Assembly: GCA_949879855.1 (NCBI GenBank)
Contig: CATLBX010000002.1
Coordinates: forward strand, 1,448 to 65,447
Direction of reading: 5' to 3'
Origin: an uncultured Coriobacteriia bacterium
Lineage (GTDB): Bacteria; Actinomycetota; Coriobacteriia; Coriobacteriales; QAMH01
DNA length: 64,000 bases
Made by a program: the position numbers and the translations under genes. The notes below the pieces were generated by a model. It had not been told where the DNA came from and made no database searches. It saw only the letters and a list, made by a program, of their open reading frames with translations. Below, piece after piece: positions 1-64,000 of this stretch. Numbering within the stretch: the first letter of the stretch is position 1; the number at the start of each line of letters is the position of its first letter.

Positions 1-253
1 CCTTCATCTCGTCGCAGAGCACCTGCGGGTCGACGACACAGCCGTTGCCGATGAGTGGCGTCACGCTGTCGTACATGATGCCCGAAGGGATGAGGTGCAA
101 GGCGAGCTTGGTGTCGCCGTGGATGACCGTATGGCCGGCGTTGTTACCGCCCTGGAAACGGACGACGTAATCGTAGTTGGAAGAAAGCAGGTCCGTGACC
201 TTGCCCTTTCCCTCGTCGCCCCATTGGGTGCCTACTAATATGGTGCCCGACAT
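1..253 (-). CDS. purA: Adenylosuccinate synthetase, 5' part (runs off the window)
   Basis: Manual translation [23 protein letters not shown]...[12 protein letters not shown]...LHLIPSG; not in the ORF track because it is truncated. Confidence 0.95.
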
Positions 254-334
254 GTGATTCTCCTCGATAGGAAGCATGGGCGCTTTTGCGCACAGCATGT
301 CATTGTATCGAATGTGGGAGAGGGGGCACTCCCG

Positions 335-367
335 AATGAGACAAATACCCTGTGTATTTGTCTCATT
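335..367. repeat. 33-bp palindromic REP, family A
   Basis: AATGAGACAAATAC-CCTGT-GTATTTGTCTCATT; perfect 14-bp arms. Confidence 0.95.
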
Positions 368-484
368 GTTAGGAGGTGGCGTACCGCAGGTCATTACAAG
401 AGGGTGGGGGGCGATCTGCGGCACGCCCGAGGAAAAGCGTGTCACATGGCATGGCGGGCCTGGACACTGCGTAAACGCTGAGGA

Positions 485-1114
485 TTACTTGCCGCCCAGC
501 GGGATGAACATCGTGTCTTCGGAACCATCCCACTTCTCGCGGGCCCCGATAATCGCATCATGGAGGTTCTTCGCACGCGGCTCGACGAACTGCACGGCAA
601 AGCCAATGTCCTTGCGCATATCGGCGACCATGAACGACGGCTTGCCTGCGTTAGCGCGCACCATCGCCTCATCGGCCCCTGTCGCACGCGCCTTTTCGAG
701 CGCGTTCTCGAGGTCGGGATAGCCCACGGTGATAACGTCGATGCCAAGGAAGTCGCAGGCGTCCTGCGCTTCTGCCAGGCTATCCACGAAGATGTGGATG
801 TGATTGAGGCCGGGCTCGTCTTCCTTGTTGAGTTCGGTGAACATCGTAGGTACCGACCAGTCGTTTTGCGAGACAACCTCGATGGAGTGACTGCCCCACG
901 CGCCATAGCAGGCATGGAACTCAAGGCCCTTGCAGTCGACTTCCTCGCCATGATAGAGCAGCTTGCCGAAGGTGTTGGTCGTGTAGAAGAACGGGCCGGA
1001 CCCAAAGAGCCTATTGTGGGCGGTCATGAAGCCGCGCCAATCGGGGGCGGAGAAACCGAGCATATGCACCCAGTCCTTGCCTTTGAAGTAATCGGAATAG
1101 TCTTTCACGCTCAT
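485..1114 (-). CDS. VOC/glyoxalase-family (methylmalonyl-CoA epimerase-like) protein
   Basis: HMLGF...FGSGPF...IEVV...GLNHIHIFVDSL pattern; start MSVKDY follows an AAAGG RBS. Confidence 0.7.
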   Translation of the reverse strand: MSVKDYSDYFKGKDWVHMLGFSAPDWRGFMTAHNRLFGSGPFFYTTNTFGKLLYHGEEVDCKGLEFHACYGAWGSHSIEVVSQNDWSVPTMFTELNKEDEPGLNHIHIFVDSLAEAQDACDFLGIDVITVGYPDLENALEKARATGADEAMVRANAGKPSFMVADMRKDIGFAVQFVEPRAKNLHDAIIGAREKWDGSEDTMFIPLGGK

Positions 1115-1167
1115 GGTTCTGCCTTTCGTTTTAAGCGGAGCGCCTTGCGCCCCGTGAAATGCGTTCA

Positions 1168-1998
1168 CTAGTCGAGCTGCTTGGCCATGGTCATGCCGAA
1201 CTTGCCGCCGTCAAGAATGAGGTCGACGCCAGTCAGGTACTCAAGTCCCGGCTCGAGCAGGCGCACGATGAACTCGGCCATCTCGTCGGGATCGCCCAGG
1301 CGCCCGAAGGCCGTGCCGCGTTCGATACCGGCAACCATCTCATCGGATGCCTCGCGCAGCATGGGCGTGTCGAACGCACCGGGCGCGATGGAGAAGATGC
1401 GGCAGCCCTTCTCCCCAAAGCGCTTGGTGTTCGCACGCGTGTAGTACTGCGTGAAGGTCTTGGAGATGGGGTAGTACTGGTAGTCCTCGCCCATGGCCCG
1501 CATGGCTTCGGGCACCTCGCGCGCATCGATGGCAGCCTTTACCTTCTCGAAGAACTCGGGGTCGTTGGGCTCGTCCCAGATTGCTCGCTCCTCGGGTGTG
1601 GGCTGCACAAAATAACCCGTGATGGACGAATAGTTCACGAGCGCCGCGCCATCCTCGAGATACGGAAGGAACGCCTCAACGAAGTTGATTGTGCCCACCA
1701 TGTTGATCTTGACGATGAGGTCGCCACCGCCGGCATCGACGCCCGCCGCGTTCACCACGTTGCCCAGAGGAGCAATCGACACCGCATAGGCCGCGAACTC
1801 GTCGAGCGAGGCACGGTCGGCGATGTCGACCGCCTTTCCGTAGGCCTCGATACCCTCGCTTTCGAGCTCGGCAACAGCATCGGCGAGGCGCCTTTCATTG
1901 CGGCCTCCCACGAGCACGGGGCCGAACTTTCCGAGCGCTTTGGCGGTCGCAAGGCCCATGCCCGACGTTCCGCCTGTTACAACTTGCAATTTCTTCAT
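1168..1998 (-). CDS. Short-chain dehydrogenase/reductase
   Basis: VVTGGTSGMG, VNAAG, YPISK (YxxSK), SIAPGAFDTPM. Confidence 0.92.
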   Translation of the reverse strand: MKKLQVVTGGTSGMGLATAKALGKFGPVLVGGRNERRLADAVAELESEGIEAYGKAVDIADRASLDEFAAYAVSIAPLGNVVNAAGVDAGGGDLIVKINMVGTINFVEAFLPYLEDGAALVNYSSITGYFVQPTPEERAIWDEPNDPEFFEKVKAAIDAREVPEAMRAMGEDYQYYPISKTFTQYYTRANTKRFGEKGCRIFSIAPGAFDTPMLREASDEMVAGIERGTAFGRLGDPDEMAEFIVRLLEPGLEYLTGVDLILDGGKFGMTMAKQLD

Positions 1999-2063
1999 AT
2001 CGTTTCCCGTCCGCTCGGGCGGCCGCGCATAAGCACGGCCGCCTCATCGACTAAAGCTTGCCG

Positions 2064-3521
2064 CTAATCCGCGTCTGCCTCTGCCTCGGTGGGCTTCTTG
2101 AGCATGAAGGTGATGATGAACAGCACGATCCATGCGATGAGCGATACGATCATGCACAGGCGCATACCCGTTGCCGGGTCCATTGCCACGAGCAGCGTGA
2201 AGACTGCCATGCCGACGCCCGCACCAAGGTTCTGGCCAAGCTGGATGACCGAGTTGCCAAGCGTGCGCAGCTGGGCCTTGAGCATGATCTGCGGCGCGGC
2301 CGACTGCGTGACGGTCTGCTGGGAGTTGAAGAAGCCGGCCAAGAACGTGAGGATGTAGATGACCCACACGGGCACGCCGGGCACGAGGACAAGGACGAAC
2401 GCAAACATGATGAGCACACGCCATACGTTGCCGAAGGTCATGACCCACTTGGCCGTGTTCTGCTTGGCGATAATCTTGCCGAAGACGGGGCCGAGGAACA
2501 GGCCGAGGATTGCCATGAGCGACGTCGCAAGACCACCGGCAAGTGCAGGGCCGATAGCCTGCACGATGGGATCAGTCGCGAGCGTGCGCATGATGAAGCC
2601 GGGGATGAAGAACGAAATCGACATGGCTCCGAAGTTGTGCAGGAAGTTTGATCCCGCCAGGACGAGCGTGTTGCGATCCTTGATGGCGTTGAGCGGCACG
2701 ATGGCGTCATCCTTCTTCTTTGCGATGATGAAGATGAGGACGACGAGTGCGATTGCCGACACGACGAGCAGGCCCGTATTGAGCGGTGTGCCGAACCTCA
2801 CGTAATTGCTACCCATGGAAAGCGCGATGATGAGACAGCCGAGGAAGATGGTGATGACCACAGCGCCCGCAAAGTCGAATTTGCCGCCCTTGACCGCGAG
2901 AAAGGCGACCTCATCCTTCTTCACCTTGACGCCCATGAGAATGAGCACAGCACCCAGGGCCAAAAACGCGAAGAGGATGAAGCACCACACGCGCCAGCCA
3001 ATCTGGTCGATGACGAGACCGCCCAGGAAGGGACCGGCGAGCATGCCGACGGACATCATCGTGCCGACGAGGCCCAGGTACAGGCCCGCTTGCTTCTTAT
3101 CGTAGATATCGCGAATCATGGTGAAGCCGATGGCGAAGACGCCCGCGCTCACCAAGCCCCAGAAGACGTTGGCCGCAATGATGATGAACATGTTGGTCGC
3201 GATACCACGAATGAGGAGCACAAGCGCGCCAACGACGAGCGAGCCACCTGCCAGCAGGCGTTTTGCCGCTGGATTACGTGCGCCGATGAAACCGTAAATG
3301 GGCATGGCGCATACGCCGATGATGCCGCTGACGCCCTGCGCCAGTCCGTAGATGTCCATGCCTCCGATGTCGGCAGCTGCCGCGGGCAGCATGACCGAGT
3401 TGGTATTTGATACAAGCATGTTTGCGATAACGGCGAGGTACAAGCCTATGACCGTCATCATCTTCTTTGCATTGGGAGCGTCCAGAAACGGGTTCCTCGG
3501 CTCCTCCTTGACCTGATCCAT
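2064..3521 (-). CDS. MFS transporter (DHA2-like, about 14 TM)
   Basis: Many hydrophobic segments; GPFLGGLVIDQIGWRVWCF motif. Confidence 0.88.
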   Translation of the reverse strand: MDQVKEEPRNPFLDAPNAKKMMTVIGLYLAVIANMLVSNTNSVMLPAAAADIGGMDIYGLAQGVSGIIGVCAMPIYGFIGARNPAAKRLLAGGSLVVGALVLLIRGIATNMFIIIAANVFWGLVSAGVFAIGFTMIRDIYDKKQAGLYLGLVGTMMSVGMLAGPFLGGLVIDQIGWRVWCFILFAFLALGAVLILMGVKVKKDEVAFLAVKGGKFDFAGAVVITIFLGCLIIALSMGSNYVRFGTPLNTGLLVVSAIALVVLIFIIAKKKDDAIVPLNAIKDRNTLVLAGSNFLHNFGAMSISFFIPGFIMRTLATDPIVQAIGPALAGGLATSLMAILGLFLGPVFGKIIAKQNTAKWVMTFGNVWRVLIMFAFVLVLVPGVPVWVIYILTFLAGFFNSQQTVTQSAAPQIMLKAQLRTLGNSVIQLGQNLGAGVGMAVFTLLVAMDPATGMRLCMIVSLIAWIVLFIITFMLKKPTEAEADAD

Positions 3522-3560
3522 CAGGTTCTCCCTCCTTTTGTTCCCTATATTCCTGCTTCG

Positions 3561-4340
3561 CTAACAGAGCTCACCGCCATCGACCACGAGATGCTGACCG
3601 GTCATGAAGCTCGATGCGTCGGACGCGAGGTAAAGCACCGCGTTGGCGCAGTCGGACACCTTGCCAGTACGACCCAGGGGAATCTTCGCCAGGACGCCAG
3701 GCGCGATCTTCTGGAAGATGTCGTCGGAGCCTTCCGGATGGGTCATGTCGGTCTCGATGAATCCGGGATACAGCGTGTTCATGCGCACGCCCTCGGGTGC
3801 CAGCAGCTTGCCGATGCAGGGCGTAAGCGCGCGGATGGCGCCCTTGGTGGCCGTGTAGGCCACGGACCCGGCTGCCTTCCAGGCGGCAAGAGATGCCACG
3901 GGGATGATCGCGCCGACCTTGTTCTTGGCGCATTCCTGCCAGCCATACTTGATCATGAACATGACACCGTCGAGGTTGATGCCCAGGACCTTGCGCCAGT
4001 TGTCCGTATCGAATGCCGTGCTCAAGCCGCCCGAGAGGGACAGTCCCGAAATACCCGCCGAAAGCACCATGATGTCAAGACGCCCGAATCGCGCGACGCA
4101 GGCCTCGACGGCTGCCTTGCAGTCCTCCTCGCTGGAGACGTCCGTAACGCGATAGGCGGCCTCGCCGCCCGCTTCCTCGATCTCCTTCACTGCCGCAATG
4201 AGCTTGTCTTCGCGGCGCGCTGTGAGAAACACCTTGGCACCGTGCTCGGCGAGCACCTTGGCCGACTCGTTGCCGATACCATGAGAGCTGGCACCGGTAA
4301 TGAGCGCGACCCTCCCTGTAAGGTCAAATGGGTTGTCCAT
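3561..4340 (-). CDS. Short-chain dehydrogenase/reductase
   Basis: ALITGASSHGIG, YTATKGAI, RMNTLYPGFIETDM, SFMTGQHLVVDGG. Confidence 0.93.
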   Translation of the reverse strand: MDNPFDLTGRVALITGASSHGIGNESAKVLAEHGAKVFLTARREDKLIAAVKEIEEAGGEAAYRVTDVSSEEDCKAAVEACVARFGRLDIMVLSAGISGLSLSGGLSTAFDTDNWRKVLGINLDGVMFMIKYGWQECAKNKVGAIIPVASLAAWKAAGSVAYTATKGAIRALTPCIGKLLAPEGVRMNTLYPGFIETDMTHPEGSDDIFQKIAPGVLAKIPLGRTGKVSDCANAVLYLASDASSFMTGQHLVVDGGELC

Positions 4341-4382
4341 GATAACCCCTTTCTTCTTGAGCGTGTGAATTGGAATGACTCG

Positions 4383-4919
4383 CTACTTGCCTTGCATGAG
4401 CGCGGCCATGGGTAAGAGCGCCGGAGCCTCGGCAGGCGAGTTCTCGTGCACTGCCTTGATGCCCTGCCACAATTGCTCACTGGGCGTGTTGACCTCGATG
4501 TACTGGCCCAACTGCTCGCGTGCGTCCACGTAGGCGATTTGCAACCCTTGGCCCGAGGTGACGCGCATGGCAAGACTCATGCCCTGCTTCTCCATCTCCT
4601 CGACCGCTGCATCCACGTCATCGACCCAGATGCAGAAGTGATGCAGGCCAAAGCGCCCCATCTCGTGATAGGGGTCGGGACCGGCACTTTCGACCTCGAT
4701 GAGCTCGAGCTGAATATCGTTCATATGACCGAGCGCGGTGCGCATCTTGAGGTCGACATCCTCGCCACGTACCTTGCAGCTCTCGAGCGGATTGCTGCCC
4801 AGGTCCACAAAGGGACCCGCGCCGAGTGAGGAGCGCAGGAATTCCGCAGATTCCTCGATGCTTTCGACGTAGTAGCCGATCTGCTTGATTCCGTACTTGT
4901 CCAGAAGCTGTTCGTCCAT
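4383..4919 (-). CDS. VOC/glyoxalase-family protein
   Basis: QIGYYVESIEE...GAGPF...IQLELIE...GLHHFCIWVDD...YIEV. Confidence 0.85.
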   Translation of the reverse strand: MDEQLLDKYGIKQIGYYVESIEESAEFLRSSLGAGPFVDLGSNPLESCKVRGEDVDLKMRTALGHMNDIQLELIEVESAGPDPYHEMGRFGLHHFCIWVDDVDAAVEEMEKQGMSLAMRVTSGQGLQIAYVDAREQLGQYIEVNTPSEQLWQGIKAVHENSPAEAPALLPMAALMQGK

Positions 4920-5207
4920 ATTCCGAAACACCTCTTCCGTTCCCTCGCAAATATGCAGATGCGTCGATTTCCGCACGGATGGTCCAGCTCCCTTGAGCAG
5001 GAACGGACAATCGCGTGCGTCAAGAACTCCCCCATTTCGACATCTTCAAAGATGAAGGAGGCGCTCGGGGCGTTCAATTAACAATGATTCTGGATTGCGG
5101 ATGATGTTGCGGCATTCGGCATGGCTGAACCCGGAAGGGTTACAGACTGCCGTTACCTGCACCTGTATGGCACAGATGAAGCAGTCTGTTTCCAGACGCC
5201 ATGCAGG

Positions 5208-5777
5208 CTAGGATGACACGGGGAATGCTTGGAGCCAAAACTGTCGGGTCATCTCCTCATATAACCCGGCGAGCTCGTGGGGCGTATAGGGCATGCCGTC
5301 ACTCACCCATTTCTGCATGAGCATGGCCTGGGATGAGGCGAAGAAATAGGCGATGTAGTCTGTCTTTCTGCTATCGCCCGCCCACTCGTACTCGGCAAAG
5401 ATGTCGATGTTCAGATCGTAGATGGCGTGAGTCGCGATGCGAATGAACGTGTCATCCCTGCCCTTCAGGGGCTTGATGAGATTGCCGTAAAACGAGGCGG
5501 AGTCGTAGATCCTCTCGTAGACCTTCTCGTAGAAGAGCGTGTTCATGTCGAAGGCCTGTTCCCGCGTAAGCACCGCGTTGAGGTTTTCGATAGGCTCGAT
5601 GACGTCCTGCTTGAAAATCGAGGACAGCACGTCGTCCTTGTTCGCGAAGATGTTGTAGAAGGACTTGCGGGAAACGTGCGCGTTCTCGCAAATGTCCGAA
5701 ACGGTTATGCTCAGATAGGGCTTTTCCTCGACAAGTCCCTTCAGGCTGACCTCTATTGCGCTTTTTGCGTCCCCCAT
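5208..5777 (-). CDS. TetR/AcrR family regulator
   Basis: N-terminal HTH ITVSDICENAHVSRKSFYNIFANKDD; TetR_C_8-like C-terminus. Confidence 0.92.
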   Translation of the reverse strand: MGDAKSAIEVSLKGLVEEKPYLSITVSDICENAHVSRKSFYNIFANKDDVLSSIFKQDVIEPIENLNAVLTREQAFDMNTLFYEKVYERIYDSASFYGNLIKPLKGRDDTFIRIATHAIYDLNIDIFAEYEWAGDSRKTDYIAYFFASSQAMLMQKWVSDGMPYTPHELAGLYEEMTRQFWLQAFPVSS

Positions 5778-5954
5778 GACGCCTCCCCCTGGCTCGCCAC
5801 TCGCATTCCCTATGATACTAAATCGCGACGAATGTAGGCGTCATGATTGAGAACGATCGATGGGCAAATGCGGAATACGCTGCGACAACGCGACAATCCG
5901 GACACGCGCGAGGCGCATCCGGATCGTCGGTACTCTCTCTTTCGCGGCGCGCTG

Positions 5955-6467
5955 CTATCCGGCGGCTTTAAGCGACTCCTGCAGCCTGTCGCATCCGCAC
6001 GTGCATCCTTCGGGATGAAGCTCATGCTCCATGGCCGTCTCGGTTTCCACATCTACGAGCGTGATGTCGAAATTAAGGGCCTGATCCGCGAGCTCGTGAT
6101 TGCAGTCAAGCACGACCTCGTCGTCTCTTACCTCCACCACGCGAACGCGCACGACATCACCCTCAGGTGTCTGGATGCCGAGCATGGCTCCCACCGGCAG
6201 CACCTCGCCGTTAGGCAGCGACGTAGCCGGCATGGTAATAACCAGCCCCTCGTCACGCCAACCGTAGGCGCGATCGACGGGAATGTGGATACTGCGGGTC
6301 TCGCCCACGTTCATACCCATCACCGCCAACTCGAAGTCGGGAAGCATGACGCCACTGCCCACAACGAACTCGAGCGGCGATCCCTGTGCCTTCGTGCTCG
6401 CGAATTCGGTACCATCGGCAAGCTTGCCGCGGTATTCGACAACAACACGATCACCTTGGTTGACCAT
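5955..6467 (-). CDS. slyD: FKBP-type peptidyl-prolyl isomerase, SlyD-like
   Basis: VVVEYRGKLADG...PLEFVVGSG...LDCNHELADQALNFDI; short His/Cys tail HELHPEGCTCGC. Confidence 0.85.
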   Translation of the reverse strand: MVNQGDRVVVEYRGKLADGTEFASTKAQGSPLEFVVGSGVMLPDFELAVMGMNVGETRSIHIPVDRAYGWRDEGLVITMPATSLPNGEVLPVGAMLGIQTPEGDVVRVRVVEVRDDEVVLDCNHELADQALNFDITLVDVETETAMEHELHPEGCTCGCDRLQESLKAAG

Positions 6468-6705
6468 GCCGGCCTCCTTCCAAATACATGTTCACCCATT
6501 GACCATTGCGGCGCACGTAGAACGGCTTGAGAACGATGTGGCCGCCGTGCGAACCCGAAGCATGGCACGCGACGCATCCTTCGCTGACAGCGCCATCCAG
6601 AACGAAGATGTCGTTATCGATCTCGAAGTAGCAGTTGCCGTCGGAGCCAAGAAACGCGTGCGTTTCCTTGTCAATGCCGACAACTGGTATTTCGCCTCGT
6701 GCCAT
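6451..6705 (-). CDS. Small hypothetical protein (about 84 aa)
   Basis: AAAGGA RBS upstream; overlaps the slyD start; contains CVACH. Confidence 0.55.
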   Translation of the reverse strand: MARGEIPVVGIDKETHAFLGSDGNCYFEIDNDIFVLDGAVSEGCVACHASGSHGGHIVLKPFYVRRNGQWVNMYLEGGRHGQPR

Positions 6706-6773
6706 GCTCACGGCAATCCTTTCAACCAAGCATCGGGCCGCCGGCGTTTTGCCAGCGGCCCGATGCCCCAGAC

Positions 6774-7577
6774 TTACGCAAGCGGGATGTCGCCCAAGCC
6801 CTTGTCTTCCTCAAGCGTGCTCACTTCGAGAGCGGCCTTCTTTCCGCCTTTCTCGATCTCGACACGCCACTGAGCGTCCGGCAAGTCCTCGAGCCAGAAA
6901 TCGCCCCAGCTGTCGGTCGTCGCGGTGGCCGTGCCCTCGGCACAGGTCGCGGTAACCGTCGCGCCTTCGATGATTTCCTCGGCCTCCGGGTCATACACGG
7001 TGCCGGCAATGAACTTCTTGGGCAGCTTCGTGTAGTAGACGTGCGGGTCGGTCTTGTACTCGGGATGAAGCACTTCGCAACCCGTCAGGTCGAAGTCCTC
7101 GGCCTCGCCAAACTGGATGACATCGAGGTGGCAGTTATCCATGCAGCGAGGCGTGTGGATGGGCTGCTCGGGGTCATCGATCAGATGCGCGCAACCGGTG
7201 CACTTCTGCGGAATCTCCTTCTCCTCGTTCCAGTAGATGACGTGGTATGGGCACGCGTCCACAATCTGCTTCTGGCCCTTGGCCTTGACCGGATCGATGA
7301 TGACCAGACCGTCGTCGCGGCGATAGACCGCGTCGTCCTTGGCCGCCCTCATGCAGGGGGCGTTGCCGCAATGGTTGCACAGACGCGGCGTATAGCTCAC
7401 CTTGACGTGGGGCTTCTGACCGCGTTCCTTTTGCTCGACCTTCATCCAAAACTGACCGATTTCGGGCTGTGCCTCGGCATAGGGCATCCAGCAGTTGCCG
7501 CAATGCTCGTCTTTGCAACCGATCTGGCAGTTATGGCAACCGACACAACGGGCGGCGTCGATAACAAATACCTTCAT
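6774..7577 (-). CDS. 4Fe-4S beta subunit of a transhydroxylase-like Mo enzyme
   Basis: CVGCHNCQIGC, CNHCGNAPC, CPY, KCTGCAH...PRC; C-terminal carboxypeptidase-regulatory-like beta domain as in the pyrogallol transhydroxylase small subunit. Confidence 0.9.
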   Translation of the reverse strand: MKVFVIDAARCVGCHNCQIGCKDEHCGNCWMPYAEAQPEIGQFWMKVEQKERGQKPHVKVSYTPRLCNHCGNAPCMRAAKDDAVYRRDDGLVIIDPVKAKGQKQIVDACPYHVIYWNEEKEIPQKCTGCAHLIDDPEQPIHTPRCMDNCHLDVIQFGEAEDFDLTGCEVLHPEYKTDPHVYYTKLPKKFIAGTVYDPEAEEIIEGATVTATCAEGTATATTDSWGDFWLEDLPDAQWRVEIEKGGKKAALEVSTLEEDKGLGDIPLA

Positions 7578-7592
7578 AGTTTGACCTCTCTC

Positions 7593-10268
7593 CTACTTCT
7601 CGATGACCCAGGACTTGCGGTTGATGCCGATTGCCGGGTCGTAGTCGCGGGCGAATGCCTCGGGGTAATCGCGCTTCCAGCCCTCGTACTCCTCATCGGT
7701 GACCTTGGCGACCTCGGCCAGATAACCGGTGACTGCGAAGCCCTTGCAATGCTTGGAAACCTGGTTACCCGGGCAGATGAGGTTGATGGCACCGCCACGG
7801 TCCAGATGCGGGGCGATGGGATCAACGCGGCTGCCCTTGGCGATGACGACGCTGCGCTCGGCCACGCGCTCGGAGATGCGGGCACCCAAAAGCACCGTAC
7901 CGCGCTCGTTGAAGATCTTGACGATGTCGCCGTTCTTGATGCCGCGGGCCTCGGCGTCCTCGGGGGCAATCCACAGCGGCTCATAGAGGTAGCCGTCCTT
8001 GCCCTTCACCTTGCAGGTCTCGATCTCGCGGAACCACTTGATGTCGTCGCCTTGGACATGCACACGCCACTTGGCGGGATTGGCCGTGACCAACAGCGGG
8101 TACTTCTTGCAGCGCTCGCCCCAGAAGGTCTCATCGTGCGTCCAGCCTTCCTCGGCCGGGCCGCCAACGATCCACTTCGCCATCGGCTGGCGCTCCTTGT
8201 CGTCGGGGAAGTTGTCGGCCAGCGCCTGGGACCAGAACTCGATCTTGCCGGTAGGCGTGTCGAGCGGATACTGCTCGGGGTCCTCGTAGAAGTTGCGCAT
8301 GCCGGGGGCCATCTGCTCCCAGTTCTCCTCAAGCTTGGGGTAGTAGTAGCCCTTTTCCTTGTAGGTCTCCCAATCGATCTCCTCGACCAGACGCGAGCTC
8401 TGGAATGCCGTCTCGATCCACATGTCGTCGGTCATGCCCTTGTCGATGTCCTCGCGCACGCCGAAGCGCTCGCCGATGGTGCAGGCGATCTGGAAGTCGG
8501 ACAGCGACTCGCCCTGGTGCTCGATGGCAGGGGGCGTGAGACCCGCATGACGCACGGGAACCTGAGAGGAGGCGCCCATGTCGTCGTTGTCCTCGAGACA
8601 GGTGGTAACAGGAAGAACGAGGTCGGCAAACAGCGAGTCGTTCTCGAGCCACTGATGGTTGGTGATGAAGCACTCCACCTCATCCGTGCGAATGGCATCC
8701 TGGTAGTTGAAGCCGCCGTCCCAGCAGTTCATGTTGCAGGGCTTCTCCGACCACAGCAAGTGGATGCGGTTGACCTTCGGCGCCTCCGTGGGAATGGGCT
8801 TGCCGAAGCGCTCGGCCATCGCCTGCTCCATAGCAAGAGCAGCCTGGGGATTGCCGGGATAATTGAACTCCTGGAACTGCTCGCTCGTCTCAACGTAGAC
8901 GATGCAGGGGCTGCCCCACCACTTCGCCTTGCCGGTTTGCAGGGCCTCGGCAATCATCGTTCGCGGCAGCGACTGCGCACTCGGGAAGAACATGCGGCAC
9001 TGGATGGCCATGGTGAACGGAGCCGTCGTCGAGCGGGCAATCTTCTCCTTGGCCGTGACCTGCGCGCTCAGGTGATACTGCTGCACGCCCGGCTTGCCCA
9101 GGCCCTGCATGGCGAGCAGGTAGGCAGAGGTGCGGGCAGGCTCGTGGCTGTACGGCGTCTTGATAGAGCCCGAGCTGTAGTGTACGTGCGAGGTCGTCTT
9201 CTTGGCGACGTTGCGAGCGAAGGCCTTGATGGTCCAGGCGGGAACGCCGCAGCGCTCGGCTGCCCAGGCCGGCGTCTTGGGCTCGCCATCTTCCTTGCCC
9301 ATCACGTAGTCGACCATCTTGTCGAAGTGCACGGTGTGCGTCTCGACGTAGTCCTTGTCGTAGAGGTCCTCGGTCAGCCAGGTGTAGATGACGCCGAAGT
9401 GGAATGCGGCATCCGTGTTGGGCAGGATGGGAATCCACTTCATGGTGTGGCACACCGACGTGTAGTTGCAGAACGGATCGACGCAGACCATCTCCTTGCC
9501 GAGCTTCTCCCAATAGCCCATGACCTGCGAGAGGAACATGGACGCGTAGTTGGTGGTGAGCTCGTAGTCGCCCGCGTCGAAGACGAGCATCTCGGAGTGC
9601 TGGCAGATGTCGAGCAGCACGTTCCACGAGTTGTAGCCTGTCTCTTGCGGAGCCACGAGACCGAGGCCCTTGTTGGCACCAGCGCCCCAGACGTGCTTGG
9701 CGCCCCAGTACCAGCCCTCAACGGAGTCCGGCGTACGCGTTTCGCGGGTGTAGCCGCCGAGCTTGTCCATGAGGGTCGCATGCATGCCGCCGCCGGCGTG
9801 CAGGTCCTTGGACTCACGGTGGCCGTCCTCGCCGATGCAGATGACCGAATAGGGGCCATAGGTGTCGATGACGCGACGAAGCTCGGACTCGACGATGTCG
9901 AGTGCTTCGTCCCAGCTAATCTCGACGAACTTCGACTTGCCGCGATTGGCGGAATTCATCTTGGCGGGATCTCCGCCCGGCTCCCAGTCAACGCGCTTAA
10001 GCGGCTTGAGTACGCGGTTCTTCGAATAGACGCGGTTCTTGTAGGCCAGTGCCATCCAGTTGGGGCACGTTTTGATGGTGGGCTCGAACACCTTGCCATC
10101 GACCTCGATCTTCCACATCGAGGGTGCCAGCTCCTCCTTGGTGTAGGCGGTGTCGTTCCTGAACGGGCGGATACGCACGATCTTGCCGTCCATGGTATCG
10201 ACCGCCGTTATCTCACCGCCCGTGCCACCACACGCGATGCTCTGGAGCGTAGTCTTGATCTCCTTCAT
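7593..10268 (-). CDS. Molybdopterin (bis-PGD) oxidoreductase alpha subunit, pyrogallol transhydroxylase-like
   Basis: EISWDEALD, TPDSVEGWYWG (Ser ligand motif; transhydroxylase has PDSWEGWHWG), FADLVLP, molydop-binding C-terminus; no Tat signal and no N-terminal FeS. Confidence 0.9.
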   Translation of the reverse strand: MKEIKTTLQSIACGGTGGEITAVDTMDGKIVRIRPFRNDTAYTKEELAPSMWKIEVDGKVFEPTIKTCPNWMALAYKNRVYSKNRVLKPLKRVDWEPGGDPAKMNSANRGKSKFVEISWDEALDIVESELRRVIDTYGPYSVICIGEDGHRESKDLHAGGGMHATLMDKLGGYTRETRTPDSVEGWYWGAKHVWGAGANKGLGLVAPQETGYNSWNVLLDICQHSEMLVFDAGDYELTTNYASMFLSQVMGYWEKLGKEMVCVDPFCNYTSVCHTMKWIPILPNTDAAFHFGVIYTWLTEDLYDKDYVETHTVHFDKMVDYVMGKEDGEPKTPAWAAERCGVPAWTIKAFARNVAKKTTSHVHYSSGSIKTPYSHEPARTSAYLLAMQGLGKPGVQQYHLSAQVTAKEKIARSTTAPFTMAIQCRMFFPSAQSLPRTMIAEALQTGKAKWWGSPCIVYVETSEQFQEFNYPGNPQAALAMEQAMAERFGKPIPTEAPKVNRIHLLWSEKPCNMNCWDGGFNYQDAIRTDEVECFITNHQWLENDSLFADLVLPVTTCLEDNDDMGASSQVPVRHAGLTPPAIEHQGESLSDFQIACTIGERFGVREDIDKGMTDDMWIETAFQSSRLVEEIDWETYKEKGYYYPKLEENWEQMAPGMRNFYEDPEQYPLDTPTGKIEFWSQALADNFPDDKERQPMAKWIVGGPAEEGWTHDETFWGERCKKYPLLVTANPAKWRVHVQGDDIKWFREIETCKVKGKDGYLYEPLWIAPEDAEARGIKNGDIVKIFNERGTVLLGARISERVAERSVVIAKGSRVDPIAPHLDRGGAINLICPGNQVSKHCKGFAVTGYLAEVAKVTDEEYEGWKRDYPEAFARDYDPAIGINRKSWVIEK

Positions 10269-10502
10269 TGCTCTCCCTTCCCTTTCGTCTCGTGAGCGGA
10301 CACGTGCGTGGGGGAGTTCGCACATGCCTGTCCACCTTCGATTTCATCTTGCGGAAAGGAGAAAACGGCATCAATTATCAAGCGATGCCTTTCGACGCCG
10401 ATGCAAGGCGGCACCTGCGTTCTGTGCAGAAGCAGGTAACAAATTGGGTGATGTGTGAAGCGAGGCTAGTGCCTGTCGTTAGGTGGGTGGGGTTTTCGCT
10501 GT

Positions 10503-10521
10503 ATGTTATACTTTATAACAT
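10503..10521. promoter_or_regulatory. Palindromic operator overlapping a probable -10 of vapBC
   Basis: ATGTTATA-CTT-TATAACAT, 20 nt upstream of the antitoxin ATG. Confidence 0.6.
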
Positions 10522-10540
10522 AGTACGGATGGAGGTCGTC

Positions 10541-10780
10541 ATGCCCCAGCTTTCGCTCTACCTCACCGACGATGCGGCAAGCATCCTACGCGAAGACGCA
10601 AAGCGTTCCGAACAATCTGTGTCCCGCTATGTCTCCGGCTTGGTCATCGATCGACACAATCACGCCTCTGCCTGGCCGGACGGATACTGGGAGTCTGTCT
10701 ACGGCTCCCTGAAAGACCCGTCGTTCACGGTCCCGCCCGAGCTTGACCCCGCGCTCGATGGCCCGCTCCCCGAGTTCTAG
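10541..10780 (+). CDS. vapB: VapB-like antitoxin (RHH-like N-terminus)
   Basis: GGAGG RBS; MPQLSLYLTDD...SVSRYV; acidic tail; directly upstream of a PIN toxin. Confidence 0.75.
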   Translation: MPQLSLYLTDDAASILREDAKRSEQSVSRYVSGLVIDRHNHASAWPDGYWESVYGSLKDPSFTVPPELDPALDGPLPEF

Positions 10781-10788
10781 GAGCGGCC

Positions 10789-11199
10789 GTGTTCTTTCTC
10801 GATTCCGACATCTGCATCAACCTGATGCGGGGCAAGTTGTCCACGACGTATGGCCACATCAGAAACAACAGCCCGGAAATCTTCGGGATACCAGCTGCCG
10901 TCGAGGCGGAGCTGCGCTGTGGTGCCGCGAAGAGCAACAACCCCGTCGAGAACCTACTACTGCTTGAGCGCTTCCTCGTGCCCTTCACGAGCGTTCCCTT
11001 CGACAGGCAATGCGCCATAGCCTATGGTCGCATCAGGGCAGACCTCGAGCAACGTGGCATGAAAATCGGCCCGAACGACCTCTTCATCGCCGCCACGGCA
11101 CTTGCCCATGGAGCCATTCTCGTCACGGGCAATGTGCGCGAGTTCGGACGTATCGACGGACTCGTCGCCGAGTCATGGGACGAAGTCGAACTAGACTAG
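10789..11199 (+). CDS. vapC: VapC PIN-domain toxin
   Basis: FLDSDICI, EAEL, IGPNDLFIAATA, LVTGNVREF. Confidence 0.93.
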   Translation: MFFLDSDICINLMRGKLSTTYGHIRNNSPEIFGIPAAVEAELRCGAAKSNNPVENLLLLERFLVPFTSVPFDRQCAIAYGRIRADLEQRGMKIGPNDLFIAATALAHGAILVTGNVREFGRIDGLVAESWDEVELD

Positions 11200-11379
11200 G
11201 CGCCTGTGGCGGATGCCCTCCTGTCAACATTTTTGGAAAATGGGGCGGCACAGGCACTGGCAAAAAACGCGGGATTGTGGCGCGTAGGCGAAGGTGCTCT
11301 GGCAAGGAATCGCGAGTTATGGCCCACTGGATGGGACGCAAGTGTGCGAATTATGCCAATTGCGACAAAGACCGCGCAG

Positions 11380-11404
11380 TTGTGGCGCGTTGGACGCGCC
11401 ACAA
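11380..11404. repeat. 25-bp palindrome TTGTGGC-N11-GCCACAA between convergent genes
   Basis: TTGTGGCGCGT-TGG-ACGCGCCACAA; left arm repeated at 11275-11285. Confidence 0.6.
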
Positions 11405-11450
11405 ACACATGATGCTTGCCAAGGGCGGGGATGACCTCTAGTTGCTGCCT

Positions 11451-12842
11451 CTAGTACCTGTCGTCGGGGCGGGCGAGGTTGTCGAAGCGCGTGAACTCGC
11501 TTTGGAACGCGAGGCTCACGGTGCCGATGGGACCGTTGCGGTGCTTGGCGACGATGACGTCTGCCGTGTTGAGCGCGGGGCGGTCCTCCTGCTCGGCCTC
11601 CTTCTCTGACAGCGAGCGGTCGAGGAACATGACGATGTCGGCGTCCTGCTCGATGGCGCCGGATTCGCGCAAGTCTGACAGGATGGGGCGCTTGCCCTGG
11701 CGCGACTCGACAGCACGGGAAAGCTGCGAGAGTGCGATGATGGGCATGTCCATTTCCTTCGCGAGAATCTTGAGACCACGGGAAATCTCCGCGATTTCGA
11801 CCTGGCGAGACTCCGTGCGCGTGTTTTGCGGCTGCATGAGCTGCAGATAGTCGACGATGATGAGGCCCTTTTGCGGCTCGACGTTGCGGAGCTGGCGACG
11901 GGCCTTGGCGCGCACCTCGAGAATCGAGGCGCTTGGGGTGTCGTCCACCCACAGGTTGAGCTTGGACAGCGTGTCTGACGCGTTGACGAGCGTCACCCAA
12001 TCCTGGCCGCTCATCTGGCCCGTCTGCATCTTCTTGGAGTTGATGCGCGTCTCGATGGAGAGCACGCGCTGAACGAGCTGGGTGGCCGACATCTCGAGCG
12101 AGAAGAAGGCGACCGAGGTGCCGAGCTGGGCGGCGCGATTCGCGATGTTGAGCGCGAGGGCCGTCTTGCCCACGGAGGGACGGGCGGCGAGGATGACGAG
12201 GTCTCCACCGCGCAGGCCGCCGAAGAGATCATCGAGGTCCTTGAAGCCGGTGCGCACGCCGTTGTAGCGGCTCTTGGTGTTGGCGAGCTCCTGGAGCTCG
12301 TTGAAGGTCTCGACCACGAGCGAGCTCATGGACTTGAAGTTGGTGGAAACGCGCTTGTTGGTGACCTCGAAGAGGAGCTTCTCGGAGGTCTCGACGACCT
12401 CGTCGAGGTCGTCTGGCGCGTCGTAGCCCAGCGCGGTGATGCGCACGGCGGCGCCGATGAGATCGCGCAGCATGGCGGCACGCTTGACGATGTCTGCGTG
12501 GTGGGCCCAGTTTGCCAGCGCATAGGTGTTGTTGCCGAGCTCGACGATGTAGGGCTTGCCACCCACGGCGTCGAGATCTCCGCGCGTCTTGAGGCGGTCT
12601 GCCAGGGAAAGCTGGTCGATGGGAGCGTTCTTGTTGTAGAGCTCTTCCATGGCCTCGAAGATCTTGCGGTGCGCGGGACGGTAGAACTCCTTGGCCGAAA
12701 GCTTCATGAGGGCTTCCTCGACGACCTCGGTGTCCTGGCCGAGGAGCATGGCCGCGAGGACGGCCTTCTCGGCATCGACGTCCTGGGGCATGATGCGCTC
12801 GACCGAACTGTTGGCATTCGATGTGTAGGCAAGCTCTGGCAT
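11451..12842 (-). CDS. dnaB: Replicative DNA helicase
   Basis: PQDVDAEKAVL, AARPSVGKT, IIVDYLQLM, LSQLSR, DLRESGAIEQDAD, AKHRNGP; no intein. Confidence 0.97.
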   Translation of the reverse strand: MPELAYTSNANSSVERIMPQDVDAEKAVLAAMLLGQDTEVVEEALMKLSAKEFYRPAHRKIFEAMEELYNKNAPIDQLSLADRLKTRGDLDAVGGKPYIVELGNNTYALANWAHHADIVKRAAMLRDLIGAAVRITALGYDAPDDLDEVVETSEKLLFEVTNKRVSTNFKSMSSLVVETFNELQELANTKSRYNGVRTGFKDLDDLFGGLRGGDLVILAARPSVGKTALALNIANRAAQLGTSVAFFSLEMSATQLVQRVLSIETRINSKKMQTGQMSGQDWVTLVNASDTLSKLNLWVDDTPSASILEVRAKARRQLRNVEPQKGLIIVDYLQLMQPQNTRTESRQVEIAEISRGLKILAKEMDMPIIALSQLSRAVESRQGKRPILSDLRESGAIEQDADIVMFLDRSLSEKEAEQEDRPALNTADVIVAKHRNGPIGTVSLAFQSEFTRFDNLARPDDRY

Positions 12843-13029
12843 GGTGCTTTCGCGTCTCCTTGTTGGGTGGTTCCTCCTCGGGGGTGAACACCATACCCGT
12901 TTGGTGAGACACGAACACCCTCGTTTGCGCTCTTCAACACCCGATGTGGAGAGCAGGGCGCCATCACAAGGGGAAAACGCCGGGTTTTCCACTTATAAAC
13001 GGATTTTCGGACTTTCTCGAGCGGCAAAA

Positions 13030-13162
13030 TGTCATTTCGACCGGAGGCGCGAAGCGCCGGAGTGGAGAAATCTCCTCCGTTGCAATAAGCAAGGTGCCGC
13101 CCGCAACGAAAGGGCGAGATTTCTCGACTCCGCAGCCTTCGGTTGCTGCGCTCGAAATGACA
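13030..13162. repeat. Family B composite palindromic repeat (REPIN-like)
   Basis: TGTCATTTCGA...GAGAAATCT / AGATTTCTC...TCGAAATGACA nested inverted repeats. Confidence 0.85.
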
Positions 13163-13167
13163 AGAAG

Positions 13168-14742
13168 CTAGATGTGGGCGGGGGCGTCGGTGCCGCTTTC
13201 GACACGCTGCGCGTTGTGGCGATGCTGGTCGATCATGCGATTAAGCGCGTTGACGTAGGCCTTGCCCGAGCTCACGGTGATGTCGCGATCGCTGCCGCGA
13301 CCGATGAAGATCGAGCCGTCACGGTCCATGATGCGCACGGTCACTTCGCCGAGGGCATCGATGCCACGCGTCACGGCGTTGACCGAGTACTCCATGAGGT
13401 CGTTCTCGGCCTGCACGATCTTGTTAATCGCCGAGTACATGGCGTCGATGGGGCCCGACCCGATCTCGCAGACGGTGCATACCTCTCCGTCTTCGTCGGT
13501 GATGGTCACGGTCGCCGTCGAGACGAGCGGCTGGCCGCAGGAAATCTGCACGGCATCCAACCGGTAGATGGCATTCTCGTTACGGTCCTGCTCTCCCATG
13601 AGCGAGTGCAGGTCGTCGTCGTAGATTTCCTTCTTGCTGTCGGCGAGTTCGAGGAAGGCGCCGTGAATCTGCTCGAACTTGTCATCGGGAATGCCCGCGT
13701 ACCCCAGGTCTTCGAGGCGCTTGCGCAAGGCGGCGTGGCCGCTGCGTGCGGTGAGCACGATCTGGCTGCCGGAAACGCCCACGTCCTCGGGTGCGATGAT
13801 CTCGTAGGTGGTGCGGTTCTTGATGACGCCGTCCTGGTGGATGCCCGAGCTGTGCGCGAAGGCATTGGCGCCGACCACGGCCTTGTTGGGCTGCACGTTG
13901 ATGCCCGTGATGGACGAGACGAGACGGCTCGCGTGCGCGAACTCGGTCGTGTTGATGTCGGTGTGGGCGTCGAGCTCGGCCTCGTGCATCTTGATCGCCA
14001 TGACGACTTCCTCCATGGCGGTGTTGCCCGCGCGCTCGCCCAGGCCGTTGATGGTGCACTCGACCTGCGTGGCACCGTTCATCACGCCCGCGAGCGAGAG
14101 CGCCGTGGCCATGCCCAGGTCGTTGTGGCAATGCACGGAAACGCAGACGTCCTCGATGCCGTTGACGTGCTCCATGAGGTAGCGGATGCGCTGGCCGAAC
14201 TCCCAGGGCACGCTGAAGCCCGTGGTGTCGGGGATGTTCACGACCGTGGCCCCGGCCTTGATGACGGCCTCGAGCATGCGGGCGAGGTCCTCGTAGGGCG
14301 CACGACCGGCATCTTCGGCGTAAAACTCGACATCCTCGACGAAGCGCCTGGCGTGACGCACGGCGGCAACGCCCTGGTCAATGGCCTCGTCGAGCGTCAT
14401 GCCCTTGAACTTGAAGCGAAGGTGCTCGGGCGAAACGCCGATGCCCGTGTGGATGCGCGGACGGGCCGCGACCTCGAGCGCTTCGGCGCACACGTCGATG
14501 TCATGCTCGACGGCGCGCGTGAGGCCCGCGACGACGCACTGGTCGCCACAGGTGAGGGCGATATCCTGCACGGACTTGAAGTCACCGGGACTCGACACTG
14601 GAAAGCCCGCCTCGATCACATCGACGTTGAGGCGCAGGAGCTGGCGCGTGATGTCGAGCTTCTCCTGGGCGTTCATGCTCGCACCGGGCGATTGCTCGCC
14701 GTCGCGCAGCGTGGTATCGAATATGGCGATCTTTCTGCTCAT
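13168..14742 (-). CDS. leuA: 2-isopropylmalate synthase
   Basis: FDTTLRDGEQ, HCHNDLG, GLGERAGN, AFAHSSGIHQDG; C-terminal regulatory domain. Confidence 0.96.
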   Translation of the reverse strand: MSRKIAIFDTTLRDGEQSPGASMNAQEKLDITRQLLRLNVDVIEAGFPVSSPGDFKSVQDIALTCGDQCVVAGLTRAVEHDIDVCAEALEVAARPRIHTGIGVSPEHLRFKFKGMTLDEAIDQGVAAVRHARRFVEDVEFYAEDAGRAPYEDLARMLEAVIKAGATVVNIPDTTGFSVPWEFGQRIRYLMEHVNGIEDVCVSVHCHNDLGMATALSLAGVMNGATQVECTINGLGERAGNTAMEEVVMAIKMHEAELDAHTDINTTEFAHASRLVSSITGINVQPNKAVVGANAFAHSSGIHQDGVIKNRTTYEIIAPEDVGVSGSQIVLTARSGHAALRKRLEDLGYAGIPDDKFEQIHGAFLELADSKKEIYDDDLHSLMGEQDRNENAIYRLDAVQISCGQPLVSTATVTITDEDGEVCTVCEIGSGPIDAMYSAINKIVQAENDLMEYSVNAVTRGIDALGEVTVRIMDRDGSIFIGRGSDRDITVSSGKAYVNALNRMIDQHRHNAQRVESGTDAPAHI

Positions 14743-14945
14743 GGCGTCCTCCCGCGAATCTTGAAGCGAATACTACCTGAGACGTGCGCAAACGCAAGGA
14801 AAAGCTTGGGCTTCGTACCGCGAGAACGATGTCGTACCACCCGTCTGAATTCACTTACCCCTCTTTTTCGGTATATGTATGCGCGCGTGCATGCATTACC
14901 ATACGCATCTATACATAGCGAGTTTCTCATCATGGGGAGGAGAAC

Positions 14946-16484
14946 ATGCGCATAGGCATACCTCGGGAGCCAAATCCCGAACAGACGCTTGTCGCCGGAA
15001 CGCCCGACAGCGTCAAGAAACTCATCAAGCTCGGTTATGAAGTCGCTGTCGAAAGTGGAGCTGGCGCCAGAGCGAGCTATTTCGACGAGGCGTACGCAGA
15101 GGCGGGCGCGAAAATCGTGAGCCGCGAGGAGGCATGGGGCGCCGACATCGTCGTGTGCCTGGACACGCCGCCGGAGGCGGAACTCGCCCTCATCAAGCGT
15201 GGCGCGACGCTCATCGCGCGCATGAACCCGGGTGCGAACCCGGAGGTTATCGAGAAGTTCGAGGAGATGGGCATCACGGCGCTCGCCATGGACATGGTGC
15301 CGCGCCTGTCCCGTTCGCAGTCCCTCGACGTGCGCTCGTCCATGGCCAACGTGGGCGGCTACCGTGCGGTTATCGAGGCGGCCAACGTCTTCGGGCGCCT
15401 CTTCACCGGCCAGGTGACCGCCGCCGGCAAGATGCCCCCGGCCCACGTCTACGTCATCGGCGTCGGCGTCGCGGGTCTGGCGACCATCGGCACGGCCAAC
15501 TCCATGGGCGCCGAGGTCTCGGCCACCGACGTGCGCGCGGACGTGGCCGACCAGGTCGAGTCGCTCGGCGCGACCTTCGTCGAGATTCCCGTCAAGCAGG
15601 AGAGCTCGGACGGCTACGCCAAAGCGCTTGACGAGGACGAGCAGGCGCGCGTCCTCAAGGTCTACGAGGACCAGGCCGCCGTCAACGACATCGTCATCAC
15701 GACGGCGCAGGTACCGGGTCGCCCCGCACCGCTGCTGCTCACGGAGGCGGCGGTCGCCGCCATGAAGCCCGGCAGCGTCATCGTCGACATGGGCGCAAGC
15801 CCCCTGGGCGGCAACTGCGCGCTGTCCAAGCCGGGCGAGGTCGTCGTCACCGACAACGGCGTGACCATCATCGGCTACACCGACCTGCCAGGCCGCTTGC
15901 CCGGTCAGGCCTCGCAGCTCTACGGCCAGAACATCGTGAACTTCTTCAAGCTCACCACGCCGGGCAAGGACGGCGAGCTCGTGCTGGACGAGGATGACGA
16001 GGTCATCCGCGGCGTCACCGTCACGCTCGACGGTACGGGCATGTGGCCGCCGCCCGCGGTCAGCGTCTCGGCGGCCCCCAAGAAGGAGGAGGCACCCGCC
16101 GAAGCCGCTCCGGTCGAGGAGCCGAAGGAGAAGTCGGCGTTCGCGAAGTGGTGGTGGAAGGTGCTCGCCGTGCTGTTGGGCGCGGTCGTCGTCATGCTCG
16201 CCCCGCCGTCCATGACCTCGCACTTCGTCGTGCTTGAGCTGGCCATCGTCGTGGGCTTCTACGTGATCGGCGGCGTGTCGCATACGCTGCACACCCCGCT
16301 CATGTCGGTGACCAACGCGGTCTCGGGCATCATCATCGTGGGTGCAATCCTGCTCATCAGCTCGTCGAACCTCGTGGTCACCATCCTCGCGTTCATCGCC
16401 ATGGCCGTGGCCTCCATCAACATCTTCGGCGGCTTCCTCGTGACGCACCGAATGCTCAAGATGTTCGAGAGGAGCTCTGATTAA
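14946..16484 (+). CDS. pntA: NAD(P) transhydrogenase alpha subunit
   Basis: [38 protein letters not shown]. Confidence 0.97.
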
Positions 16485-16486
16485 CG

Positions 16487-17929
16487 ATGAACTCTACGAT
16501 TCTCGACGCCCTCGCGCACTTCGAATCGCTCGCGTACCTTGTCGCGGCGCTGCTCTTCATCCTCGCCCTTGCGGGGCTCTCCAAGCAGAAGACCGCCCAG
16601 CGCGGTAACTTCTTCGGCATCGCGGGCATGGTGCTCGCGCTCGTCGCTGTCATCCTCGTGACGCTCGTCTCGTCCACGCAGCCCCTCGGCCCCGTCATCG
16701 GCTTCATGGCTGCCGCCATCGTCATCGGCGCCATCATCGGCATTTGGCGCGCCAAGACCGTGCAGATGACCGCCATGCCGCAGCTCGTGGCCATGCTGCA
16801 CTCCTTCGTGGGCGCGGCTGCCGTGCTCGTGGCCTTCGGTTCGTTCTTCACGACGCCGGGCCACCTGGCCGGAGGTGCCGAAAACGCCTTCCACATGGCC
16901 GAGACCGGCCTGGCCGTCTTCATCGGCGCGGTCACCTTCACCGGCTCGATCATCGCCTACCTCAAGCTGGCGGCCCGCATTTCGGGCAAGCCGCTCACAC
17001 TTCCGGGGCGCAACATCCTCAACCTCATCATGGTCATCGCATCCATCGCGCTCATCGTGTGGTTCGCCAACACCGAGGGCGTCGATGCAGGCCTCGTGCC
17101 GCTCGTCATCCTGACGGTCGTCTCGCTCGTGCTCGGCCTGCACCTGGTCATGGCCATCGGCGGTGGCGACATGCCCGTGGTCATCTCGATGCTCAACTCG
17201 TACTCGGGCTGGGCGGCCGCCATGGTCGGCCTCACGCTCGGCAACGACCTGCTCATCATCACCGGCGCGCTCGTAGGCTCGTCGGGCGCGTACCTGTCCT
17301 ACATCATGTGCCAGGGCATGAACCGCTCGTTCGTGTCGGTTATCCTGGGCGGCTTTGGCTCCGCGCCCGCTGCCTCCTCGGGTAGCGGCGCCACGCAGGG
17401 CGGCGAGCACACCGAAACGACCCCCGAAGAGGTCGCCGAGATGCTGCGCAACGCCAAGAGCGTCGTCGTCACGCCCGGTTACGGCATGGCCGTGGCCCAG
17501 GCGCAGTTCCCCGTCGCCGACCTCACGCGCAAGCTCATCGAGCGCGGCGTGGACGTGAAGTTCGGCATCCACCCCGTTGCCGGCCGCATGCCGGGCCACA
17601 TGAACGTGCTGCTGGCCGAGGCCAAGGTGCCCTACGACGCGGTCTACGAGATGGACGAGATCAACGACGACTTCGGTGACGTGGACGTGGTGCTCGTCAT
17701 CGGCGCGAACGACACCGTGAACCCGTCGGCCGCCACCGAGCCGGGCAGCCCCATTGCCGGCATGCCGGTGCTGCACGTGTGGGAGGCCGGAAAGGTCATC
17801 GTCTCCAAGCGCAAGATGGGCTCGGCGGGCTACTCCGGCGTGGACAACCCGCTGTTCTACAACGAGAACACCGACATGCTGCTGGGAGACGCCAAGGAGA
17901 GCGTCGACGCAATCATCGCCGCGCTGTAA
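16487..17929 (+). CDS. pntB: NAD(P) transhydrogenase beta subunit
   Basis: [49 protein letters not shown]. Confidence 0.97.
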
Positions 17930-17956
17930 GCGCGAACGGCATAGAGTTTCAAGCGA

Positions 17957-17983
17957 TGCGGGCCTCGCGATGCGGGGCCCGTA
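17957..17983 (+). terminator. Hairpin downstream of pntB
   Basis: GCGGGCCTCGC-GAT-GCGGGGCCCGT followed by a T-rich tract. Confidence 0.5.
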
Positions 17984-18062
17984 TTCGTGTTTGTAGTGTA
18001 GAACACTGTAACTTAGCCTTTATTCTGGCTATAATTATAGACACTTACGAAGGGAGCACACG

Positions 18063-18275
18063 ATGGCTGCACTGACGATGGGACTTGCAGAAGCAAAGAA
18101 CAACTTTTCGAAAGTCACCTCTGAGGTGAACAAGACTGGCCGACCTGTCACCGTCCTCAAGAACAACAAGCCGTGGGTCGTCATACAGCCCGCGTCTGCG
18201 GCGGGCAGCATTGTCGATGTTGCCGTAGACTTCATGGACGAGTACTCCGAGGTCTTTGAAGAGCTCGCCAAATGA
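18063..18275 (+). CDS. Phd/YefM antitoxin
   Basis: EAKNNFSKV...PVTVLKNNKP; CTATAATTATAG palindrome upstream at 18029-18040. Confidence 0.88.
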   Translation: MAALTMGLAEAKNNFSKVTSEVNKTGRPVTVLKNNKPWVVIQPASAAGSIVDVAVDFMDEYSEVFEELAK

Positions 18276-18658
18276 CCGCAATCGAACCGATATCCGAAGA
18301 AGACGCACTTGCAGTTCACTCTGCTGCAATCCGCAAGTTCGGCGGTCTTGACGGCGTGCGCGACTGGGAGTTGCTGAGGTCGGCACTAGCCCAACCACAC
18401 CAAACATTTGATGGCGTTGACCTCTATCCGGATACCGTTGCAAAGGCTTGCAGGTATGCCTTCGGAATCATACGCGATCATCCGTTTCTTGATGGAAATA
18501 AGCGCGTGGGTACAGCGCTGCTCGGCGCATATCTACGAAAATGCGGGTTTACCTTTATGCCGCGATCAGAAGAGCTGCTCTACACCATGCTCCGCGTGGC
18601 GGAAGGAGAGCTGGGCTTCGAAGAACTCATCGAGTGGGTGCGTCTGAACGTCTCTTGA
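18272..18658 (+). CDS. doc: Doc (Fido) toxin
   Basis: FGGLDGVRD, HPFLDGNKRVG; ATGA overlap with the antitoxin. Confidence 0.92.
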   Translation: MTAIEPISEEDALAVHSAAIRKFGGLDGVRDWELLRSALAQPHQTFDGVDLYPDTVAKACRYAFGIIRDHPFLDGNKRVGTALLGAYLRKCGFTFMPRSEELLYTMLRVAEGELGFEELIEWVRLNVS

Positions 18659-18671
18659 TAAGACGGCACAC

Positions 18672-19586
18672 TTACGGCTTGCAGCTGCCGCAGGGTTTGT
18701 AGCCTGCGGCGATGAGCTCGTCGCGCGTCTGCGTGCTGGCCCGCTTGTTGTTGGCGCCAATCGTGGGCACAGAATCGCAGGTGGGGAGGTGAAAGCGCTT
18801 GCTGCGCGTGTTGAGGATGTAGCTCGCCTCGACATCCTGGACGGCGGCCGTGCTTGAACCGCTTTCGCTTCCCGACCCCGCCGCTTCGCCAGAAAGCCAG
18901 TTGGCACCCGTCGCGTAGTCTATCTCGATACCATCCTGCTCGTTGGGAATGAAGACGTTGAAGCTGATACCCCTGCCGCCATCCTCGACAGACAGCGCCT
19001 CCATCTGCACACCACGCGCCACCAGCTCGCGTTCCTCGAACACCGGCGTGACCCGGTAGAGCACGTGATTGCCAGTCGTATCGATGTAGCGGGCGACCTG
19101 GTTCTCGAACTGCGTCATCGCCAGGTTCATCTGCCGCGTGCCGGTTATGAGGTTGCGGTCGTTGAGGTCTTCGGCCGCAAGGCTGTAGGCAATAAGATGG
19201 CAGCGGTTGTAGAGCAGGCCTCCGTCGATGAAGTCGTATTCGGCTCGCTGCCAGCCCGTGGGCTTGATGGAGCTGATCTGCTCGCGCTCCTTGGTGGGCA
19301 TCGTGTCCTGGCCCAGGCACGCCGTGGCAGGCCCGCAGCGACCCAGCCAGTCGAGACTGCTGTAGTCCTCGAACGACGAGCGAACGTCCTCGTAGCCGGT
19401 GAAGTCCGGAGCTCCGAGGTCCTGCGCGTATTCGGTCGAGAAGTCGACGTTGGTGCTGTGGTCTTCGAACGAGCAGCCCCAAAGGAGCGCGGACGCAAGC
19501 ACGAGGGCAAGCGCACACGCGCAGGAAAGCGAGCGAAGAGGGGCCGTTCGCTGATTGCGGTTGGGCTGTGAGGATGCGGCGTTCAT
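18672..19586 (-). CDS. Exported DNA/RNA non-specific endonuclease (DNA-entry nuclease-like) with C-terminal metal-binding domain
   Basis: Signal/lipobox LWGC; LDWLGRCG, NRCHLIA, NLITGTRQMN, YRVTP; FHLPTC...PCGSC. Confidence 0.88.
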   Translation of the reverse strand: MNAASSQPNRNQRTAPLRSLSCACALALVLASALLWGCSFEDHSTNVDFSTEYAQDLGAPDFTGYEDVRSSFEDYSSLDWLGRCGPATACLGQDTMPTKEREQISSIKPTGWQRAEYDFIDGGLLYNRCHLIAYSLAAEDLNDRNLITGTRQMNLAMTQFENQVARYIDTTGNHVLYRVTPVFEERELVARGVQMEALSVEDGGRGISFNVFIPNEQDGIEIDYATGANWLSGEAAGSGSESGSSTAAVQDVEASYILNTRSKRFHLPTCDSVPTIGANNKRASTQTRDELIAAGYKPCGSCKP

Positions 19587-19661
19587 GGATCCACTGTATC
19601 ACGCCGGTCACTTTGTGTGACAAGGGGTCTGACCCCGTGGCACACGCGGTATGATTGCCCC

Positions 19662-20801
19662 ATGCAAAACGAGGAGAGAACATCGCGGAAAGACGCGGCC
19701 AAGGCTGCCTGGCTACGGGAGCTTAGACGGCTGTGGCTCCTGGTGCCGGGCGTCATCGCGCTCGTGCTCACGATGCTCGCACGGGCGAATCCGGATACAT
19801 GTGAACATCTCTTCAGTCGTAGCGTCTACCCGTGGGTTTCGAGCGTATGGGGCTACCTGCCATCACTTGTGGGCTTCTCGGTGGCGCAATGGGTAGTGAT
19901 CATTGCCGTCGTGTCGATTGCATGCATGCTCGTCCATTACATCATGCGCATCATCAGGCGCGACGGCGAGCGCTTGCGTTACATGTACCGCCTGGTCATG
20001 AGTGTGGTTGGCATCGTGTCGATTGCGTTCTTTCTCTACGCCATGCTTTGCGGACTCAATTATTACCGTTACACCTTTGTGCAAAACGAAGGCTTCGACG
20101 TACGCGAGTCCACCACGCAGGAGCTGGTCGGTCTGTGTAACGAGCTTGCCGTCGAGCTCAATGCCACGCGCGCCGAGATTGGCGATGACATGCAGGCGCA
20201 TATCGACGAACGTGGAGGGTTTGCAGGTTACGCCGCGCGCAGCGTCGACGAGATGAAGGCCCTCGCGGAGGAGTACCCCACGCTCCAGCGACCGGTCTAC
20301 TCACGACCCAAGCCGGTGACGCTGTTCTCGCAGCTCATGTCCTATGGTGACATCACAGGCATGTACTTCGCGTTCACGGTGGAGAGCAACATCAACACGC
20401 TGCCGCCGTTCTTCACGATTCCGGCGACCATGGGTCACGAGCTCGCCCATCAATGCGGGTACATGCGTGAGGATGAAGCGAACTTCATCGGCTACCTCGC
20501 ATGCAAGCAAAGCGGTGACCCGTTCATTCGGTACAGCGGTTACTTTCACGCATATTCCTATGCGTTCTCGGCGCTCTATCAGGTTGACAAGGAGGCTGCC
20601 CGCACGATTGATGCGCAGCTTTCGGATGCGGTGCGCGCGGATTATGCGGCGAACCGGGAGTTCTGGGCAGGCTACGAGGGGCCATTCCGCGAGGTGGCCC
20701 AGGGCATGAACGACGCGTACCTGAAGGCCAACGACCAGGCCGATGGCACGCGCAGCTACGGCCGCATGGTGGACTTGCTGCTGGCGGAGAGGCGCGGGTA
20801 A
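19662..20801 (+). CDS. DUF3810 membrane protein (putative zinc metallopeptidase)
   Basis: N-terminal TMs, GLNYYR, HELAHQCGYMREDEANF. Confidence 0.85.
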   Translation: MQNEERTSRKDAAKAAWLRELRRLWLLVPGVIALVLTMLARANPDTCEHLFSRSVYPWVSSVWGYLPSLVGFSVAQWVVIIAVVSIACMLVHYIMRIIRRDGERLRYMYRLVMSVVGIVSIAFFLYAMLCGLNYYRYTFVQNEGFDVRESTTQELVGLCNELAVELNATRAEIGDDMQAHIDERGGFAGYAARSVDEMKALAEEYPTLQRPVYSRPKPVTLFSQLMSYGDITGMYFAFTVESNINTLPPFFTIPATMGHELAHQCGYMREDEANFIGYLACKQSGDPFIRYSGYFHAYSYAFSALYQVDKEAARTIDAQLSDAVRADYAANREFWAGYEGPFREVAQGMNDAYLKANDQADGTRSYGRMVDLLLAERRG

Positions 20802-20806
20802 GCGCA

Positions 20807-20889
20807 AGATTTCTCGACTACGCTCACTTCGTTTGCTTCGCTCGAAATGACATTGGGGGTGCCGCTTCGCGCCTTCGCTCGAAATGACA
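20807..20889. repeat. Family B repeat, half element plus extra unit
   Basis: AGATTTCTCGAC...CGCTCGAAATGACA...CGCTCGAAATGACA between convergent genes. Confidence 0.85.
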
Positions 20890-20894
20890 GCTCG

Positions 20895-23228
20895 CTAGTA
20901 CCTCGCGAAGCGCTCCTGGCGCTGGGCGAGCAGCTCGTCGGGCGAGAGCTCGCTGAGCTCCTCGAGGGTTTCGTTCACGTAGGCGAAGACGACCTCTGCC
21001 GCCTGCTCGGGATTCTCGTGCGCCGCACCTTCGCCCTCGGGCAGCACCGCATCCACGATGCCCAGCTCGAAGACGTCGTTGGCGCTCATACCCATGACTT
21101 CCGCCGCTTCGGGCGCGCGCGATCCGTCCTTCCAGAGAATCGACGCGAAGCCTTCGGGGGACAGCACCGAATACACCGCGTGCTGCTGCATGGCCACGCG
21201 GTTGGCGAGCGCGAGCGCAAGTGCGCCGCCGCTGCCGCCCTCGCCGAGCAGGACGCTCACGACCGGCACATGCAGACTTGCCATGAGCTCGAGGTTCTCG
21301 GCAATGGCATTGCCCTGACCGCGCTCCTCGGCCTCCATGCCGCAAAACGCGCCTTGGGTGTCGACCAGGCATACGATGGGACGGCCAAACTTCTCGGCCT
21401 GGCGCATGAGGCGCGCCGTCTTGCGATAGCCTTCCGGCTGCGGACAGCCGAAGTTGCGCTTGATGCGCTCGGGCAGCGTCGCACCCTTCTCCTGCGCGAT
21501 GATGGTGACGGGGCGTCCGTTGATGCGGCCCAGACCGGCGACGATGGCCTTGTCATCGGCAAACTCGCGATCGCCGTGCAACTCGAGGAACGACGGCGAG
21601 AGCACCTTGATGTAGGAGCTCGCCGTGGGACGATGGGTGTTGCGGGCAATCTGCACGCTCGCCCAGGCGCTTCCGGGCGCGGGCTCGGCCACGCCATCGA
21701 CTTGCTCGGCGCCACGCTTGGCGCGGAACGGGAGCTTCTGGTTCACCTTGTCGATGCCGGCCTCGGCGCCCTTCCTGATGTTCTCGACGAAGGGCAGGCG
21801 GTCGATCTGGTCGCCAATCCACTTGCGCGCGGCATCGCCGACCTTCGCCTTGTCCTCGTCTTCGTATTGCTCGGCCTTGAACGAGCCGAACAGGGCGTTA
21901 TGATCGTTACCACGCCAGGGACGGTGAAACGCCACGCCGGCGCGTAGCACGTCTCGCAACTCCCCCCGCTCGACGATGGCGTCGATGAGGCCGTGGTCGA
22001 GGGCGAACTCCGCCGTCTGGAAGCCCTCGGGGAGGTCCTGCTTGATGGTGTCGCGGATGACGCGCTGCCCGGCAAAGCCGATGAGCGCGTTGGGCTCGGC
22101 CAAGATCATGTCGCCAAGCATGGCAAACGATGCGGTGACGCCACCGGTGGTGGGGTCGGTGAGCACGGAGATGTAGAGCAGCCCCGCGCGGTCGTGACGC
22201 TCCACGGCGCAGGAGGTCTTGGCCATCTGCATGAGCGAGGCCAAGCCCTCTTGCATGCGGGCACCGCCCGACGCGCAGAAGATGATGACCGGCAGCCCCT
22301 CCTCGGTGGCGCGGTCGAACAGGCGGCTCACCTTCTCGCCGACGAGCGTCCCCATGGAGCCCATGAGGAAGTCCGACTCCATGAAGCCGAAAGCCACGGG
22401 CAGGTCGCCGAGCATGCCGCGACCGGTGCGGACGGCCTCGTGCTTGCCGGTCCTCTCACGATACGAGGCGATCTTCTCGGCATAACCGGGAAAGCCGAGC
22501 GGATCGACGTCCTCGAGGTCGGTGTCCCACTCCTCGAAGGTCCCCTCGTCCACGATGAGCGCGATGCGCTCGTCGGATGTGAGGCGCGCGAGGGTATCGC
22601 ACGAAGGACACGCGTAATCGTTATCGACGAACTCCGCGTTGTCGAAGGTGAGCTTGCACTTGTGGCAGGTGCGCCAGCGGGTGGGCTGGGCCGCATCGGC
22701 ATCGCCCGACGGCTGGCATTCGACCCAGTTCTCGAAGGTCGTGTCGATGTCGAGCGTCTTGAACACGCGCAGGCCCGCATCGGCCGCACGCTGCAGAAAG
22801 CGGTTGTCGTCGGCAAGCGCGAGCGAGTCGGTGCCAAGCAAGATGCACTGCACCTGGGCGTCGTCGGCCGCCTTGAGAACGGCGTAGGCGTTGGTGAACA
22901 GCTTGCGCGTGGGCTTGTTGCCCAGCTCGACGGTCGTGTAGGCAAAGCGCGGGTTGCTATCGAGTCGCCAATCGCCCGTGAGCGGCATGACGCTCGCGAT
23001 GCCAGCGCCGTTGATGGCGTTGTGGGCTTGCTTGACGGGCTTGCCCTGCACCATGACCAGGGCCGACGGGCCCGTCACGGAGAGGCTGTCGTCCTCGTCC
23101 GCGGGAGCCGAGAGGTGAATCAGCCCCTTGTCGTGCATGTCCGAGGCGATCTCGAGGGCGATGCGGTCGAGTCGATAGACGACGTCGACGCCCTGGTTGT
23201 TTACGGTCTTGCTCGCTTGTTCTTCCAC
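20895..23228 (-). CDS. accDA: Fused acetyl-CoA carboxylase carboxyltransferase beta+alpha with extra N-terminal domain
   Basis: CHKC...CPSC zinc finger, MGSMG, SGGARMQEG, DPTTGGVTASFA; GCPQPEGYRK, GEGGSGGA, YSVLSPEG. Confidence 0.92.
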   Translation of the reverse strand: MEEQASKTVNNQGVDVVYRLDRIALEIASDMHDKGLIHLSAPADEDDSLSVTGPSALVMVQGKPVKQAHNAINGAGIASVMPLTGDWRLDSNPRFAYTTVELGNKPTRKLFTNAYAVLKAADDAQVQCILLGTDSLALADDNRFLQRAADAGLRVFKTLDIDTTFENWVECQPSGDADAAQPTRWRTCHKCKLTFDNAEFVDNDYACPSCDTLARLTSDERIALIVDEGTFEEWDTDLEDVDPLGFPGYAEKIASYRERTGKHEAVRTGRGMLGDLPVAFGFMESDFLMGSMGTLVGEKVSRLFDRATEEGLPVIIFCASGGARMQEGLASLMQMAKTSCAVERHDRAGLLYISVLTDPTTGGVTASFAMLGDMILAEPNALIGFAGQRVIRDTIKQDLPEGFQTAEFALDHGLIDAIVERGELRDVLRAGVAFHRPWRGNDHNALFGSFKAEQYEDEDKAKVGDAARKWIGDQIDRLPFVENIRKGAEAGIDKVNQKLPFRAKRGAEQVDGVAEPAPGSAWASVQIARNTHRPTASSYIKVLSPSFLELHGDREFADDKAIVAGLGRINGRPVTIIAQEKGATLPERIKRNFGCPQPEGYRKTARLMRQAEKFGRPIVCLVDTQGAFCGMEAEERGQGNAIAENLELMASLHVPVVSVLLGEGGSGGALALALANRVAMQQHAVYSVLSPEGFASILWKDGSRAPEAAEVMGMSANDVFELGIVDAVLPEGEGAAHENPEQAAEVVFAYVNETLEELSELSPDELLAQRQERFARY

Positions 23229-23252
23229 GTCAACACTCCGTTAGCAGCTTTG

Positions 23253-23708
23253 CTACGCAACCTGTTCGGCGGTAGCAAGCACGTACTTCTGGGTTGCGGT
23301 CGCGCATACGGTGTCACCGACCGAAGCCTTGACCTCAGCGACGCACAGGCGACGCGACGACTTCACGATGGTAGCCTCGAGCGTCACCGTATCGCCGGGA
23401 CGCACCTGGTTGCGGAACTTCGCGTTGTCGATGCCCGCGAAGAAGCCGAGCGCCCCTTCGGCATCGCGCGCGACCAGGATGGAGAACGAGGCCGCCTGAG
23501 CCAGCGCCTCCATGATGATGACGCCCGGCAGCACGGGGTAATCGGGGAAATGGCCCTCGAAGAGCGGCAGGTCGGGCGATACGTCGAGTTCCGCCTTGAC
23601 CGAGACGCCGGGCTCGCACTCGAGCACGCGGCTCACCCACACGAAGGGATCGCGATGGGGCAGCACGGACTCGATGACGTCACGTCCCGCGGGATAGCTG
23701 ATTTCCAT
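23253..23708 (-). CDS. fabZ: 3-hydroxyacyl-ACP dehydratase
   Basis: LPHRDPF, FEGHFPDYPVLPGVIIMEALAQ. Confidence 0.96.
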   Translation of the reverse strand: MEISYPAGRDVIESVLPHRDPFVWVSRVLECEPGVSVKAELDVSPDLPLFEGHFPDYPVLPGVIIMEALAQAASFSILVARDAEGALGFFAGIDNAKFRNQVRPGDTVTLEATIVKSSRRLCVAEVKASVGDTVCATATQKYVLATAEQVA

Positions 23709-23723
23709 GACTCTTCCTTTCAA

Positions 23724-23756
23724 AATGAGACAAATACCCTGTGTATTTGTCTCATT
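23724..23756. repeat. Family A REP; contains the fabF stop
   Basis: Perfect copy; TCA at 23752-23754 is the fabF TGA. Confidence 0.95.
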
Positions 23757-25038
23757 CGTAGGGGCTGAAGGCGAGGGTCGCGTTGTGACCGCCGAAGCCG
23801 AGCGAGTTGGAGAGCGCGACCTTCTGCGGCGTGTTCTCGAGAGGCTCGACGACGACGTTGACGGCGCACTCGGGGTCGGCCTCGGCAAAGCCGGCCGTGG
23901 GCGGAACGCAATCGCGGGCAACCGAGAGCGCGCAGACGATGGCCTCGACGGCACCGGCCGCACCGAGCGTGTGGCCCGTCGTGCCCTTGATGGAGGTCAC
24001 CGGAATCTTCGCGGCGAGCTCGTCGTCATCGCACAGCGCGTAGAGCGCGATCGACTCGGTCTTGTCATTGGCGGGCGTGCCCGTGCCATGGGCGTTGACG
24101 TGGCCGATGTCGGCGGGCGTGAAACCGCCCTCCTCGAGCGCCTGGCGCATGGAGCGCACGATGCCGGCGCCCTCGGGGTCGGGGGCCGTCATGTGGTAGG
24201 CGTCGCCGGTCGAGCCGTAGCCGGTTATCTCGGCGAGGGGCGTCGCGCCACGCTTGAGCGCATGTTCAAGTGATTCGATGACGAGCGCACCAGCGCCTTC
24301 ACCGGCGACGAAGCCCTTGCGGCGCACGTCGAAGGGAAGGGATGCCTGCGTGGGATCCTCGGTCTTGGAGAGCGCGCCGAGATTGGTGAAGCCGGCGATG
24401 CAGATGGGCGACACCGACTCCTCGGAACCACCGACGAGCGCGGCGTCGGCATAGCCGTGGCGAATGGCGTGAACGGCCTCGCCGATGTTATGCGCACCGG
24501 TCGCGCAGGCCGTGACCACGTTGATGCAGGCGCCATGGATACCGTAGCGGATGGCGAGGTTGCCGGCGGCGATGTTGCCGATCATGGTGGGGACGAACAG
24601 CGGGCTCACGCGCTTGGGGCCCTTGTCGGAAAGCGTCTCGAAGCCCTTCTGCAGCTCGTCGATGCCGCCGATGCCCGTGCCGAAGGCGATGGCGACGCGC
24701 GTGGAGTCGACCTCGTCCATGTTCAGGCCAGCCTGAGCCATGGCCTCGTCGGCCGCGACCATGGCGTACTGGACGAAACGCTCGAAGCGGCGGGCCTCCT
24801 TCTTGGAGAGGCCGTGCTCGGTGGCGTCGAAGTCACGCACCTCGCCGGCGTTGTGGACCTCGTATTCGGAGGTGTCGAAACGCTCGATAGGTGCGATGCA
24901 GCACTGCTTGCCCATGACCGCATCCCAGAGCGCGTCCACACCGACACCGGCCGGTGAGACGGCGCCCATGCCCGTGATGACGACGCGTTGCGTGCCATCG
25001 GGACGGCGTAGGTTCATGTTCTCGTTTGTCGTGCTCAT
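23752..25038 (-). CDS. fabF: 3-oxoacyl-ACP synthase II
   Basis: VVITGMG, TACATG, DAYHMT, NAHGTGT, KGTTGHTLGAAG, NSLGFGGHN. Confidence 0.96.
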   Translation of the reverse strand: MSTTNENMNLRRPDGTQRVVITGMGAVSPAGVGVDALWDAVMGKQCCIAPIERFDTSEYEVHNAGEVRDFDATEHGLSKKEARRFERFVQYAMVAADEAMAQAGLNMDEVDSTRVAIAFGTGIGGIDELQKGFETLSDKGPKRVSPLFVPTMIGNIAAGNLAIRYGIHGACINVVTACATGAHNIGEAVHAIRHGYADAALVGGSEESVSPICIAGFTNLGALSKTEDPTQASLPFDVRRKGFVAGEGAGALVIESLEHALKRGATPLAEITGYGSTGDAYHMTAPDPEGAGIVRSMRQALEEGGFTPADIGHVNAHGTGTPANDKTESIALYALCDDDELAAKIPVTSIKGTTGHTLGAAGAVEAIVCALSVARDCVPPTAGFAEADPECAVNVVVEPLENTPQKVALSNSLGFGGHNATLAFSPYE

Positions 25039-25796
25039 AGGGAAAGTCCTCCGTCGATGCTGATTACCTGGCCGGTGATGTAGGATGCCGCGGGGCTTGC
25101 CAGGAAGGCCACGAGGTCGGCCACGTCCGCGGCCTCGCCCAGACGGCCAAGGCCGATCTGGGACGTGATGGCTTCCTTCTGCTGGTCGTTCAGGGCATCG
25201 GTCATGTCGGTCGCGATGAAACCGGGGGCAACGGCGTTGACCCTGATGCTGCGACGCGCGAGCTCCTTGGCGAGCGACTTGGTGAGGCCGATGACGCCGG
25301 CCTTGGAGGCCGCATAGTTGGCCTGGCCCGCGTTGCCCGCGATGCCGACGATGCTGCTCATGTTAACGATCGCGCCACTGCGCTGCTTCATCATGTACTT
25401 GGCCGCGGCCTTGCAACAATTGAAGGTGCCCTTGAGGTTCACGTCGATGACGGCGTCGAAGTCGTCCTCGCCCATGCGGGCGATGAGGCCGTCGCGCGTG
25501 ATGCCGGCGTTGTTGACCAGCACGTCAATGCGGCCGAGCTCGGCCACCGTCTCGTCCACGAGCGCCTTGGCGGCATCGGCATTCGCAACGTTTGCCACGA
25601 CGACCAGCGTGCGCACGCCGTAATCGTTGGCAATCTGCTCGGCAGCCTGGGTGGTGCGCTCGAAGCTCGACTCGCTCGAGCAGTTGAGGCACACGTCGTG
25701 GCCGCCTGCGGCAAGCGCCTGCGCACAGGCAAGGCCAATGCCACGGCCTGAGCCGGTGACAAGGGCGACGGGGGCGGCCTGATCGGTGTTACTCAT
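25035..25796 (-). CDS. fabG: 3-oxoacyl-ACP reductase
   Basis: TGSGRGIG, NNAGITRD, NYAASKAG; fab operon context. Confidence 0.96.
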   Translation of the reverse strand: MSNTDQAAPVALVTGSGRGIGLACAQALAAGGHDVCLNCSSESSFERTTQAAEQIANDYGVRTLVVVANVANADAAKALVDETVAELGRIDVLVNNAGITRDGLIARMGEDDFDAVIDVNLKGTFNCCKAAAKYMMKQRSGAIVNMSSIVGIAGNAGQANYAASKAGVIGLTKSLAKELARRSIRVNAVAPGFIATDMTDALNDQQKEAITSQIGLGRLGEAADVADLVAFLASPAASYITGQVISIDGGLSL

Positions 25797-26757
25797 CGCT
25801 TTCCCTCCACGATTGTTCGAGCTCCTCGAAGCTCGGTCTATCTTGCACGCAGCTGCGCTTGGCCTCCTTGTCGATGCGACGCACGAGGCCGCTCAGCACA
25901 CCGCCGAAGCCGACCTCGATGAAGGTGTCCGCGCCGGCCTGCCCGAGCGCCTCGACGCTCTGCTGGAAGCGCACCGGATGCGTGAGATGATCGACCAGAT
26001 GCTGGTGCACGCTCGTCGCGTCGAGCGGCTTGGCGTCGGTGTTGCAGATCACGGGAATGGACGGCTCCTTGAAGTCGACCGTCGCAAGGTATTCCGCAAA
26101 GGGCTCGCACGCCGACTCCATGAGCGGGCTGTGAAACGCGCCCTGCGTGGCCAGGCGACTGAGCTTGCCACCCTGTTCCTTCCAGGCCTCCTCCGCACGC
26201 TCGATAGCCTCGACGCTACCGGCCACGACAATCTGGCCGGGGCAGTTGTAGTTGGCGGGCGCGAGCACGTCGCCTTGGGCACATTGCTCGCACAGCGCCG
26301 TGACGCTTTCCTCGTCGCCCTTGAGCAGCGCGGTCATCGCGCCGGGATGGGAGCGGGCCGCCTCGTCCATGACGCGCGAGCGCACCTCGATGAGGCGGAA
26401 GGCCTCCTCGTCGGTGAGCATGTCGGCGAGCGCGAGAGCGCTGATCTGGCCGAGCGAGAAGCCGAGCAGTGCGTCGGGCGTGATGCCGCGGGTCATGAGA
26501 GCGCGGCCGATGCCGATGGAGAGCGCGGCGATGGCGACCTGTGCGTTGCGCGTCTCGTTGAGCTGCGCCTGCGCCTCGTCGCCCTCGCTGTTGACGAGCG
26601 CGGCGATGTCGCGGCCGAACACGTCGGATGCGCATTCGAGCGAGGCCTTCACCTCGGGCACGCCAAAGAGCGAGACGCCCATGCCGGGCTTCTGCGAGCC
26701 CTGGCCCGAGGCCATGAACACGGTCTTCACGGGACCGATTCCTTCGAGTTGATCCAT
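25789..26757 (-). CDS. fabD: Malonyl-CoA:ACP transacylase
   Basis: GQGSQ, GFSLGQ, AFHSPLM. Confidence 0.94.
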   Translation of the reverse strand: MDQLEGIGPVKTVFMASGQGSQKPGMGVSLFGVPEVKASLECASDVFGRDIAALVNSEGDEAQAQLNETRNAQVAIAALSIGIGRALMTRGITPDALLGFSLGQISALALADMLTDEEAFRLIEVRSRVMDEAARSHPGAMTALLKGDEESVTALCEQCAQGDVLAPANYNCPGQIVVAGSVEAIERAEEAWKEQGGKLSRLATQGAFHSPLMESACEPFAEYLATVDFKEPSIPVICNTDAKPLDATSVHQHLVDHLTHPVRFQQSVEALGQAGADTFIEVGFGGVLSGLVRRIDKEAKRSCVQDRPSFEELEQSWRESDE

Positions 26758-26770
26758 GATGCTCGTCTTC

Positions 26771-27754
26771 CTAAACGTCAGCGTCTTCCAGGCAGCGACC
26801 CTGGCGAGCGTTGAGCTCGGCCATCGCGGCAAGGTCGAGCGCGCCAAGCGTCTCGGCCTCGGCCATGAGCTCGGCGATGAGCTCGCGTGCCGTGCCGCGC
26901 TTCTTCACGATTGCGGCAATCTGACCGGCGAGGATGGAGCCGTTCTCCATGTCGCCCTCAACTGCACGTTTGAGCGAACCTGCATACATGCCCTCGAGGT
27001 CTTCGGGGTTGCTGCACTCCATCTCGCGCTTGCGACAAGCGCGGGCGAACTTGTTCTTGAGGCCGCGCACGGGATGACCCGTACCGCGCCCGGTCACGAT
27101 GGTGTCGGAATCCTTGGCGCCGAGCACCTTCTCCTTCCACGGGTCGCAGACAGTGCACTCCTCGATGGTGAGGAAGCGCGTGCCCATCTGCACGCCCTCG
27201 GCACCGAGCGCGAACGCCGCGCAGATGCCGCGACCGTCGGCGATGCCGCCGGCGGCGATGACGGGGATGGAGACGGCCTCGCGCACGGACGGCACGAGTG
27301 CCATCGTGGTGAGCTCACCGACGTGACCGCCGGATTCGGTGCCCTCGGCGACCACGGCGTCGACGCCCAGTCGCTCCATGCGGCGGGCCTGCGCCGTCGT
27401 GGCGATGACGGGGATGACCTTGATGCCCGCCTCGCGCCACAGGGGCAGGTACTCGACGGGGCTGCCGGCGCCCGTGGTGACAACCTTGACGCCGAGCTCG
27501 ACCATGAGCTTGGCGACCTCGGGGGCGAGCGGGTCCATGAGCATGACGTTGCAGCCGAAGGGCTTGCTCGTCTGGGCCTGGGCCTGCTTGACCTGGTCGG
27601 CAATCCAATCGAGCTTGGCACCGCCGCAGGCGATGATGCCCAGGCCGCCGGCCTCGCTGACCGCAGCGGCAAGGGACGCGTCCGCGACGCGCGCCATGCC
27701 GCCTTGGATGATGGGCGCTTCGATGCCCAGCAGTTCAGTTACTCTCGTCTTCAT
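26771..27754 (-). CDS. fabK: Enoyl-ACP reductase FabK
   Basis: PIIQGGM, EGTESGGHVG, IAAGGIADG, QMGTRF. Confidence 0.93.
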   Translation of the reverse strand: MKTRVTELLGIEAPIIQGGMARVADASLAAAVSEAGGLGIIACGGAKLDWIADQVKQAQAQTSKPFGCNVMLMDPLAPEVAKLMVELGVKVVTTGAGSPVEYLPLWREAGIKVIPVIATTAQARRMERLGVDAVVAEGTESGGHVGELTTMALVPSVREAVSIPVIAAGGIADGRGICAAFALGAEGVQMGTRFLTIEECTVCDPWKEKVLGAKDSDTIVTGRGTGHPVRGLKNKFARACRKREMECSNPEDLEGMYAGSLKRAVEGDMENGSILAGQIAAIVKKRGTARELIAELMAEAETLGALDLAAMAELNARQGRCLEDADV

Positions 27755-27767
27755 GAAGCGCGTCGAC

Positions 27768-27989
27768 CTACTTCAGGGAGTCGATGTGGGCGACGATGTC
27801 GCCGATGGTCTTCAGATCGCCCGGCTCGCCAAAGTCAATCTCGCACTTGTCCTCGATGTCGCAGACGAGCTCGACCATATCGAGCGAGTCAATGCCCAGA
27901 TCCTCGATGACGGCATCTTCGGTGATAGCCTCCGGATCGAGATCCTGATTCTCGACCAGCACCTCGCGAACGATGTCGATTGTAGCCAT
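27768..27989 (-). CDS. acpP: Acyl carrier protein
   Basis: DLGIDSLDMVEL. Confidence 0.95.
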   Translation of the reverse strand: MATIDIVREVLVENQDLDPEAITEDAVIEDLGIDSLDMVELVCDIEDKCEIDFGEPGDLKTIGDIVAHIDSLK

Positions 27990-28181
27990 GACGGTTCCTT
28001 TCACACGTGTCTAACTTTCGAGCGCGATAATTGTAGACGAAGTTCACGCACGCAAGCCACAATGGAAAATCTTGCGCAAACATAGGTGGGCATGTCCCGT
28101 GAGCGGGAGACATGCATTAAGATTGTCACGCATTGTCCCGCTTGAAGCGGGACGTCGGGCTATCAGCAAGGAGATGCGGTA

Positions 28182-29255
28182 ATGGGATGCAAGATCGTCG
28201 GACATGGTAAAGCCCTACCGGAGCTCATCGTGAGCAATGACGACATGGCGAAAGTCGTCGACACCAGCGACGAGTGGATCGTCGAGCGCACGGGCATCCA
28301 CAACCGCCGCATCGCCGTGGAAGAAACGACCACGAGCCTTGGTACGGATGCGGCACGCAACGCCCTTGCCGACGCTGGCCTCGCAGCCGATGATATCGAC
28401 CTCATCGTCTGCATGACCATCTCGGCTGACGCCGTGGTGCCCTCCCAGGCCGCCCTCGTCAAGATGCAGCTGGGCGCGAACAACGCCGTCGCCTTTGACC
28501 TGAACGCCGCGTGCACGGGATGCATCTACGGCATGGACGTGGCCTCCACGATGATCGAGGCATCGGTTGCCAGCGAGGACGGAAGTGGCATCGGGCATAG
28601 GCGCAACGCGATGCGCCGTGCGCTCGTCGTGGGTGCCGAGCGCCTCTCGCGCATCGTCGACTGGACCGACCGCGCCACCTGCGTGCTCTTTGGCGATGGC
28701 GCCGGTGCCGTCGTGCTCGAGTGGGACGACAACGCGCCGGGCATCATGGCGAGCGTCCTGAAGAACACCGACGACGAGGCGCTGTGTCTGACCGTCGACG
28801 CGAACCACGACCTGCGCACCTTCCCCTTTGGCGATGGCGTGCGCATGGAGAGCCTGGGCGAGGTCATGGACATCCGCAACGACGACGGCGAGTTCTGGCC
28901 GCAGCTGCCCTGCATCCGAATGCACGGCCAGCGCGTCTTCAAGTTTGCCACGGCCGCCATCGTGGAGGCAGGCCGCGAGGTGTGCGAGCGCGCGGGCATC
29001 AAATTCGAGGACGTTGCCTGCGTCGTCCCCCACCAGGCCAACGACCGCATCATCCGCTTCGCGGCCAAGAAGCTCGGCGTGCCCTACGAGCGTTGGCAGG
29101 TCTCCATCGGCGAGACCGGCAACACGAGCGCGTCGAGCGTGCTCATGGCGCTGCATGATGCCTACGAGTCCGGGCGCATCCAGCCGGGCGACTACGTGAT
29201 GTGCGTGGGCTTTGGTGGCGGCCTCACAAGCGGCGCGCTGGTGTTCGAAGCGTAG
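28182..29255 (+). CDS. fabH: 3-oxoacyl-ACP synthase III
   Basis: WIVERTGI, AACTG, FGDGAGA, PHQAN, GNTSASS, GFGGGLT. Confidence 0.96.
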   Translation: MGCKIVGHGKALPELIVSNDDMAKVVDTSDEWIVERTGIHNRRIAVEETTTSLGTDAARNALADAGLAADDIDLIVCMTISADAVVPSQAALVKMQLGANNAVAFDLNAACTGCIYGMDVASTMIEASVASEDGSGIGHRRNAMRRALVVGAERLSRIVDWTDRATCVLFGDGAGAVVLEWDDNAPGIMASVLKNTDDEALCLTVDANHDLRTFPFGDGVRMESLGEVMDIRNDDGEFWPQLPCIRMHGQRVFKFATAAIVEAGREVCERAGIKFEDVACVVPHQANDRIIRFAAKKLGVPYERWQVSIGETGNTSASSVLMALHDAYESGRIQPGDYVMCVGFGGGLTSGALVFEA

Positions 29256-29279
29256 GGGACTGACGAGAAGTCGCAACCA

Positions 29280-29312
29280 AACAAAAATGTTCAGCGACTG
29301 AACATTTTTGTT
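29280..29312. terminator. Perfect AT-rich hairpin after fabH, at the left edge of the accessory islet
   Basis: AACAAAAATGTTCAG-CGA-CTGAACATTTTTGTT. Confidence 0.55.
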
Positions 29313-29367
29313 CAATGACTGAAATAAATTTGTTCAGTCGATAAGAGTCCTCTTCTGACCAGGGAAA

Positions 29368-29428
29368 TGCGGCGATTAGCACCTTATTCGCCGCACATTT
29401 TGCGGTGATTATCTTGCTATTCGCCGCA
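29368..29428. promoter_or_regulatory. Two tandem 28-bp palindromes upstream of the Fic gene (candidate operators)
   Basis: TGCGGCGA-N12-TCGCCGCA (29368-29395) and TGCGGTGA-N12-TCGCCGCA (29401-29428). Confidence 0.55.
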
Positions 29429-29448
29429 TCGACATCTAAAATCCTCGT

Positions 29449-30861
29449 ATGTACCTATACGAAGAACAGGACTGGACCAGCTTCACATGGGATGACGAGG
29501 TCATTATCCCGCTGCTTTCCAGCGTGCGTTTTCTGCAGGGCTCCTTTCTGGCGCGCATCGAATCCCTTGGTTTCGAAACAAGTTCGCAGATAGAAGTCGT
29601 TGCCGTCTCGAATGAGGTCGTCGCTTCCTCGCAAATCGAGGGTGTCAAATTCGATACCGAGGAAGTGCGCTCGTCGGTGGCCAGGAATTTGGGAATCGAT
29701 CGCCCTGGTGCTCCAAAACCAACAGCCGCCGTGGACGGAGCAGTCTCAATCATCATTAACGCGACGCAAGATTACGAAAAGCCCCTAACCTACGAACGCC
29801 TCTGCGCTTGGCATGAGGCGCTGTTCCCCGCTGGCTATGGCGAGCTTTACAAGATTGACGTTGGGCAATATCGCAAAGGTCCCATGAGCGTGGTGAGCGG
29901 CTCCATCGGACATGAGAAGACGCATTACGAGGCTCCCGCGGCAGGTCGTGTTCCTGCCCTTATGGAGGATTTCCTCGAGTGGTTCAATGACGGCGGCATG
30001 GAGCCCCTAATCAAGGCGGCGATTGCGCACCTCTGGTTCCTGACAATCCATCCTTTCGATGACGGAAACGGCCGCATTGCCCGCGCGATTACCGAAATGC
30101 TGCTAGCGCGTTCCGATCATAGTTCACGCAGATACTACAGTCTCGCTTCTCACATCCTTGCACACAGGAAGGACTATTACGTTGCAATTGAGACAGCCGA
30201 AAAGGGATCTAGCGACGTGACCACCTGGATAGCCTGGTTCCTCAAGGCGCTACATGGCGCACTGGAGGAGAGCGAGGCATCAGTATCCGAAGTGCTTCAA
30301 CGGGATGCATGGTGGCATAGGGCAGCAGGCATAAAGCTCAACAAACGCCAGAAAAAGATGCTCCAACTTCTGCTGGATGATTTTCAGGGCAAGCTCACAT
30401 CCGGAAAGTGGGCGAAGATCTGCAAGGTCTCGAGCGACACGGCCCTGCGTGATATCAATGATCTTGTTAAGAAGGGTCTCCTCAAACGCGACGAGAGCCG
30501 CGGCGGAAGAAGCACGTCGTATTTGCTGGTTTCGGAAAATGGGGTGGTGGCTAACACGTCGTTGACTCAACAGCGTGTTATTAAGTCAATCGCCGACATA
30601 GCCGCACGCTTTCCGGGAATCGAACGCGCGTGGTTGTTTGGCTCTTTCGCGCGAAACCAGCAAACACCGGATAGCGACATAGATATCAGGCTTGAGCTCA
30701 AGAAGAACGCGAGGTTTAACCTGCATGACCTCGCCTCCTTCTCTAAAATGATAGAGCAGGCGACTGGCAAAGAGTGCGACGTGATCACATCGCGAACGAT
30801 AAAGAGCGAGTCGCTTGCACAGGCTATCGAACGAGACGGAGTATGTGCGTATGAGCGCTAA
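29449..30861 (+). CDS. DUF4172-Fic-wHTH protein fused to a C-terminal minimal nucleotidyltransferase (MNT)
   Basis: HPFDDGNGRIAR; CKVSSDTALRDI wHTH; then AWLFGSFARNQQTPDSDIDI. Confidence 0.85.
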   Translation: MYLYEEQDWTSFTWDDEVIIPLLSSVRFLQGSFLARIESLGFETSSQIEVVAVSNEVVASSQIEGVKFDTEEVRSSVARNLGIDRPGAPKPTAAVDGAVSIIINATQDYEKPLTYERLCAWHEALFPAGYGELYKIDVGQYRKGPMSVVSGSIGHEKTHYEAPAAGRVPALMEDFLEWFNDGGMEPLIKAAIAHLWFLTIHPFDDGNGRIARAITEMLLARSDHSSRRYYSLASHILAHRKDYYVAIETAEKGSSDVTTWIAWFLKALHGALEESEASVSEVLQRDAWWHRAAGIKLNKRQKKMLQLLLDDFQGKLTSGKWAKICKVSSDTALRDINDLVKKGLLKRDESRGGRSTSYLLVSENGVVANTSLTQQRVIKSIADIAARFPGIERAWLFGSFARNQQTPDSDIDIRLELKKNARFNLHDLASFSKMIEQATGKECDVITSRTIKSESLAQAIERDGVCAYER

Positions 30862-31228
30862 GAAGAGCGAGCTCGGGCGGATCCAGGAAGTGTATGACAT
30901 CGTCATAAAGACGCGCGCGCAGATAGCGAATACGCAGTTCACCAAGGAGCGCTTCATTAACCCACCTAATGACGCAGATGATCTTATGGCGGAAGGAATA
31001 CTTAATCGTGTTCTCCGGCTTACTGAAGAGCTGGGCAGCATAGAAGACGCTACTGCACAGAAGCACTCGCTTAACGATAAAGGTGCTCGCGGCATCCGCA
31101 ATCGGCTTGCACACGCCTATGGCGAGGTTGATCGCGAGGTCGTATGGGACGTCATTGAAAATGACTTCGATGAAATCCTCGAAGGCTGCAAGGCATACTG
31201 TGAGGATATGGGAGTGGAGATCGAGTGA
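30851..31228 (+). CDS. HEPN/DUF86 (HepT-like) RNase toxin
   Basis: IRNRLAHAYGEVD (RX4HXY), VWDVI; overlaps the MNT stop. Confidence 0.88.
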   Translation: MSAKKSELGRIQEVYDIVIKTRAQIANTQFTKERFINPPNDADDLMAEGILNRVLRLTEELGSIEDATAQKHSLNDKGARGIRNRLAHAYGEVDREVVWDVIENDFDEILEGCKAYCEDMGVEIE

Positions 31229-31345
31229 GGCTCGCAGCTTTGCGGGATATCAACAACATCATTGCGAAGAGGGACGCTGAAAAGAGAAGCATGCCATATC
31301 TGCTGGTGAGAAGACCAGTCGTCCCCCTCAATCTATAATGCCCTT

Positions 31346-32251
31346 ATGCACATGAAGAGAAAACAGCACTATCTTCCTAAGTTTTATCTTAAGCACTTTG
31401 CTATGCCGAATAACCAGCTTTGGTGCTACAGACGCTCCGCAAACCGTTTTATAAGCAATATTAATGACATCTGTCGTCACGGAAGCCTTTATGAGGCAAG
31501 AAGCTCGAGTTCCCATTGTCCTGGCAAATTCGTAAACCCAAACTATATTGAAAATGCATTGAGCAAGAAGGAGGCGGGGCTTGCCTGCGATTATGAATAC
31601 TTTTTAGACTCCTGTACTTGCCAAGATTTTTCTAATCCTCGCTTCCAGAAATCACTCAGTACAATCTCTCAGCTACCTGGATTCTTTATTGAGCGCCAGC
31701 CGTATTCAATAGAAAACTATCGTGAAATGTCCAACGAGCTCGCCAGCGAATTCAATGACAGGGACGTTCTTTCGGAAAACGATTTGTCGCTTTGCAAAAA
31801 ACAAGGCTATGAAAACGAATTGCCTGCGATGATTCATCACTATATTGTGCAGGAAACAATTATAAATTCAGATAAGAGTAATCTTCCGGTCCACAGATTT
31901 TCGAAAGCCCTGCAATCGCTCAGCCTTTTTGTTGTCGAGGCTCCAGTCGCAACACAGTTTATTTCTTGTTCTTGTCCTGTATGCATCACTCTGGAAACGA
32001 ATGACTATACAAGGATACGTCAAGCGTTTTTTCCTTTATCTAATAGATACTGTGCGGTGTTCACCAAAGGAGAAAGCTCTTGGGGAGGAACAAGCATGGC
32101 AACACGCAGTGATGTGGCTACCATAAATCGACAGCTTCTTTTAGGCGCACCTTTATGGACCACAGCATTTTCGCGAAACGAATTCCCCCTAGCAAAAGCG
32201 CAGACAGCCTATGAGCTCTCTGGTTGTCCAACACCCTCACTGTGTTCCTAG
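31346..32251 (+). CDS. DUF4238 domain protein
   Basis: KQHYLPKFYLKHF N-terminal motif, FFPLSNRY; AT-rich. Confidence 0.75.
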   Translation: MHMKRKQHYLPKFYLKHFAMPNNQLWCYRRSANRFISNINDICRHGSLYEARSSSSHCPGKFVNPNYIENALSKKEAGLACDYEYFLDSCTCQDFSNPRFQKSLSTISQLPGFFIERQPYSIENYREMSNELASEFNDRDVLSENDLSLCKKQGYENELPAMIHHYIVQETIINSDKSNLPVHRFSKALQSLSLFVVEAPVATQFISCSCPVCITLETNDYTRIRQAFFPLSNRYCAVFTKGESSWGGTSMATRSDVATINRQLLLGAPLWTTAFSRNEFPLAKAQTAYELSGCPTPSLCS

Positions 32252-32429
32252 TCCCCAGTCAAACTGCGACAAACTGATATTTCTTCACAAACCATATGAT
32301 TAACGCAGCAAACCGGCATTTGAAGCTACATACGTGGGGTTTCGTCGAATGCGTTTATGCACCAGAAAAATATGATACGTTTAGGCGCAACATACATAAG
32401 TATTACTTAAAACCGCTAGGGAACTCGTC

Positions 32430-35357
32430 ATGCAGCATTCCATGAACATCGATAGGTCAACGAACGAGCTTGAATACAGCGCCGTCGATTTTGCCGAAAG
32501 CCTAAAAGCGAGCTTCATTGGCGCAGACAAGCCCGCTGATGAGCGCTATGCTCCTCGCATTCTGACCAACGACAAAAGTTCTGGAACCGACGTTCTCTCA
32601 ATCCTGAAACGCGAACTCGTCGATTGTGTCTCCTTTGATTTCTCCGTTGCCTTTGTCACAGCTGGTGGCATCCAGATATTGGTCGATATTCTCCGCATGA
32701 TGGAGACTCGCGGCATACCCGGAAGAATCCTTGTTTCGACATACTTAAATTTCAACGATCCAGCGGCCCTCTCCAAACTGCTTGAATTTGGCAACATTGA
32801 AACACGTGTCTACCAGGGCGAAATGCATGCCAAAGGTTACTTCTTCAATAAAGAGCAGCTTTCGACAATCGTGATAGGGAGTTCGAATCTCACGCAAAAG
32901 GCGCTCACCTGCAACAAAGAATGGAACGTGTTGTTCCGGTCCTTTGGTGATGGAGAAATGCTCGGTCAAGTACGCAGGGAGTTTGAGAACCTTTGGGATT
33001 CCGATGACACCGCCTTGCTGACAGATTCCTGGATCGATAAATACCGTGACTATCTGGCTGCAAGTACGCTCGACGCGAACCCAAAGCAGATACAGCAAAA
33101 GGCGTTCTCTATAGAAGAATCATCAGCGCTATCTCGGCCCCGTTCTACTAACGAAATTGTTCCCAACAAGATGCAAGCCCAGGCCCTTGAAGCTCTGGCA
33201 GCACTTCATGGCAGAAACGAACATCGTGCGCTTCTCGTTTCGGCAACGGGCACAGGCAAGACGTATCTTTCTGCGCTCGACGTAAGAGCGTGCCATCCAA
33301 AACGCGTTTTGTTCATTGCCCATCGCAAGCGCATTCTTTCAGCCTCCATGAAGAGCTTCGAACGCGTGCTCGGTTCAAGGTACACATACGGCATCTACGG
33401 GGAAAGTTCGTATTGCAAAGACACGACCTGCGTCTTCGCCATGGTCACAGCTCTTTCGAAGCACCTTGAGGAATTCGACCCGCATGAATTCGACTACGTC
33501 ATCATTGACGAAGCACACAGGACAGGTGCACAGAGCTATCAAAAGATACTCGACTATTTTGAGCCCCGGTTCTTTTTGGGAATGACTGCAACGCCCTCAC
33601 GTACAGATGGCTACGACGTGTATGGCCTATTCAATCATGTAATCGCCTATCGAATCACTCTGCAAGATGCGCTCGATAATGAAATGCTTGCTTCTTTTCA
33701 CTACTTTGGAATCGCCGACCTGGACATTGAGGATGAAGAAACAGATGATTTCTCGCTCTTCGCAAAGCTAACCTCGGAGGAACGAGTACGTCATGTGGCC
33801 GCTATGATCGAGGAGTATTCTGTGCTTAAAGAAGGTAGGCGCGGCCTCATCTTTTGCTCTCGAAACGAAGAAGCAGCCGAACTTTCCAAAAAGCTCAACG
33901 ACATGGGCTATCGAACGTGCGCTATCTCTGGAGAAACCTCTGAAGATTCGCGAAACAAGACCATTGCTCAGCTAGAATCAGGTGCACTCGAGTACATCTT
34001 GTCCGTGGACATTCTCAATGAGGGTATTGACATCCCCTCCCTCAACCAAATCATCATGCTGCGACGCACAGATTCGACAATTGTATTTACGCAGCAGCTT
34101 GGCCGCGGGCTTCGCAAGACAGCCGACAAGGAGTACACGCTCGTCCTTGATTTCATAGGAAATTACCAAAACAACTTCCTGATCCCCATGGCCCTTTCAG
34201 GCGATAGGACATACAACAAAGACACGCTTCGAAAAGTTGTCAAAGAAGGAAGCACGATTATCCCAGGCGCCTCTACAATCTCCTTTGATGAGATATCTGA
34301 AAAACGCATCTTCAGAGCTCTCGAAGAGGGCCGCTTCAGCGACACGAAGCTCATACGAGGCGAATACGAAAACCTGAAGCAGATTCTAGGACGTATCCCG
34401 ACCCTCATTGATTTTGATGAAAACGAGGCCATGGACCCTATGATCCTCATCAGGAAATTCGGATCCTACGCGGCTTTCCTGCAAAAGTATGAAGAAGACT
34501 ATGCTGGAAAATTCGACACCAGAAAGCTTAATGCGCTCAAGTTCATCTCTACGAAGATTGCCACCGGAAAACGCGCTGAGGACCTTATTGTGCTCAAGAA
34601 GCTCGTTGAAAAGAACGACACAAGCCACTGCACATATGAGCCTCGAGACAAAATGGCGGCAGAGACCATATCAGTCGCCCGCATGCTCGGAGGCCAGTAT
34701 TCGAAGACGGGGGAAGAGCTCACCGTTTTCGAGAATGGGATATTTGTTCTTGCACCATGGTTTGCAGGGGCCTTGTCAGACATTTCTTTCCGTGCAGCCG
34801 TTCTTGATGTCATTGCGTTTGGATTACGTCGAAACGCTCAGCTCTATTCGAAGCTTTATAAAGACACGGACTTCGTTTTGTACGAAAAGTACACGCGCGA
34901 GGAAATATGTCGTCTGCTGCGCTGGGAAAAGGAACCGAATTATCAGAATATCGGCGGCTACTTCTACGATGAAAGGACCAACACCTTCCCAGTGTTCATC
35001 GATTATGAAAAAGATCCGACTATCAGCATCACTACACAATATGAAGACAGATTCATATCGGAAAACAGGCTCATAGCTATCTCGAAAAGCAAGCGCACGC
35101 TGGAGTCGCCCGAGATTAAGCGCCTCATGAACAATACGACTAATAAGATGCGCTGCTTTCTGTTTATGCGCAAGAACAAGGACGATGCGGACCAGGGCAA
35201 GGAGTTCTACTTCCTTGGCGAGATGCATCCAACAGGGGAGTTTAAAGAAATCACCATGGCCGACGGGGCCACAAGGGCTGTCGAAATAGGATATGAGCTC
35301 GAAGAGCCGGTGCGCGCAGATCTATACGATTACCTGACGACGAACCTGGATGAGTAG
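32430..35357 (+). CDS. PLD nuclease-SF2 helicase-DUF3427 protein, SauUSI-like type IV restriction enzyme
   Basis: MHAKGY...GSSNLT, SATGTGKT, DEAH, NEGIDIP, QQLGRGLR, C-terminal YTREEI domain; 975 aa. Confidence 0.88.
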   Translation: MQHSMNIDRSTNELEYSAVDFAESLKASFIGADKPADERYAPRILTNDKSSGTDVLSILKRELVDCVSFDFSVAFVTAGGIQILVDILRMMETRGIPGRILVSTYLNFNDPAALSKLLEFGNIETRVYQGEMHAKGYFFNKEQLSTIVIGSSNLTQKALTCNKEWNVLFRSFGDGEMLGQVRREFENLWDSDDTALLTDSWIDKYRDYLAASTLDANPKQIQQKAFSIEESSALSRPRSTNEIVPNKMQAQALEALAALHGRNEHRALLVSATGTGKTYLSALDVRACHPKRVLFIAHRKRILSASMKSFERVLGSRYTYGIYGESSYCKDTTCVFAMVTALSKHLEEFDPHEFDYVIIDEAHRTGAQSYQKILDYFEPRFFLGMTATPSRTDGYDVYGLFNHVIAYRITLQDALDNEMLASFHYFGIADLDIEDEETDDFSLFAKLTSEERVRHVAAMIEEYSVLKEGRRGLIFCSRNEEAAELSKKLNDMGYRTCAISGETSEDSRNKTIAQLESGALEYILSVDILNEGIDIPSLNQIIMLRRTDSTIVFTQQLGRGLRKTADKEYTLVLDFIGNYQNNFLIPMALSGDRTYNKDTLRKVVKEGSTIIPGASTISFDEISEKRIFRALEEGRFSDTKLIRGEYENLKQILGRIPTLIDFDENEAMDPMILIRKFGSYAAFLQKYEEDYAGKFDTRKLNALKFISTKIATGKRAEDLIVLKKLVEKNDTSHCTYEPRDKMAAETISVARMLGGQYSKTGEELTVFENGIFVLAPWFAGALSDISFRAAVLDVIAFGLRRNAQLYSKLYKDTDFVLYEKYTREEICRLLRWEKEPNYQNIGGYFYDERTNTFPVFIDYEKDPTISITTQYEDRFISENRLIAISKSKRTLESPEIKRLMNNTTNKMRCFLFMRKNKDDADQGKEFYFLGEMHPTGEFKEITMADGATRAVEIGYELEEPVRADLYDYLTTNLDE

Positions 35358-35364
35358 ATATAAG

Positions 35365-35754
35365 CTAAATGGTTTTCTTCTTCTTTATCGTCTCAATAAC
35401 CTCTTCGTCTGCCGCCAGCCAGTCCACATCATCGAGCTCGCTAGCCTCCAGCCAGCGGGCGTCGCTATGCTCGAGCAACTTCATCTCACTTTCGAGCTTG
35501 CAGACGTAGCAGTGCATGGTCATCGCGAATTCGGGATAGTCGTAGTCGACCGTTATGAGCAGCGGCCCCACGTCGATGGTCGCGTCAAGCTCCTCGTGAA
35601 TCTCGCGCACGAGCGCCGCTTCGGGCGCCTCGCCCGGCTCGATTTTGCCACCGGGAAACTCCCAGCTGCCAGCGTAGTTGCCGTACCCTCGCTGCGTCGC
35701 GAGTATCTTGCCCTCGTGAACGATGATTGCCGCTACCACTTCAATGTGCTTCAT
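35365..35754 (-). CDS. NUDIX (MutT-like) dNTP pyrophosphohydrolase
   Basis: WEFPGGKIEPGEAPEAALVREIHEEL. Confidence 0.93.
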   Translation of the reverse strand: MKHIEVVAAIIVHEGKILATQRGYGNYAGSWEFPGGKIEPGEAPEAALVREIHEELDATIDVGPLLITVDYDYPEFAMTMHCYVCKLESEMKLLEHSDARWLEASELDDVDWLAADEEVIETIKKKKTI

Positions 35755-35764
35755 AAAACTCCCC

Positions 35765-36376
35765 TCACGTCCGCGGACGCACGCGGTAGGTCACGCCCAG
35801 CTCATCGCAGAGCTCCTGGCATGCCGCTTCCTGCTCGTGGGTGATTGTGCCACCCACCGTCGTCATCGTCACCGTGGGCACATGCGCGCTAGCACGCCGC
35901 GCGAACTCGAGCATCGCGGGATGGGCCTTGTCGCCAAACCTGCTGCGGGTCAGCGCAAGGTACTCGTCAGCATCGGGACTGTTGAGACTCACCGACACCG
36001 CATCGATAAGACCCTCGAGCTCGGGCGTAATATCGCGTCCGGCAACGAGCGAGCCCTGGCCGTTGGTGTTTATGCGCACGGGCAACGCGCTGCTATCCTT
36101 CACCCAACGCGCGACATCCTTGAGCACGTCGAAAGCCTCCGTGGGTTCGCCGTAGCCACAGACCACGAGCTCAGAATAACGACCGAGGTCGAGCTGGCGC
36201 AGCTCGGAAATAACCTCATCTGCCGTGGGTTCGTGCTCGAGCCACAGCACGTCGTGCCCGTTGACCGTATCGCCCTCATCGCGAATGCAGAACGTACACC
36301 GGCATGGACAGCGATTGGTGAGGTTGACGTATAGCGTGTCACCAATCTCGTACAGAATGTTCATTGCCTTGGTCAT
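35765..36376 (-). CDS. Radical SAM protein (TatD-associated type)
   Basis: LYVNLTNRCPCRCTFC, CGYGEPT, RINTNG. Confidence 0.88.
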   Translation of the reverse strand: MTKAMNILYEIGDTLYVNLTNRCPCRCTFCIRDEGDTVNGHDVLWLEHEPTADEVISELRQLDLGRYSELVVCGYGEPTEAFDVLKDVARWVKDSSALPVRINTNGQGSLVAGRDITPELEGLIDAVSVSLNSPDADEYLALTRSRFGDKAHPAMLEFARRASAHVPTVTMTTVGGTITHEQEAACQELCDELGVTYRVRPRT

Positions 36377-36500
36377 CGGACGGCTTGCCTCGTCTCATAC
36401 TCGTTGCGAAATGCTAAGGAAAGGATATCCCTTCGGCTTGCTGACGAAAATCATAAGATTGCGGCACCTTCGACCAAAGCTCGTGACAGAAAAGCGCGCT

Positions 36501-36587
36501 TTGTGACGCATCCCATGTGCCACAAACATGCGGTTCTTGGCGCGATAGTCAAAAAAGTACACTTGTGGCACACGGCGCGGGTCACAA
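36501..36587. repeat. Two 25-bp TTGTGRC-N11-GYCACAA palindromes
   Basis: 36501-36525 TTGTGAC-N11-GCCACAA; 36563-36587 TTGTGGC-N11-GTCACAA. Confidence 0.6.
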
Positions 36588-36693
36588 GTGCAGGTTTTCT
36601 GCTATCGCCACCTGGGCATGCGCCACAAGTCACAATTCGTGACACAAGCCTCCGACTCTCGCTTCATTCCATCCAAATTGCCGAAAACCGCGC

Positions 36694-36721
36694 AAAAAGC
36701 CGCGGGCGTGGCACCCGCGGC
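36694..36721 (-). terminator. Intrinsic terminator downstream of serA
   Basis: Minus strand GCCGCGGG-N7-CCCGCGGC-TTTTT. Confidence 0.75.
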
Positions 36722-36736
36722 CTGCTAGAGCTTGGC

Positions 36737-36890
36737 GAGATTTCTCGACTCCGCTTCGCATCGCTCGAAATGACAGTGGGAACGCCGCTGCGTCCACTTC
36801 GGTCGAAATGACACCGGACCGCCTCGCCGCTCGAAATGACATTGGACCGCCACTCCGCTCGAAATGACAGCACGCCGTCGCGTTCGAAAT
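36737..36890. repeat. Family B repeat cluster (tandem TCGAAATGACA units)
   Basis: GAGATTTCTCGAC, then four TCGAAATGACA units and one degenerate TCGAAAT. Confidence 0.85.
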
Positions 36891-36892
36891 CC

Positions 36893-38488
36893 CTACAGGT
36901 CGATATACCAGACGCGCTCGGTGTCGACCGTCGCCTCGAGCTCGCGACGCACGTTGGCGGGCACCGGCTGGTTCAGGTTGATGAGCACCTCGACCAGGGG
37001 ATGCTCGAAATCCTTTGCGATCTGCATGGACTCGACGTTGATGTCGGCATCGCCAAACACCGTGCCAATCTTGCCAATCTGGCCGGGCTTGTCGGCGTAC
37101 TCGAGCACCACGAAGTCCTTCATCGGCACGAAGTCGACGGGCAACCCCATGAAGTTGACGATGCGCGGCATGTCCGAGGTCATATCGCGCGTGACGCTGA
37201 TGGAGTACTCCTCGTCGCCGCACGATGCCACGATCTCGATATAGCTCGGATAGCTCTCGGACAGCGGGTCGGTGGCGGTCTCCACGACGATGCCACGCTG
37301 CTCGGCGATGTAGTTCGCGTTGATGATGTTGACGGAAACCTCGCTGTTGAAGGTCACGCCGCCAGCCAGAGCCGCGGTGCCCAGAATCGCCGGGTCGGTC
37401 TCCGCGATCTTGCCGCAGGCCGTCACCTTGAGTTTGTCGATGCCACCACCGACGACCTGCGCCAGAATCTCGCCGCCACGCTGGGCAACGGGGATGAAGT
37501 ACTTGAGCTGCGCCATGACGTCGGCCGGAATGCGCGCGGCATTCACTGCCGTGGCAACGGTCTTGCCCTCGAGGCCGGCAATGACGTATTCGGCGATCTG
37601 CGTCGCGGCACGCACCTGCGCCTCCTTGGTGGACGCGCCCAGGTGCGGGGTGATGACGGCGTTGTCGAACTTGTGGATGGGCGAGTCGGAGACGGGCTCG
37701 TTCTCCCACACGTCGATGCCGGCACCGGCCAGATGGCCGTTCTCGAGCGCGTCGGCAAGCGCATCGAGGTCGACGAGGCCACCACGGGCCACGTTGAGGA
37801 CGATGGCACCCTCGGGCATCTCGGCCAGCTGCTTGGCGCCTATCATGCCCGTGGTCTCGGGGGTCTTGGGCATGTGCAGGGTGATGAAGTCGGATTGCTT
37901 GCACACCTCGTCGATGTCATCGAGCAGCGTGATGCCGTAGTGAGCCGCGCGCTCGGGCGGGCAGTACGGGTCGTAGCCGATGAGCTTCATGCCAAAGGCG
38001 GCGGCGCGCTCGGCCACCAGAAGACCCACGTGACCGGTACCGAAGATGCCGAGCGTCTTGTCCTGGAGCTCCTTGCCCGTGAACTTGGGGCGATCCCACT
38101 TGCCTTCCTTCATCGAAGCGCTCGCGGCCGCGGTGTTGCGTGCGGTGGCGAGCATGAGGGCCATGGTCTGCTCGGCGGCGGAAACGACGTTGGACAGCGG
38201 GGCGTTGCACACGATGATGCCGCGCTCGGTCGCCGCCTCGCGGTCGATATTGTCGACACCCACGCCAGCGCGTCCGATGATCTTGAGTTTGCTACCGGCC
38301 TCAATGACCTCGCGAGTGACCGTCGTGGCCGAGCGAACGATGAGCGCATCGTACTCGGGAATCAGCTCGACGAGCTCCTCGGGGGTGGTGTCGGGTTTGA
38401 ACGTGACTTCGTAGCCGGCATCTTCGAGGACGGCGATGCCCGCTGCGTTGAACTTTTCCGGAATGAGGACCTTCACGGTGGACTCCAT
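36893..38488 (-). CDS. serA: D-3-phosphoglycerate dehydrogenase
   Basis: LIVRSAT, GRAGVGVDN, GTGHVG, NVARGG, TPHLGAST; ACT domain. Confidence 0.96.
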   Translation of the reverse strand: MESTVKVLIPEKFNAAGIAVLEDAGYEVTFKPDTTPEELVELIPEYDALIVRSATTVTREVIEAGSKLKIIGRAGVGVDNIDREAATERGIIVCNAPLSNVVSAAEQTMALMLATARNTAAASASMKEGKWDRPKFTGKELQDKTLGIFGTGHVGLLVAERAAAFGMKLIGYDPYCPPERAAHYGITLLDDIDEVCKQSDFITLHMPKTPETTGMIGAKQLAEMPEGAIVLNVARGGLVDLDALADALENGHLAGAGIDVWENEPVSDSPIHKFDNAVITPHLGASTKEAQVRAATQIAEYVIAGLEGKTVATAVNAARIPADVMAQLKYFIPVAQRGGEILAQVVGGGIDKLKVTACGKIAETDPAILGTAALAGGVTFNSEVSVNIINANYIAEQRGIVVETATDPLSESYPSYIEIVASCGDEEYSISVTRDMTSDMPRIVNFMGLPVDFVPMKDFVVLEYADKPGQIGKIGTVFGDADINVESMQIAKDFEHPLVEVLINLNQPVPANVRRELEATVDTERVWYIDL

Positions 38489-38605
38489 TTCTCCTGCCGA
38501 TATTGACCGAGTAATATAGCACACTAAAGTGCTGCATGCTGTATACATATGGCCACATTACAGTACCCTAAAGTGTCATAAACGCTACATTTGAAAGGAC
38601 GACCC

Positions 38606-38962
38606 ATGGCCTCATCATACGACGTCATCGTCGACACTCCCAAGTACCACCTTCAGGGGAAGGCGAAGCTCGAACTCAAGGGCGATGCTGCCTGGGCGCA
38701 GCTCGACATCACCGATTGGGGTTCGCTCGAGGGCGAAGGCACGCGTAACGGCAAGGACTTCGTCGTATCCGGTGTCGCGCATATCGAAGGCAAGGACATC
38801 GAGTTCACCGCCCATGGCGCCACGTGGGCGAACAGCATCGACGTCAAGGCACAGACGAGCATCGGCGAGGTCGTCATCTACGGTACGATGACTGGATACT
38901 CCGCAGGCGACGTTGTCGGCAACGACGCCGGTTTCGCGGGGCGTTGGGCCGACGTTCAGTAA
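38606..38962 (+). CDS. Hypothetical beta-rich protein
   Basis: GAAAGGA RBS, host codon usage, followed by hairpin GCGCAGGTT...AACCTGCGC (38963-38992). Confidence 0.7.
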   Translation: MASSYDVIVDTPKYHLQGKAKLELKGDAAWAQLDITDWGSLEGEGTRNGKDFVVSGVAHIEGKDIEFTAHGATWANSIDVKAQTSIGEVVIYGTMTGYSAGDVVGNDAGFAGRWADVQ

Positions 38963-39071
38963 GCGCAGGTTCCCATAAGCCATAACCTGCGCAAACACGG
39001 GCGTTTTGCTTGCATGGCACACGGTCACGATATATCCTCAACAGCAATTCCGCTCCAGAGAAAGGTCGATC

Positions 39072-39623
39072 ATGTCAACTGATTTCATCGCCATCGGGCA
39101 GCGCATCCAGGGCATTCGCGAGGCCTGCGACGTCACGCGCGAGGACATGGCAGCCGACCTCGACGTCGATCTGGAGACCTACACCAAGTGGGAGGAGACC
39201 GGCGCCGACGTGCCCATCTCGGCCATCTATCACATGGCCAACCGCTTCGGCATCGAGTTCACCGAGATCCTGACGGGCAAGTCGGGACACCTCGACACCT
39301 TCCATCTCATCAAGGCGGGCGAGGGCCGCGAGGTCGACCGCATCCCCGGCTACCACTTCGAGGACCTGGCCTGGCGCTTCACGCAGAAGGACTTCCAGCC
39401 GCTGCTCGTTACGCTTGACCCCCACGACGAGCCCGCAGAGCTCGTCGACCACCGCGGCCAGGAGTTCAACTACATCCTCGAGGGTTCCATCGTCTTCACC
39501 TTCGACGACCGCGAAATCATCCTCGATGCGGGTGATTCCATCTTCTTCAATCCGGAGCACATGCACGGGCAGCGCTGCAACAGCGATGTGCCCGCCAAGT
39601 TCCTCACCATCATCAGCGAATGA
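39072..39623 (+). CDS. XRE HTH + cupin regulator
   Basis: IGQRIQGIRE HTH; HRGQEFNYILEG...GDSIFFNPEHMHG. Confidence 0.92.
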   Translation: MSTDFIAIGQRIQGIREACDVTREDMAADLDVDLETYTKWEETGADVPISAIYHMANRFGIEFTEILTGKSGHLDTFHLIKAGEGREVDRIPGYHFEDLAWRFTQKDFQPLLVTLDPHDEPAELVDHRGQEFNYILEGSIVFTFDDREIILDAGDSIFFNPEHMHGQRCNSDVPAKFLTIISE

Positions 39624-39651
39624 GACAAATACACAGGGTATTTGTCTCATT
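39619..39651. repeat. Family A REP; contains the XRE-cupin stop
   Basis: AATGAGACAAATAC-ACAGG-GTATTTGTCTCATT; TGA at 39621-39623. Confidence 0.95.
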
Positions 39652-39672
39652 TAGGAAAGAACAGGATAGACC

Positions 39673-41346
39673 GTGGACTACATACTCAAGAAATATTGCC
39701 CCCGCATCGAATTCGATTCCTACGAGGACTTCTACGAGAACTTCCAGATAGAGGTTCCCGAGAACTTCAATTTCGCCTACGACGTCGTTGACGAGTGGGC
39801 GCGCGTCGAACCCGAGAAGAAGGCCCTCGTGTGGATCAACGACGCCGGCGAGGAGCGCACCTTCACGTTCACGGACATCTCGCGTCTCTCGAACCGTGCG
39901 GCCAACGCGTTTTGGCAGCTCGGCATTCGCAAGGGCGACGTCGTCATGATGATGCTGCGCCGCCGCTGGGAATACTGGGTGTGCGCGGTGGCGCTCGCCA
40001 AGATCGGCGCCTCGATCATCCCCGCGACCATCCAGCTCACCTCGAAGGACATCGCCTACCGCGCGAATTCCGCCGACGTGAAGATGGTGATTTGCGTTGA
40101 CGACGACTACGTGGTCGAGCAGGTGGAAGGCGCGCTGCCCAAGGCCACGAGCATCAAGGACAAGGTGCTCGTCGCCGGCACGCACGATGGCTGGCTGTCC
40201 TTCGACGAGCTCGTCGAGGGCGCGAGCGACGAATGGGAGCGCCCCACGGGAGACGCCGCCACGTCCATCGACGACATCATGCTCATCTACTTCACGAGCG
40301 GCACGACCGGCAACGCCAAGGCCGTCGAGCACAGCTTCAAGCATCCCCTCGGCCATATCCTCACCGCCAAGTACTGGCAGCAGGTGCGCGAGAACCGCCT
40401 GCACATGTCCGTGACCGACAGCGGCTGGGCCAAGTTTGGCTGGGGCAAGATCTACGGCCAGTGGATCGCCGGCGCGACGATCTTCTGCTACGACATGGAC
40501 AAGTTCATACCCGCCAAGCTGCTGCAGGTCATGCAGGACTATGACCTCGCGACGTTCTGCGCGCCGCCTACCATGTATCGCTTCATGCTGCAGGAAGACG
40601 TCTCGGCCTACGACCTTTCGTCCATCGAGAACTTCGCAACCGCAGGCGAGCCCCTCAACGGCGAGGTGACCATCCAGTGGGAAAAGCTCACGGGCAAGAA
40701 AATCCGCGAGGGCTTTGGCCAGACGGAGGGTCCCGTGCTGCTAGCCACCTATCCGTGGATCGAGCCGCGTCCTGGCTCGATGGGCAAGCCGAGCCCGCTG
40801 CTCAACATCAAGCTCCTCGACGATGACGGCCGCGAAGTCGACGATGGTAGCGAAGGTGCTATCTGCGTCACGGGCCTCAAGGAAGCCTATCCGCCGGGCC
40901 TGTTCGTCGGCTACTACAACGAGCCCGAACGCACGGCCGAGGCTGTGGGCGGCGAATACTACAACCTGCACGACATGGCGTGGCGCGACACCGATGGGTA
41001 CTGCTTCTTCGTGGGTCGCAACGACGACGTCATCAAGTGCTCCGGCTACCGCATCGGCCCCTTCGAGGTGGAAAGCGCGCTCGTGGCGCATCCGGCTGTC
41101 GTCGAGTGTGCCGTCACCGCCGCTCCGGACCCGGTGCGCGGCAAGGTCGTGAAGGCGTCCATCATCCTCGCGAAGGGCTACGAGCCGAGCGACGAGCTCA
41201 CCAAGGAACTGCAAGACCACGTCAAGCACACGACGGCGCCGTACAAGTACCCGCGTATCGTGGAATACGTCGATGACCTGCCCAAGACCATTGGTGGCAA
41301 GATCAAGCGCAAGATGATCCGCAACGCCGATGGGGTTACGGACTAA
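39673..41346 (+). CDS. Acyl-CoA synthetase (AMP-forming, ACSM/MACS-like)
   Basis: YFTSGTTGNAK, AGEPLN, EGFGQTE, GRNDDVIKCSGYRIGPFEVES. Confidence 0.93.
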   Translation: MDYILKKYCPRIEFDSYEDFYENFQIEVPENFNFAYDVVDEWARVEPEKKALVWINDAGEERTFTFTDISRLSNRAANAFWQLGIRKGDVVMMMLRRRWEYWVCAVALAKIGASIIPATIQLTSKDIAYRANSADVKMVICVDDDYVVEQVEGALPKATSIKDKVLVAGTHDGWLSFDELVEGASDEWERPTGDAATSIDDIMLIYFTSGTTGNAKAVEHSFKHPLGHILTAKYWQQVRENRLHMSVTDSGWAKFGWGKIYGQWIAGATIFCYDMDKFIPAKLLQVMQDYDLATFCAPPTMYRFMLQEDVSAYDLSSIENFATAGEPLNGEVTIQWEKLTGKKIREGFGQTEGPVLLATYPWIEPRPGSMGKPSPLLNIKLLDDDGREVDDGSEGAICVTGLKEAYPPGLFVGYYNEPERTAEAVGGEYYNLHDMAWRDTDGYCFFVGRNDDVIKCSGYRIGPFEVESALVAHPAVVECAVTAAPDPVRGKVVKASIILAKGYEPSDELTKELQDHVKHTTAPYKYPRIVEYVDDLPKTIGGKIKRKMIRNADGVTD

Positions 41347-41498
41347 GCCCAGATTGAGGGCTGGCTCTCGCGCCCAATTCGATATTTTCGCAACACCGCG
41401 AAAGAACTCGCGTGCAAAGACCGCACGCTCAAACACCTTTCGCTAAACCCGTGTTGTGTAAATATCGAATCTGCTCGAGATGCCCTCAATCTGGGCTT
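41345..41498. repeat. 154-bp nested inverted repeat with perfect 17-bp termini (MITE/REPIN-like)
   Basis: AAGCCCAGATTGAGGGC ... GCCCTCAATCTGGGCTT with several nested inner stems. Confidence 0.75.
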
Positions 41499-41577
41499 GT
41501 CCTCCACGGTTAAATAATGAGAAGTTTGCTCAAGACAGATTTCTCATTGCGCCGACCAAATGGTTGCTAGTCGGGCA

Positions 41578-42051
41578 CTAGTCGTTCGCCAGGGCGATCC
41601 TGCCAGTGCGCATCACTTCGCGGATGCCGTAAGGGCTCAGAAGCGTCTCGAAAGCCTCGAGCCTTCCGGCTGTCTCGGTCAGCTCGATGATGAGCGAGTC
41701 GCTTGCCCCGCCGTCGATCTTGGCCCCGAAGTTCCTCGCAAGCTCGATAATCTCGCCACGCTTCTCGGGGGGCGCATCCACCTTGAAGAGCACGAGTTCG
41801 CGCTCGATGTGGTCCATGTCGGTGAGGTCGGTCACCTTGTAGACGTTGATGAGCTTATGAAGCTGCTTGGTCACCTGCTCGACGATATGCTCGTCGGCGT
41901 CGACCACCATGGTCACGCGGCTGCGCACGTCCTCCTCGGTATTGCTGACGGCCAGCGATTCGATGTTGAAGCCACGACGCGAGACGAGGCCGGCGATGCG
42001 GGCCAGCACGCCCGGCTTGTTGTCGACCCATACCGAAAGAACACGCGACAT
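41578..42051 (-). CDS. ilvN: Acetolactate synthase small subunit
   Basis: NKPGVLARIAGLVSRRGFNIESL, EIMRTG-like EVMRTG. Confidence 0.95.
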   Translation of the reverse strand: MSRVLSVWVDNKPGVLARIAGLVSRRGFNIESLAVSNTEEDVRSRVTMVVDADEHIVEQVTKQLHKLINVYKVTDLTDMDHIERELVLFKVDAPPEKRGEIIELARNFGAKIDGGASDSLIIELTETAGRLEAFETLLSPYGIREVMRTGRIALAND

Positions 42052-42053
42052 GG

Positions 42054-43772
42054 CTACTCCTCGTCTCGCAGGTCTGACACGCCCTTGGCCGAGCCGTCGC
42101 ACGCGTCCTTGGGATACACGTCCTCGTCGCTCGTGATGGGAATCCACAGGAGCGACGGCCCTTCGTCCGCAAGCCATTGCCGCATGGTCGCCTCGAGTTC
42201 CGACGGGCTTTCGGCCTTGCGCCCGCTCCACCCGTAGGCGCGGGCCAGCGCGACGAAATCGGGATTGCCGGTGAACAGCGTCTGGCTATAGCGCTCGTCG
42301 TGGAACTGTTCTTGCATCTGGCGCACCATGCCCAGGCAGCTATTGTCGAGCAACAACACCTTGACCGGCAGGTTGTTCTCGCGAATCGTGGCCATCTCCT
42401 GGATGTTCATCTGGATGGAGCCATCGCCCGTGATGCAGATGACGCGGCTGTGGGGCAATCCGAGCTGGGCACCCATGGCCGCCGGCAGGCCGAACCCCAT
42501 GGTTCCCGCACCGCCGCTCGACGCGAAGCCGCGCGGCCTCGTGGTGTGGATGAGCTGGCTCGCCCACATCTGGTGCTGGCCCACGTCGGTCGTGAAAATG
42601 GTGTCGCGGTCCTTCGTGAGATCGTCCAGGAGCATCATCACCTGCTCGGGGCGAATCGTCTGCTCGTCGCGCATGATGCGGTGGGGCTGCTCGCGCTTCC
42701 ATTGCACGATGCTCTCGAGCCATGCGGAGGTTTGCGGTTGCGCGTCGTTCTTGCGCAGCTCCTCGATGAGGGAGCCGAGCACCGTCTTCACGTCGCCCAC
42801 GATGGGAATGTCGGCGCGGTGGTTCTTGCCTATCTCGGCGGGATCGATATCGATGTGTATCACGCGCGCATGCGGCGCGAATGCCTCCGCATCGCCCGTG
42901 GAGCGGTTCGCGAAGCGCGTACCCACGGCCAGCACGAGGTCGCTTTGGTGCATCGCCTCGTTGGCGGCCGGCAGGCCATACATGCCGAGCATCCCCAAGT
43001 TGAGCGGGCTATCCTCGGGAAAGCCGCCCTTGCCGGTAAGCGTGGTGGCGACGGGAATCTGCATGGATTCGGCAAGCTGCGCGAGTTCGGACGTGGCGCC
43101 CGAGGCGATGACGCCGCCTCCCGCGTAGATGACGGGGCGCTTCGCCTGTTCGATGGCATGGGCCGCCTGCTTTACCTGCCTGCTATTGCCCTTGTAGGTG
43201 GGCTTGTAGGATTGCAGCCTGACCTCGGCGGGATAGCTATAGGCAACGTCAAGCTCGCGGGCGAGATTGCTCGGGATGTCGATGACCACGGGGCCCGGAC
43301 GGCCCGTCGAGGCGATGTGATAGGCCTGGGCGACAGTCGCGGGAATATCCGCCGCGCTCTTGACGAGATAGCTGTGCTTGACGATGGGAAGCGTGATGCC
43401 CGTCATATCCGACTCCTGGAACGCGTCGCTGCCCAGCGCGTCGGTAGGCACCTGCCCGGTGATGACGACGAGCGGGATGGAGTCCATGTAGGCGGTGGCA
43501 ATGCCCGTGACGGTGTTGGTGGCACCGGGGCCGCTCGTGACGATGACGGTGCCCGGCTTGCCGGTAGCCCGCGCATAACCGTCGGCCGCGTGCACGGCGC
43601 CCTGCTCGTGGCGCACGAGGACGTGATCGAGCTTGCTGCTATCATAGAGCGCGTCGTAGATGTCGAGGGCGTGGCCGCCGGGATAGCCGAAGACGGTCTC
43701 GACGCCGGCATCCTCGAGTGCGCGAATGAGGCACTGGGCTCCGGTCATCTTCGTTTCGTTGCGCTTGGTCAT
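42054..43772 (-). CDS. ilvB: Acetolactate synthase large subunit
   Basis: FGYPGG, RHEQGA, TSGPGATN, DVGQHQMW, GDGSIQMN. Confidence 0.96.
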   Translation of the reverse strand: MTKRNETKMTGAQCLIRALEDAGVETVFGYPGGHALDIYDALYDSSKLDHVLVRHEQGAVHAADGYARATGKPGTVIVTSGPGATNTVTGIATAYMDSIPLVVITGQVPTDALGSDAFQESDMTGITLPIVKHSYLVKSAADIPATVAQAYHIASTGRPGPVVIDIPSNLARELDVAYSYPAEVRLQSYKPTYKGNSRQVKQAAHAIEQAKRPVIYAGGGVIASGATSELAQLAESMQIPVATTLTGKGGFPEDSPLNLGMLGMYGLPAANEAMHQSDLVLAVGTRFANRSTGDAEAFAPHARVIHIDIDPAEIGKNHRADIPIVGDVKTVLGSLIEELRKNDAQPQTSAWLESIVQWKREQPHRIMRDEQTIRPEQVMMLLDDLTKDRDTIFTTDVGQHQMWASQLIHTTRPRGFASSGGAGTMGFGLPAAMGAQLGLPHSRVICITGDGSIQMNIQEMATIRENNLPVKVLLLDNSCLGMVRQMQEQFHDERYSQTLFTGNPDFVALARAYGWSGRKAESPSELEATMRQWLADEGPSLLWIPITSDEDVYPKDACDGSAKGVSDLRDEE

Positions 43773-43840
43773 CGCGATACCGTCGTTTCCCTCGTCATTG
43801 GGCTTTGATAGCGTAATCGTTCATTATAACCAGCCCCCAA

Positions 43841-44034
43841 TGTCATTTCGACCGGAGCCACCGTCAGACTTGCTCTCCATATCATTTCGACCGGAGCCGC
43901 CGTCAGGCGGCGTAGTGGAGAAATCTCGTCCTTCCGCTGTGGTTGAGACCGAGATTTCTCGACTCCAGGGCTTCGCCCCTTCGCTCGAAATGACAGTGGG
44001 GGCGTTGCTACGTCTCCTTCGCTCGAAATGGCAC
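43841..44034. repeat. Family B composite repeat
   Basis: Two TCATTTCGACCGGAG units, GGAGAAATCT/AGATTTCTC, two GCTCGAAATG units. Confidence 0.85.
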
Positions 44035-44035
44035 T

Positions 44036-44917
44036 CTACGCGAGGAAGAGCTCGTTGACGACGAGCATCACGGCCGCCACGGCGAGCAGACCCGAGAAGA
44101 TGAAGCGCAGCGTGCGTTCGGGCACGCGCGGAACGAGCTTCGCGCCCAGCACGGCGCCGGGAATTGCGCCCACGCACAGCATGACGCCCGCCAGGTAATC
44201 GATATGGCCGAGCATGGCCTGCTGGATGACGCCCGGAATCGCCAGAATGATGATGGCGATGAGCGAGGTGCCCGAGGTGTTTTTCATGGGGATGCCGAGC
44301 CACGCCGTCATGAGCGGCACCATGATGAAGCCGCCGCCCACACCCACGTAGCCCGAGGCGAAGCCCGCTATCAGGCCGATGACGATGCCGAGGACGATGT
44401 TGCGTGCCGTGAGCGCGGGGGGCACGGGACATGACACGTGAGGGTCTGTCCCCTTATTGTCAGGCGGCGTGGATTCGAGGGTTTGTCCCCCGATTGCCAC
44501 CTGCGGCGAAGTACGAGGGTCTGTCCCCCTCTTGTTGCCGCCCATGCGAAGGGCTTTGCTGAGCATGGTGAACGCCGAATACGCGATGATGACCGCTGCC
44601 ACGAGCATGATGAGCCACGCCGGCGATATCGATCCCAGGTACACACCGGCAGACGAGGTGATAGCACCCGCCACGCCAAGGACGATGCCGAGCTTGGGAA
44701 TGCAGGTGCGCGAGCGAATGTGCGTGACGGCACCCGCGAGCGAGATGGGGATGATCGCGAAGAGCGAGGTCGCCGTGGCCATGAAGGCGTCGAGTCCGTA
44801 ACCCAGGCGCAGGACGGGAATAATGATGGTGCCGCCACCGATACCGAGCAATCCCGACAGCACGCCAATGCCGACGCCCACGACGATGAGCACAATAGAT
44901 GTGATTACGAGCTCCAT
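44036..44917 (-). CDS. Sulfite exporter TauE/SafE (TSUP) family permease
   Basis: LSGLLGIGGG and ASGYVGVGGG half-repeats, GTSL. Confidence 0.92.
   Translation of the reverse strand: MELVITSIVLIVVGVGIGVLSGLLGIGGGTIIIPVLRLGYGLDAFMATATSLFAIIPISLAGAVTHIRSRTCIPKLGIVLGVAGAITSSAGVYLGSISPAWLIMLVAAVIIAYSAFTMLSKALRMGGNKRGTDPRTSPQVAIGGQTLESTPPDNKGTDPHVSCPVPPALTARNIVLGIVIGLIAGFASGYVGVGGGFIMVPLMTAWLGIPMKNTSGTSLIAIIILAIPGVIQQAMLGHIDYLAGVMLCVGAIPGAVLGAKLVPRVPERTLRFIFSGLLAVAAVMLVVNELFLA
44441..44529. repeat. Three in-frame AGGGT(C/T)TGTCCCC units inside the TSUP loop (family C)
   Basis: Units at 44441, 44478 and 44516; encode RGTDP, GQTL, KGTDP. Confidence 0.7.
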
Positions 44918-44929
44918 GGCACCATGATA

Positions 44930-44964
44930 AATGAGACAGATTTGTCTGACCAATCTGTCTCATT
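44930..44964. repeat. 35-bp REP variant A'
   Basis: AATGAGACAGAT-TTGTCTGACCA-ATCTGTCTCATT. Confidence 0.9.
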
Positions 44965-44991
44965 ATTTGACGGTACTTGTCAAACCCTGCA

Positions 44992-46053
44992 TTAGATGAG
45001 GGCCATTTGCTCCGCACAGGTGCTATACCAATGGCCGGCGTTGGAAGGGCAGTACGTAGCAGCGGCCTCGCGCGTGAGATAGCCGCCGTACAACGACCCG
45101 CCCAGCGCGGAGACGACCCTGTTGATGCCCTCTTCCCATGAGCCGAAGCTGTAGCTGCCGTATCCCCATGCGTTGTGCGAGCGGAAGCACGCGGCGCCCT
45201 TGCTGCTCTCGACATAGGAGATGGCCGGCGCCCAGCGCGGGTCGACGCCGTTGTCCCAGGCGGCAGCCGCGTAGTACTCGCCCGTGCCGGCCATGGGCGA
45301 ACCCGAGAGGTACGCGTCGATGCGCGGTGCCCAGCTGTCGACGAAATCGGCCTTGTCGGCCGACCATCCCACATGGGAGGCGCTTGCCGACGATGCCGCG
45401 CTGCTTGCCGCACTTGCGGCCTGCTTTTCCTCGGCACTTGCCGAGGATGAGTTGATGACGTACTGGTTTGCCTGCTGCTCCGCGGCCTGGGCTGCGGCGG
45501 CCCGTGCCGCCACGCGCTCGCGGGCCTCGCGGGCCTGCTGCAGCGACGCGAGTGCGTCCTGCGCCGCCTGGTCTGCACCCGCCTTGTCGCTTTCGAGCTG
45601 CTGCCTAGCGTTCTTGAGCTCGGATTCCATCTGGATGGCGTTCTGGATTTCCGCCGTGTTGTACTCGAGGATCCAGTTGTAGGAATCGACGATGGCCAGC
45701 ATGTCGGTGACGCTCGTGGACTCGAGCAGCATCATGAGGATGCTCGACGAATCGTACTCGTACTTGTAGAGCGCCCGCACGCTCTCGTCGGAGCGCTCGC
45801 GCTGTGCGGGGAGCTTGGCTTCGAGCTCGGCAATGCGGGCATCGAGCTGCGCTATCTCGGACGCAAGCTCCTCCTGGCGCGAGATGGCGTCGTTGTAGGC
45901 ATCGGCGCTCGACTTAACCTGCGCCTCGAGCTCGTCTGCTTCTTCGTCTGCGATGGATGTCTGCACAAACCCGCTGCCGACAAGACCAAACACCAGCGCG
46001 ATTAGGGATGCAAGCGCCAGGACGATGCCTCGGTTGAGTGCGTGTTGCAGCAA
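44992..46053 (-). CDS. Secreted coiled-coil protein with C-terminal lysozyme/glucosaminidase-like domain
   Basis: Signal peptide, PcsB-like coiled coil, Ala-rich linker, AISYVESSKG...NAWGYG. Confidence 0.7.
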   Translation of the reverse strand: MLQHALNRGIVLALASLIALVFGLVGSGFVQTSIADEEADELEAQVKSSADAYNDAISRQEELASEIAQLDARIAELEAKLPAQRERSDESVRALYKYEYDSSSILMMLLESTSVTDMLAIVDSYNWILEYNTAEIQNAIQMESELKNARQQLESDKAGADQAAQDALASLQQAREARERVAARAAAAQAAEQQANQYVINSSSASAEEKQAASAASSAASSASASHVGWSADKADFVDSWAPRIDAYLSGSPMAGTGEYYAAAAWDNGVDPRWAPAISYVESSKGAACFRSHNAWGYGSYSFGSWEEGINRVVSALGGSLYGGYLTREAAATYCPSNAGHWYSTCAEQMALI

Positions 46054-46252
46054 AAGGTGACCTCATTTACGCTTCGTTTACGTGCATGTGGCATATCACT
46101 TTAGCGTAAGCCCGTGACATGCTCAAAAGCCGTCACATTCCCTACATATCCCCTTCACAACTGACGTTAAGGTGTTCGCGAGCAATCCCGTCCCATTAGA
46201 AGGCGCTTCGTCGGCAACTTCTGCCATTTCGAGCGAAATGACAGGTAAGAAC

Positions 46253-46283
46253 AAAAAGGGCGCCCGCGCGATGCGGACGCCCC
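46253..46283 (-). terminator. Intrinsic terminator of serC
   Basis: Minus strand GGGCGTCCGC-ATCGC-GCGGGCGCCC-TTTTT. Confidence 0.75.
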
Positions 46284-46288
46284 TCCGA

Positions 46289-46321
46289 AATGAGACTACT
46301 ACCCCGTGTATTTGTCTCATT
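46289..46321. repeat. Degenerate family A REP; contains the serC stop
   Basis: AATGAGACTACTAC-CCCGT-GTATTTGTCTCATT; TCA at 46317-46319. Confidence 0.9.
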
Positions 46322-47396
46322 TGTTGTTGGCTTCGAACTCACCCATGAAATCGACGAGAGCCTGGACGCCCTCGATGGGCATAGCGTTGTAGATGCTCGC
46401 ACGCATGCCACCCACGCTGCGATGGCCCTTGATATTGACCAGGCCGGCGGCGGTCGCCTCGGCGATGAACTTCTTGTCGAGCTCCTCGTCGCCCGTGACG
46501 AAGGGGACGTTCATGATGGAGCGGTCCTCGGGCACGACCGTGCCCTTGAAGAGCTCGCTCTGGTCGAGGAAGTCATAGAGCAGCTTGGCCTTGGCCTCGT
46601 TGCGCTCCTTCATGGCCTCGAGGCCACCGAGCTCCTTGATCCACTTGAACACGAGGCCGCACACGTAGATGCCATAGCACGGCGGCGTGTTGTAGAGGCT
46701 ACCGGCATCGGCCTGCGTCTTGAAGCGCAGCATCGTGGGCACGCCGGGCAGGTCGTCCGGGATGAGGTCCTCGCGCACGATGACGATCTGCACGCCGGAG
46801 GGACCCACGTTCTTCTGCACGCCCGCGTGGATGAGACCGTACTTGCTCACATCCACCGGCTCGGACAGGAACATCGAACTCTGGTCGGCCACGAGCACAT
46901 GGCCCTTGGTGTTGGGCAGCTCGTGAATGCGGTTACCCTGGATGGTCTCGTTCTCGCAGATGTAGACATAGGACGCGTCATCGCGGATGTCGAGGTCGGA
47001 GAGGTCGGGGATGCTCGAGAAGTTGTCGTCGGCACCAGTCGCCACGACCTTGGGGTCACCCAGGATCTCGGCCTCCTTGAGCGCCTTCTTCGACCAGCTG
47101 CCCGTGACGATGTAGTCGGCCTTGCCATTGGTGGCGAGGTTCATGAACACCGATGCGAACAGCAGCGAGTCACCGCCCTGCAGGAAGAGCACCTTGTAGT
47201 TGTCCGGAATGTTCATGAGCTCGCGCAGGTCGGCCTCGGCCTCGGTAATGATCTTGGTGAAAGCCGCGGAGCGATGGCTCATCTCCATGACGGACATGCC
47301 GCAGCCCTCGTAATCGAGCATCTCGTCTGCGGCCTGTTGCAGGACCTCCTCGGGGAGTACCGCCGGACCGGCGGAAAAGTTGTACACGCGTGCCAT
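46317..47396 (-). CDS. serC: Phosphoserine aminotransferase
   Basis: YNFSAGPAVLP, EMSHRS, AGVQKNVGP, LYNTPP, GHRSVGGMRASIYNA. Confidence 0.97.
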   Translation of the reverse strand: MARVYNFSAGPAVLPEEVLQQAADEMLDYEGCGMSVMEMSHRSAAFTKIITEAEADLRELMNIPDNYKVLFLQGGDSLLFASVFMNLATNGKADYIVTGSWSKKALKEAEILGDPKVVATGADDNFSSIPDLSDLDIRDDASYVYICENETIQGNRIHELPNTKGHVLVADQSSMFLSEPVDVSKYGLIHAGVQKNVGPSGVQIVIVREDLIPDDLPGVPTMLRFKTQADAGSLYNTPPCYGIYVCGLVFKWIKELGGLEAMKERNEAKAKLLYDFLDQSELFKGTVVPEDRSIMNVPFVTGDEELDKKFIAEATAAGLVNIKGHRSVGGMRASIYNAMPIEGVQALVDFMGEFEANNK

Positions 47397-47534
47397 GTGA
47401 GTCAGCTTCCTTTCAACCTGAATATGCGAGCGGACTTGCAGTTTAAGCAAGTCCGCTTTCACATCATAGCAGGTTGTGACTGGCACGAATGTAGCATTAC
47501 GCACAAATGGCCAGATGGGCACCCGCGTGAATAC

Positions 47535-47560
47535 ATGGAGCGCAATTGCTCGCGCTCCAT
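47535..47560 (-). terminator. Hairpin just after the hpf stop
   Basis: ATGGAGCGC-N8-GCGCTCCAT. Confidence 0.5.
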
Positions 47561-47572
47561 ATCGCGTTACCC

Positions 47573-48148
47573 CTAGGCGTTGACGATGGGCCTGATGATG
47601 CCGTAACCGCCGTTCTTGCGATGGTAGATGACCTGGACCTGATGGGCGTCCTGGTCGAAGTAGACGAAGAAGTCATGGCCGAGCAGGTCGGTCTGCACGA
47701 GGGCGTGCTCCTCGGTCATGGGCTCCATCTCGACTTCCTTCAGGCGTACGAGCAGATCGTCGTCTTCCTCGGGCTCGGTGGGAATGACATCGGGGATGTC
47801 GAGCTCTTCGGGCTGGAGGTGACGGATGGTGCTCCTGCCGCCGCGACGCTCGACGAGACGCGTCTTGTACTTGCGCAGCTGGCGGGCGACCTTGTCGGAG
47901 GCCAGGTCGATGGCCGCGTACATGTCCTCGGCGGATTCTGCCACGCGGATGACGGCACCCTTGGCGTTGACCGTGACCTCGCAGATGGCGTTGAGCGAGA
48001 TGGCCGGGTTCTTCTCGGTGCGCAGGACGACTTCGGCGTCCATGGCGGCGCTATCGAAGACCTCGAGCGAGCGGGCGATCTTCTCGTCGACGTAATCCTT
48101 GATGGCAGGGGTGACGTTCATCTTTCGCCCTGAAACTGTAATAGCCAT
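47573..48148 (-). CDS. hpf: Long-form ribosome hibernation promoting factor (RaiA/HPF)
   Basis: ITVSGRKMNVTPAIKDYV, DMYAAID...RQLRKYK, PMTEEHA...LGHDFF...YG. Confidence 0.96.
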   Translation of the reverse strand: MAITVSGRKMNVTPAIKDYVDEKIARSLEVFDSAAMDAEVVLRTEKNPAISLNAICEVTVNAKGAVIRVAESAEDMYAAIDLASDKVARQLRKYKTRLVERRGGRSTIRHLQPEELDIPDVIPTEPEEDDDLLVRLKEVEMEPMTEEHALVQTDLLGHDFFVYFDQDAHQVQVIYHRKNGGYGIIRPIVNA

Positions 48149-48180
48149 GATAAACCTCCTTGATCGTGGGCTGACTCGTT

Positions 48181-49182
48181 CTACTCGTCGCCGGATTGCT
48201 GGCCCGCATCCTCCTCACCTGGGTCTTCCGGCGTGTCGGGATTGGGTTCGTCCGGGTTTTCGGGAGCGGGTTGCTCGCCAACGCCAAAGGCCTTCGCCGG
48301 CAGAGTTGCCAGGTCGGTCTTGCCCGCAAGCAGCGTGTCTCCGTCGGAGCCCAGCCACTTGGTCGCGATGACGCGCATGACGCCGTTCTCGTTGATGGTC
48401 TTGATGGCGGCGTTGACGCCGCTCGAAAGCGCGGAGCTCTGCGTGAGGGTCACCGCGTAGATGGGCGTGACGCAGTCTGCGCCGAGGAAGCCCATGCGGA
48501 TGACGTTCTCGTAGTTGCGCGCGAAGTAGTCGCCGATGACCGCATCGGTCACGAGGAACTTCTGCTCGCCGTTGCTAAGCGCGTCGAACGCGGCCTGCAT
48601 GGTGGGCATGGCGACGACCTTGTCGATGCCCAGGAGCTCCTGCACCTTGCTCGCGGCGGTGGTTTCGGCCTGGACGAGGATCTTGGCGGTACCGGCGTTG
48701 GCCTGCGCCGCGACGTCCTCGATGGAGACGGGGCGATTGGTGCTCAGACAGAACAGCGAGAGGCCGTCGGTCAGGTAGGGATCGCTGTAGGTGACAAGGT
48801 CGCCCGTGCCGGACTTGGTGAGCCCGAGCGCGACGTCGACCTGCTTGTTGCTGAGCGCGAAGCGGCCACTCGAACCCACGTCGATGATCTGCATGCGCAA
48901 GCCCAGTTCCTGGGCCACGGCTGCGGCGACGTCAACGTCGATGCCCACGGTCTGGTTGCTCGAGTTGGTGCCACCGTAGGGGGAGTTGCTCGTGTTGATG
49001 CCGACGGTGAGCACGCCCTCGGTGATGGTTGCCGAAGCGTCCAGCTTGGGCGTGAGGTTGCTCTCGACCTGGGTTTTGGTCTGAAGCTGGCATGCGGACA
49101 GCCCGATCACGGCGAGCATGCAGGCGGCGAGCGCCATGGCGATTGCGGATATTCCCTTGGACTTGATTTGCTTTGCGAACAT
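48181..49182 (-). CDS. Orphan family-3 substrate-binding lipoprotein
   Basis: Lipobox LSAC; LTVGIN..SPY, GIDVDVAAAVA, YSDPYL; acidic tail; no permease adjacent. Confidence 0.85.
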   Translation of the reverse strand: MFAKQIKSKGISAIAMALAACMLAVIGLSACQLQTKTQVESNLTPKLDASATITEGVLTVGINTSNSPYGGTNSSNQTVGIDVDVAAAVAQELGLRMQIIDVGSSGRFALSNKQVDVALGLTKSGTGDLVTYSDPYLTDGLSLFCLSTNRPVSIEDVAAQANAGTAKILVQAETTAASKVQELLGIDKVVAMPTMQAAFDALSNGEQKFLVTDAVIGDYFARNYENVIRMGFLGADCVTPIYAVTLTQSSALSSGVNAAIKTINENGVMRVIATKWLGSDGDTLLAGKTDLATLPAKAFGVGEQPAPENPDEPNPDTPEDPGEEDAGQQSGDE

Positions 49183-49211
49183 CTTGCTCCGTTTGTCATG
49201 GGCCAGTGGAA

Positions 49212-49460
49212 GCGCTCCTCCCAACTGACCTGGTTTTTGACCCCACACTCGCATACAGAAACTTTTGCCTGATACTATCTCACTACTCATTTTCTCGCCC
49301 GGGCCACCGTATGTGACCTTAACGGACGGTACGTCTTACCCCTAAGATGCGCCATGCTCACGTCCGGGAAACCCGCACGCTTACGTGGATCCTTTCGACC
49401 GCATCTGCCTTGGACTAGAGCCGTTTTACCAGCTCGCAACCACAGACTTGGGAGGAGCAC
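49212..49460 (-). ncRNA. raiA-motif RNA
   Basis: Closing stem GUGCUCCUCCCAA/UUGGGAGGAGCGC; in-order blocks UGUGGUUG, GAUCCACGUAAG, GAGCAUGG, CUUAG..GUAAG, GGCGAGA, AGUAGUGAGA, GCGAGUGUGGGGUCAA.ACCAGGUCA as recalled for raiA RNAs; TACACT -10 just upstream; PBP and hpf downstream. Confidence 0.88.
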
Positions 49461-49494
49461 ATCTAGTGTATCACGCAGCAGATAAACGCGTGCG

Positions 49495-51711
49495 CTAGAT
49501 TCTCCGCAAAACAAAACAATGGTGGACCTTGGCGTGACGCTCGAAATCCAACGGTATGGTCTTGTCGGTGATGTCCACGACCTGCACGCCCGCGCGTTCG
49601 ATCGTCTCCCGGTCGAGCTTGAATCCACGCAGATTACACGAGAAGACGGCGGCACCGCCACGGGTCAGCAGTCGGCTCACGCCGATGAGCAGTTCCGCGT
49701 GGTCGCGTTGCACGTCCCATCCGCGTTGGCGCATCTTCGCGGAATTCGAGAAGGTGGGCGGGTCGACGAAGATGAGGTCCCAGCGCATCTTGGTGTGCCG
49801 CGTCTGGGTGACCCACTCGACGCAATCGGCGCGCACGAACTCCTGATGGCCGTTCATGAGGCCGTTGAGCTCCATGTTGCGCTCGCCCCATTGCAGGTAG
49901 GTGTTCGAGAGGTCGACGCTCGTCGTGAACTTCGCCCCGCGTGCGGCTGCATAGACGCTGGCCGTGCAGGTGTAGGCGAAGAGGTTGAGGAAGCTCTTGC
50001 CCGCGGCGAGCTTGCCGACCAGCTCGCGCGTGTCGCGATGGTCGAGGAACAGGCCCGTGTCGAGATAGCTCGCGAGGTCCACCTCGAACAGCAGCCCGTT
50101 CTCCTGCGTAACAAGTGCCCCTGACCGGGCGAATGAGACAGATGTGTCTGACCAAACTGTCTCATTTCTTGCGTATTGCGAACCGCCCTTGGCCCGAACG
50201 CGACGCTTCACGAAGATGTCGTCCGCGGGAACATCGAGCACGACGCTCGCGATGTTGAGGGCATCGGTCATGCGGCGCGCGGCCTTGGCCGCATCGATGT
50301 TCTTGGGGGGCACGTACTCGGCAACGTGCACGAGCCGCCTGCCCGCATCCTTGCCCGCTCCCTCGTAGAGGTCGATGGCCATGTTGTAGTCGGGAAGGTC
50401 GGCATCGTAGATGCGAAAGGCCGAGACCTTGTTCTTGGCAGCCCATTTGCGGCGATGCTTGAAGACCTTGTTGAGGCGGTCGGCGAATTGCTGGGCTCCC
50501 GCGTCGTAAACCGCGATGTCGCAATCGCGCACACTCACCTGCGTCCGTTGCCCCGCGCTCGCATGCAGGTCGAAGAGCGCGATATCGCAGGGGGCAGAGC
50601 CGTTCATGCACGCAAAGCCCTCGCTGCGCTCCATGCCCAGATAGGCATCGGCATCTTGGCTACCCACGAGCATGACGGCCGCATCGAGCTGCTTGTAGCC
50701 AAGGAGCTGGCGTGCAAGCTGCGCATAGCATGCGGGCAACGTCGCCTCGGGAACCTCGGCGGTAACGAAGAGGCAGCTCGCGAACACGCCGCGAACATCA
50801 TGATGTCGTGCGAGCGCGGTATCTAGCGCGTTCTCGTCTGCCAGGAACTCGATGAGGGATGCCACGGCGGCGGCCTTGGCCCGGGCTTGCGCGCAGGCTA
50901 TCTCTCGTTCGCGCGCGTCCGTCGCGTATATCGCGACCGCGCGCCGCCCCTCTTGCGCACGGGCGTCGGCTGCATCGAGGGCGGCTTCCCAAAGCCCCTC
51001 GTCGTGACCGAACCACCCGGCAAAGCCCCAGTTGGAGCGCGTGATACCCGGAGCTATGTCGGCTGCTATCAAGGCGGCCTCGATGGCGAGGGTGCCGGCA
51101 GCGGCCATGCTATCCACGAGCACTTCGCCACGGCGCGCGCGTTCGGGCCAGCCGATTGCAAGCAGCATGCCCGCCGCAAGCGTCTCGTGCACGAACGGGG
51201 AGGTGCCTCGCGCGGCTTCGCGATAGCCGCGGTCCTCCAGCGACGTTCCCGACAGGTCGAGGTAGATGGTCGCGCGGTTGCCACGCAGGTTCACCTGGAT
51301 GCGCAGATCGGGATGCTGGGCGTCAACGTCCGGACGTTCGCCGCGCACGTCACGCAGCCGGTCGCAGATGGCGTCCTTCACGCGCAACGCCGTATAGCGG
51401 GTGTCGCGCAACTGGTCGTTGGTGCCACGGGCACTCACGGCGATGGTCGCCCCCACGGCGACGTAATCCTCCCAGGCAAGCTCGTGCACGCCCGCGTAGA
51501 TACTATCGGAATCCGACGCCTTGACGCGTTCGACCACCAGGAGGATGCGACTCGCGACACGCGACCACAGCAGGGCGGTGTAGATCTGCTCCAGGTTCGC
51601 CGTAAACGCGACACCACCGGTCAGGGGTCGAACCTCGTCCATTCCGAGGTCACGTAGCTCCTGACCGAGAATCGGCTCGAGCCCGCTGCCGCATGTCGCG
51701 AAGAGCTCCAT
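49495..51711 (-). CDS. rlmL: Bifunctional 23S rRNA methyltransferase RlmKL-like
   Basis: THUMP, YLDLSG, YRIYDADLPDY-like FRIYDADLPDY, YLDTGLFLDHR, LNLFAYT, DPPTFS. Confidence 0.92.
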   Translation of the reverse strand: MELFATCGSGLEPILGQELRDLGMDEVRPLTGGVAFTANLEQIYTALLWSRVASRILLVVERVKASDSDSIYAGVHELAWEDYVAVGATIAVSARGTNDQLRDTRYTALRVKDAICDRLRDVRGERPDVDAQHPDLRIQVNLRGNRATIYLDLSGTSLEDRGYREAARGTSPFVHETLAAGMLLAIGWPERARRGEVLVDSMAAAGTLAIEAALIAADIAPGITRSNWGFAGWFGHDEGLWEAALDAADARAQEGRRAVAIYATDAREREIACAQARAKAAAVASLIEFLADENALDTALARHHDVRGVFASCLFVTAEVPEATLPACYAQLARQLLGYKQLDAAVMLVGSQDADAYLGMERSEGFACMNGSAPCDIALFDLHASAGQRTQVSVRDCDIAVYDAGAQQFADRLNKVFKHRRKWAAKNKVSAFRIYDADLPDYNMAIDLYEGAGKDAGRRLVHVAEYVPPKNIDAAKAARRMTDALNIASVVLDVPADDIFVKRRVRAKGGSQYARNETVWSDTSVSFARSGALVTQENGLLFEVDLASYLDTGLFLDHRDTRELVGKLAAGKSFLNLFAYTCTASVYAAARGAKFTTSVDLSNTYLQWGERNMELNGLMNGHQEFVRADCVEWVTQTRHTKMRWDLIFVDPPTFSNSAKMRQRGWDVQRDHAELLIGVSRLLTRGGAAVFSCNLRGFKLDRETIERAGVQVVDITDKTIPLDFERHAKVHHCFVLRRI
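50132..50166. repeat. 35-bp REP variant A' inside the rlmKL CDS
   Basis: AATGAGACAGAT-GTGTCTGACCA-AACTGTCTCATT, read as NETVWSDTSVSF. Confidence 0.88.
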
Positions 51712-51725
51712 GGCACCGTGCTCGT

Positions 51726-52781
51726 CTAGTTCTTCGAGAAGAAGCCGTCGATGGGCGGGGGAGCGCCGTGCGAACGGCCGGAAGACCCCGGCATGTCGTT
51801 GTCATCGAAGAGGTCCGAGCCGCCGAAGAGGTCGTCGAACCGCTCGCAGCGTTCGTTGAAGCCGTCGGCGAGCGCCCAATCCAGACCGTAGTCGGCGCAG
51901 GTCTGCTCGTCTTCGTAAAGCAGCGCGAGCGCCTGGATGCTCATTTCCTCCCCGCCGACCACCTGCAGCAGTTCGTAGAGCTGATAGGCGGTTTCGGTCA
52001 TGGGGATGGTCACCTCGAGCTCTTCGGCGACGTCCAGCGCCACGTCGAGCATGTCGAGGAAGCTCGCGATGTCGATGGCCCCCGTGTAGTCATGACCGAG
52101 CACCTGCGGGATGTAGTCGACGAGCGCGCGGGAGCCACCCGAAGTCGAGGCAAGCACGTTGAGCGCGTTCTTCTCGGGAAAGCCCGCGATGTGCGCGAGC
52201 GAAATGGCCTCGACGGCGCCCATGAGCGACCCGGCCAGCGCGATGATGCTGATCATGGCCGCGAACTGTCCGTCGCCCGCCGCCTCCTGCGGCATGATGC
52301 GGGGCGCGAGGAACGGGAACAGCGGCGAAAGGGTCTCCTGCGCCTGCGGGTCGCCACCCACGAAGGCCACGGGCTGCTCGTGCTCGCCCACGCAGACGAT
52401 GGGGGCGTCGAGCACCTCGATGTCGGAGACGGCGGCAACCGCCTGGATCTCGCGGGCGAGACGCGGGCTCGATATGCTCAGGTCGATGCAGAAGGTACCC
52501 GGATCCATGAGTTCGAGCAGGCCCTCGTCGCCCAGGTACAGGTTCTCCACGTCGGCCGTGGTGCGCAACGAGGTGATGACGACCTGACTGCCGAGCAGGG
52601 CCTCCATGCGGTCATCGACGAAGACCACGCCCGCATCGCGCAGAGCAGGAGCCTCGCGCGGGTCGTGGCTCGCGACGACGACGTCGTAACCCGCCATCTT
52701 GAGCCTGACGATTGCCTCGACGGCGGCTGGCTGCGCCGCGCCGCCAAAGAACGTGATGCGCGTGTCGAGCGGACTTAACAT
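51726..52781 (-). CDS. Divergent beta-hydroxyacid dehydrogenase (6PGD/HIBADH-like) family protein
   Basis: VVITSL, IDLSISSP, LDAPIV, VGGD; lacks GxGxxG. Confidence 0.7.
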   Translation of the reverse strand: MLSPLDTRITFFGGAAQPAAVEAIVRLKMAGYDVVVASHDPREAPALRDAGVVFVDDRMEALLGSQVVITSLRTTADVENLYLGDEGLLELMDPGTFCIDLSISSPRLAREIQAVAAVSDIEVLDAPIVCVGEHEQPVAFVGGDPQAQETLSPLFPFLAPRIMPQEAAGDGQFAAMISIIALAGSLMGAVEAISLAHIAGFPEKNALNVLASTSGGSRALVDYIPQVLGHDYTGAIDIASFLDMLDVALDVAEELEVTIPMTETAYQLYELLQVVGGEEMSIQALALLYEDEQTCADYGLDWALADGFNERCERFDDLFGGSDLFDDNDMPGSSGRSHGAPPPIDGFFSKN

Positions 52782-52784
52782 CGA

Positions 52785-53726
52785 CTACTCCCCACTGTTT
52801 ATCTTGTTTGCGATGCGATCGGCGATGGAAATCTTCTCGCGGCGGTCATCGCCCCAGAACACGACCGCGACCATACCCGGACCGACGTGTGAGCCGATGA
52901 CGGGGCCAATCTGGCTGCGGATGGCGGGGATGGCGCCATCGGGACGGTCGAGGTGCTCCTCGACCCACTTGACGTCACCGTCGGCATCGGCCGAAGCCGT
53001 GAGCACGACGCCATTTGACCCGTGCCCCTCGGCATGGTTCTCGTCATAGCACTTGACCAGGGCCTTGAGGGACTTCTTGCGGCCGCGGGCGACGCCCGTG
53101 AGCGAGAGGGCTCCGTCGAGGTCGAAGGCGAGCAGCGGCTTGATGTTGAGCTTCGCGCCGATGGTGGCAGCAGCTGCCGGAATGCGACCGCCCCTGCGCA
53201 GGTACTCGAGCTCGTCGACGGTGAACAGGCAGTTCACGAACCAGCGCGCCTCCTCGGCCCACGCCGCGAGCTGCTTGGCCGAAAGGCCGCGGTTACGCTG
53301 GTTGATGGCCTCGTAGGCGAGCAGACCCTCGGCAATCGACGCGAGCTTGGTGTCGATCACGTATATCTCGAAGTCGGGGTACTGCTCCCTGATATCTGCG
53401 ACAACCTGCTCGACGAGGCCGAAGGTGCCGGAAAGCGCGGAGCTGAAGCCGAGGTACACCGTGGGCGTGCCCTCCTTGGCGTAGGCTTCGAAGCGCTCGG
53501 TGATTTCGGAGACGGGGACCTGCGCCGTGCCCGAGACCTCGCCCTTGCGCATGCGGTCGTAGAACTCCTTGGCGGACATGCTCTTCCACATGTCGTCGAA
53601 GTGCTCGCCGTCGTTCATGTTGAACGGAAACTCCAGGAAGTCCACCTTGGCGTTCTCGAGTATCTCGAGGGGTAGGTCACAACATGAGTCGAGAACCAAG
53701 CGGCACTGAATCTTATCTTCTGGCAT
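52785..53726 (-). CDS. DegV family fatty-acid-binding protein
   Basis: LDSCCDLP, GTAQ, FSSALSGT, YLRRGGRI, GPVIGSHVGPG. Confidence 0.95.
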   Translation of the reverse strand: MPEDKIQCRLVLDSCCDLPLEILENAKVDFLEFPFNMNDGEHFDDMWKSMSAKEFYDRMRKGEVSGTAQVPVSEITERFEAYAKEGTPTVYLGFSSALSGTFGLVEQVVADIREQYPDFEIYVIDTKLASIAEGLLAYEAINQRNRGLSAKQLAAWAEEARWFVNCLFTVDELEYLRRGGRIPAAAATIGAKLNIKPLLAFDLDGALSLTGVARGRKKSLKALVKCYDENHAEGHGSNGVVLTASADADGDVKWVEEHLDRPDGAIPAIRSQIGPVIGSHVGPGMVAVVFWGDDRREKISIADRIANKINSGE

Positions 53727-53753
53727 TACCTGTCTCCTTCTTCTGACCGGGTA

Positions 53754-53786
53754 AATGAGACAAATACACAGGGTATTTGTCTCATT
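53754..53786. repeat. Family A REP between the pncB stop and DegV
   Basis: Perfect copy, 2 nt from the pncB stop. Confidence 0.95.
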
Positions 53787-53788
53787 AG

Positions 53789-55249
53789 CTAATCGTACAG
53801 CGAGCTGTTTCTGCCCGTGGCGATAACCATGTCGTTGCGCCTCTGGAAGAGGCCGCGCTCGATGCCGCAAGGGTATTCGTGCGGGTTCATGAAACGCTTG
53901 ATCGAATCGTCCAGAATCGCGAGCTGCCCGATACATCTCTCGCGCGCGCTTTGGGCCGAGAGGTCGACGTCGTTGACCCTGCCGTCGCTCACGAGCGGCT
54001 TGAGCAGTGTCTCGAAGCATCCCTCCACCTTCTTGCGGCGCGTCGCATCGAGCGGGTCGACCATGATGGCGTCCGCGGGCACGTCGTCGTTCACATCGAT
54101 GATGAGATCGCCGGCCAGTCGCCCGTCGGCATTGAAGTAGCGGCGCACGTCGAGCACGCCGGGGATGGTGCGCTTGTAGAGCTGCTCGGAAATCTTGAGG
54201 CGTGGGCTCCATTCGTCTTGCCCCGGCTCGCGAATGGCCGAGAGCTTGTAGACGCCGCCGAGGGCCGGCTGGCCATAGGCGGCTGCCAGGTGCGTGCCCA
54301 CGCCGAGGGACGTGTACTGGGCCTTCTGGTCGTTGAGCGACATGATCGTGTACTCGTCCAGGTCGTTGGAGAGCACGATGCCCACGTCGGGAAAACCGGC
54401 GCGGTCAAGCATGGAACGCGCCATCTTGGAGAGCCAGGCGAGGTCGCCCGAGTCGATGCGAACGGCCTGGAGCCTGTGGCCGTTTTGCGCGAGCTCGCGG
54501 GCGACGATAATGGCGTTGCTCACGCCCTGCCTGACGTCATAGGTGTCCACGAGCAGCGTGCAGTTGTCGGGCATCTCGGCCGCATACGCCCTGAAGGCGG
54601 TGAGCTCGTCGGGAAACGACATGACCCACGAATGCGCATGGGTGCCGCCAACGGGAATGCCGTAGCGCTTGCCCGCGAGCACGTTGGCCACCGAGGCGCA
54701 TCCGCCCACGTAGGCGGCACGCGACGCCGACATCGCGCCATCGGGGCCTTGGGCGCGGCGCAGGCCGAACTCGGAGACGGGGCGTCCCTCGGCCGCCTTG
54801 CAGATGCGCGCGGCCTTGGTCGCGATAAGCGTCTGGAAGTTGATGCCGTTGAGGATGGCCGGCTCGAGCAACTGGCATTGCAGTAGCGGGCCGGTCACGC
54901 GCACGAGCGGCTCACGCGGGAAAACGGGAGAGCCCTCCGGCACAGCGCATATGTCGACCGACAGCTCGAGCTGGCGCAGCCAGGTGAGGAAGCCGGGATC
55001 GAAAAGAGGCGTCTTTGCCGCGGTGGTCAGGGACGCGAGGTATTCGATGTCGTCATCGGTGAAGCCAAAGCCGTCGACGAGCTCGGCGATCTGGTTGGCG
55101 CCGCAGAAGACGCCGTATCCTCCCCCGAAGGGGTTGTCGCGATAGAACGAATAGAAGCACGCCTCGGTGTCGAGCTTGCCCTGCGACCAATAGCCCTGGG
55201 CCATCGTGATCTCGTAGAGATCGGTCAGCAGCGTCATATTGCGTGCCAT
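53789..55249 (-). CDS. pncB: Nicotinate phosphoribosyltransferase
   Basis: LLTDLYEITM, EFGLRRAQG, GTHAHS, LLVDTYD, RIDSGD, SNDLDE, GGVYKL. Confidence 0.96.
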   Translation of the reverse strand: MARNMTLLTDLYEITMAQGYWSQGKLDTEACFYSFYRDNPFGGGYGVFCGANQIAELVDGFGFTDDDIEYLASLTTAAKTPLFDPGFLTWLRQLELSVDICAVPEGSPVFPREPLVRVTGPLLQCQLLEPAILNGINFQTLIATKAARICKAAEGRPVSEFGLRRAQGPDGAMSASRAAYVGGCASVANVLAGKRYGIPVGGTHAHSWVMSFPDELTAFRAYAAEMPDNCTLLVDTYDVRQGVSNAIIVARELAQNGHRLQAVRIDSGDLAWLSKMARSMLDRAGFPDVGIVLSNDLDEYTIMSLNDQKAQYTSLGVGTHLAAAYGQPALGGVYKLSAIREPGQDEWSPRLKISEQLYKRTIPGVLDVRRYFNADGRLAGDLIIDVNDDVPADAIMVDPLDATRRKKVEGCFETLLKPLVSDGRVNDVDLSAQSARERCIGQLAILDDSIKRFMNPHEYPCGIERGLFQRRNDMVIATGRNSSLYD

Positions 55250-55272
55250 GTGCTTCTCCTGCCCTGCGCGGA

Positions 55273-56751
55273 TTACTCGCTCGCCTTGCCCTCGCCCGGC
55301 TTGCCCGAACCGTTGCCGTTGCCTGTGCCACCGCGACGCCTGCGACGGCGCGGCTTGCTACCTGAACCATTCGAACCGTTCGAGCCGTTGCCCTGGGACG
55401 CGTTTCCGCTCACGGTCGACGAATGCTGACCGGGACGCGGACGCGACGACCCCTGGCTCTTGCCCTGCGCGTTGTCCTTGTTCTGCGTGCCCTGTCCGCC
55501 CTGTCGCGGCTTGCCGCTCGAGCGCCTGCGGCGGTTGCGCGAACGGCTACCGTTACCGGAGGATTGGCCGTCCCTGGAATCATCCGCCTTTTTCCGCGCG
55601 GAATCATCGTGCTTGATTTCGCTGCCGTCGGTCGCGGAGACGGAACGACGGCGCTTGCGCTCGTCACGGGGCTTGGGCTCCGACGACGAGGAGGCACCGC
55701 GCTTGCGTGGCTTGCGCCCCGAATCTCCCGACGAACCGCGGGACGAGGAACCCGAGGAGCCGCGCTTGCGGCGGTGGACGCGCTCGAGGGAGCCGCCCTC
55801 GGCCGTGGCATCGGCAAGGTTGGGATCATCGGAGAACAGCTTCTCGCCCATCATGGCAAGATTGCTGTCGTTGCTCAGCTCCTCCATGATCTTGTCGAAG
55901 TTCTCCTGGGAGATATGGCAGGGGCGAATGCGCTCGCCCTCGCGGGGAACCTTGTCGCCCGTATCGAGGGACGAAACGGGAAGGATGAGGCTCGAGCCGT
56001 CCTCCATGCGCAGGCGCACGGTCTCGCGCGGCGTGTCGAACTCGACGACCTTGCCCATGCCGGCCGGCGTGTCGATGAGGGCGTTCTTCTTGGGAGCGCG
56101 TCCCTTGAAGTCCTTGTAGGCCTCGTATTCGTAGCGTAGGCAGCACATGAGCCTGCCGCACAGGCCCGAAATCTTGGTGGGGTTGAGCGGAAGGTCCTGC
56201 TCCTTGGCCATGCGTATGCTCACCGGCTGGAACTCCCCGCCCAGACGCGCGCAGCACAGCTCCTCGCCGCAATGGCCCAGACCGCCGAGCATGCGGGCCT
56301 CGTCACGCGGGCCTATCTGGCGCATGTCCACGCGCGTGTGGAACTCGGCCGCGAGGTCGCGCACGAGCCCGCGGAAGTCCACGCGTTCGTCCGAGGTGAA
56401 GTAGAACGTCGCATGGGACTCGTCGAACGAGAACTCGACCGCCGAAGGGCTCATGTCGAGGTGATTCTTCTCGACGAGGTCGTGGAAGATGGCAAGCGCC
56501 TCCTGGTCACGCGCGGCTATCTCATCGCTCTTCGCGAGGTCCTCCTCGGTCGCGATGCGCACGACCGGCTTGAGCGGTTTGGTGACCTCGGCTTCGTCGA
56601 CCTCGGTGACGTCATGGGTACACAGGCCGATTTCGGTACCCTTGCTCGTCTCGACCAGCACGTGGTCACCCGCCTTCAACTCGAGGCCGGCGGGATCGAA
56701 CCAATAGTCCTGGGACGCGTAGCGAAGTCGAACGGACGCTACTAATGGCAT
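55273..56751 (-). CDS. ricT: PSP1/RicT (YaaT) family protein with long R/S/G-rich tail
   Basis: FYFTSDERVDFR, GHCGEELCC, KISGLCGRLMCCLRYE. Confidence 0.9.
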   Translation of the reverse strand: MPLVASVRLRYASQDYWFDPAGLELKAGDHVLVETSKGTEIGLCTHDVTEVDEAEVTKPLKPVVRIATEEDLAKSDEIAARDQEALAIFHDLVEKNHLDMSPSAVEFSFDESHATFYFTSDERVDFRGLVRDLAAEFHTRVDMRQIGPRDEARMLGGLGHCGEELCCARLGGEFQPVSIRMAKEQDLPLNPTKISGLCGRLMCCLRYEYEAYKDFKGRAPKKNALIDTPAGMGKVVEFDTPRETVRLRMEDGSSLILPVSSLDTGDKVPREGERIRPCHISQENFDKIMEELSNDSNLAMMGEKLFSDDPNLADATAEGGSLERVHRRKRGSSGSSSRGSSGDSGRKPRKRGASSSSEPKPRDERKRRRSVSATDGSEIKHDDSARKKADDSRDGQSSGNGSRSRNRRRRSSGKPRQGGQGTQNKDNAQGKSQGSSRPRPGQHSSTVSGNASQGNGSNGSNGSGSKPRRRRRRGGTGNGNGSGKPGEGKASE

Positions 56752-57746
56752 AAAGCCTCCCTGATTTCCAAGAACATTGCGTCAATGGCAAGTTGTGGTG
56801 TCACATTATACGAGATGCGCGCAGAAGCCCCCTTGACGGCATCGAGCGCATCTATCAGCCCGGATACGCGCGTGGTCTGCGCCACCCGGGAAGTCTGGTC
56901 GGCACATTCGGGATACGAAAGCAGCTCCGAGCTTCCCTCGCGCGTGACAAGACAGTCGCGCAACCAGGCCCGCGAAAGCGCGCAGAACTCGAAGAGGGCC
57001 GCACGCTCGTGCGCCGTCGCCTCGCGCTTGCCCGCGAGCTCGATCTGCTTCTTGGCTCCCTGCGAGAGGTAGTCGTCGTACTTCTCGATGTAGGCCTCGG
57101 CATCGAGCCCGTCATCGTCCATGGCGGCGGCCCGTTCGCGCGCGAGCTCGACGAAGCGCTTGGAGTTGCCCAGCAGCGTGCGGTTGTCGCAGTTGCGGGA
57201 AAGGGCGTAGAGCATATCGAAGACCTGCGCGTTTCCGGCGCGCACACCCGATGCTGCGTTGAGAACGAGTACCTCGCAACGGCTGCGAAGGGTCTCGAGC
57301 ACGGCGGACTCGCTCTTGGCCACGAGTATGCAGGTGACGTTGAGCGGCGGTTCCTCGAGGGTCTTGAGAAACGCATTGGCCGGAGCACCCGACAGACGAT
57401 GGGCATCCTGGATGACGTAGACCTTGTTCGTGGCGCGAATGGGAGCGAGCTCGGCATCATGGGTGAGCTCGCGAACCTGCTCGACGAGGTAGCCGTCGGC
57501 GCCACCGGGCGTGTAGACGTGCAGGTCGGGATGGACGCGACGCAGGGCCTCGTCTTGCACCTGCGCATCGCCATGGGCGATGAGACCGGCCGCGAAGCGC
57601 AGCGCGATATCGGCGCCAAGGCCCTCATCACCGCCCGCAATGAGGTAGGCGTGCGTGGCGCTGCCCGTGTCGTGCACGTGCTGCAGGTACGACGTGACCT
57701 GGTCCTGTCCGACGATTCCCTCGAAGAGACTACTCATCGCGACCAC
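56742..57746 (-). CDS. holB: DNA polymerase III delta' subunit
   Basis: HAYL, HPDL, ANAFLKTLEEPP, TLRSRC; tmk-holB-ricT synteny. Confidence 0.9.
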   Translation of the reverse strand: MVAMSSLFEGIVGQDQVTSYLQHVHDTGSATHAYLIAGGDEGLGADIALRFAAGLIAHGDAQVQDEALRRVHPDLHVYTPGGADGYLVEQVRELTHDAELAPIRATNKVYVIQDAHRLSGAPANAFLKTLEEPPLNVTCILVAKSESAVLETLRSRCEVLVLNAASGVRAGNAQVFDMLYALSRNCDNRTLLGNSKRFVELARERAAAMDDDGLDAEAYIEKYDDYLSQGAKKQIELAGKREATAHERAALFEFCALSRAWLRDCLVTREGSSELLSYPECADQTSRVAQTTRVSGLIDALDAVKGASARISYNVTPQLAIDAMFLEIREALCH

Positions 57747-58392
57747 CCAGCAAGTCGGCGATGTCGGCGCAGATGCGCTCGTGCACCTGCGCGACGCTTC
57801 CGTTGGCGTCGATGACGTGCACGCGCTGCGGCTCGGCGGTGGCTATCTCGTCGAAGCCCGCTCGCAAACGCGCGCGAAACGCGTCACCGGCGGATTCCAT
57901 GCGATCTCCCGTGCCATCGGTCGAGCGGCCCTCGACCCGTTCCCGTGCCACGTCCGGATCGAGCGCGAGCAACAGGGTTCGCGTGGGATAACGGCCGCCG
58001 CAGGCCAGGTCGTTCGTCGCGCGGACGAGCTCGGCGCCCAGCTCGCGCCCGTAGCCCTGGTAGGCCAGGGTCGAGTCGGTGAAGCGATCGCAGACGACGA
58101 CCTCTCCGCGGGCGAGCGCCGGCTCGATGACCTCGCTCATCACCTGGGCGCGGGCCGCCTCGAAGAGCAGGAGCTCGGCGAGGGGCGCCATGGCGTCATC
58201 GTCCTTGTCCAGAAGCAGCGTGCGGATCTTCTCGCCCAGGCGCGTGCCGCCGGGCTCGTGCACACGTAACACCCCATGGCCCCGTTTTTCGAGCCAGGCG
58301 GCGAGGAGGTCGGCCTGCGTCGACTTGCCGACGCCATCGTCACCTTCGAGCGTGAGGAACAGGCCCTCGTTGCTATCTGATTTGCCATCCAT
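57730..58392 (-). CDS. tmk: Thymidylate kinase
   Basis: LEGDDGVGKSTQ, EPGGT, CDRFTDSTLAYQG. Confidence 0.96.
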   Translation of the reverse strand: MDGKSDSNEGLFLTLEGDDGVGKSTQADLLAAWLEKRGHGVLRVHEPGGTRLGEKIRTLLLDKDDDAMAPLAELLLFEAARAQVMSEVIEPALARGEVVVCDRFTDSTLAYQGYGRELGAELVRATNDLACGGRYPTRTLLLALDPDVARERVEGRSTDGTGDRMESAGDAFRARLRAGFDEIATAEPQRVHVIDANGSVAQVHERICADIADLLGGRDE

Positions 58393-58410
58393 GCGGATAT
58401 GGTGCTCCGT

Positions 58411-60948
58411 CTACTTCTTGGCCGCGGTCTTCTTCTTTGCCGTGGACTTCTTCTTGGCCCCGCCGCTCGGCTTCTTGGCCTTCTCGGCCTTTTCCTTCTC
58501 GCGCTTGGGGCAGTTCATGTTCACGCAGATGCGCCACGGTCCGCGCGTCGTCGAGACGATGACCTCGGGAGCTCCGCATTCGTCGCAGACCTCGCCGGTG
58601 GCGGTAATGTCACCGCGCTGCGGGAGCGGATAGCTCACGTCGCACTGCTCGAAATTCTCGCAGCGAATGAAGCGCTTGAGCGTGCGCGGGTTCTTCTGGG
58701 CGATGAGCTTGCCCTCGCGGCCAGCCTCCTTGCAGACCGCGCACTCCCCGACGACGATCTCCTCCATCTTGTTGGTGGGGCACTCGGGGTCGAGACAGTG
58801 GTTGTAGGCCTTCTGCCTGAAGGGCGTGACCTTGATCTGCGGGCCACCGCAGGTGGGGCATGGCTCCTCGAGGGCTTCGTAGCGGCCCTGGGGCAGCGGG
58901 TAGGTGACGTCGCAATCGGGCCAGTTGTTGCAGCCCACGAAGCTCGAACGCGTCTTGGCCGAGGTCTTCACGCACAGGTCACCGCCGCACTTGGGGCAGG
59001 CGCCCACGCGGCTGTCGGCCGTGACGGCGTCGCTGATCATGTCCGCGATGGCGTCCTTCTCGGGAATGAGGGCCTCGATGATGCCGCCCAGCAGCTCGCG
59101 CGAGTGCAGCACGACCTCGTCGCGCTGGCGCTTGCCATCGGCGACCTGCGTCATCTCGCCTTCGAGCTCGGCGGTCATGTTGGGCGTGGTGATGGGCTCG
59201 GCGAACTTCTCGAGCGCGTCGATGATGGCGATGCCGAGCTGGGTGGGCTCGATGGGATCGTTCACGATGTAATGGCGGCTATAGAGGCGCTCGATCATGT
59301 CGTGGCGCGTGGCCTTGGTGCCCAGGCCCTTGGCCTCCATCTCCTGCACGAGCTTGCCTGACGAGAAGCGCGCGGGCGGCTCGGTCTGCTTGTGGGCGCA
59401 CTCGGCGTCCCAGAAGTCGAGCGTCTGGCCCTCGGAAAGCGGCGGCATCTGCTCGTCCTTCTTGAGGCCGTAGGGATACACGCTGCGATAGCCGGGCTCC
59501 ACGAGCACGTCGCCGCGCGCGTTGAAGGGCTCGCCGGCGACATCGAGAGTGACCTTCGTCGACTCGAGGACGGCGGGCTCGGACAGCGTCGCCATGAAGC
59601 GACGGCAGATGAGGCTGTAGAGCTTCCACTCCTCGGGACGCAGCTTGTCCGGGTCGGCCGCCCCCGTGGGGTAAATGGGGGGATGGTCGGTCGTCTCCTG
59701 CTTGCCGCGCGTGGCGGTGAGCTTGTCCTTGGCCAGCAACGACTCGGCTCCCTCGCGGAAGTCGGGAACCTTGGCGAGGATGTCCAGGACCTCGCGCAGG
59801 TCGAGGTTGTCGGGGTACACCGTGTTGTCGACGCGGGGGTACGAGGTGTAGCCGTTCATGTAAAGCGACTCGGCGATGCGCATGGTGCGCGCGGGCTTGA
59901 TGCCGATGGAGCTTGCCGCTGCCATGAGCGAGGTGGTGTTGAACGGCGCGGGCGGATTGGACTTGCGGCGCTTCTTCTCGATGGCGCCGACCGTCGCCTC
60001 GCTCGTGCCGGATATGCGCGCCATGACGGCGTCGGCCTCGTCCTTGTCCTTGAAGCGCGCCGTGGCGTGCGTGGCGACGAAGGCGTCGTCACGCGCGTCC
60101 TTGGGGGCGGCGTTGCCGGTGATGACCCAGTAGTCCTCGGGCACGAAGGCATCGCGCTCCTTCTCGCGCTCGACCACGAGGGCGAGCGTGGGCGTCTGGA
60201 CGCGGCCGGCGGAACGCGTGTTGCCGATGCCGCTGTACTTCACGCAGGTGAGGTAGCGCGTGAGCACGGCGCCCCAGATGAGGTCGATGTACTGGCGCGT
60301 CTCACCCGCATGGGCGAGGTCATAGTCGAGCGTGGTGAGCTTGGCGGGGGAGAACGCGTCCTCGATCTCCTTCTTCACGAAGGCCGAGTAGCGCGAGCGC
60401 GTGATGGGGGCGGTCTCGTTCACCTCGCGCACCACCGAGATGGCGTCAAGGCCGATGAGCTCGCCTTCGCGATCGAAGTCCGTGGCGATGACGATTTCAT
60501 CGGCCTTCTTGGCGAGGTTCTTGAGCGAGCGGATGATGTCCTTCTCGGCGGGAAGCTTGATGATGGGCGCGTAGGTGAGGTAGGGCAGCGACGGGATCTT
60601 CCAGCCCTTGAGGTTGATGCCTTCGGGCATGTAGGGGCGGCGCTTGGACTTCCACGGCGGCGTGGGGAGGTCCTTGGGGACATCCGGCGCGTCGATGGTC
60701 TCGCCGCTTTCCTCGAGACCCATCCACCCGTTCTTCTTCTTGTAGACGAGCTCCTGCGGGAAGTCGAGACCGAGGATGTGGCCCTTGAGACCGATGGCGA
60801 CGCATTCGTGGCCATCGCGGTTGAAGCGGTATACGGGGGTGTTGTAGACCTTGTCCGTCTGGGGCTTGCCGCCTTGGGCGAGAAGACGGGAGATCTGCTG
60901 GGCTGCAATGTTCTTCTCGGTAATGATCAGTTCCATGTTGTCCATCAC
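58411..60948 (-). CDS. topA: DNA topoisomerase I (type IA) with C-terminal zinc ribbons
   Basis: ITEK, ATDFDREGE, SAGRVQTP, SYPRVD, DHPPIYPT, GLGTKATR; repeated CxxC; Lys-rich tail. Confidence 0.95.
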   Translation of the reverse strand: MMDNMELIITEKNIAAQQISRLLAQGGKPQTDKVYNTPVYRFNRDGHECVAIGLKGHILGLDFPQELVYKKKNGWMGLEESGETIDAPDVPKDLPTPPWKSKRRPYMPEGINLKGWKIPSLPYLTYAPIIKLPAEKDIIRSLKNLAKKADEIVIATDFDREGELIGLDAISVVREVNETAPITRSRYSAFVKKEIEDAFSPAKLTTLDYDLAHAGETRQYIDLIWGAVLTRYLTCVKYSGIGNTRSAGRVQTPTLALVVEREKERDAFVPEDYWVITGNAAPKDARDDAFVATHATARFKDKDEADAVMARISGTSEATVGAIEKKRRKSNPPAPFNTTSLMAAASSIGIKPARTMRIAESLYMNGYTSYPRVDNTVYPDNLDLREVLDILAKVPDFREGAESLLAKDKLTATRGKQETTDHPPIYPTGAADPDKLRPEEWKLYSLICRRFMATLSEPAVLESTKVTLDVAGEPFNARGDVLVEPGYRSVYPYGLKKDEQMPPLSEGQTLDFWDAECAHKQTEPPARFSSGKLVQEMEAKGLGTKATRHDMIERLYSRHYIVNDPIEPTQLGIAIIDALEKFAEPITTPNMTAELEGEMTQVADGKRQRDEVVLHSRELLGGIIEALIPEKDAIADMISDAVTADSRVGACPKCGGDLCVKTSAKTRSSFVGCNNWPDCDVTYPLPQGRYEALEEPCPTCGGPQIKVTPFRQKAYNHCLDPECPTNKMEEIVVGECAVCKEAGREGKLIAQKNPRTLKRFIRCENFEQCDVSYPLPQRGDITATGEVCDECGAPEVIVSTTRGPWRICVNMNCPKREKEKAEKAKKPSGGAKKKSTAKKKTAAKK

Positions 60949-61077
60949 TCACTCGTTTTTGCTGCGTATCTGAAGACAGCTATGGCTTACAATTACCCGC
61001 GGAGACAAGCGGGCGGGGCCGGAAGGCCTCAGTTGCACGATTTTAACCATATATATAAGGTTCTGGCTACCTCCATT

Positions 61078-61839
61078 TTGGAAACGATTAGCCCCACGCG
61101 CTGTATCGCGTGCGACGTTCCCGGCGACGTGCTTTGCCCGAGCTGCGCCTCATCCCTCCCCTTCATCGACCTGTCGCTTGCATGCCCCCGCTGCGGGGCG
61201 CCCTACGGTCGCGTGCTGTGCACCGAATGCCCCATGCCCGGCAGCGAGGAGGCATTGCTGCATCCCGAGGAGGCGGTCCCGTTTGCGCGGGCGCGGGCGG
61301 CGCTGTCGTTCGAAGGCGGTGCGAAGAAGATCATCCGCACGTACAAGGACGGCGACGAACTGCGCCTCGACGCCGTGATCGCGTCGCTGCTATGCGCCGC
61401 CATCCGGGGGAGAAATGAGACAAATACACAGGGTATTTGTCTCATTCCGCAGGTCAGTGAGCCGCTGGGAGACTGGTCACAGTGGGCAGATGCGCTGGCA
61501 TTCGTGCCGGCATCGCCCGAGGCGGTGCGACGGCGTGACTTCGACCACATGGAACGCGTGGCGATGCGCGTGGCCACGCGCACGGGGCTGCCGCTGGCGC
61601 GGTTGCTCACGAGCGAGCGCAAGACTCGCGACCAGCGGGAACTCGGCCGCGGCGAGCGCTTTGCGAATCGAAACGGGTCATTTTCGCTGGCAGCGGATGC
61701 AGCAGGCCCGATACCGCGGCGAATCATCCTCATCGACGACGTTTTCACGACGGGAGCAACGCTCTCGGCAGCATCGCGGGTACTCCTCGACGGCGGAACC
61801 GAGGAGGTGAGGGCAGTGACGTGCTGCAGGGTTTGGTGA
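61078..61839 (+). CDS. comF: ComF family protein (double zinc ribbon + PRTase); start uncertain (TTG 61078 or 61033)
   Basis: PTRCIAC...CPSC...CPRC...CTEC, IILIDDVFTTGATL. Confidence 0.88.
   Translation: METISPTRCIACDVPGDVLCPSCASSLPFIDLSLACPRCGAPYGRVLCTECPMPGSEEALLHPEEAVPFARARAALSFEGGAKKIIRTYKDGDELRLDAVIASLLCAAIRGRNETNTQGICLIPQVSEPLGDWSQWADALAFVPASPEAVRRRDFDHMERVAMRVATRTGLPLARLLTSERKTRDQRELGRGERFANRNGSFSLAADAAGPIPRRIILIDDVFTTGATLSAASRVLLDGGTEEVRAVTCCRVW
61414..61446. repeat. Family A REP in frame inside comF
   Basis: Perfect copy read as [11 protein letters not shown]. Confidence 0.95.
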
Positions 61840-61841
61840 CG

Positions 61842-61874
61842 AAGGAGACAAATACACAGGGTATTTGTCTCATT
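61842..61874. repeat. Family A REP, left flank of the RAYT gene
   Basis: AAGGAGACAAATAC-ACAGG-GTATTTGTCTCATT (one mismatch). Confidence 0.93.
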
Positions 61875-61889
61875 TTGAAAGGAGATTTC

Positions 61890-62648
61890 ATGGATCGGAA
61901 AAGGAAGGCAAGCGAAGGCAACATCTACCATGTGATTTCGCGTGGAACAGGGCGGCAGCTTATTTACGAGACCGATGATGACCGCCGCGTGTTCTTGCAT
62001 CTACTTCGTCAGACAATCGAGGAAGCTGAAATCGAGCTGTACGCATGGTGCCTCATGGGAAATCACTTTCACCTCCTCATTCATGGAGAGATGGAAAGAA
62101 TAGCTACATGCATGCGTCGTCTTTGTAGCTCTTATGCTCGGTGGTTCAATGGTCGGGCTGGCCGTGTGGGCCATTTGTTTCAAGAAAGGTTTAAGAGCGA
62201 GCCCATAGACACTGATGCTTATCTCCTTGCAGTCATTCGCTACATTCACGACAACCCCGCAAAGGCGCGCCTCGACCGGACATCGGAATACCGATGGTCA
62301 AGCTATCGTGAATACGTCGGCAAGCCGACTTTGTGCGCCACGGAGTTCGTCTTGGATATCTTCGGAGGCAAGGAAGCATTTCTGAGATTCCACGAGGAGT
62401 CAGGAAGCTCATGTGCGTGCCTTGATTTCGATGTCCCGAGAAACAAGACACGCCCAATGGATGATGACATGGCCATCGGCATAATGCATCGCGTTCTGGG
62501 GGATGTGGCACCAACGGATTTAAAGACGCTTCCCAAGAAAGCGAGAAACAAACGGCTCAGTGCGTTGAAGCAGAGTGGTCTCTCAGTACGGCAAATCGAA
62601 CGCCTCACGGGCATAGGACGCAATATAATTGCTCGTGTGCAAAAATGA
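61890..62648 (+). mobile_element. REP-associated tyrosine transposase (RAYT, Y1/HUH) with C-terminal HTH
   Basis: YHVISRG, YAWCLMGNHFHLL (HUH), GHLFQERFKS, YIHDNP (catalytic Y), YRWSSY; AAAGGAG RBS; flanked by REPs; lower GC. Confidence 0.93.
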
Positions 62649-62676
62649 GACAAATACCCTGTGTATTTGTCTCATT
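62644..62676. repeat. Family A REP, right flank of RAYT; supplies the stops of RAYT (+) and hypB (-)
   Basis: TGA 62646-62648 on +; TCA 62672-62674. Confidence 0.95.
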
Positions 62677-63322
62677 TCTCGATCTGCTCGGAGAGCCAGT
62701 TGGCCCACGCGTCGCCGCCGTCGCCCTTGGTCGCAGCGATGGGGAAGCTCGGGGCACTCGGGTTGAGGCGTGCGATGTGCTCGTCGAAGAGGTCCTTGTC
62801 GAAGGTGAAGGCCGGCATGACGTCGACCTTGTTGAGGATGATGGCATCGGCCACCTGGAACATGCCCGGGTACTTGAGCGGCTTGTCGTCTCCCTCGGGC
62901 ACCGAGAGAATCATCATCTTGATGTTCTCGCCCAGGTAGAAGTCGGCGGGACACACGAGGTTGCCCACGTTCTCGATGAAAATGAGGTCGATGTTGTCCA
63001 GGTCGAGCACGTCGAGCGCGCGGCGCAGCATGTCACTTTCGAGGTGACAGGCGCCTGCCGTGTTGATCTGGACGGCGGGAATGTCCATGGCCTTGATGGT
63101 CTGCGAATCGACGTCACTCGCGATGTCACCCTCAATGACGGCGATGTTGTACTTGTCACGCAGGGCGTTGATGGTCGCCACGATGGTCGAGGTCTTGCCC
63201 GATCCGGGACTGGCCAGCACATTGACCATGTAAACGCCCTTCTCATCGAGCAGGGCGCGGTTCGCTGCAGCGCCTTCGTCGTTCTTGTTCAGGATCTTCG
63301 TTTCCAGGTCGATATGTGCCAT
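62672..63322 (-). CDS. hypB: Hydrogenase nickel incorporation GTPase
   Basis: SPGSGKT, IEGD, CHLES, ENVGNLVCP, EGDDKPLKYP. Confidence 0.97.
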   Translation of the reverse strand: MAHIDLETKILNKNDEGAAANRALLDEKGVYMVNVLASPGSGKTSTIVATINALRDKYNIAVIEGDIASDVDSQTIKAMDIPAVQINTAGACHLESDMLRRALDVLDLDNIDLIFIENVGNLVCPADFYLGENIKMMILSVPEGDDKPLKYPGMFQVADAIILNKVDVMPAFTFDKDLFDEHIARLNPSAPSFPIAATKGDGGDAWANWLSEQIEK

Positions 63323-63342
63323 CTCGGGCCTCCTTTTGTGAA

Positions 63343-63375
63343 AATGAGACAAATACCCTGTGTATTTGTCTCATT
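63343..63375. repeat. Family A REP; contains the hypA stop
   Basis: Perfect copy; TCA 63371-63373. Confidence 0.95.
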
Positions 63376-63733
63376 CGTCGTCATCGGGCGTTTCGATTTC
63401 CATGGACGCGACCTCGAGCTCGCGTCCCGCTATGAGCATGGTCGCCGCCGAGTCGCAGGCGGGGCAGTGGTTGTGGAACCGGTCGTGCTCGAACTCCTCG
63501 TCGCAGTCGAGGCAACGCGACTTCGGCCTCACGAAGTCCATTTCGAGCACGCAGCCGTCCAGCAGCGGGTCATCCTCGGAAAGCGCCTCGAAGGCAAACT
63601 CCATGGCCTCGGGGACGACCATGGTCATCTCCCCGATGGTGAGCTTGATGCCCGTGATCTTGGTGGCGCCGTTTTCCCGCGCGACGGGCACGACGGACTC
63701 GAATATACCCTGGACCAGTGAGAGCTCGTGCAT
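63371..63733 (-). CDS. hypA: Hydrogenase nickel metallochaperone
   Basis: MHELSL, CLDC...CPAC, GREL. Confidence 0.97.
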   Translation of the reverse strand: MHELSLVQGIFESVVPVARENGATKITGIKLTIGEMTMVVPEAMEFAFEALSEDDPLLDGCVLEMDFVRPKSRCLDCDEEFEHDRFHNHCPACDSAATMLIAGRELEVASMEIETPDDDE

Positions 63734-64000
63734 TACGCGGCCATCTCCGCTTCTTCCTCGGCACGCTGGCGCTTGATCTTGCGCGCAAGCGCGATGCGCG
63801 CGGCCGCAAGCGACAGCTCGTAGAGGGCGAGCAGCGCGGCGAACATGATGCCCATCGTCACCGGTGACGCATCCGGCGTCACGACAGCGGAAACCACGAG
63901 CAGACCGACGTAGATGCCGCGCCAGCTGGCGCGCATCTTCTTGTACGGGACGATGTTGAACAGGATGAGGAAGAACACCACGAGAGGCAGCTCGAAGGCC
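63733..64000 (-). CDS. tatC: Twin-arginine translocase TatC, 3' end (runs off the window)
   Basis: AFELP..., WRGIYV...SAVVTPDASPVTM...LYELS. Confidence 0.85.
   Translation of the reverse strand, partial: AFELPLVVFFLILFNIVPYKKMRASWRGIYVGLLVVSAVVTPDASPVTMGIMFAALLALYELSLAAARIALARKIKRQRAEEEAEMAA

Follow-up and report, generated by a model that had tools for sequence, protein, structure and literature searches.

Among the large structured RNAs of bacteria, the raiA-motif RNA (Rfam family RF03072), called ModT in Clostridioides difficile (PMC11706538), ranks as one of the most widespread, and well-defined instances of it have some value. Its associations with hpf, comFC and a binding-protein gene were published in 2017 and 2024 (PMC5737381, PMC10861870). 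Of the members of the motif, 66% lie upstream of the raiA/hpf gene and 74% downstream of comFC, the latter position being frequent, not obligatory; the Coriobacteriia are already listed among the classes that carry it. Deletion phenotypes of raiA/ModT in two clostridia are rescued in trans (PMC10861870, PMC11706538), and trans action, abundance and binding to KhpA/KhpB have been described for family members (PMC10861870, PMC11706538, PMC12968392). Besides ModT, the described RNAs compared here are the 204-nt raiA RNA of Clostridium acetobutylicum (PMC10861870) and the 253-nt Ns-raiA of Nocardioides sp. Iso805N, for which cryo-EM has given a structure at 3.0 Å (PMC12968392).

The RNA analyzed here is encoded on the minus strand at 49456..49216 of the window, this term denoting the whole 64-kb stretch of DNA that was examined. 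By cmscan against Rfam, these 241 nt matched RF03072 with 158 bits (E 1.4e-39), the gathering score of the family being 101.3 bits. The match was not truncated, covered model positions 1–209 of 209, and was the sole Rfam match in the window. The original prediction had placed a raiA-motif RNA of about 250 nt on this strand and had proposed the Rfam covariance model and covariation within the Coriobacteriia as checks; the former gave the full-length significant match just described and the latter a strong compensatory signal in 11 copies, as detailed below. The closest genomes are those of uncultured Coriobacteriia and Coriobacteriaceae, within the host range expected of the family (Bacillota/Actinomycetota), and the RNAs of 10 relatives scored 139–165 bits against the raiA model. 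On the strength of the Rfam match and the covariation, the element is very probably the raiA-motif RNA orthologue of the Coriobacteriia, of the subtype containing both P2 and P8. It is a genuine and ordinary member of an already described class and does not represent a new kind of element.

Stems P1a/b/c, P2, P3a/b and P4–P8 of the published architecture, together with PK1, all map onto the window RNA, PK2 being placed by inference only, and the mapped helices are all canonical at their window coordinates. The closing stem begins with P1a, the 5' strand of which (UCCUCCCAA, 49448..49456) forms 9 bp with UUGGGAGGA at 49224..49216. A GU bulge (RNA 10–11), the 3 bp of P1b, a GGU bulge (RNA 227–229) and the 5 bp of P1c follow, an arrangement of P1a/b/c and of both bulges common to family RF03072. 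The 13-bp closing stem originally proposed was therefore approximately right: P1a and P1b make up 12 bp, with the 5 bp of P1c lying past the GGU bulge. Compensatory changes across loci were found in most P1a pairs. The few P1a cells that appear unpaired are alignment artefacts, MAFFT having shifted L001, L021 and L006 by one column within P1a, because the end-anchored strands pair perfectly. The 5' strand of P1a contains the anti-Shine-Dalgarno-like UCCUCC and its 3' strand the Shine-Dalgarno-like GGGAGGA. We do not consider this likeness meaningful: the sequence of P1a covaries freely (for example CUCUUCUAG/CUGGAAGAG in L004), and a C-rich 5' strand and G-rich 3' strand are already present in the family consensus.

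The hairpin GAGCUG-GUAAAA-CGGCUC at 49418..49435 (minus strand; RNA 22–39), which folds at -9.9 kcal/mol, had been pointed out as an extra feature of this copy. Its presence was confirmed but it is not extra, being the optional P2 stem of the raiA family, which emerges between P1c and P3a, is carried by some 42% of these RNAs and has been resolved by cryo-EM in the Nocardioides RNA (PMC12968392). A hairpin is found at the P2 site in all 11 Coriobacteriia copies, its sequence differing in each, with double changes in five of the six pairs. Ns-raiA, the host of which is also an actinomycetotal bacterium, belongs to the same subtype, has P2 and P8 among its full set of eight stems, and carries P2 at exactly the same position; the window RNA differs from it in having a short P2 (6 bp and a 6-nt loop), a P7 of moderate length, and unrelated sequences in the peripheral stems. 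The C. acetobutylicum RNA shares the core and P1, and is likewise located upstream of a hibernation-factor gene, but it lacks P2.

The core helices were placed according to the written account of the cryo-EM structures. They match the compact core of the family, in which P3a and P3b flank an A-rich internal loop, next to P4, and PK1 links the P3b loop with the P5-P6 linker. The segment 49385..49415 (minus strand) contains P3a (GUCC/GGAU), P3b (GGC/GUC) and the 5' strand of P4 (CCAC), all with canonical pairs, and is invariant or covarying across the alignment. The loop of P3b, GAUGCG (49405..49400), is the 5' strand of PK1 and forms six Watson-Crick pairs with CGCAUC at 49346..49351. PK1 covaries in relatives, appearing as GACGCG/CGCGUC and GACGAG/CUCGUC; it is 100% paired in the 11 sequences, with double changes in two pairs. 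Conservation within the family is highest in the block that corresponds to 49216..49246, which carries in order the 3' strand of P4 (GUGG), the J4/1 linker GGUCAAA (the PK2 partner), P1c (AACCA), GGU, P1b (CAG) and the 3' strand of P1a. By analogy with the written account of Ns-raiA, U103 could pair with A219 and G104 with C218 as a candidate PK2, the pseudoknot that in the family joins the 5' part of the P5-P6 linker to the P4-P1c linker; these positions are nearly invariant and do not covary, and in L023 the candidate would hold an A-C mismatch.

Between PK1 and P6 lies the single-stranded linker UUAGGGGUAAG (49335..49345, minus strand), the family's proposed KhpA/KhpB binding site. The window linker UUAGGGGUAA is identical to the highly conserved family consensus UUAGA(C/A)GUAA at eight of ten positions and departs from it at two; UUAGGGGUAAG, CUAGAAGUAAG and sequences like them occur in the remaining Coriobacteriia copies. 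The P6-P7-P8 domain was aligned to the model; P6, P7 and P8 covary, and the AGUA motif occurs at RNA 170 and 181. The P3-P4-PK1 core, the single-stranded linker and a P8 with E-loop-type AGUA/GAA motifs are features that the window RNA has in common with family RF03072.

Covariation among the 11 Coriobacteriia copies strongly backs this structure. Paired cells amounted to 95.3% in the real alignment, compared to 83.8% in shuffles and 32–44% when the partners were slid, and double changes were found in 35 of the 71 pairs. None of 500 shuffles equalled the real alignment on any covariation measure. RNAalifold independently recovered P1a, P2, PK1 and P5–P8. The alternatives of a chance resemblance to the motif or of a raiA gene surviving as a decaying relic are refuted by the model match, the scores of the relatives and the covariation, and we consider their probability negligible. 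The E value was obtained over the full-length model, the compensatory changes have been kept across genomes whose HPF proteins are only 47–94% identical, and the promoter is conserved as well; we found no point in favor of a chance match or relic.

This promoter consists of an extended -10 element, TGATACACT, read from the sequence at 49465..49473 on the minus strand (TG at 49473–49472, TACACT at 49470–49465). The TACACT had been noted at the outset, and it is found here to be TG-extended and to have an equivalent in all 10 related loci. The element ends 8 nt ahead of the first P1 nucleotide; in the related loci its equivalent (TGnTAnAnT-like, or TATAAT lacking the TG in two) ends 7–11 nt before P1. 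It was identified by a custom TGnTAnnnT scan and by comparison across loci, and is the only TGnTAnnnT on the strand of the RNA from the rlmKL stop codon to the end of hpf. No -35 match was found at this promoter, and a generic sigma-70 scan missed it because that scan requires a -35 box. From the placement of the extended -10, transcription should start at the first nucleotide of P1.

The RNA is followed, after a 33-nt spacer (49183..49215) that contains the ribosome binding site GGAG (49190–49187) and no terminator, by a gene on the same strand for a solute-binding lipoprotein of 333 aa (48181..49182; SBP_bac_3, PF00497, 62.6 bits), referred to below as the SBP. This protein has a signal peptide with the lipobox LSAC and an acidic, Pro-rich C-terminal tail. 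Its matches to the NCBIfam GlnH and Lys/Arg/Orn binding protein models are far under their cutoffs, the PDB entries that match it best are amino-acid binding proteins (E 1.8e-14), and no permease or ATPase gene was found adjacent to it. The suspicion that the start at 49290 in the open reading frame track was wrong proved justified, since that ATG falls within the RNA. The true start is the ATG at 49182, preceded by the GGAG and supported by the orthologues (in L002 the frame opens only after the RNA) and by the NCBI record, which also gives 333 aa. Gene callers thus stretch this reading frame into the RNA, to 369 aa in the open reading frame track and 357 aa in metagenome calls.

The next gene, hpf, begins 32 nt past the SBP stop codon with the ribosome binding site AAGGAGG, and encodes the long form of the ribosome hibernation-promoting factor (47573..48148, minus strand; PF02482 and PF16321, S30AE and S30AE_C; TIGR00741, 92.5 bits). 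Profile matches therefore uphold the proposed order in which the RNA heads a binding lipoprotein gene and then hpf on one strand. With hpf two genes downstream in the same orientation, the window has the typical raiA context, and it shares with the family both the position upstream of hpf and the binding-protein gene after the RNA. The association with raiA, comFC and binding-protein genes that had been stated for the motif is correct, and the context is less unusual than had been implied, all three links being published features of the family.

A generic terminator scan of 47300–49800, spanning the RNA, SBP and hpf, found no terminator-like site on the strand of the RNA, and the TGnTAnnnT scan found no second extended -10 from the RNA promoter to the 3' end of hpf. 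A single transcription unit therefore probably extends from the promoter through the RNA and SBP to hpf. Folding located a strong GC-rich hairpin without a U-tract, ATATGGAGCGCGAGC-AATT-GCGCTCCATGT, at 47533..47562 on the minus strand, which is the probable end of the unit; the next extended -10 motifs (47496 and 47471) come after this hairpin, ahead of serC. From such a unit the RNA would be freed by processing or by 3' trimming that stops at the base of the long P1 stem; alternatively, it may remain attached to the SBP-hpf mRNA as its 5' leader. In either case the RNA and the hibernation factor would be coupled in their expression. Judged from the arrangement of sequence elements, we consider this combination of a single unit, release or persistence of the RNA, and coupling to be reasonably probable. 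Rho-dependent or U-tract-less termination is common in high-GC Actinomycetota, and the sequence would be compatible with such termination here. The 3' portion of the RNA gene could also conceal a promoter that lacks the TG.

In a second reading, the RNA would be a fully independent gene: its transcription would end at the base of P1 through Rho or a non-canonical terminator, SBP and hpf would use a promoter of their own, which either lies within the 3' portion of the RNA gene or has no recognisable motifs, and adjacency would reflect conserved gene order only. The RNA has its own terminator or terminators in C. difficile (where they are intrinsic) and relatives, which distinguishes ModT from the window copy, where none precedes the next reading frame. 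Among the related loci, a terminator-like hairpin with a T-run separates RNA and SBP gene in L028; in L029, P1 is immediately followed by a T-run, and the spacer of 184 nt could accommodate a promoter. Because of these features and of the long spacers of L029 and L021 (184–236 nt), read-through is not obviously universal. Consensus scans also capture the promoters and terminators of Actinomycetota poorly. Against an independent gene in the window are the mere 33 nt between P1 and the start codon, the failure to find a -10-like element in the spacer or the 3' portion of the RNA, and the strong structural constraint on the 3' block, which leaves little room for a promoter. We therefore judge an independent gene rather unlikely here.

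A further possibility is that the RNA is a cis-regulatory leader or riboswitch, its fold sensing a ligand or protein and controlling transcription or translation of the downstream SBP and hpf. The window RNA does share with riboswitches and other 5'-leader RNAs a position between a promoter and a same-strand reading frame at short distance: the SBP start codon is 33 nt away, and in 9 of the 11 loci a same-strand SBP gene begins 28–78 nt after P1 with the promoter ahead of the RNA. Weinberg 2017 noted a 5' UTR-like position for the motif, and in Rfam 15 the family carries the label 'Cis-reg; riboswitch'. However, no expression platform was found in the form of a terminator/antiterminator pair, the 3' strand of P1 does not overlap the ribosome binding site, and the spacers of different genera resemble one another neither in sequence nor in structure. 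Nor does the family behave as such: most of its RNAs lie hundreds of nucleotides from the next reading frame, a norm from which the window copy departs, and are often in the opposite orientation; the deletions in two clostridia were complemented in trans; and small-molecule binding was not found in vitro according to the literature. Lacking an expression platform or known ligand, and having homologues that act in trans, the window RNA is very unlikely to be a riboswitch or cis-regulatory leader.

We favor instead a role in trans. By analogy with the family, the RNA is likely to be abundant and very stable, probably bound by KhpA/KhpB, and to aid the transition from growth to stationary phase. 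The role in stationary-phase entry is proposed because knock-out and trans-complementation demonstrate it in two clostridia. The published phenotypes (sporulation, aggregation and toxin control) are those of spore-forming clostridia and may not transfer to the non-sporulating Coriobacteriia; the sporulation and aggregation phenotypes of the spore-former C. acetobutylicum have no obvious counterpart there.

The related Coriobacteriia loci have the layout comFC, RNA, SBP (in some cases followed by an ABC transporter) and hpf. The order comFC, RNA, SBP and hpf on one strand was confirmed with Pfam in five of them, and L004 makes a sixth, with a comFC homologue about 0.9 kb upstream detected by tblastn only. 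In each of the 10 RNA-positive hpf loci an SBP orthologue comes right after the RNA, whereas the 25 RNA-negative ones have neither RNA nor SBP at this position; in about 25 Eggerthellaceae-type loci, searched by iterated nhmmer to 8 kb from hpf, no raiA RNA was detected. A bolder possibility is that the Coriobacteriia RNA is an obligate 5' leader of a lone-SBP mRNA (including hpf in the lineage of the window), either processed out or acting in cis, and that this SBP subfamily is its functional partner. We regard this as improbable, but if true, the co-inherited SBP would link the RNA to the sensing of an extracellular amino-acid-like nutrient at stationary-phase entry. The comparative value of the loci lies in the conserved extended -10 at a fixed distance from P1, in the single SBP subfamily that always directly follows the RNA, usually by 28–78 nt and in high-GC genomes free of terminators, and in the joint gain and loss of RNA, SBP and, usually, comFC beside hpf. 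For the window copy itself, the short terminator-free spacing is the only, and mildly, useful point. Non-sporulating gut Coriobacteriia offer a clean system in which to ask whether the RNA is cut from the SBP-hpf transcript and what the binding protein does.

The window departs from the family, and from the usual position downstream of comFC, in its upstream neighbor. This is rlmKL, for a bifunctional 23S rRNA methyltransferase (49495..51711, minus strand; NCBIfam NF008748, 735 bits, and Pfam domains), the stop codon of which is 38 nt before the RNA. As anticipated from the sequence, where comF had been put about 12 kb away and not adjacent, comFC lies about 11.5 kb from the RNA, on the opposite strand (about 60982..61839, plus strand). 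A minus-strand reading frame at 61203..62000 was rejected as comF; it has no family match, and its Ser/Arg-rich composition has the look of a wrong frame. The plus-strand gene encodes zinc-ribbon and PRTase motifs (DZR_2, 26.0 bits; Pribosyltran, 26.1 bits; both at or just under the cutoffs), and its product is 37–39% identical to the RNA-adjacent comFC of L004 and L006.

We scanned the whole 64-kb window with Rfam 15 at gathering thresholds. The sole match was to the raiA RNA family (RF03072), at 49456..49216 on the minus strand, with a score of 158 bits compared to a gathering score of 101.3 and an E-value of 1.4e-39. The match is untruncated, spanning model positions 1-209 of 209. At 241 nt, the window RNA differs from the model by two insertions, one of 18 nt after model position 22 and another that extends a variable hairpin. 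A raiA RNA preceding an SBP_bac_3 solute-binding lipoprotein gene (SBP, 48181..49182, minus strand) and hpf had been predicted from the sequence alone; the covariance-model search named as its check supports this reading by a wide margin, with the exception of one hairpin described as extra. The raiA motif was defined by Weinberg et al. 2017 (PMC5737381) and is found in 2,720 species, Coriobacteriia among them (Soares et al. 2024, PMC10861870). All features of the window copy fall within the published description, and it is genuine and well supported, an ordinary representative of an established RNA family in a taxon where that family had been recorded before.

Helices were placed according to the 2024 consensus and the 2026 cryo-EM structures as described in the text of those papers, each pair being checked by script. 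The closing stem consists of P1a (UCCUCCCAA / UUGGGAGGA, 9 bp), P1b (CUG / CAG) and P1c (UGGUU / AACCA), separated by bulges of GU and GGU, respectively. The remaining elements are the P2 hairpin (GAGCUG-GUAAAA-CGGCUC), P3a (GUCC / GGAU), P3b (GGC / GUC), P4 (CCAC / GUGG), the single-stranded linker UUAGGGGUAAG, and P5 to P8, placed according to the Rfam alignment, with AGUA motifs in P8. The pseudoknot PK1 joins GAUGCG in the P3b loop to CGCAUC by six Watson-Crick pairs; the PK2 pairs U103-A219 and G104-C218 could form by analogy, without covariation support. P2 is the hairpin previously considered extra. It lies between P1c and P3a, exactly at the site of an optional stem that 42% of raiA RNAs are reported to have and that the Nocardioides structure resolves (PMC12968392), and is thus a subtype feature and no novelty. 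The linker at 49335-49345 reads UUAGGGGUAA compared to the family sequence UUAGA(C/A)GUAA, which is said to be highly conserved. The form UUAGGGGUAAG is common to the window and five of ten related copies, Atopobiaceae-like copies keep CUAGAAGUAAG, and one further locus (L028) has UUAGGGGUUAG; this would represent a lineage-specific variant if the linker is the KhpA/KhpB site.

For comparison, 80 loci were fetched using the HPF protein as anchor, with one genome per species. The nearest came from uncultured Coriobacteriia and Coriobacteriaceae (HPF identity 94% and 76%), followed by Atopobiaceae and Eggerthellaceae at about 50-55%. Iterated nhmmer located the RNA in ten Coriobacteriia loci and in five labelled Bacillota. 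All ten Coriobacteriia copies are full-length Rfam matches (139-165 bits), and in each of them 17-32 nt are inserted at P2 and fold as a clean hairpin, with a different sequence every time. RNAalifold, run without the Rfam model, recovered P1a, P2, the PK1 helix and P5-P8, with compensatory double changes in 33 of 69 predicted pairs. The mapped structure, with PK1 as a pseudoknot, was scored on the same alignment: 95.3% of cells were paired, compared to 83.8 ± 0.9% in shuffles and 32-44% with slid partners, and both sides had changed in 35 of 71 pairs. None of 500 shuffles attained any of the five measures. These comparative data indicate that the raiA RNA is under structural selection in the Coriobacteriia lineage.

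The TACACT -10 element of the original prediction was found at 49470..49465, and TG at 49473-49472 in front of it makes this an extended -10 ending 8 nt from the first nucleotide of P1. All ten related loci have TGnTAnAnT (TATAAT in two) ending 7-11 nt ahead of P1, the sequence around the elements being otherwise unrelated. This conservation is good evidence for a dedicated promoter, predicted to start transcription at or beside the 5' end of P1. A generic promoter scan did not pick it up at the raiA RNA because there is no -35 match.

The true SBP start is the ATG at 49182, with GGAG five nucleotides upstream; the product begins with a lipoprotein signal peptide, MFAKQIKSKGISAIAMALAACMLAVIGLSAC. 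The start given in the ORF track (49290), doubted from the outset, falls within P8. Gene calls for the window and L081-L084 differ in this start, and those of 369 aa (ORF track) and 357 aa (metagenome callers) both begin inside the RNA. The shorter ORF is backed by orthologues, the frame in related locus L002 opening only past the RNA, and by the 333 aa annotated in NCBI assembly GCA_037069005.1, which has an identical HPF. The SBP_bac_3 product is distantly related to polar-amino-acid binding proteins and scores far under every equivalog cutoff, echoing the remark that specificity of raiA-linked binding proteins is not predictable (Weinberg et al. 2017, PMC5737381). Its C-terminus (48181-48290) is an acidic, Pro-rich, low-complexity tail of ~35 residues (EQPAPENPDEPNPDTPEDPGEEDAGQQSGDE) outside the SBP_bac_3 domain.

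The hpf gene (47573..48148, minus strand) starts 32 nt past the SBP stop and encodes a long-form HPF carrying S30AE and S30AE_C domains; a strong GC-rich hairpin follows at 47562..47533. Between the raiA promoter and this hairpin, a sequence scan found no terminator-like site and a motif scan no second TGnTAnnnT, the next two such motifs lying just upstream of serC. The simplest reading of the sequence would be a single unit running from promoter through RNA, SBP and hpf to the hairpin. An independent RNA gene, which seems doubtful, would require that its termination and the SBP promoter both be cryptic; among the relatives a hairpin with T-run separates RNA and SBP in L028 only, and in L029 a T-run directly follows P1. 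In C. difficile, the RNA (ModT) has a SigA promoter and two 3' isoforms made by terminators (PMC11706538). We consider co-transcription with SBP-hpf somewhat the better supposition. The stable RNA would then be released by processing, or trimmed from the 3' side, so as to end at the base of P1, or else be kept as a leader, and its production would be tied to that of the hibernation factor.

Gene order was compared across these loci. An SBP orthologue (23-88% identity) directly follows the RNA on the same strand in all ten RNA-positive Coriobacteriia loci. With the window included, the SBP start codon lies 28-78 nt past P1 in nine of eleven loci; in the remaining two the gap is 184-236 nt. This tight, terminator-free, strictly conserved adjacency with its fixed promoter in Coriobacteriia is the one aspect that specialists may find of some use, as it makes co-transcription and a role for the binding protein directly testable. 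In the other 25 of 35 Coriobacteriia hpf loci, of Eggerthellaceae type (L005, L007-L020, L022, L025-L027, L030-L035), RNA, linked SBP and comFC are all absent within 8 kb of hpf. The comFC gene is immediately upstream of the RNA on the same strand in L029, L028, L021, L023 and L006, and L004 has a homologue ~0.9 kb upstream (tblastn only). Between its SBP and hpf, L023 carries a second SBP, a permease and an ABC ATPase, in that order, and ORFs in the corresponding stretch of L024 match these in size. From these gene orders, comFC > RNA > SBP (> ABC transporter) > hpf was probably the ancestral layout. It is found in derived form in the window lineage (window, L002, L003), with rlmKL as upstream neighbor and SBP alone; comFC has been relocated to 60982..61839 and lies on the strand opposite the RNA, in agreement with the 12 kb originally noted. 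Weinberg et al. 2017 (PMC5737381) reported RaiA and periplasmic-binding-protein genes downstream and comFC upstream in both phyla, and a contig labelled Lachnospiraceae (L036, Candidatus Fusicatenibacter) fits this cross-phylum association, with a P2-less raiA RNA (3236-3428) ~220 nt ahead of an SBP_bac_3 homologue (3650-4318). Neighbors listed by Soares et al. 2024 (PMC10861870) include ABC transporters and degV; in the window, degV lies three genes upstream. Unrelated to the raiA finding, L028 carries a fluoride riboswitch (RF01734, 10579-10649, 40.3 bits) ~2 kb downstream of hpf.

Rfam types RF03072 as 'Cis-reg; riboswitch', a database category contrary to the genetic evidence. Weinberg et al. 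2017 doubted a riboswitch role and did not find small-molecule binding (PMC5737381). A cis-regulatory leader is very improbable, since any expression platform is absent here and, in C. acetobutylicum, the defects in sporulation and aggregation can be complemented in trans (Soares et al. 2024, PMC10861870). ModT is very abundant and acts in trans (PMC11706538), and the 2026 cryo-EM study reports KhpA-KhpB binding as well as a conserved P1 and core in subtypes distinguished by the presence or absence of P2 and P8 (PMC12968392). By homology, the window RNA is likely to be abundant and associated with KhpA/KhpB, and to act in trans at the stationary-phase transition.

The window also contains a dispersed perfect palindrome of ~33-35 bp, at 335-367, 23724-23756, 39619-39651, 44930-44964, 50132-50166, 53754-53786, 61414-61446, 62644-62676 and 63343-63375, and in degenerate form near 46290-46321 and 61840-61874. 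It comes in two subtypes, AATGAGACAAATACCCTGTGTATTTGTCTCATT, whose loop occurs in both orientations, and AATGAGACAGAT..CTGTCTCATT; the 9-mer AATGAGACA occurs 20 times compared to 0.27 expected. An IS200-like Y1 transposase gene (61821..62648, plus strand; PF01797, E 6.8e-13) has a copy on either side, so that the whole looks like a REP/RAYT system. The copies at 50132-50166 (rlmKL) and 61414-61446 (comFC) are in frame and leave both ORFs open; the former lies in a variable inter-domain linker of RlmKL and is not in the L003 and L002 orthologues, and the latter adds ~20 residues absent from four ComFC orthologues. A low-GC3 block at 29449-35357 (plus strand; 0.43-0.62 compared to about 0.8-0.9 elsewhere) encodes a Fic/DOC and nucleotidyltransferase protein, a DUF4238 protein, and a 975-aa PLD-nuclease/ResIII-helicase/DUF3427 protein, and probably represents a defence or toxin island gained by horizontal transfer.

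Follow-up and report, generated by a model that had tools for sequence, protein, structure and literature searches.

A RAYT-type transposase and its probable cognate hairpin repeat in a Coriobacteriia genome, where transposase alleles and hairpin types vary at fixed sites

A 64-kb stretch of a Coriobacteriia genome, referred to below as the window, contains a single Y1/HUH transposase gene that lies between two copies of a dispersed 33-bp palindrome. The arrangement raises the question of whether the enzyme and the repeat belong together and, if they do, how the repeat comes to occupy its sites. Knowledge of REP/RAYT systems rests almost wholly on Proteobacteria and on GTAG-tagged repeats, and the literature that we found linking RAYTs to Coriobacteriia amounts to a passing mention. 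Our preferred reading, to which we give a probability of roughly 0.72, is that the transposase (P0001), a single-copy, long, HTH-bearing RAYT of the TIRYT kind (TnpAREP subclass 2.1), and the repeat on which it would act (REP33) are a cognate pair, that new copies mostly replace resident hairpins and that the gene with its flanks is a replaceable cassette. The gene and the repeats of the window are as follows, with the loop of each REP33 copy given as read on the + strand.

61890–62648, + strand: Y1/HUH transposase P0001, 252 aa; ATG at 61890, TGA at 62646–62648 inside the downstream REP33
335–367, + strand: REP33, CCTGT loop, upstream of purA; the sister genome has it too, and a 10-kb indel begins 2 nt rightward
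23724–23756, + strand: REP33, CCTGT loop; gives the stop of the gene at 23752–25362 (− strand)
39619–39651, + strand: REP33, ACAGG loop; gives the stop of the gene at 38979–39623 (+ strand)
44930–44964, + strand: REP35, the second hairpin family; centre GTCTGAC; intergenic
46289–46321, + strand: diverged REP33, CCTGT loop, two mismatches; gives the stop of the gene at 46317–47672 (− strand)
50132–50166, + strand: REP35, in frame in an RlmKL-like methyltransferase gene (49495–51801, − strand); reads NETVWSDTSVSF in the inter-domain linker
53754–53786, + strand: REP33, ACAGG loop, flanked by the 3′ end of NAPRT and the start of DegV, each a − strand gene
61414–61446, + strand: REP33 in comF, ACAGG loop, in frame; an 11-residue peptide in the linker after LCAAIRGR
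61842–61874, + strand: upstream bracketing REP33, ACAGG loop, one mismatch; follows the comF stop and precedes the ribosome-binding site of the transposase gene
62644–62676, + strand: downstream bracketing REP33, CCTGT loop; its TGA/TCA triplets are the stops of the transposase (+ strand) and hypB (− strand)
63343–63375, + strand: REP33, CCTGT loop, separates the hypA 3′ end from the hypB start; gives the hypA stop codon

The protein consists of a catalytic N-terminal part (residues ~1–170), with the motifs H59-F-H61, Y118-IHDNP and Y134-RWSSY, and an HTH-like C-terminal part (~186–252); an AAGGAG precedes its start ATG at 61890. Pfam Y1_Tnp (PF01797) matches residues 12–122 above its cut-off (E = 5.6e-13), and NCBIfam REP_Tyr_transpos (NF047646) matches residues 4–137 at 63.1 bits, under its cut-off of 80. 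An alignment of 42 homologues leaves H61, Y118, I119, H120, N122, P123, W136, S137 and S138 invariant, together with R219, R234, R238, T240 and G241 in the C-terminal part, and H59 is nearly invariant (at least 90% of sequences). P0001 thus has the features of the Y1 HUH superfamily, namely an HUH motif for metal binding and one catalytic Tyr on the C-terminal helix of a ferredoxin-like fold, and the Y-x3-NP signature of RAYTs. Searched with phmmer, P0001 has no match among PDB sequences; with the family profile the best PDB sequence is E. coli TnpA-REP (4ER8), at a weak E of 0.043, with the HUH and Y-x3-NP motifs of the two aligned and Y118-IHD-N122-P123 falling on DYIYINP. An AlphaFold model of P0001 (pLDDT 87.8) also finds 4ER8 best in Foldseek (E = 1.6e-7, TM 0.71 over 149 columns), followed by the IS608 and ISDra2 transposases (E ~2e-4).

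The C-terminal HTH claimed in the preliminary description is probable from the modelled fold, and its matches to known HTH domains are weak. The last 67 residues are modelled as a five-helix bundle with an HTH-like end (pLDDT 91), and the helices at 192–249 include a typical helix-turn-helix segment, SVRQIERLTGIGRNIIARV. Among the 42 family members, weak Pfam matches fall to HTH_7 (13/42), HTH_23 (5/42) and HTH_28 (1/42); in TnpAREP subclass 2.1 the extension resembles Bac_DnaA_C, HTH_23 or HTH_28. A Foldseek search with this domain returned weak matches only (Spo0J at E 0.34, the DnaA DNA-binding domain at TM 0.53) and no significant fold match, and a search of PDB sequences gave nothing meaningful, only spurious helical-repeat matches to protein A.

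REP33 has the form AATGAGACAAATAC-N5-GTATTTGTCTCATT and occurs nine times in the window, at all nine positions that the preliminary description had given, against no occurrence in 100 dinucleotide-preserving shuffles; its density is about 1 per 6–8 kb. Seven of the nine copies are perfect, with one mismatch at 61842 (AAGGAG) and two at 46289. Because the loop (CCTGT or ACAGG) is the sole asymmetric part, it gives each copy an orientation, and the opposite loops at 61842 and 62644 therefore make the pair that brackets the gene mutually inverted. The bracketing typical of RAYTs, by inverted copies of a genome-dispersed palindrome on both sides, is thus present, as had been claimed along with the HUH, YIHDNP and YRWSSY motifs. 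In single-stranded form REP33 folds into a hairpin whose stem has 14–15 bp and whose loop has 5 nt (−13.8 kcal/mol for one strand and −14.1 for the other, z ~ −11). All REP33 copies are singlets and lack the doublet structure of REPINs.

The description of the repeat as footless also holds. The oriented flanks of 24 REP33 and 18 REP35 copies contain no GTAG/CGTC foot and no other conserved tetranucleotide, and CGT directly follows REP33 in just three of the nine window copies. A search for a foot or target beside the hairpins gave CAGG at offset 3 as its sole signal, in 5 of 94 unique flanks, which is too few for a target site; in the one clear case, at tatA|IF2B, this CAGG is a relic of the loop and right arm of an older hairpin. 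No guide tetranucleotide is conserved outside the hairpin, and no cleavage site is readable from the sequence. A T-tail is absent from the hairpins and a consensus terminator scan does not call them, Rfam holds no family that matches them (raiA RNA was its only match within the window), and the REP33 core does not occur in viral contigs.

To which class does this enzyme belong? A word-indexed search returned 1,031 homologues of P0001, the closest just 62% identical, and 1,001 clusters (50% identity) reach E ≤ 1e-30 against it; in the best 150 of these 1,001 clusters, nearly all proteins have ~250 aa and match nearly the full query, HTH part included, with few truncated. The relatives of the window genome are named as Coriobacteriaceae or Coriobacteriia MAGs, and the earlier proposal of a Coriobacteriia host and a recent spread of the repeat is supported. 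Homologues in other genera lie in unrelated gene contexts, plasmids hold no homologue above 38% identity, and phages gave one match at 27%. We sampled 65 independent homologue loci from metagenomes for which both flanks were available. In 54 of them one flank holds an inverted repeat, 16 nt or longer, of the other, compared with 4 of 65 after shuffling; most of these repeats have a GGGAC(A/G)G centre, and 15 can fold by themselves into a hairpin whose perfect stem is 8 bp or longer. Relatives have centres of the GGGGACAG or GGGGACGG type, of which the window REP33 keeps ACAGG alone. One candidate examined, a Collinsella aerofaciens homologue (38% identical), has no obvious flanking hairpin.

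Because of its length, its HTH-like C-terminal domain and its WSS motif, and because the repeats of its relatives have a centre of the GGGGACAG type, P0001 is best placed, on sequence features, with the long TIRYT class and its TIRtrons (TnpAREP subclass 2.1, RAYT group 1) and not with the GTAG-REP RAYTs. The proteins of subclass 2.1 are long, carry an HTH at the C-terminus and have a serine motif beside the Tyr; the subclass has been equated with Di Nocera's TIRYTs and Bertels' RAYT group 1 (Quentin 2018, PMC6006769). The same study reports only IS200-type members for the Actinobacteridae, a related high-G+C Gram-positive subclass, and does not mention Coriobacteriia. TIRtrons are TIRYT genes flanked by inverted repeats, often GGGGWSAS, some of which are self-complementary and some of which belong to moderately abundant families (Di Nocera 2013, PMC3733652). 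The likeness extends to the long Y1 protein, Y-x3-NP, the serine motif after the Tyr, the HTH-like C-terminal domain and inverted repeats that flank the gene at similar short distances, and the relatives' centre fits the published GGGGWSAS (PMC3733652). Unlike those of TIRtrons, the repeats here form a full, perfect 14-bp-stem hairpin with a centre decayed to ACAGG, and they are dense and lie at stop codons and in coding linkers. REP-like hairpins adjoin the gene here, whereas no REP-like sequences were found near subclass 2.1 genes (PMC6006769). The preliminary description had spoken of a distinct, poorly described system; it falls within described classes, in a new host group.

Among other known enzymes, E. 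coli TnpA-REP (the REPtron enzyme) is the best structural match, with HUH and Tyr aligned, and is likewise encoded by a gene, apparently single-copy in the present system, between inverted copies of a dispersed extragenic palindrome; it has 165 aa and no HTH, whereas P0001 has 252 aa with an HTH-like domain. E. coli REPs are reportedly G+C-rich, imperfect palindromes clustered as BIMEs, with a GTAG foot that the enzyme is said to need, in contrast to REP33, which is A+T-rich, perfect and footless, with the loop as its sole asymmetry. Pseudomonas REPIN–RAYT systems (PMC3116915) resemble the present one in having a vertically placed RAYT, here apparently single-copy, and one repeat family per RAYT, and the inverted REP35 doublets with a conserved 20-bp spacer described below for a sister genome recall REPINs; they differ in that REP33 is a singlet and its enzyme belongs to another RAYT class. 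RAYT groups have been found to be distributed like housekeeping genes, with groups 4 and 5 evolving slowly (Bertels 2017, PMC5581495), whereas the present RAYT has diverged much further than the genes around it. With IS200/IS605 elements (IS608, ISDra2), P0001 shares the Y1 HUH fold and, by analogy, probably a hairpin-recognising single-strand chemistry. Unlike those elements, it has neither multiple, near-identical gene copies nor a TnpB partner, nor distinct left and right subterminal hairpins, nor a fixed target tetranucleotide; P0001 is the sole such gene in the window.

Comparison with a sister genome, the MAG CAOKAE01, gives the clearest view of how repeat and transposase vary together. 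The palindrome is dispersed and not confined to one region: its 27-nt core occurs at 13 sites on 8 contigs of CAOKAE01, the only holder of the core among 185,579 species-representative genomes. The two genomes have 96% DNA identity over the 9.5 kb upstream of the comF repeat, and identity falls near the cassette, to 91% in the 3′ part of comF. At its comF locus CAOKAE01 carries another allele, P0030, which is 55% identical to P0001 and is flanked by REP35, with a doublet downstream; no copy of the gene was found in its 13 other repeat-bearing loci, nor in 104 kb of its loci. Over an orthologous ~20.8–20.9 kb, the window genome has 8 REP33 and 0 REP35, and CAOKAE01 has 12 REP35 (5 doublets with a 20-bp spacer and 2 singles) and 1 REP33, a pattern that a second sample repeats. 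The resident allele thus matches the hairpin type that dominates its genome region. The preliminary description had taken the 35-bp copies at 44930 and 50132 for variants of REP33. The two types have nothing but the outer arms, AATGAGACA/TGTCTCATT, in common and, since P0030 is REP35-flanked and REP35 occupies the same sites and boundaries in the sister genome, the 35-bp copies are a second family, cognate to P0030. The description of the palindrome as single likewise applies to REP33 and not to REP35, with its doublets in the sister genome.

The repeat type differs between the two genomes at DegV|NAPRT, in the comF linker, at hypA|hypB, at the ahcY 3′ end and between ahcY and an 88-aa gene, and the transposase-flanking repeats differ likewise. 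At intergenic switch sites the outer boundaries are identical. DegV|NAPRT in CAOKAE01 holds a REP35 with the boundaries of the window REP33 at 53754, the two differing just in the inner 10–12 nt, and hypA|hypB holds a REP35 doublet with the same boundaries as the window REP33 at 63343. At tatA|IF-2B, a CAOKAE01 doublet has taken the place of a degenerate REP33's left half, and the loop is where the two join; between the 88-aa gene and the next, the window genome has 1.5 REP33 copies and CAOKAE01 has one REP33 and a GC-rich hairpin.

The pattern widens when more genomes are considered. The transposase gene stands at the same topA-comF-RAYT locus, adjoining hypB/hypA/tatCA/IF-2B/Na-H antiporter/ahcY, in at least nine assemblies, where the proteins encoded around it show 85–99% identity. 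Across three comF-locus genomes the neighbouring proteins are 84–100% identical, compared with 54–58% for the transposases, and the GC3 of the gene is 0.50–0.55 against 0.73–0.92 for its neighbours (0.55 against 0.78–0.92 in the window). Alleles at this locus are 51–58% identical to one another, as far apart mutually as from homologues in Atopobiaceae or Adlercreutzia, and each has its own flanking repeat.

P0001 (window): AATGAGACAAATAC-ACAGG-GTATTTGTCTCATT
P0012: AATGGGACAAATG-GACAGGT-CATTTGTCCCATT
P0034: ATGAGACACATTGGACAGGTACATCTGTCTCAT
P0011: GAGACAAAGGGACAGGTCATTTGTCTC
P0076: AAGCTGACAAGGGGACAGGTCACTTGTCAGCTT
P0036: GCGTGACAAGGGGACAGGTCACTTGTCACGC
P0017: doublets with a GACTGAC-type centre
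P0057-like allele: GCCNGGC centre

All seven loci with ACAGG-type flanks (L015, L019, L020, L022, L023, L025 and L033) have ACAGG upstream and CCTGT downstream on the coding strand, as in the window. When the eight hairpin types from eight transposase loci are aligned, 7 of 14 stem pairs have changed in both bases, and pairing holds in 92% of cells; none of 500 shuffles reached the covariation score, and slid controls are 38–54% paired. Across the eight types the stem always contains GACA/TGTC and the centre always reads AC.GG. Orthologous and paralogous transposases of relatives have related hairpins on their flanks, with compensatory stem changes, in keeping with the original claim that the palindrome is the transposase's own. 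The match of allele to copy is strong but imperfect, because the comF copy of L023 is of the P0034 type and its transposase flanks are of the P0012 type.

Six window genes end on the TGA of the AATGA arm or on its complement: the transposase gene, hypB, hypA and three others whose ends are at 39623, 23752 and 46317. At this one linker position, ComF homologues have the REP33 peptide (window), a REP35 doublet (P0122, of CAOKAE01), the P0012-type peptide TMGQMDRSFVP, the P0034-type peptide NETHWTGTSVS, at least four other types and also a repeat-free linker, IRGRTMGADIPRPP. The comparison of empty and filled sites proposed in the preliminary description succeeded once in clean form, in the comF linker of L029 (empty) and L015 (filled), which differ by a 29-nt hairpin core and a ~13-nt imperfect direct target duplication. 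For REP33 itself no clean empty site was found, orthologous sites holding another hairpin.

Hairpins also mark the ends of rearrangements. A 5-kb block, hypB-hypA-tatC-tatA-IF-2B-NaH, has one orientation in the window genome and L015 and is flipped in L022, L023, L029 and CAOKAE01, with breakpoints at hairpins; L024 ends within the block, and NaH is next to the transposase there too. A 10-kb segment (window 370–10451) that is missing from CAOKAE01 begins 2 nt after the REP33 at 335. In L015, a relic of the ahcY 3′ end lies between the transposase and hypB.

How might such a pair work? By analogy with IS200/IS605 enzymes and E. coli TnpA-REP, REP33 could extrude as a hairpin wherever the DNA is single-stranded, as at replication forks. 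The enzyme would then recognise the stem, with its invariant GACA/TGTC, and the asymmetric centre ACAGG, cut by means of an HUH-bound metal and Tyr118 to leave a 5′-phosphotyrosine link and join the hairpin into other hairpin-forming sites. Catalysis, binding, cleavage and copy-making by P0001 on REP33 are all projected here from related enzymes. New copies would mostly land on and replace resident hairpins at gene ends (older REPs, GC-rich terminator-like stems), so that the sites would persist as one repeat type gave way to another. The transposase gene and its two flanking repeats would form a replaceable cassette at one chromosomal locus.

Several observations sit less easily with a cognate pair. 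The ~13-nt duplication in the comF linker of L015 is unexpected from Y1 transposition, 13 REP33 cores remain intact in CAOKAE01 although its comF locus lacks a transposase of the P0001 type, and there are the comF mismatch of L023, the REP_Tyr_transpos score below cut-off and the lack of a conserved foot. Same-boundary replacement could also be explained, with no enzyme involved, by inter-strain homologous recombination or gene conversion through the common 12-nt arms, and we treat this as a live alternative. More tentatively, and with the odds somewhat against it, the comF-adjacent locus may be a specificity-swapping cassette in which divergent RAYT alleles replace each other within the genus and each new enzyme rewrites hairpins in place at fixed sites, including gene ends with stop codons and coding linkers. 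If true, such swap-and-rewrite turnover would be a mode not described for REP/RAYT systems.

Might the hairpins instead belong to the host? They could be 3′-end RNA stabilisers, terminators, or protein or gyrase sites, which recombination or gene conversion has spread and homogenised and selection has retained, with the transposase a passenger or a borrower of two of them as its ends. Copies placed almost only at gene ends, where they supply the stops of six genes, suit this idea, as do type switches that retain exact boundaries and common 12-nt arms, as in gene conversion, and the persistence of REP33 in a sister genome without the cognate allele. We nevertheless consider it unlikely: hairpin type follows the transposase allele across genomes whose flanks are 96–99% identical, flanking inverted repeats with a common core accompany 83% of the 65 homologue loci, the hairpins lack a T-tail and go uncalled as terminators, and in-frame copies lie inside two coding regions. 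An ordinary mobile IS200/IS605-like insertion sequence that moves whole and arrives horizontally, leaving solo hairpins as decayed ends or MITE-like derivatives, seems less likely still. It would explain the low GC3 of the gene in the three genomes tested, same-locus alleles as divergent (51–58%) as those of other families, the unrelated contexts of homologues in other genera and the dip in flank identity near the cassette (91% versus 96%). A mobile element of this kind is hard to reconcile with one copy in the window and none in the 13 other repeat-bearing loci of the sister genome, with the same comF locus in at least nine assemblies, with the missing TnpB and with two ends formed by the same palindrome rather than by distinct left and right ends; nor do the searches of plasmids (no homologue above 38%), phages (one 27% match) and viral contigs (no repeat) favour it.

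A third possibility is that P0001 has been domesticated as a DNA-binding factor whose HTH binds double-stranded palindromes, in nucleoid organisation or regulation, and has lost the ability to move DNA. The invariant R219, R234, R238, T240 and G241 in the HTH-like domain and the single-copy gene at a fixed locus are what such a factor would show; conservation of the catalytic HUH and Tyr in all 42 homologues and the fast turnover of repeat type between 96%-identical genomes make it very improbable.

The finding is real, the preliminary description is essentially right, and we read the pair as a cognate transposase–hairpin system of the TIRYT (subclass 2.1) kind from a host group new to it. What is striking about it is a true REP-like hairpin, a high density of copies and the replacement of alleles and repeat types at fixed sites. 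The structure of the DNA substrate has so far not been known for the largest RAYT class (group 1, subclass 2.1, TIRYT), and this system supplies that class with a clear predicted hairpin substrate in abundant human-gut Actinomycetota. The natural allele–hairpin pairs, with their compensatory changes, are a ready specificity series for biochemistry. The two 96%-identical genomes, with different alleles and hairpins at the same sites, are a natural experiment on how fast repeats follow their transposase. Finally, genome annotation has to reckon with the hairpins: they give stop codons, they are translated as part of the linkers of ComF and RlmKL, and an inversion and an indel have limits at them.

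The transposase gene bracketed by the 33-bp hairpin repeat (REP33) stands apart from its surroundings. Its third-position GC content (GC3) is 0.55 (61890-62648), against 0.8-0.9 for the genome, and the encoded protein is only 54-58% identical between genomes, whereas neighbouring proteins are 85-99% identical. Between the window and the sister genome (MAG CAOKAE01, which carries a different transposase allele at the comF locus), flank identity drops from 96% to 91% in the part of comF that adjoins the cassette of transposase gene and two flanking hairpins.

Hairpins also lie at the edges of larger differences among relatives. A 5-kb block from hypB to the Na/H antiporter gene (window 62677-64000 and beyond; 10788-15872 in L014, the locus of the window genome that reaches past the window end) has hairpins at its bounds and occurs in both orientations among close relatives. 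The sister MAG, 96% identical, lacks a 10-kb segment (window 370-10451) whose left edge lies 2 nt past the hairpin at 335 and whose right edge, at 10451, is without a hairpin. At L015, another of the loci compared, a remnant of the 3' end of ahcY adjoins the transposase. Some 5.6 kb beyond the window end, L014 holds 1.5 copies of REP33 (17560-17607), in which AATGAGACAAATACCC is joined to GAGACAAATACACAGGG..., and the sister genome has at the matching site a single REP33 followed by a GC-rich hairpin.

Several hairpins are part of coding sequence. The hairpin at 61414-61446 is read in frame within the linker of ComF (60982-61839, +), where the same codon position varies across the genus: it may be empty, hold a doublet or carry one of eight or more distinct peptides encoded by hairpins. 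The 35-bp hairpin at 50132-50166 is likewise read in frame, as NETVWSDTSVSF, in an RlmKL-like protein (ORF 49495-51801, -), at the linker joining its two methyltransferase halves; just downstream of this gene, 49216-49456 (-) matches the raiA RNA motif of Rfam (RF03072) at 158 bits. The TGA of a hairpin arm serves as the stop codon of six window genes (23752, 39621, 46317, 62646, 62672 and 63371). The hypA gene of the sister genome ends 30 nt sooner, at a TAA where the window genome has GAA.

A second family of short repeats, based on CGCTCGAAATGACA, occurs at 13022-13166, 20800-20895, 36761-36883 (with 28-nt tandem units at 36800-36883) and 43833-44034. The ComF linkers of relatives contain a repeated AVISSEAER peptide that is encoded by this motif. 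There is also an unrelated, single-copy perfect palindrome with a 15-bp stem, AACAAAAATGTTCAG-CGA-CTGAACATTTTTGTT (29280-29312).

Among 94 unique hairpin flanks, five carry the motif N-Y-G-CAGG(T/G)CA immediately after the hairpin, for example at:

Window 61447-61457
L013, a further locus compared, 293-303
L002, likewise, upstream of 1652

This motif resembles what would be left of an older ACAGG-type hairpin, namely its loop and right arm, once a newer hairpin had overwritten it.
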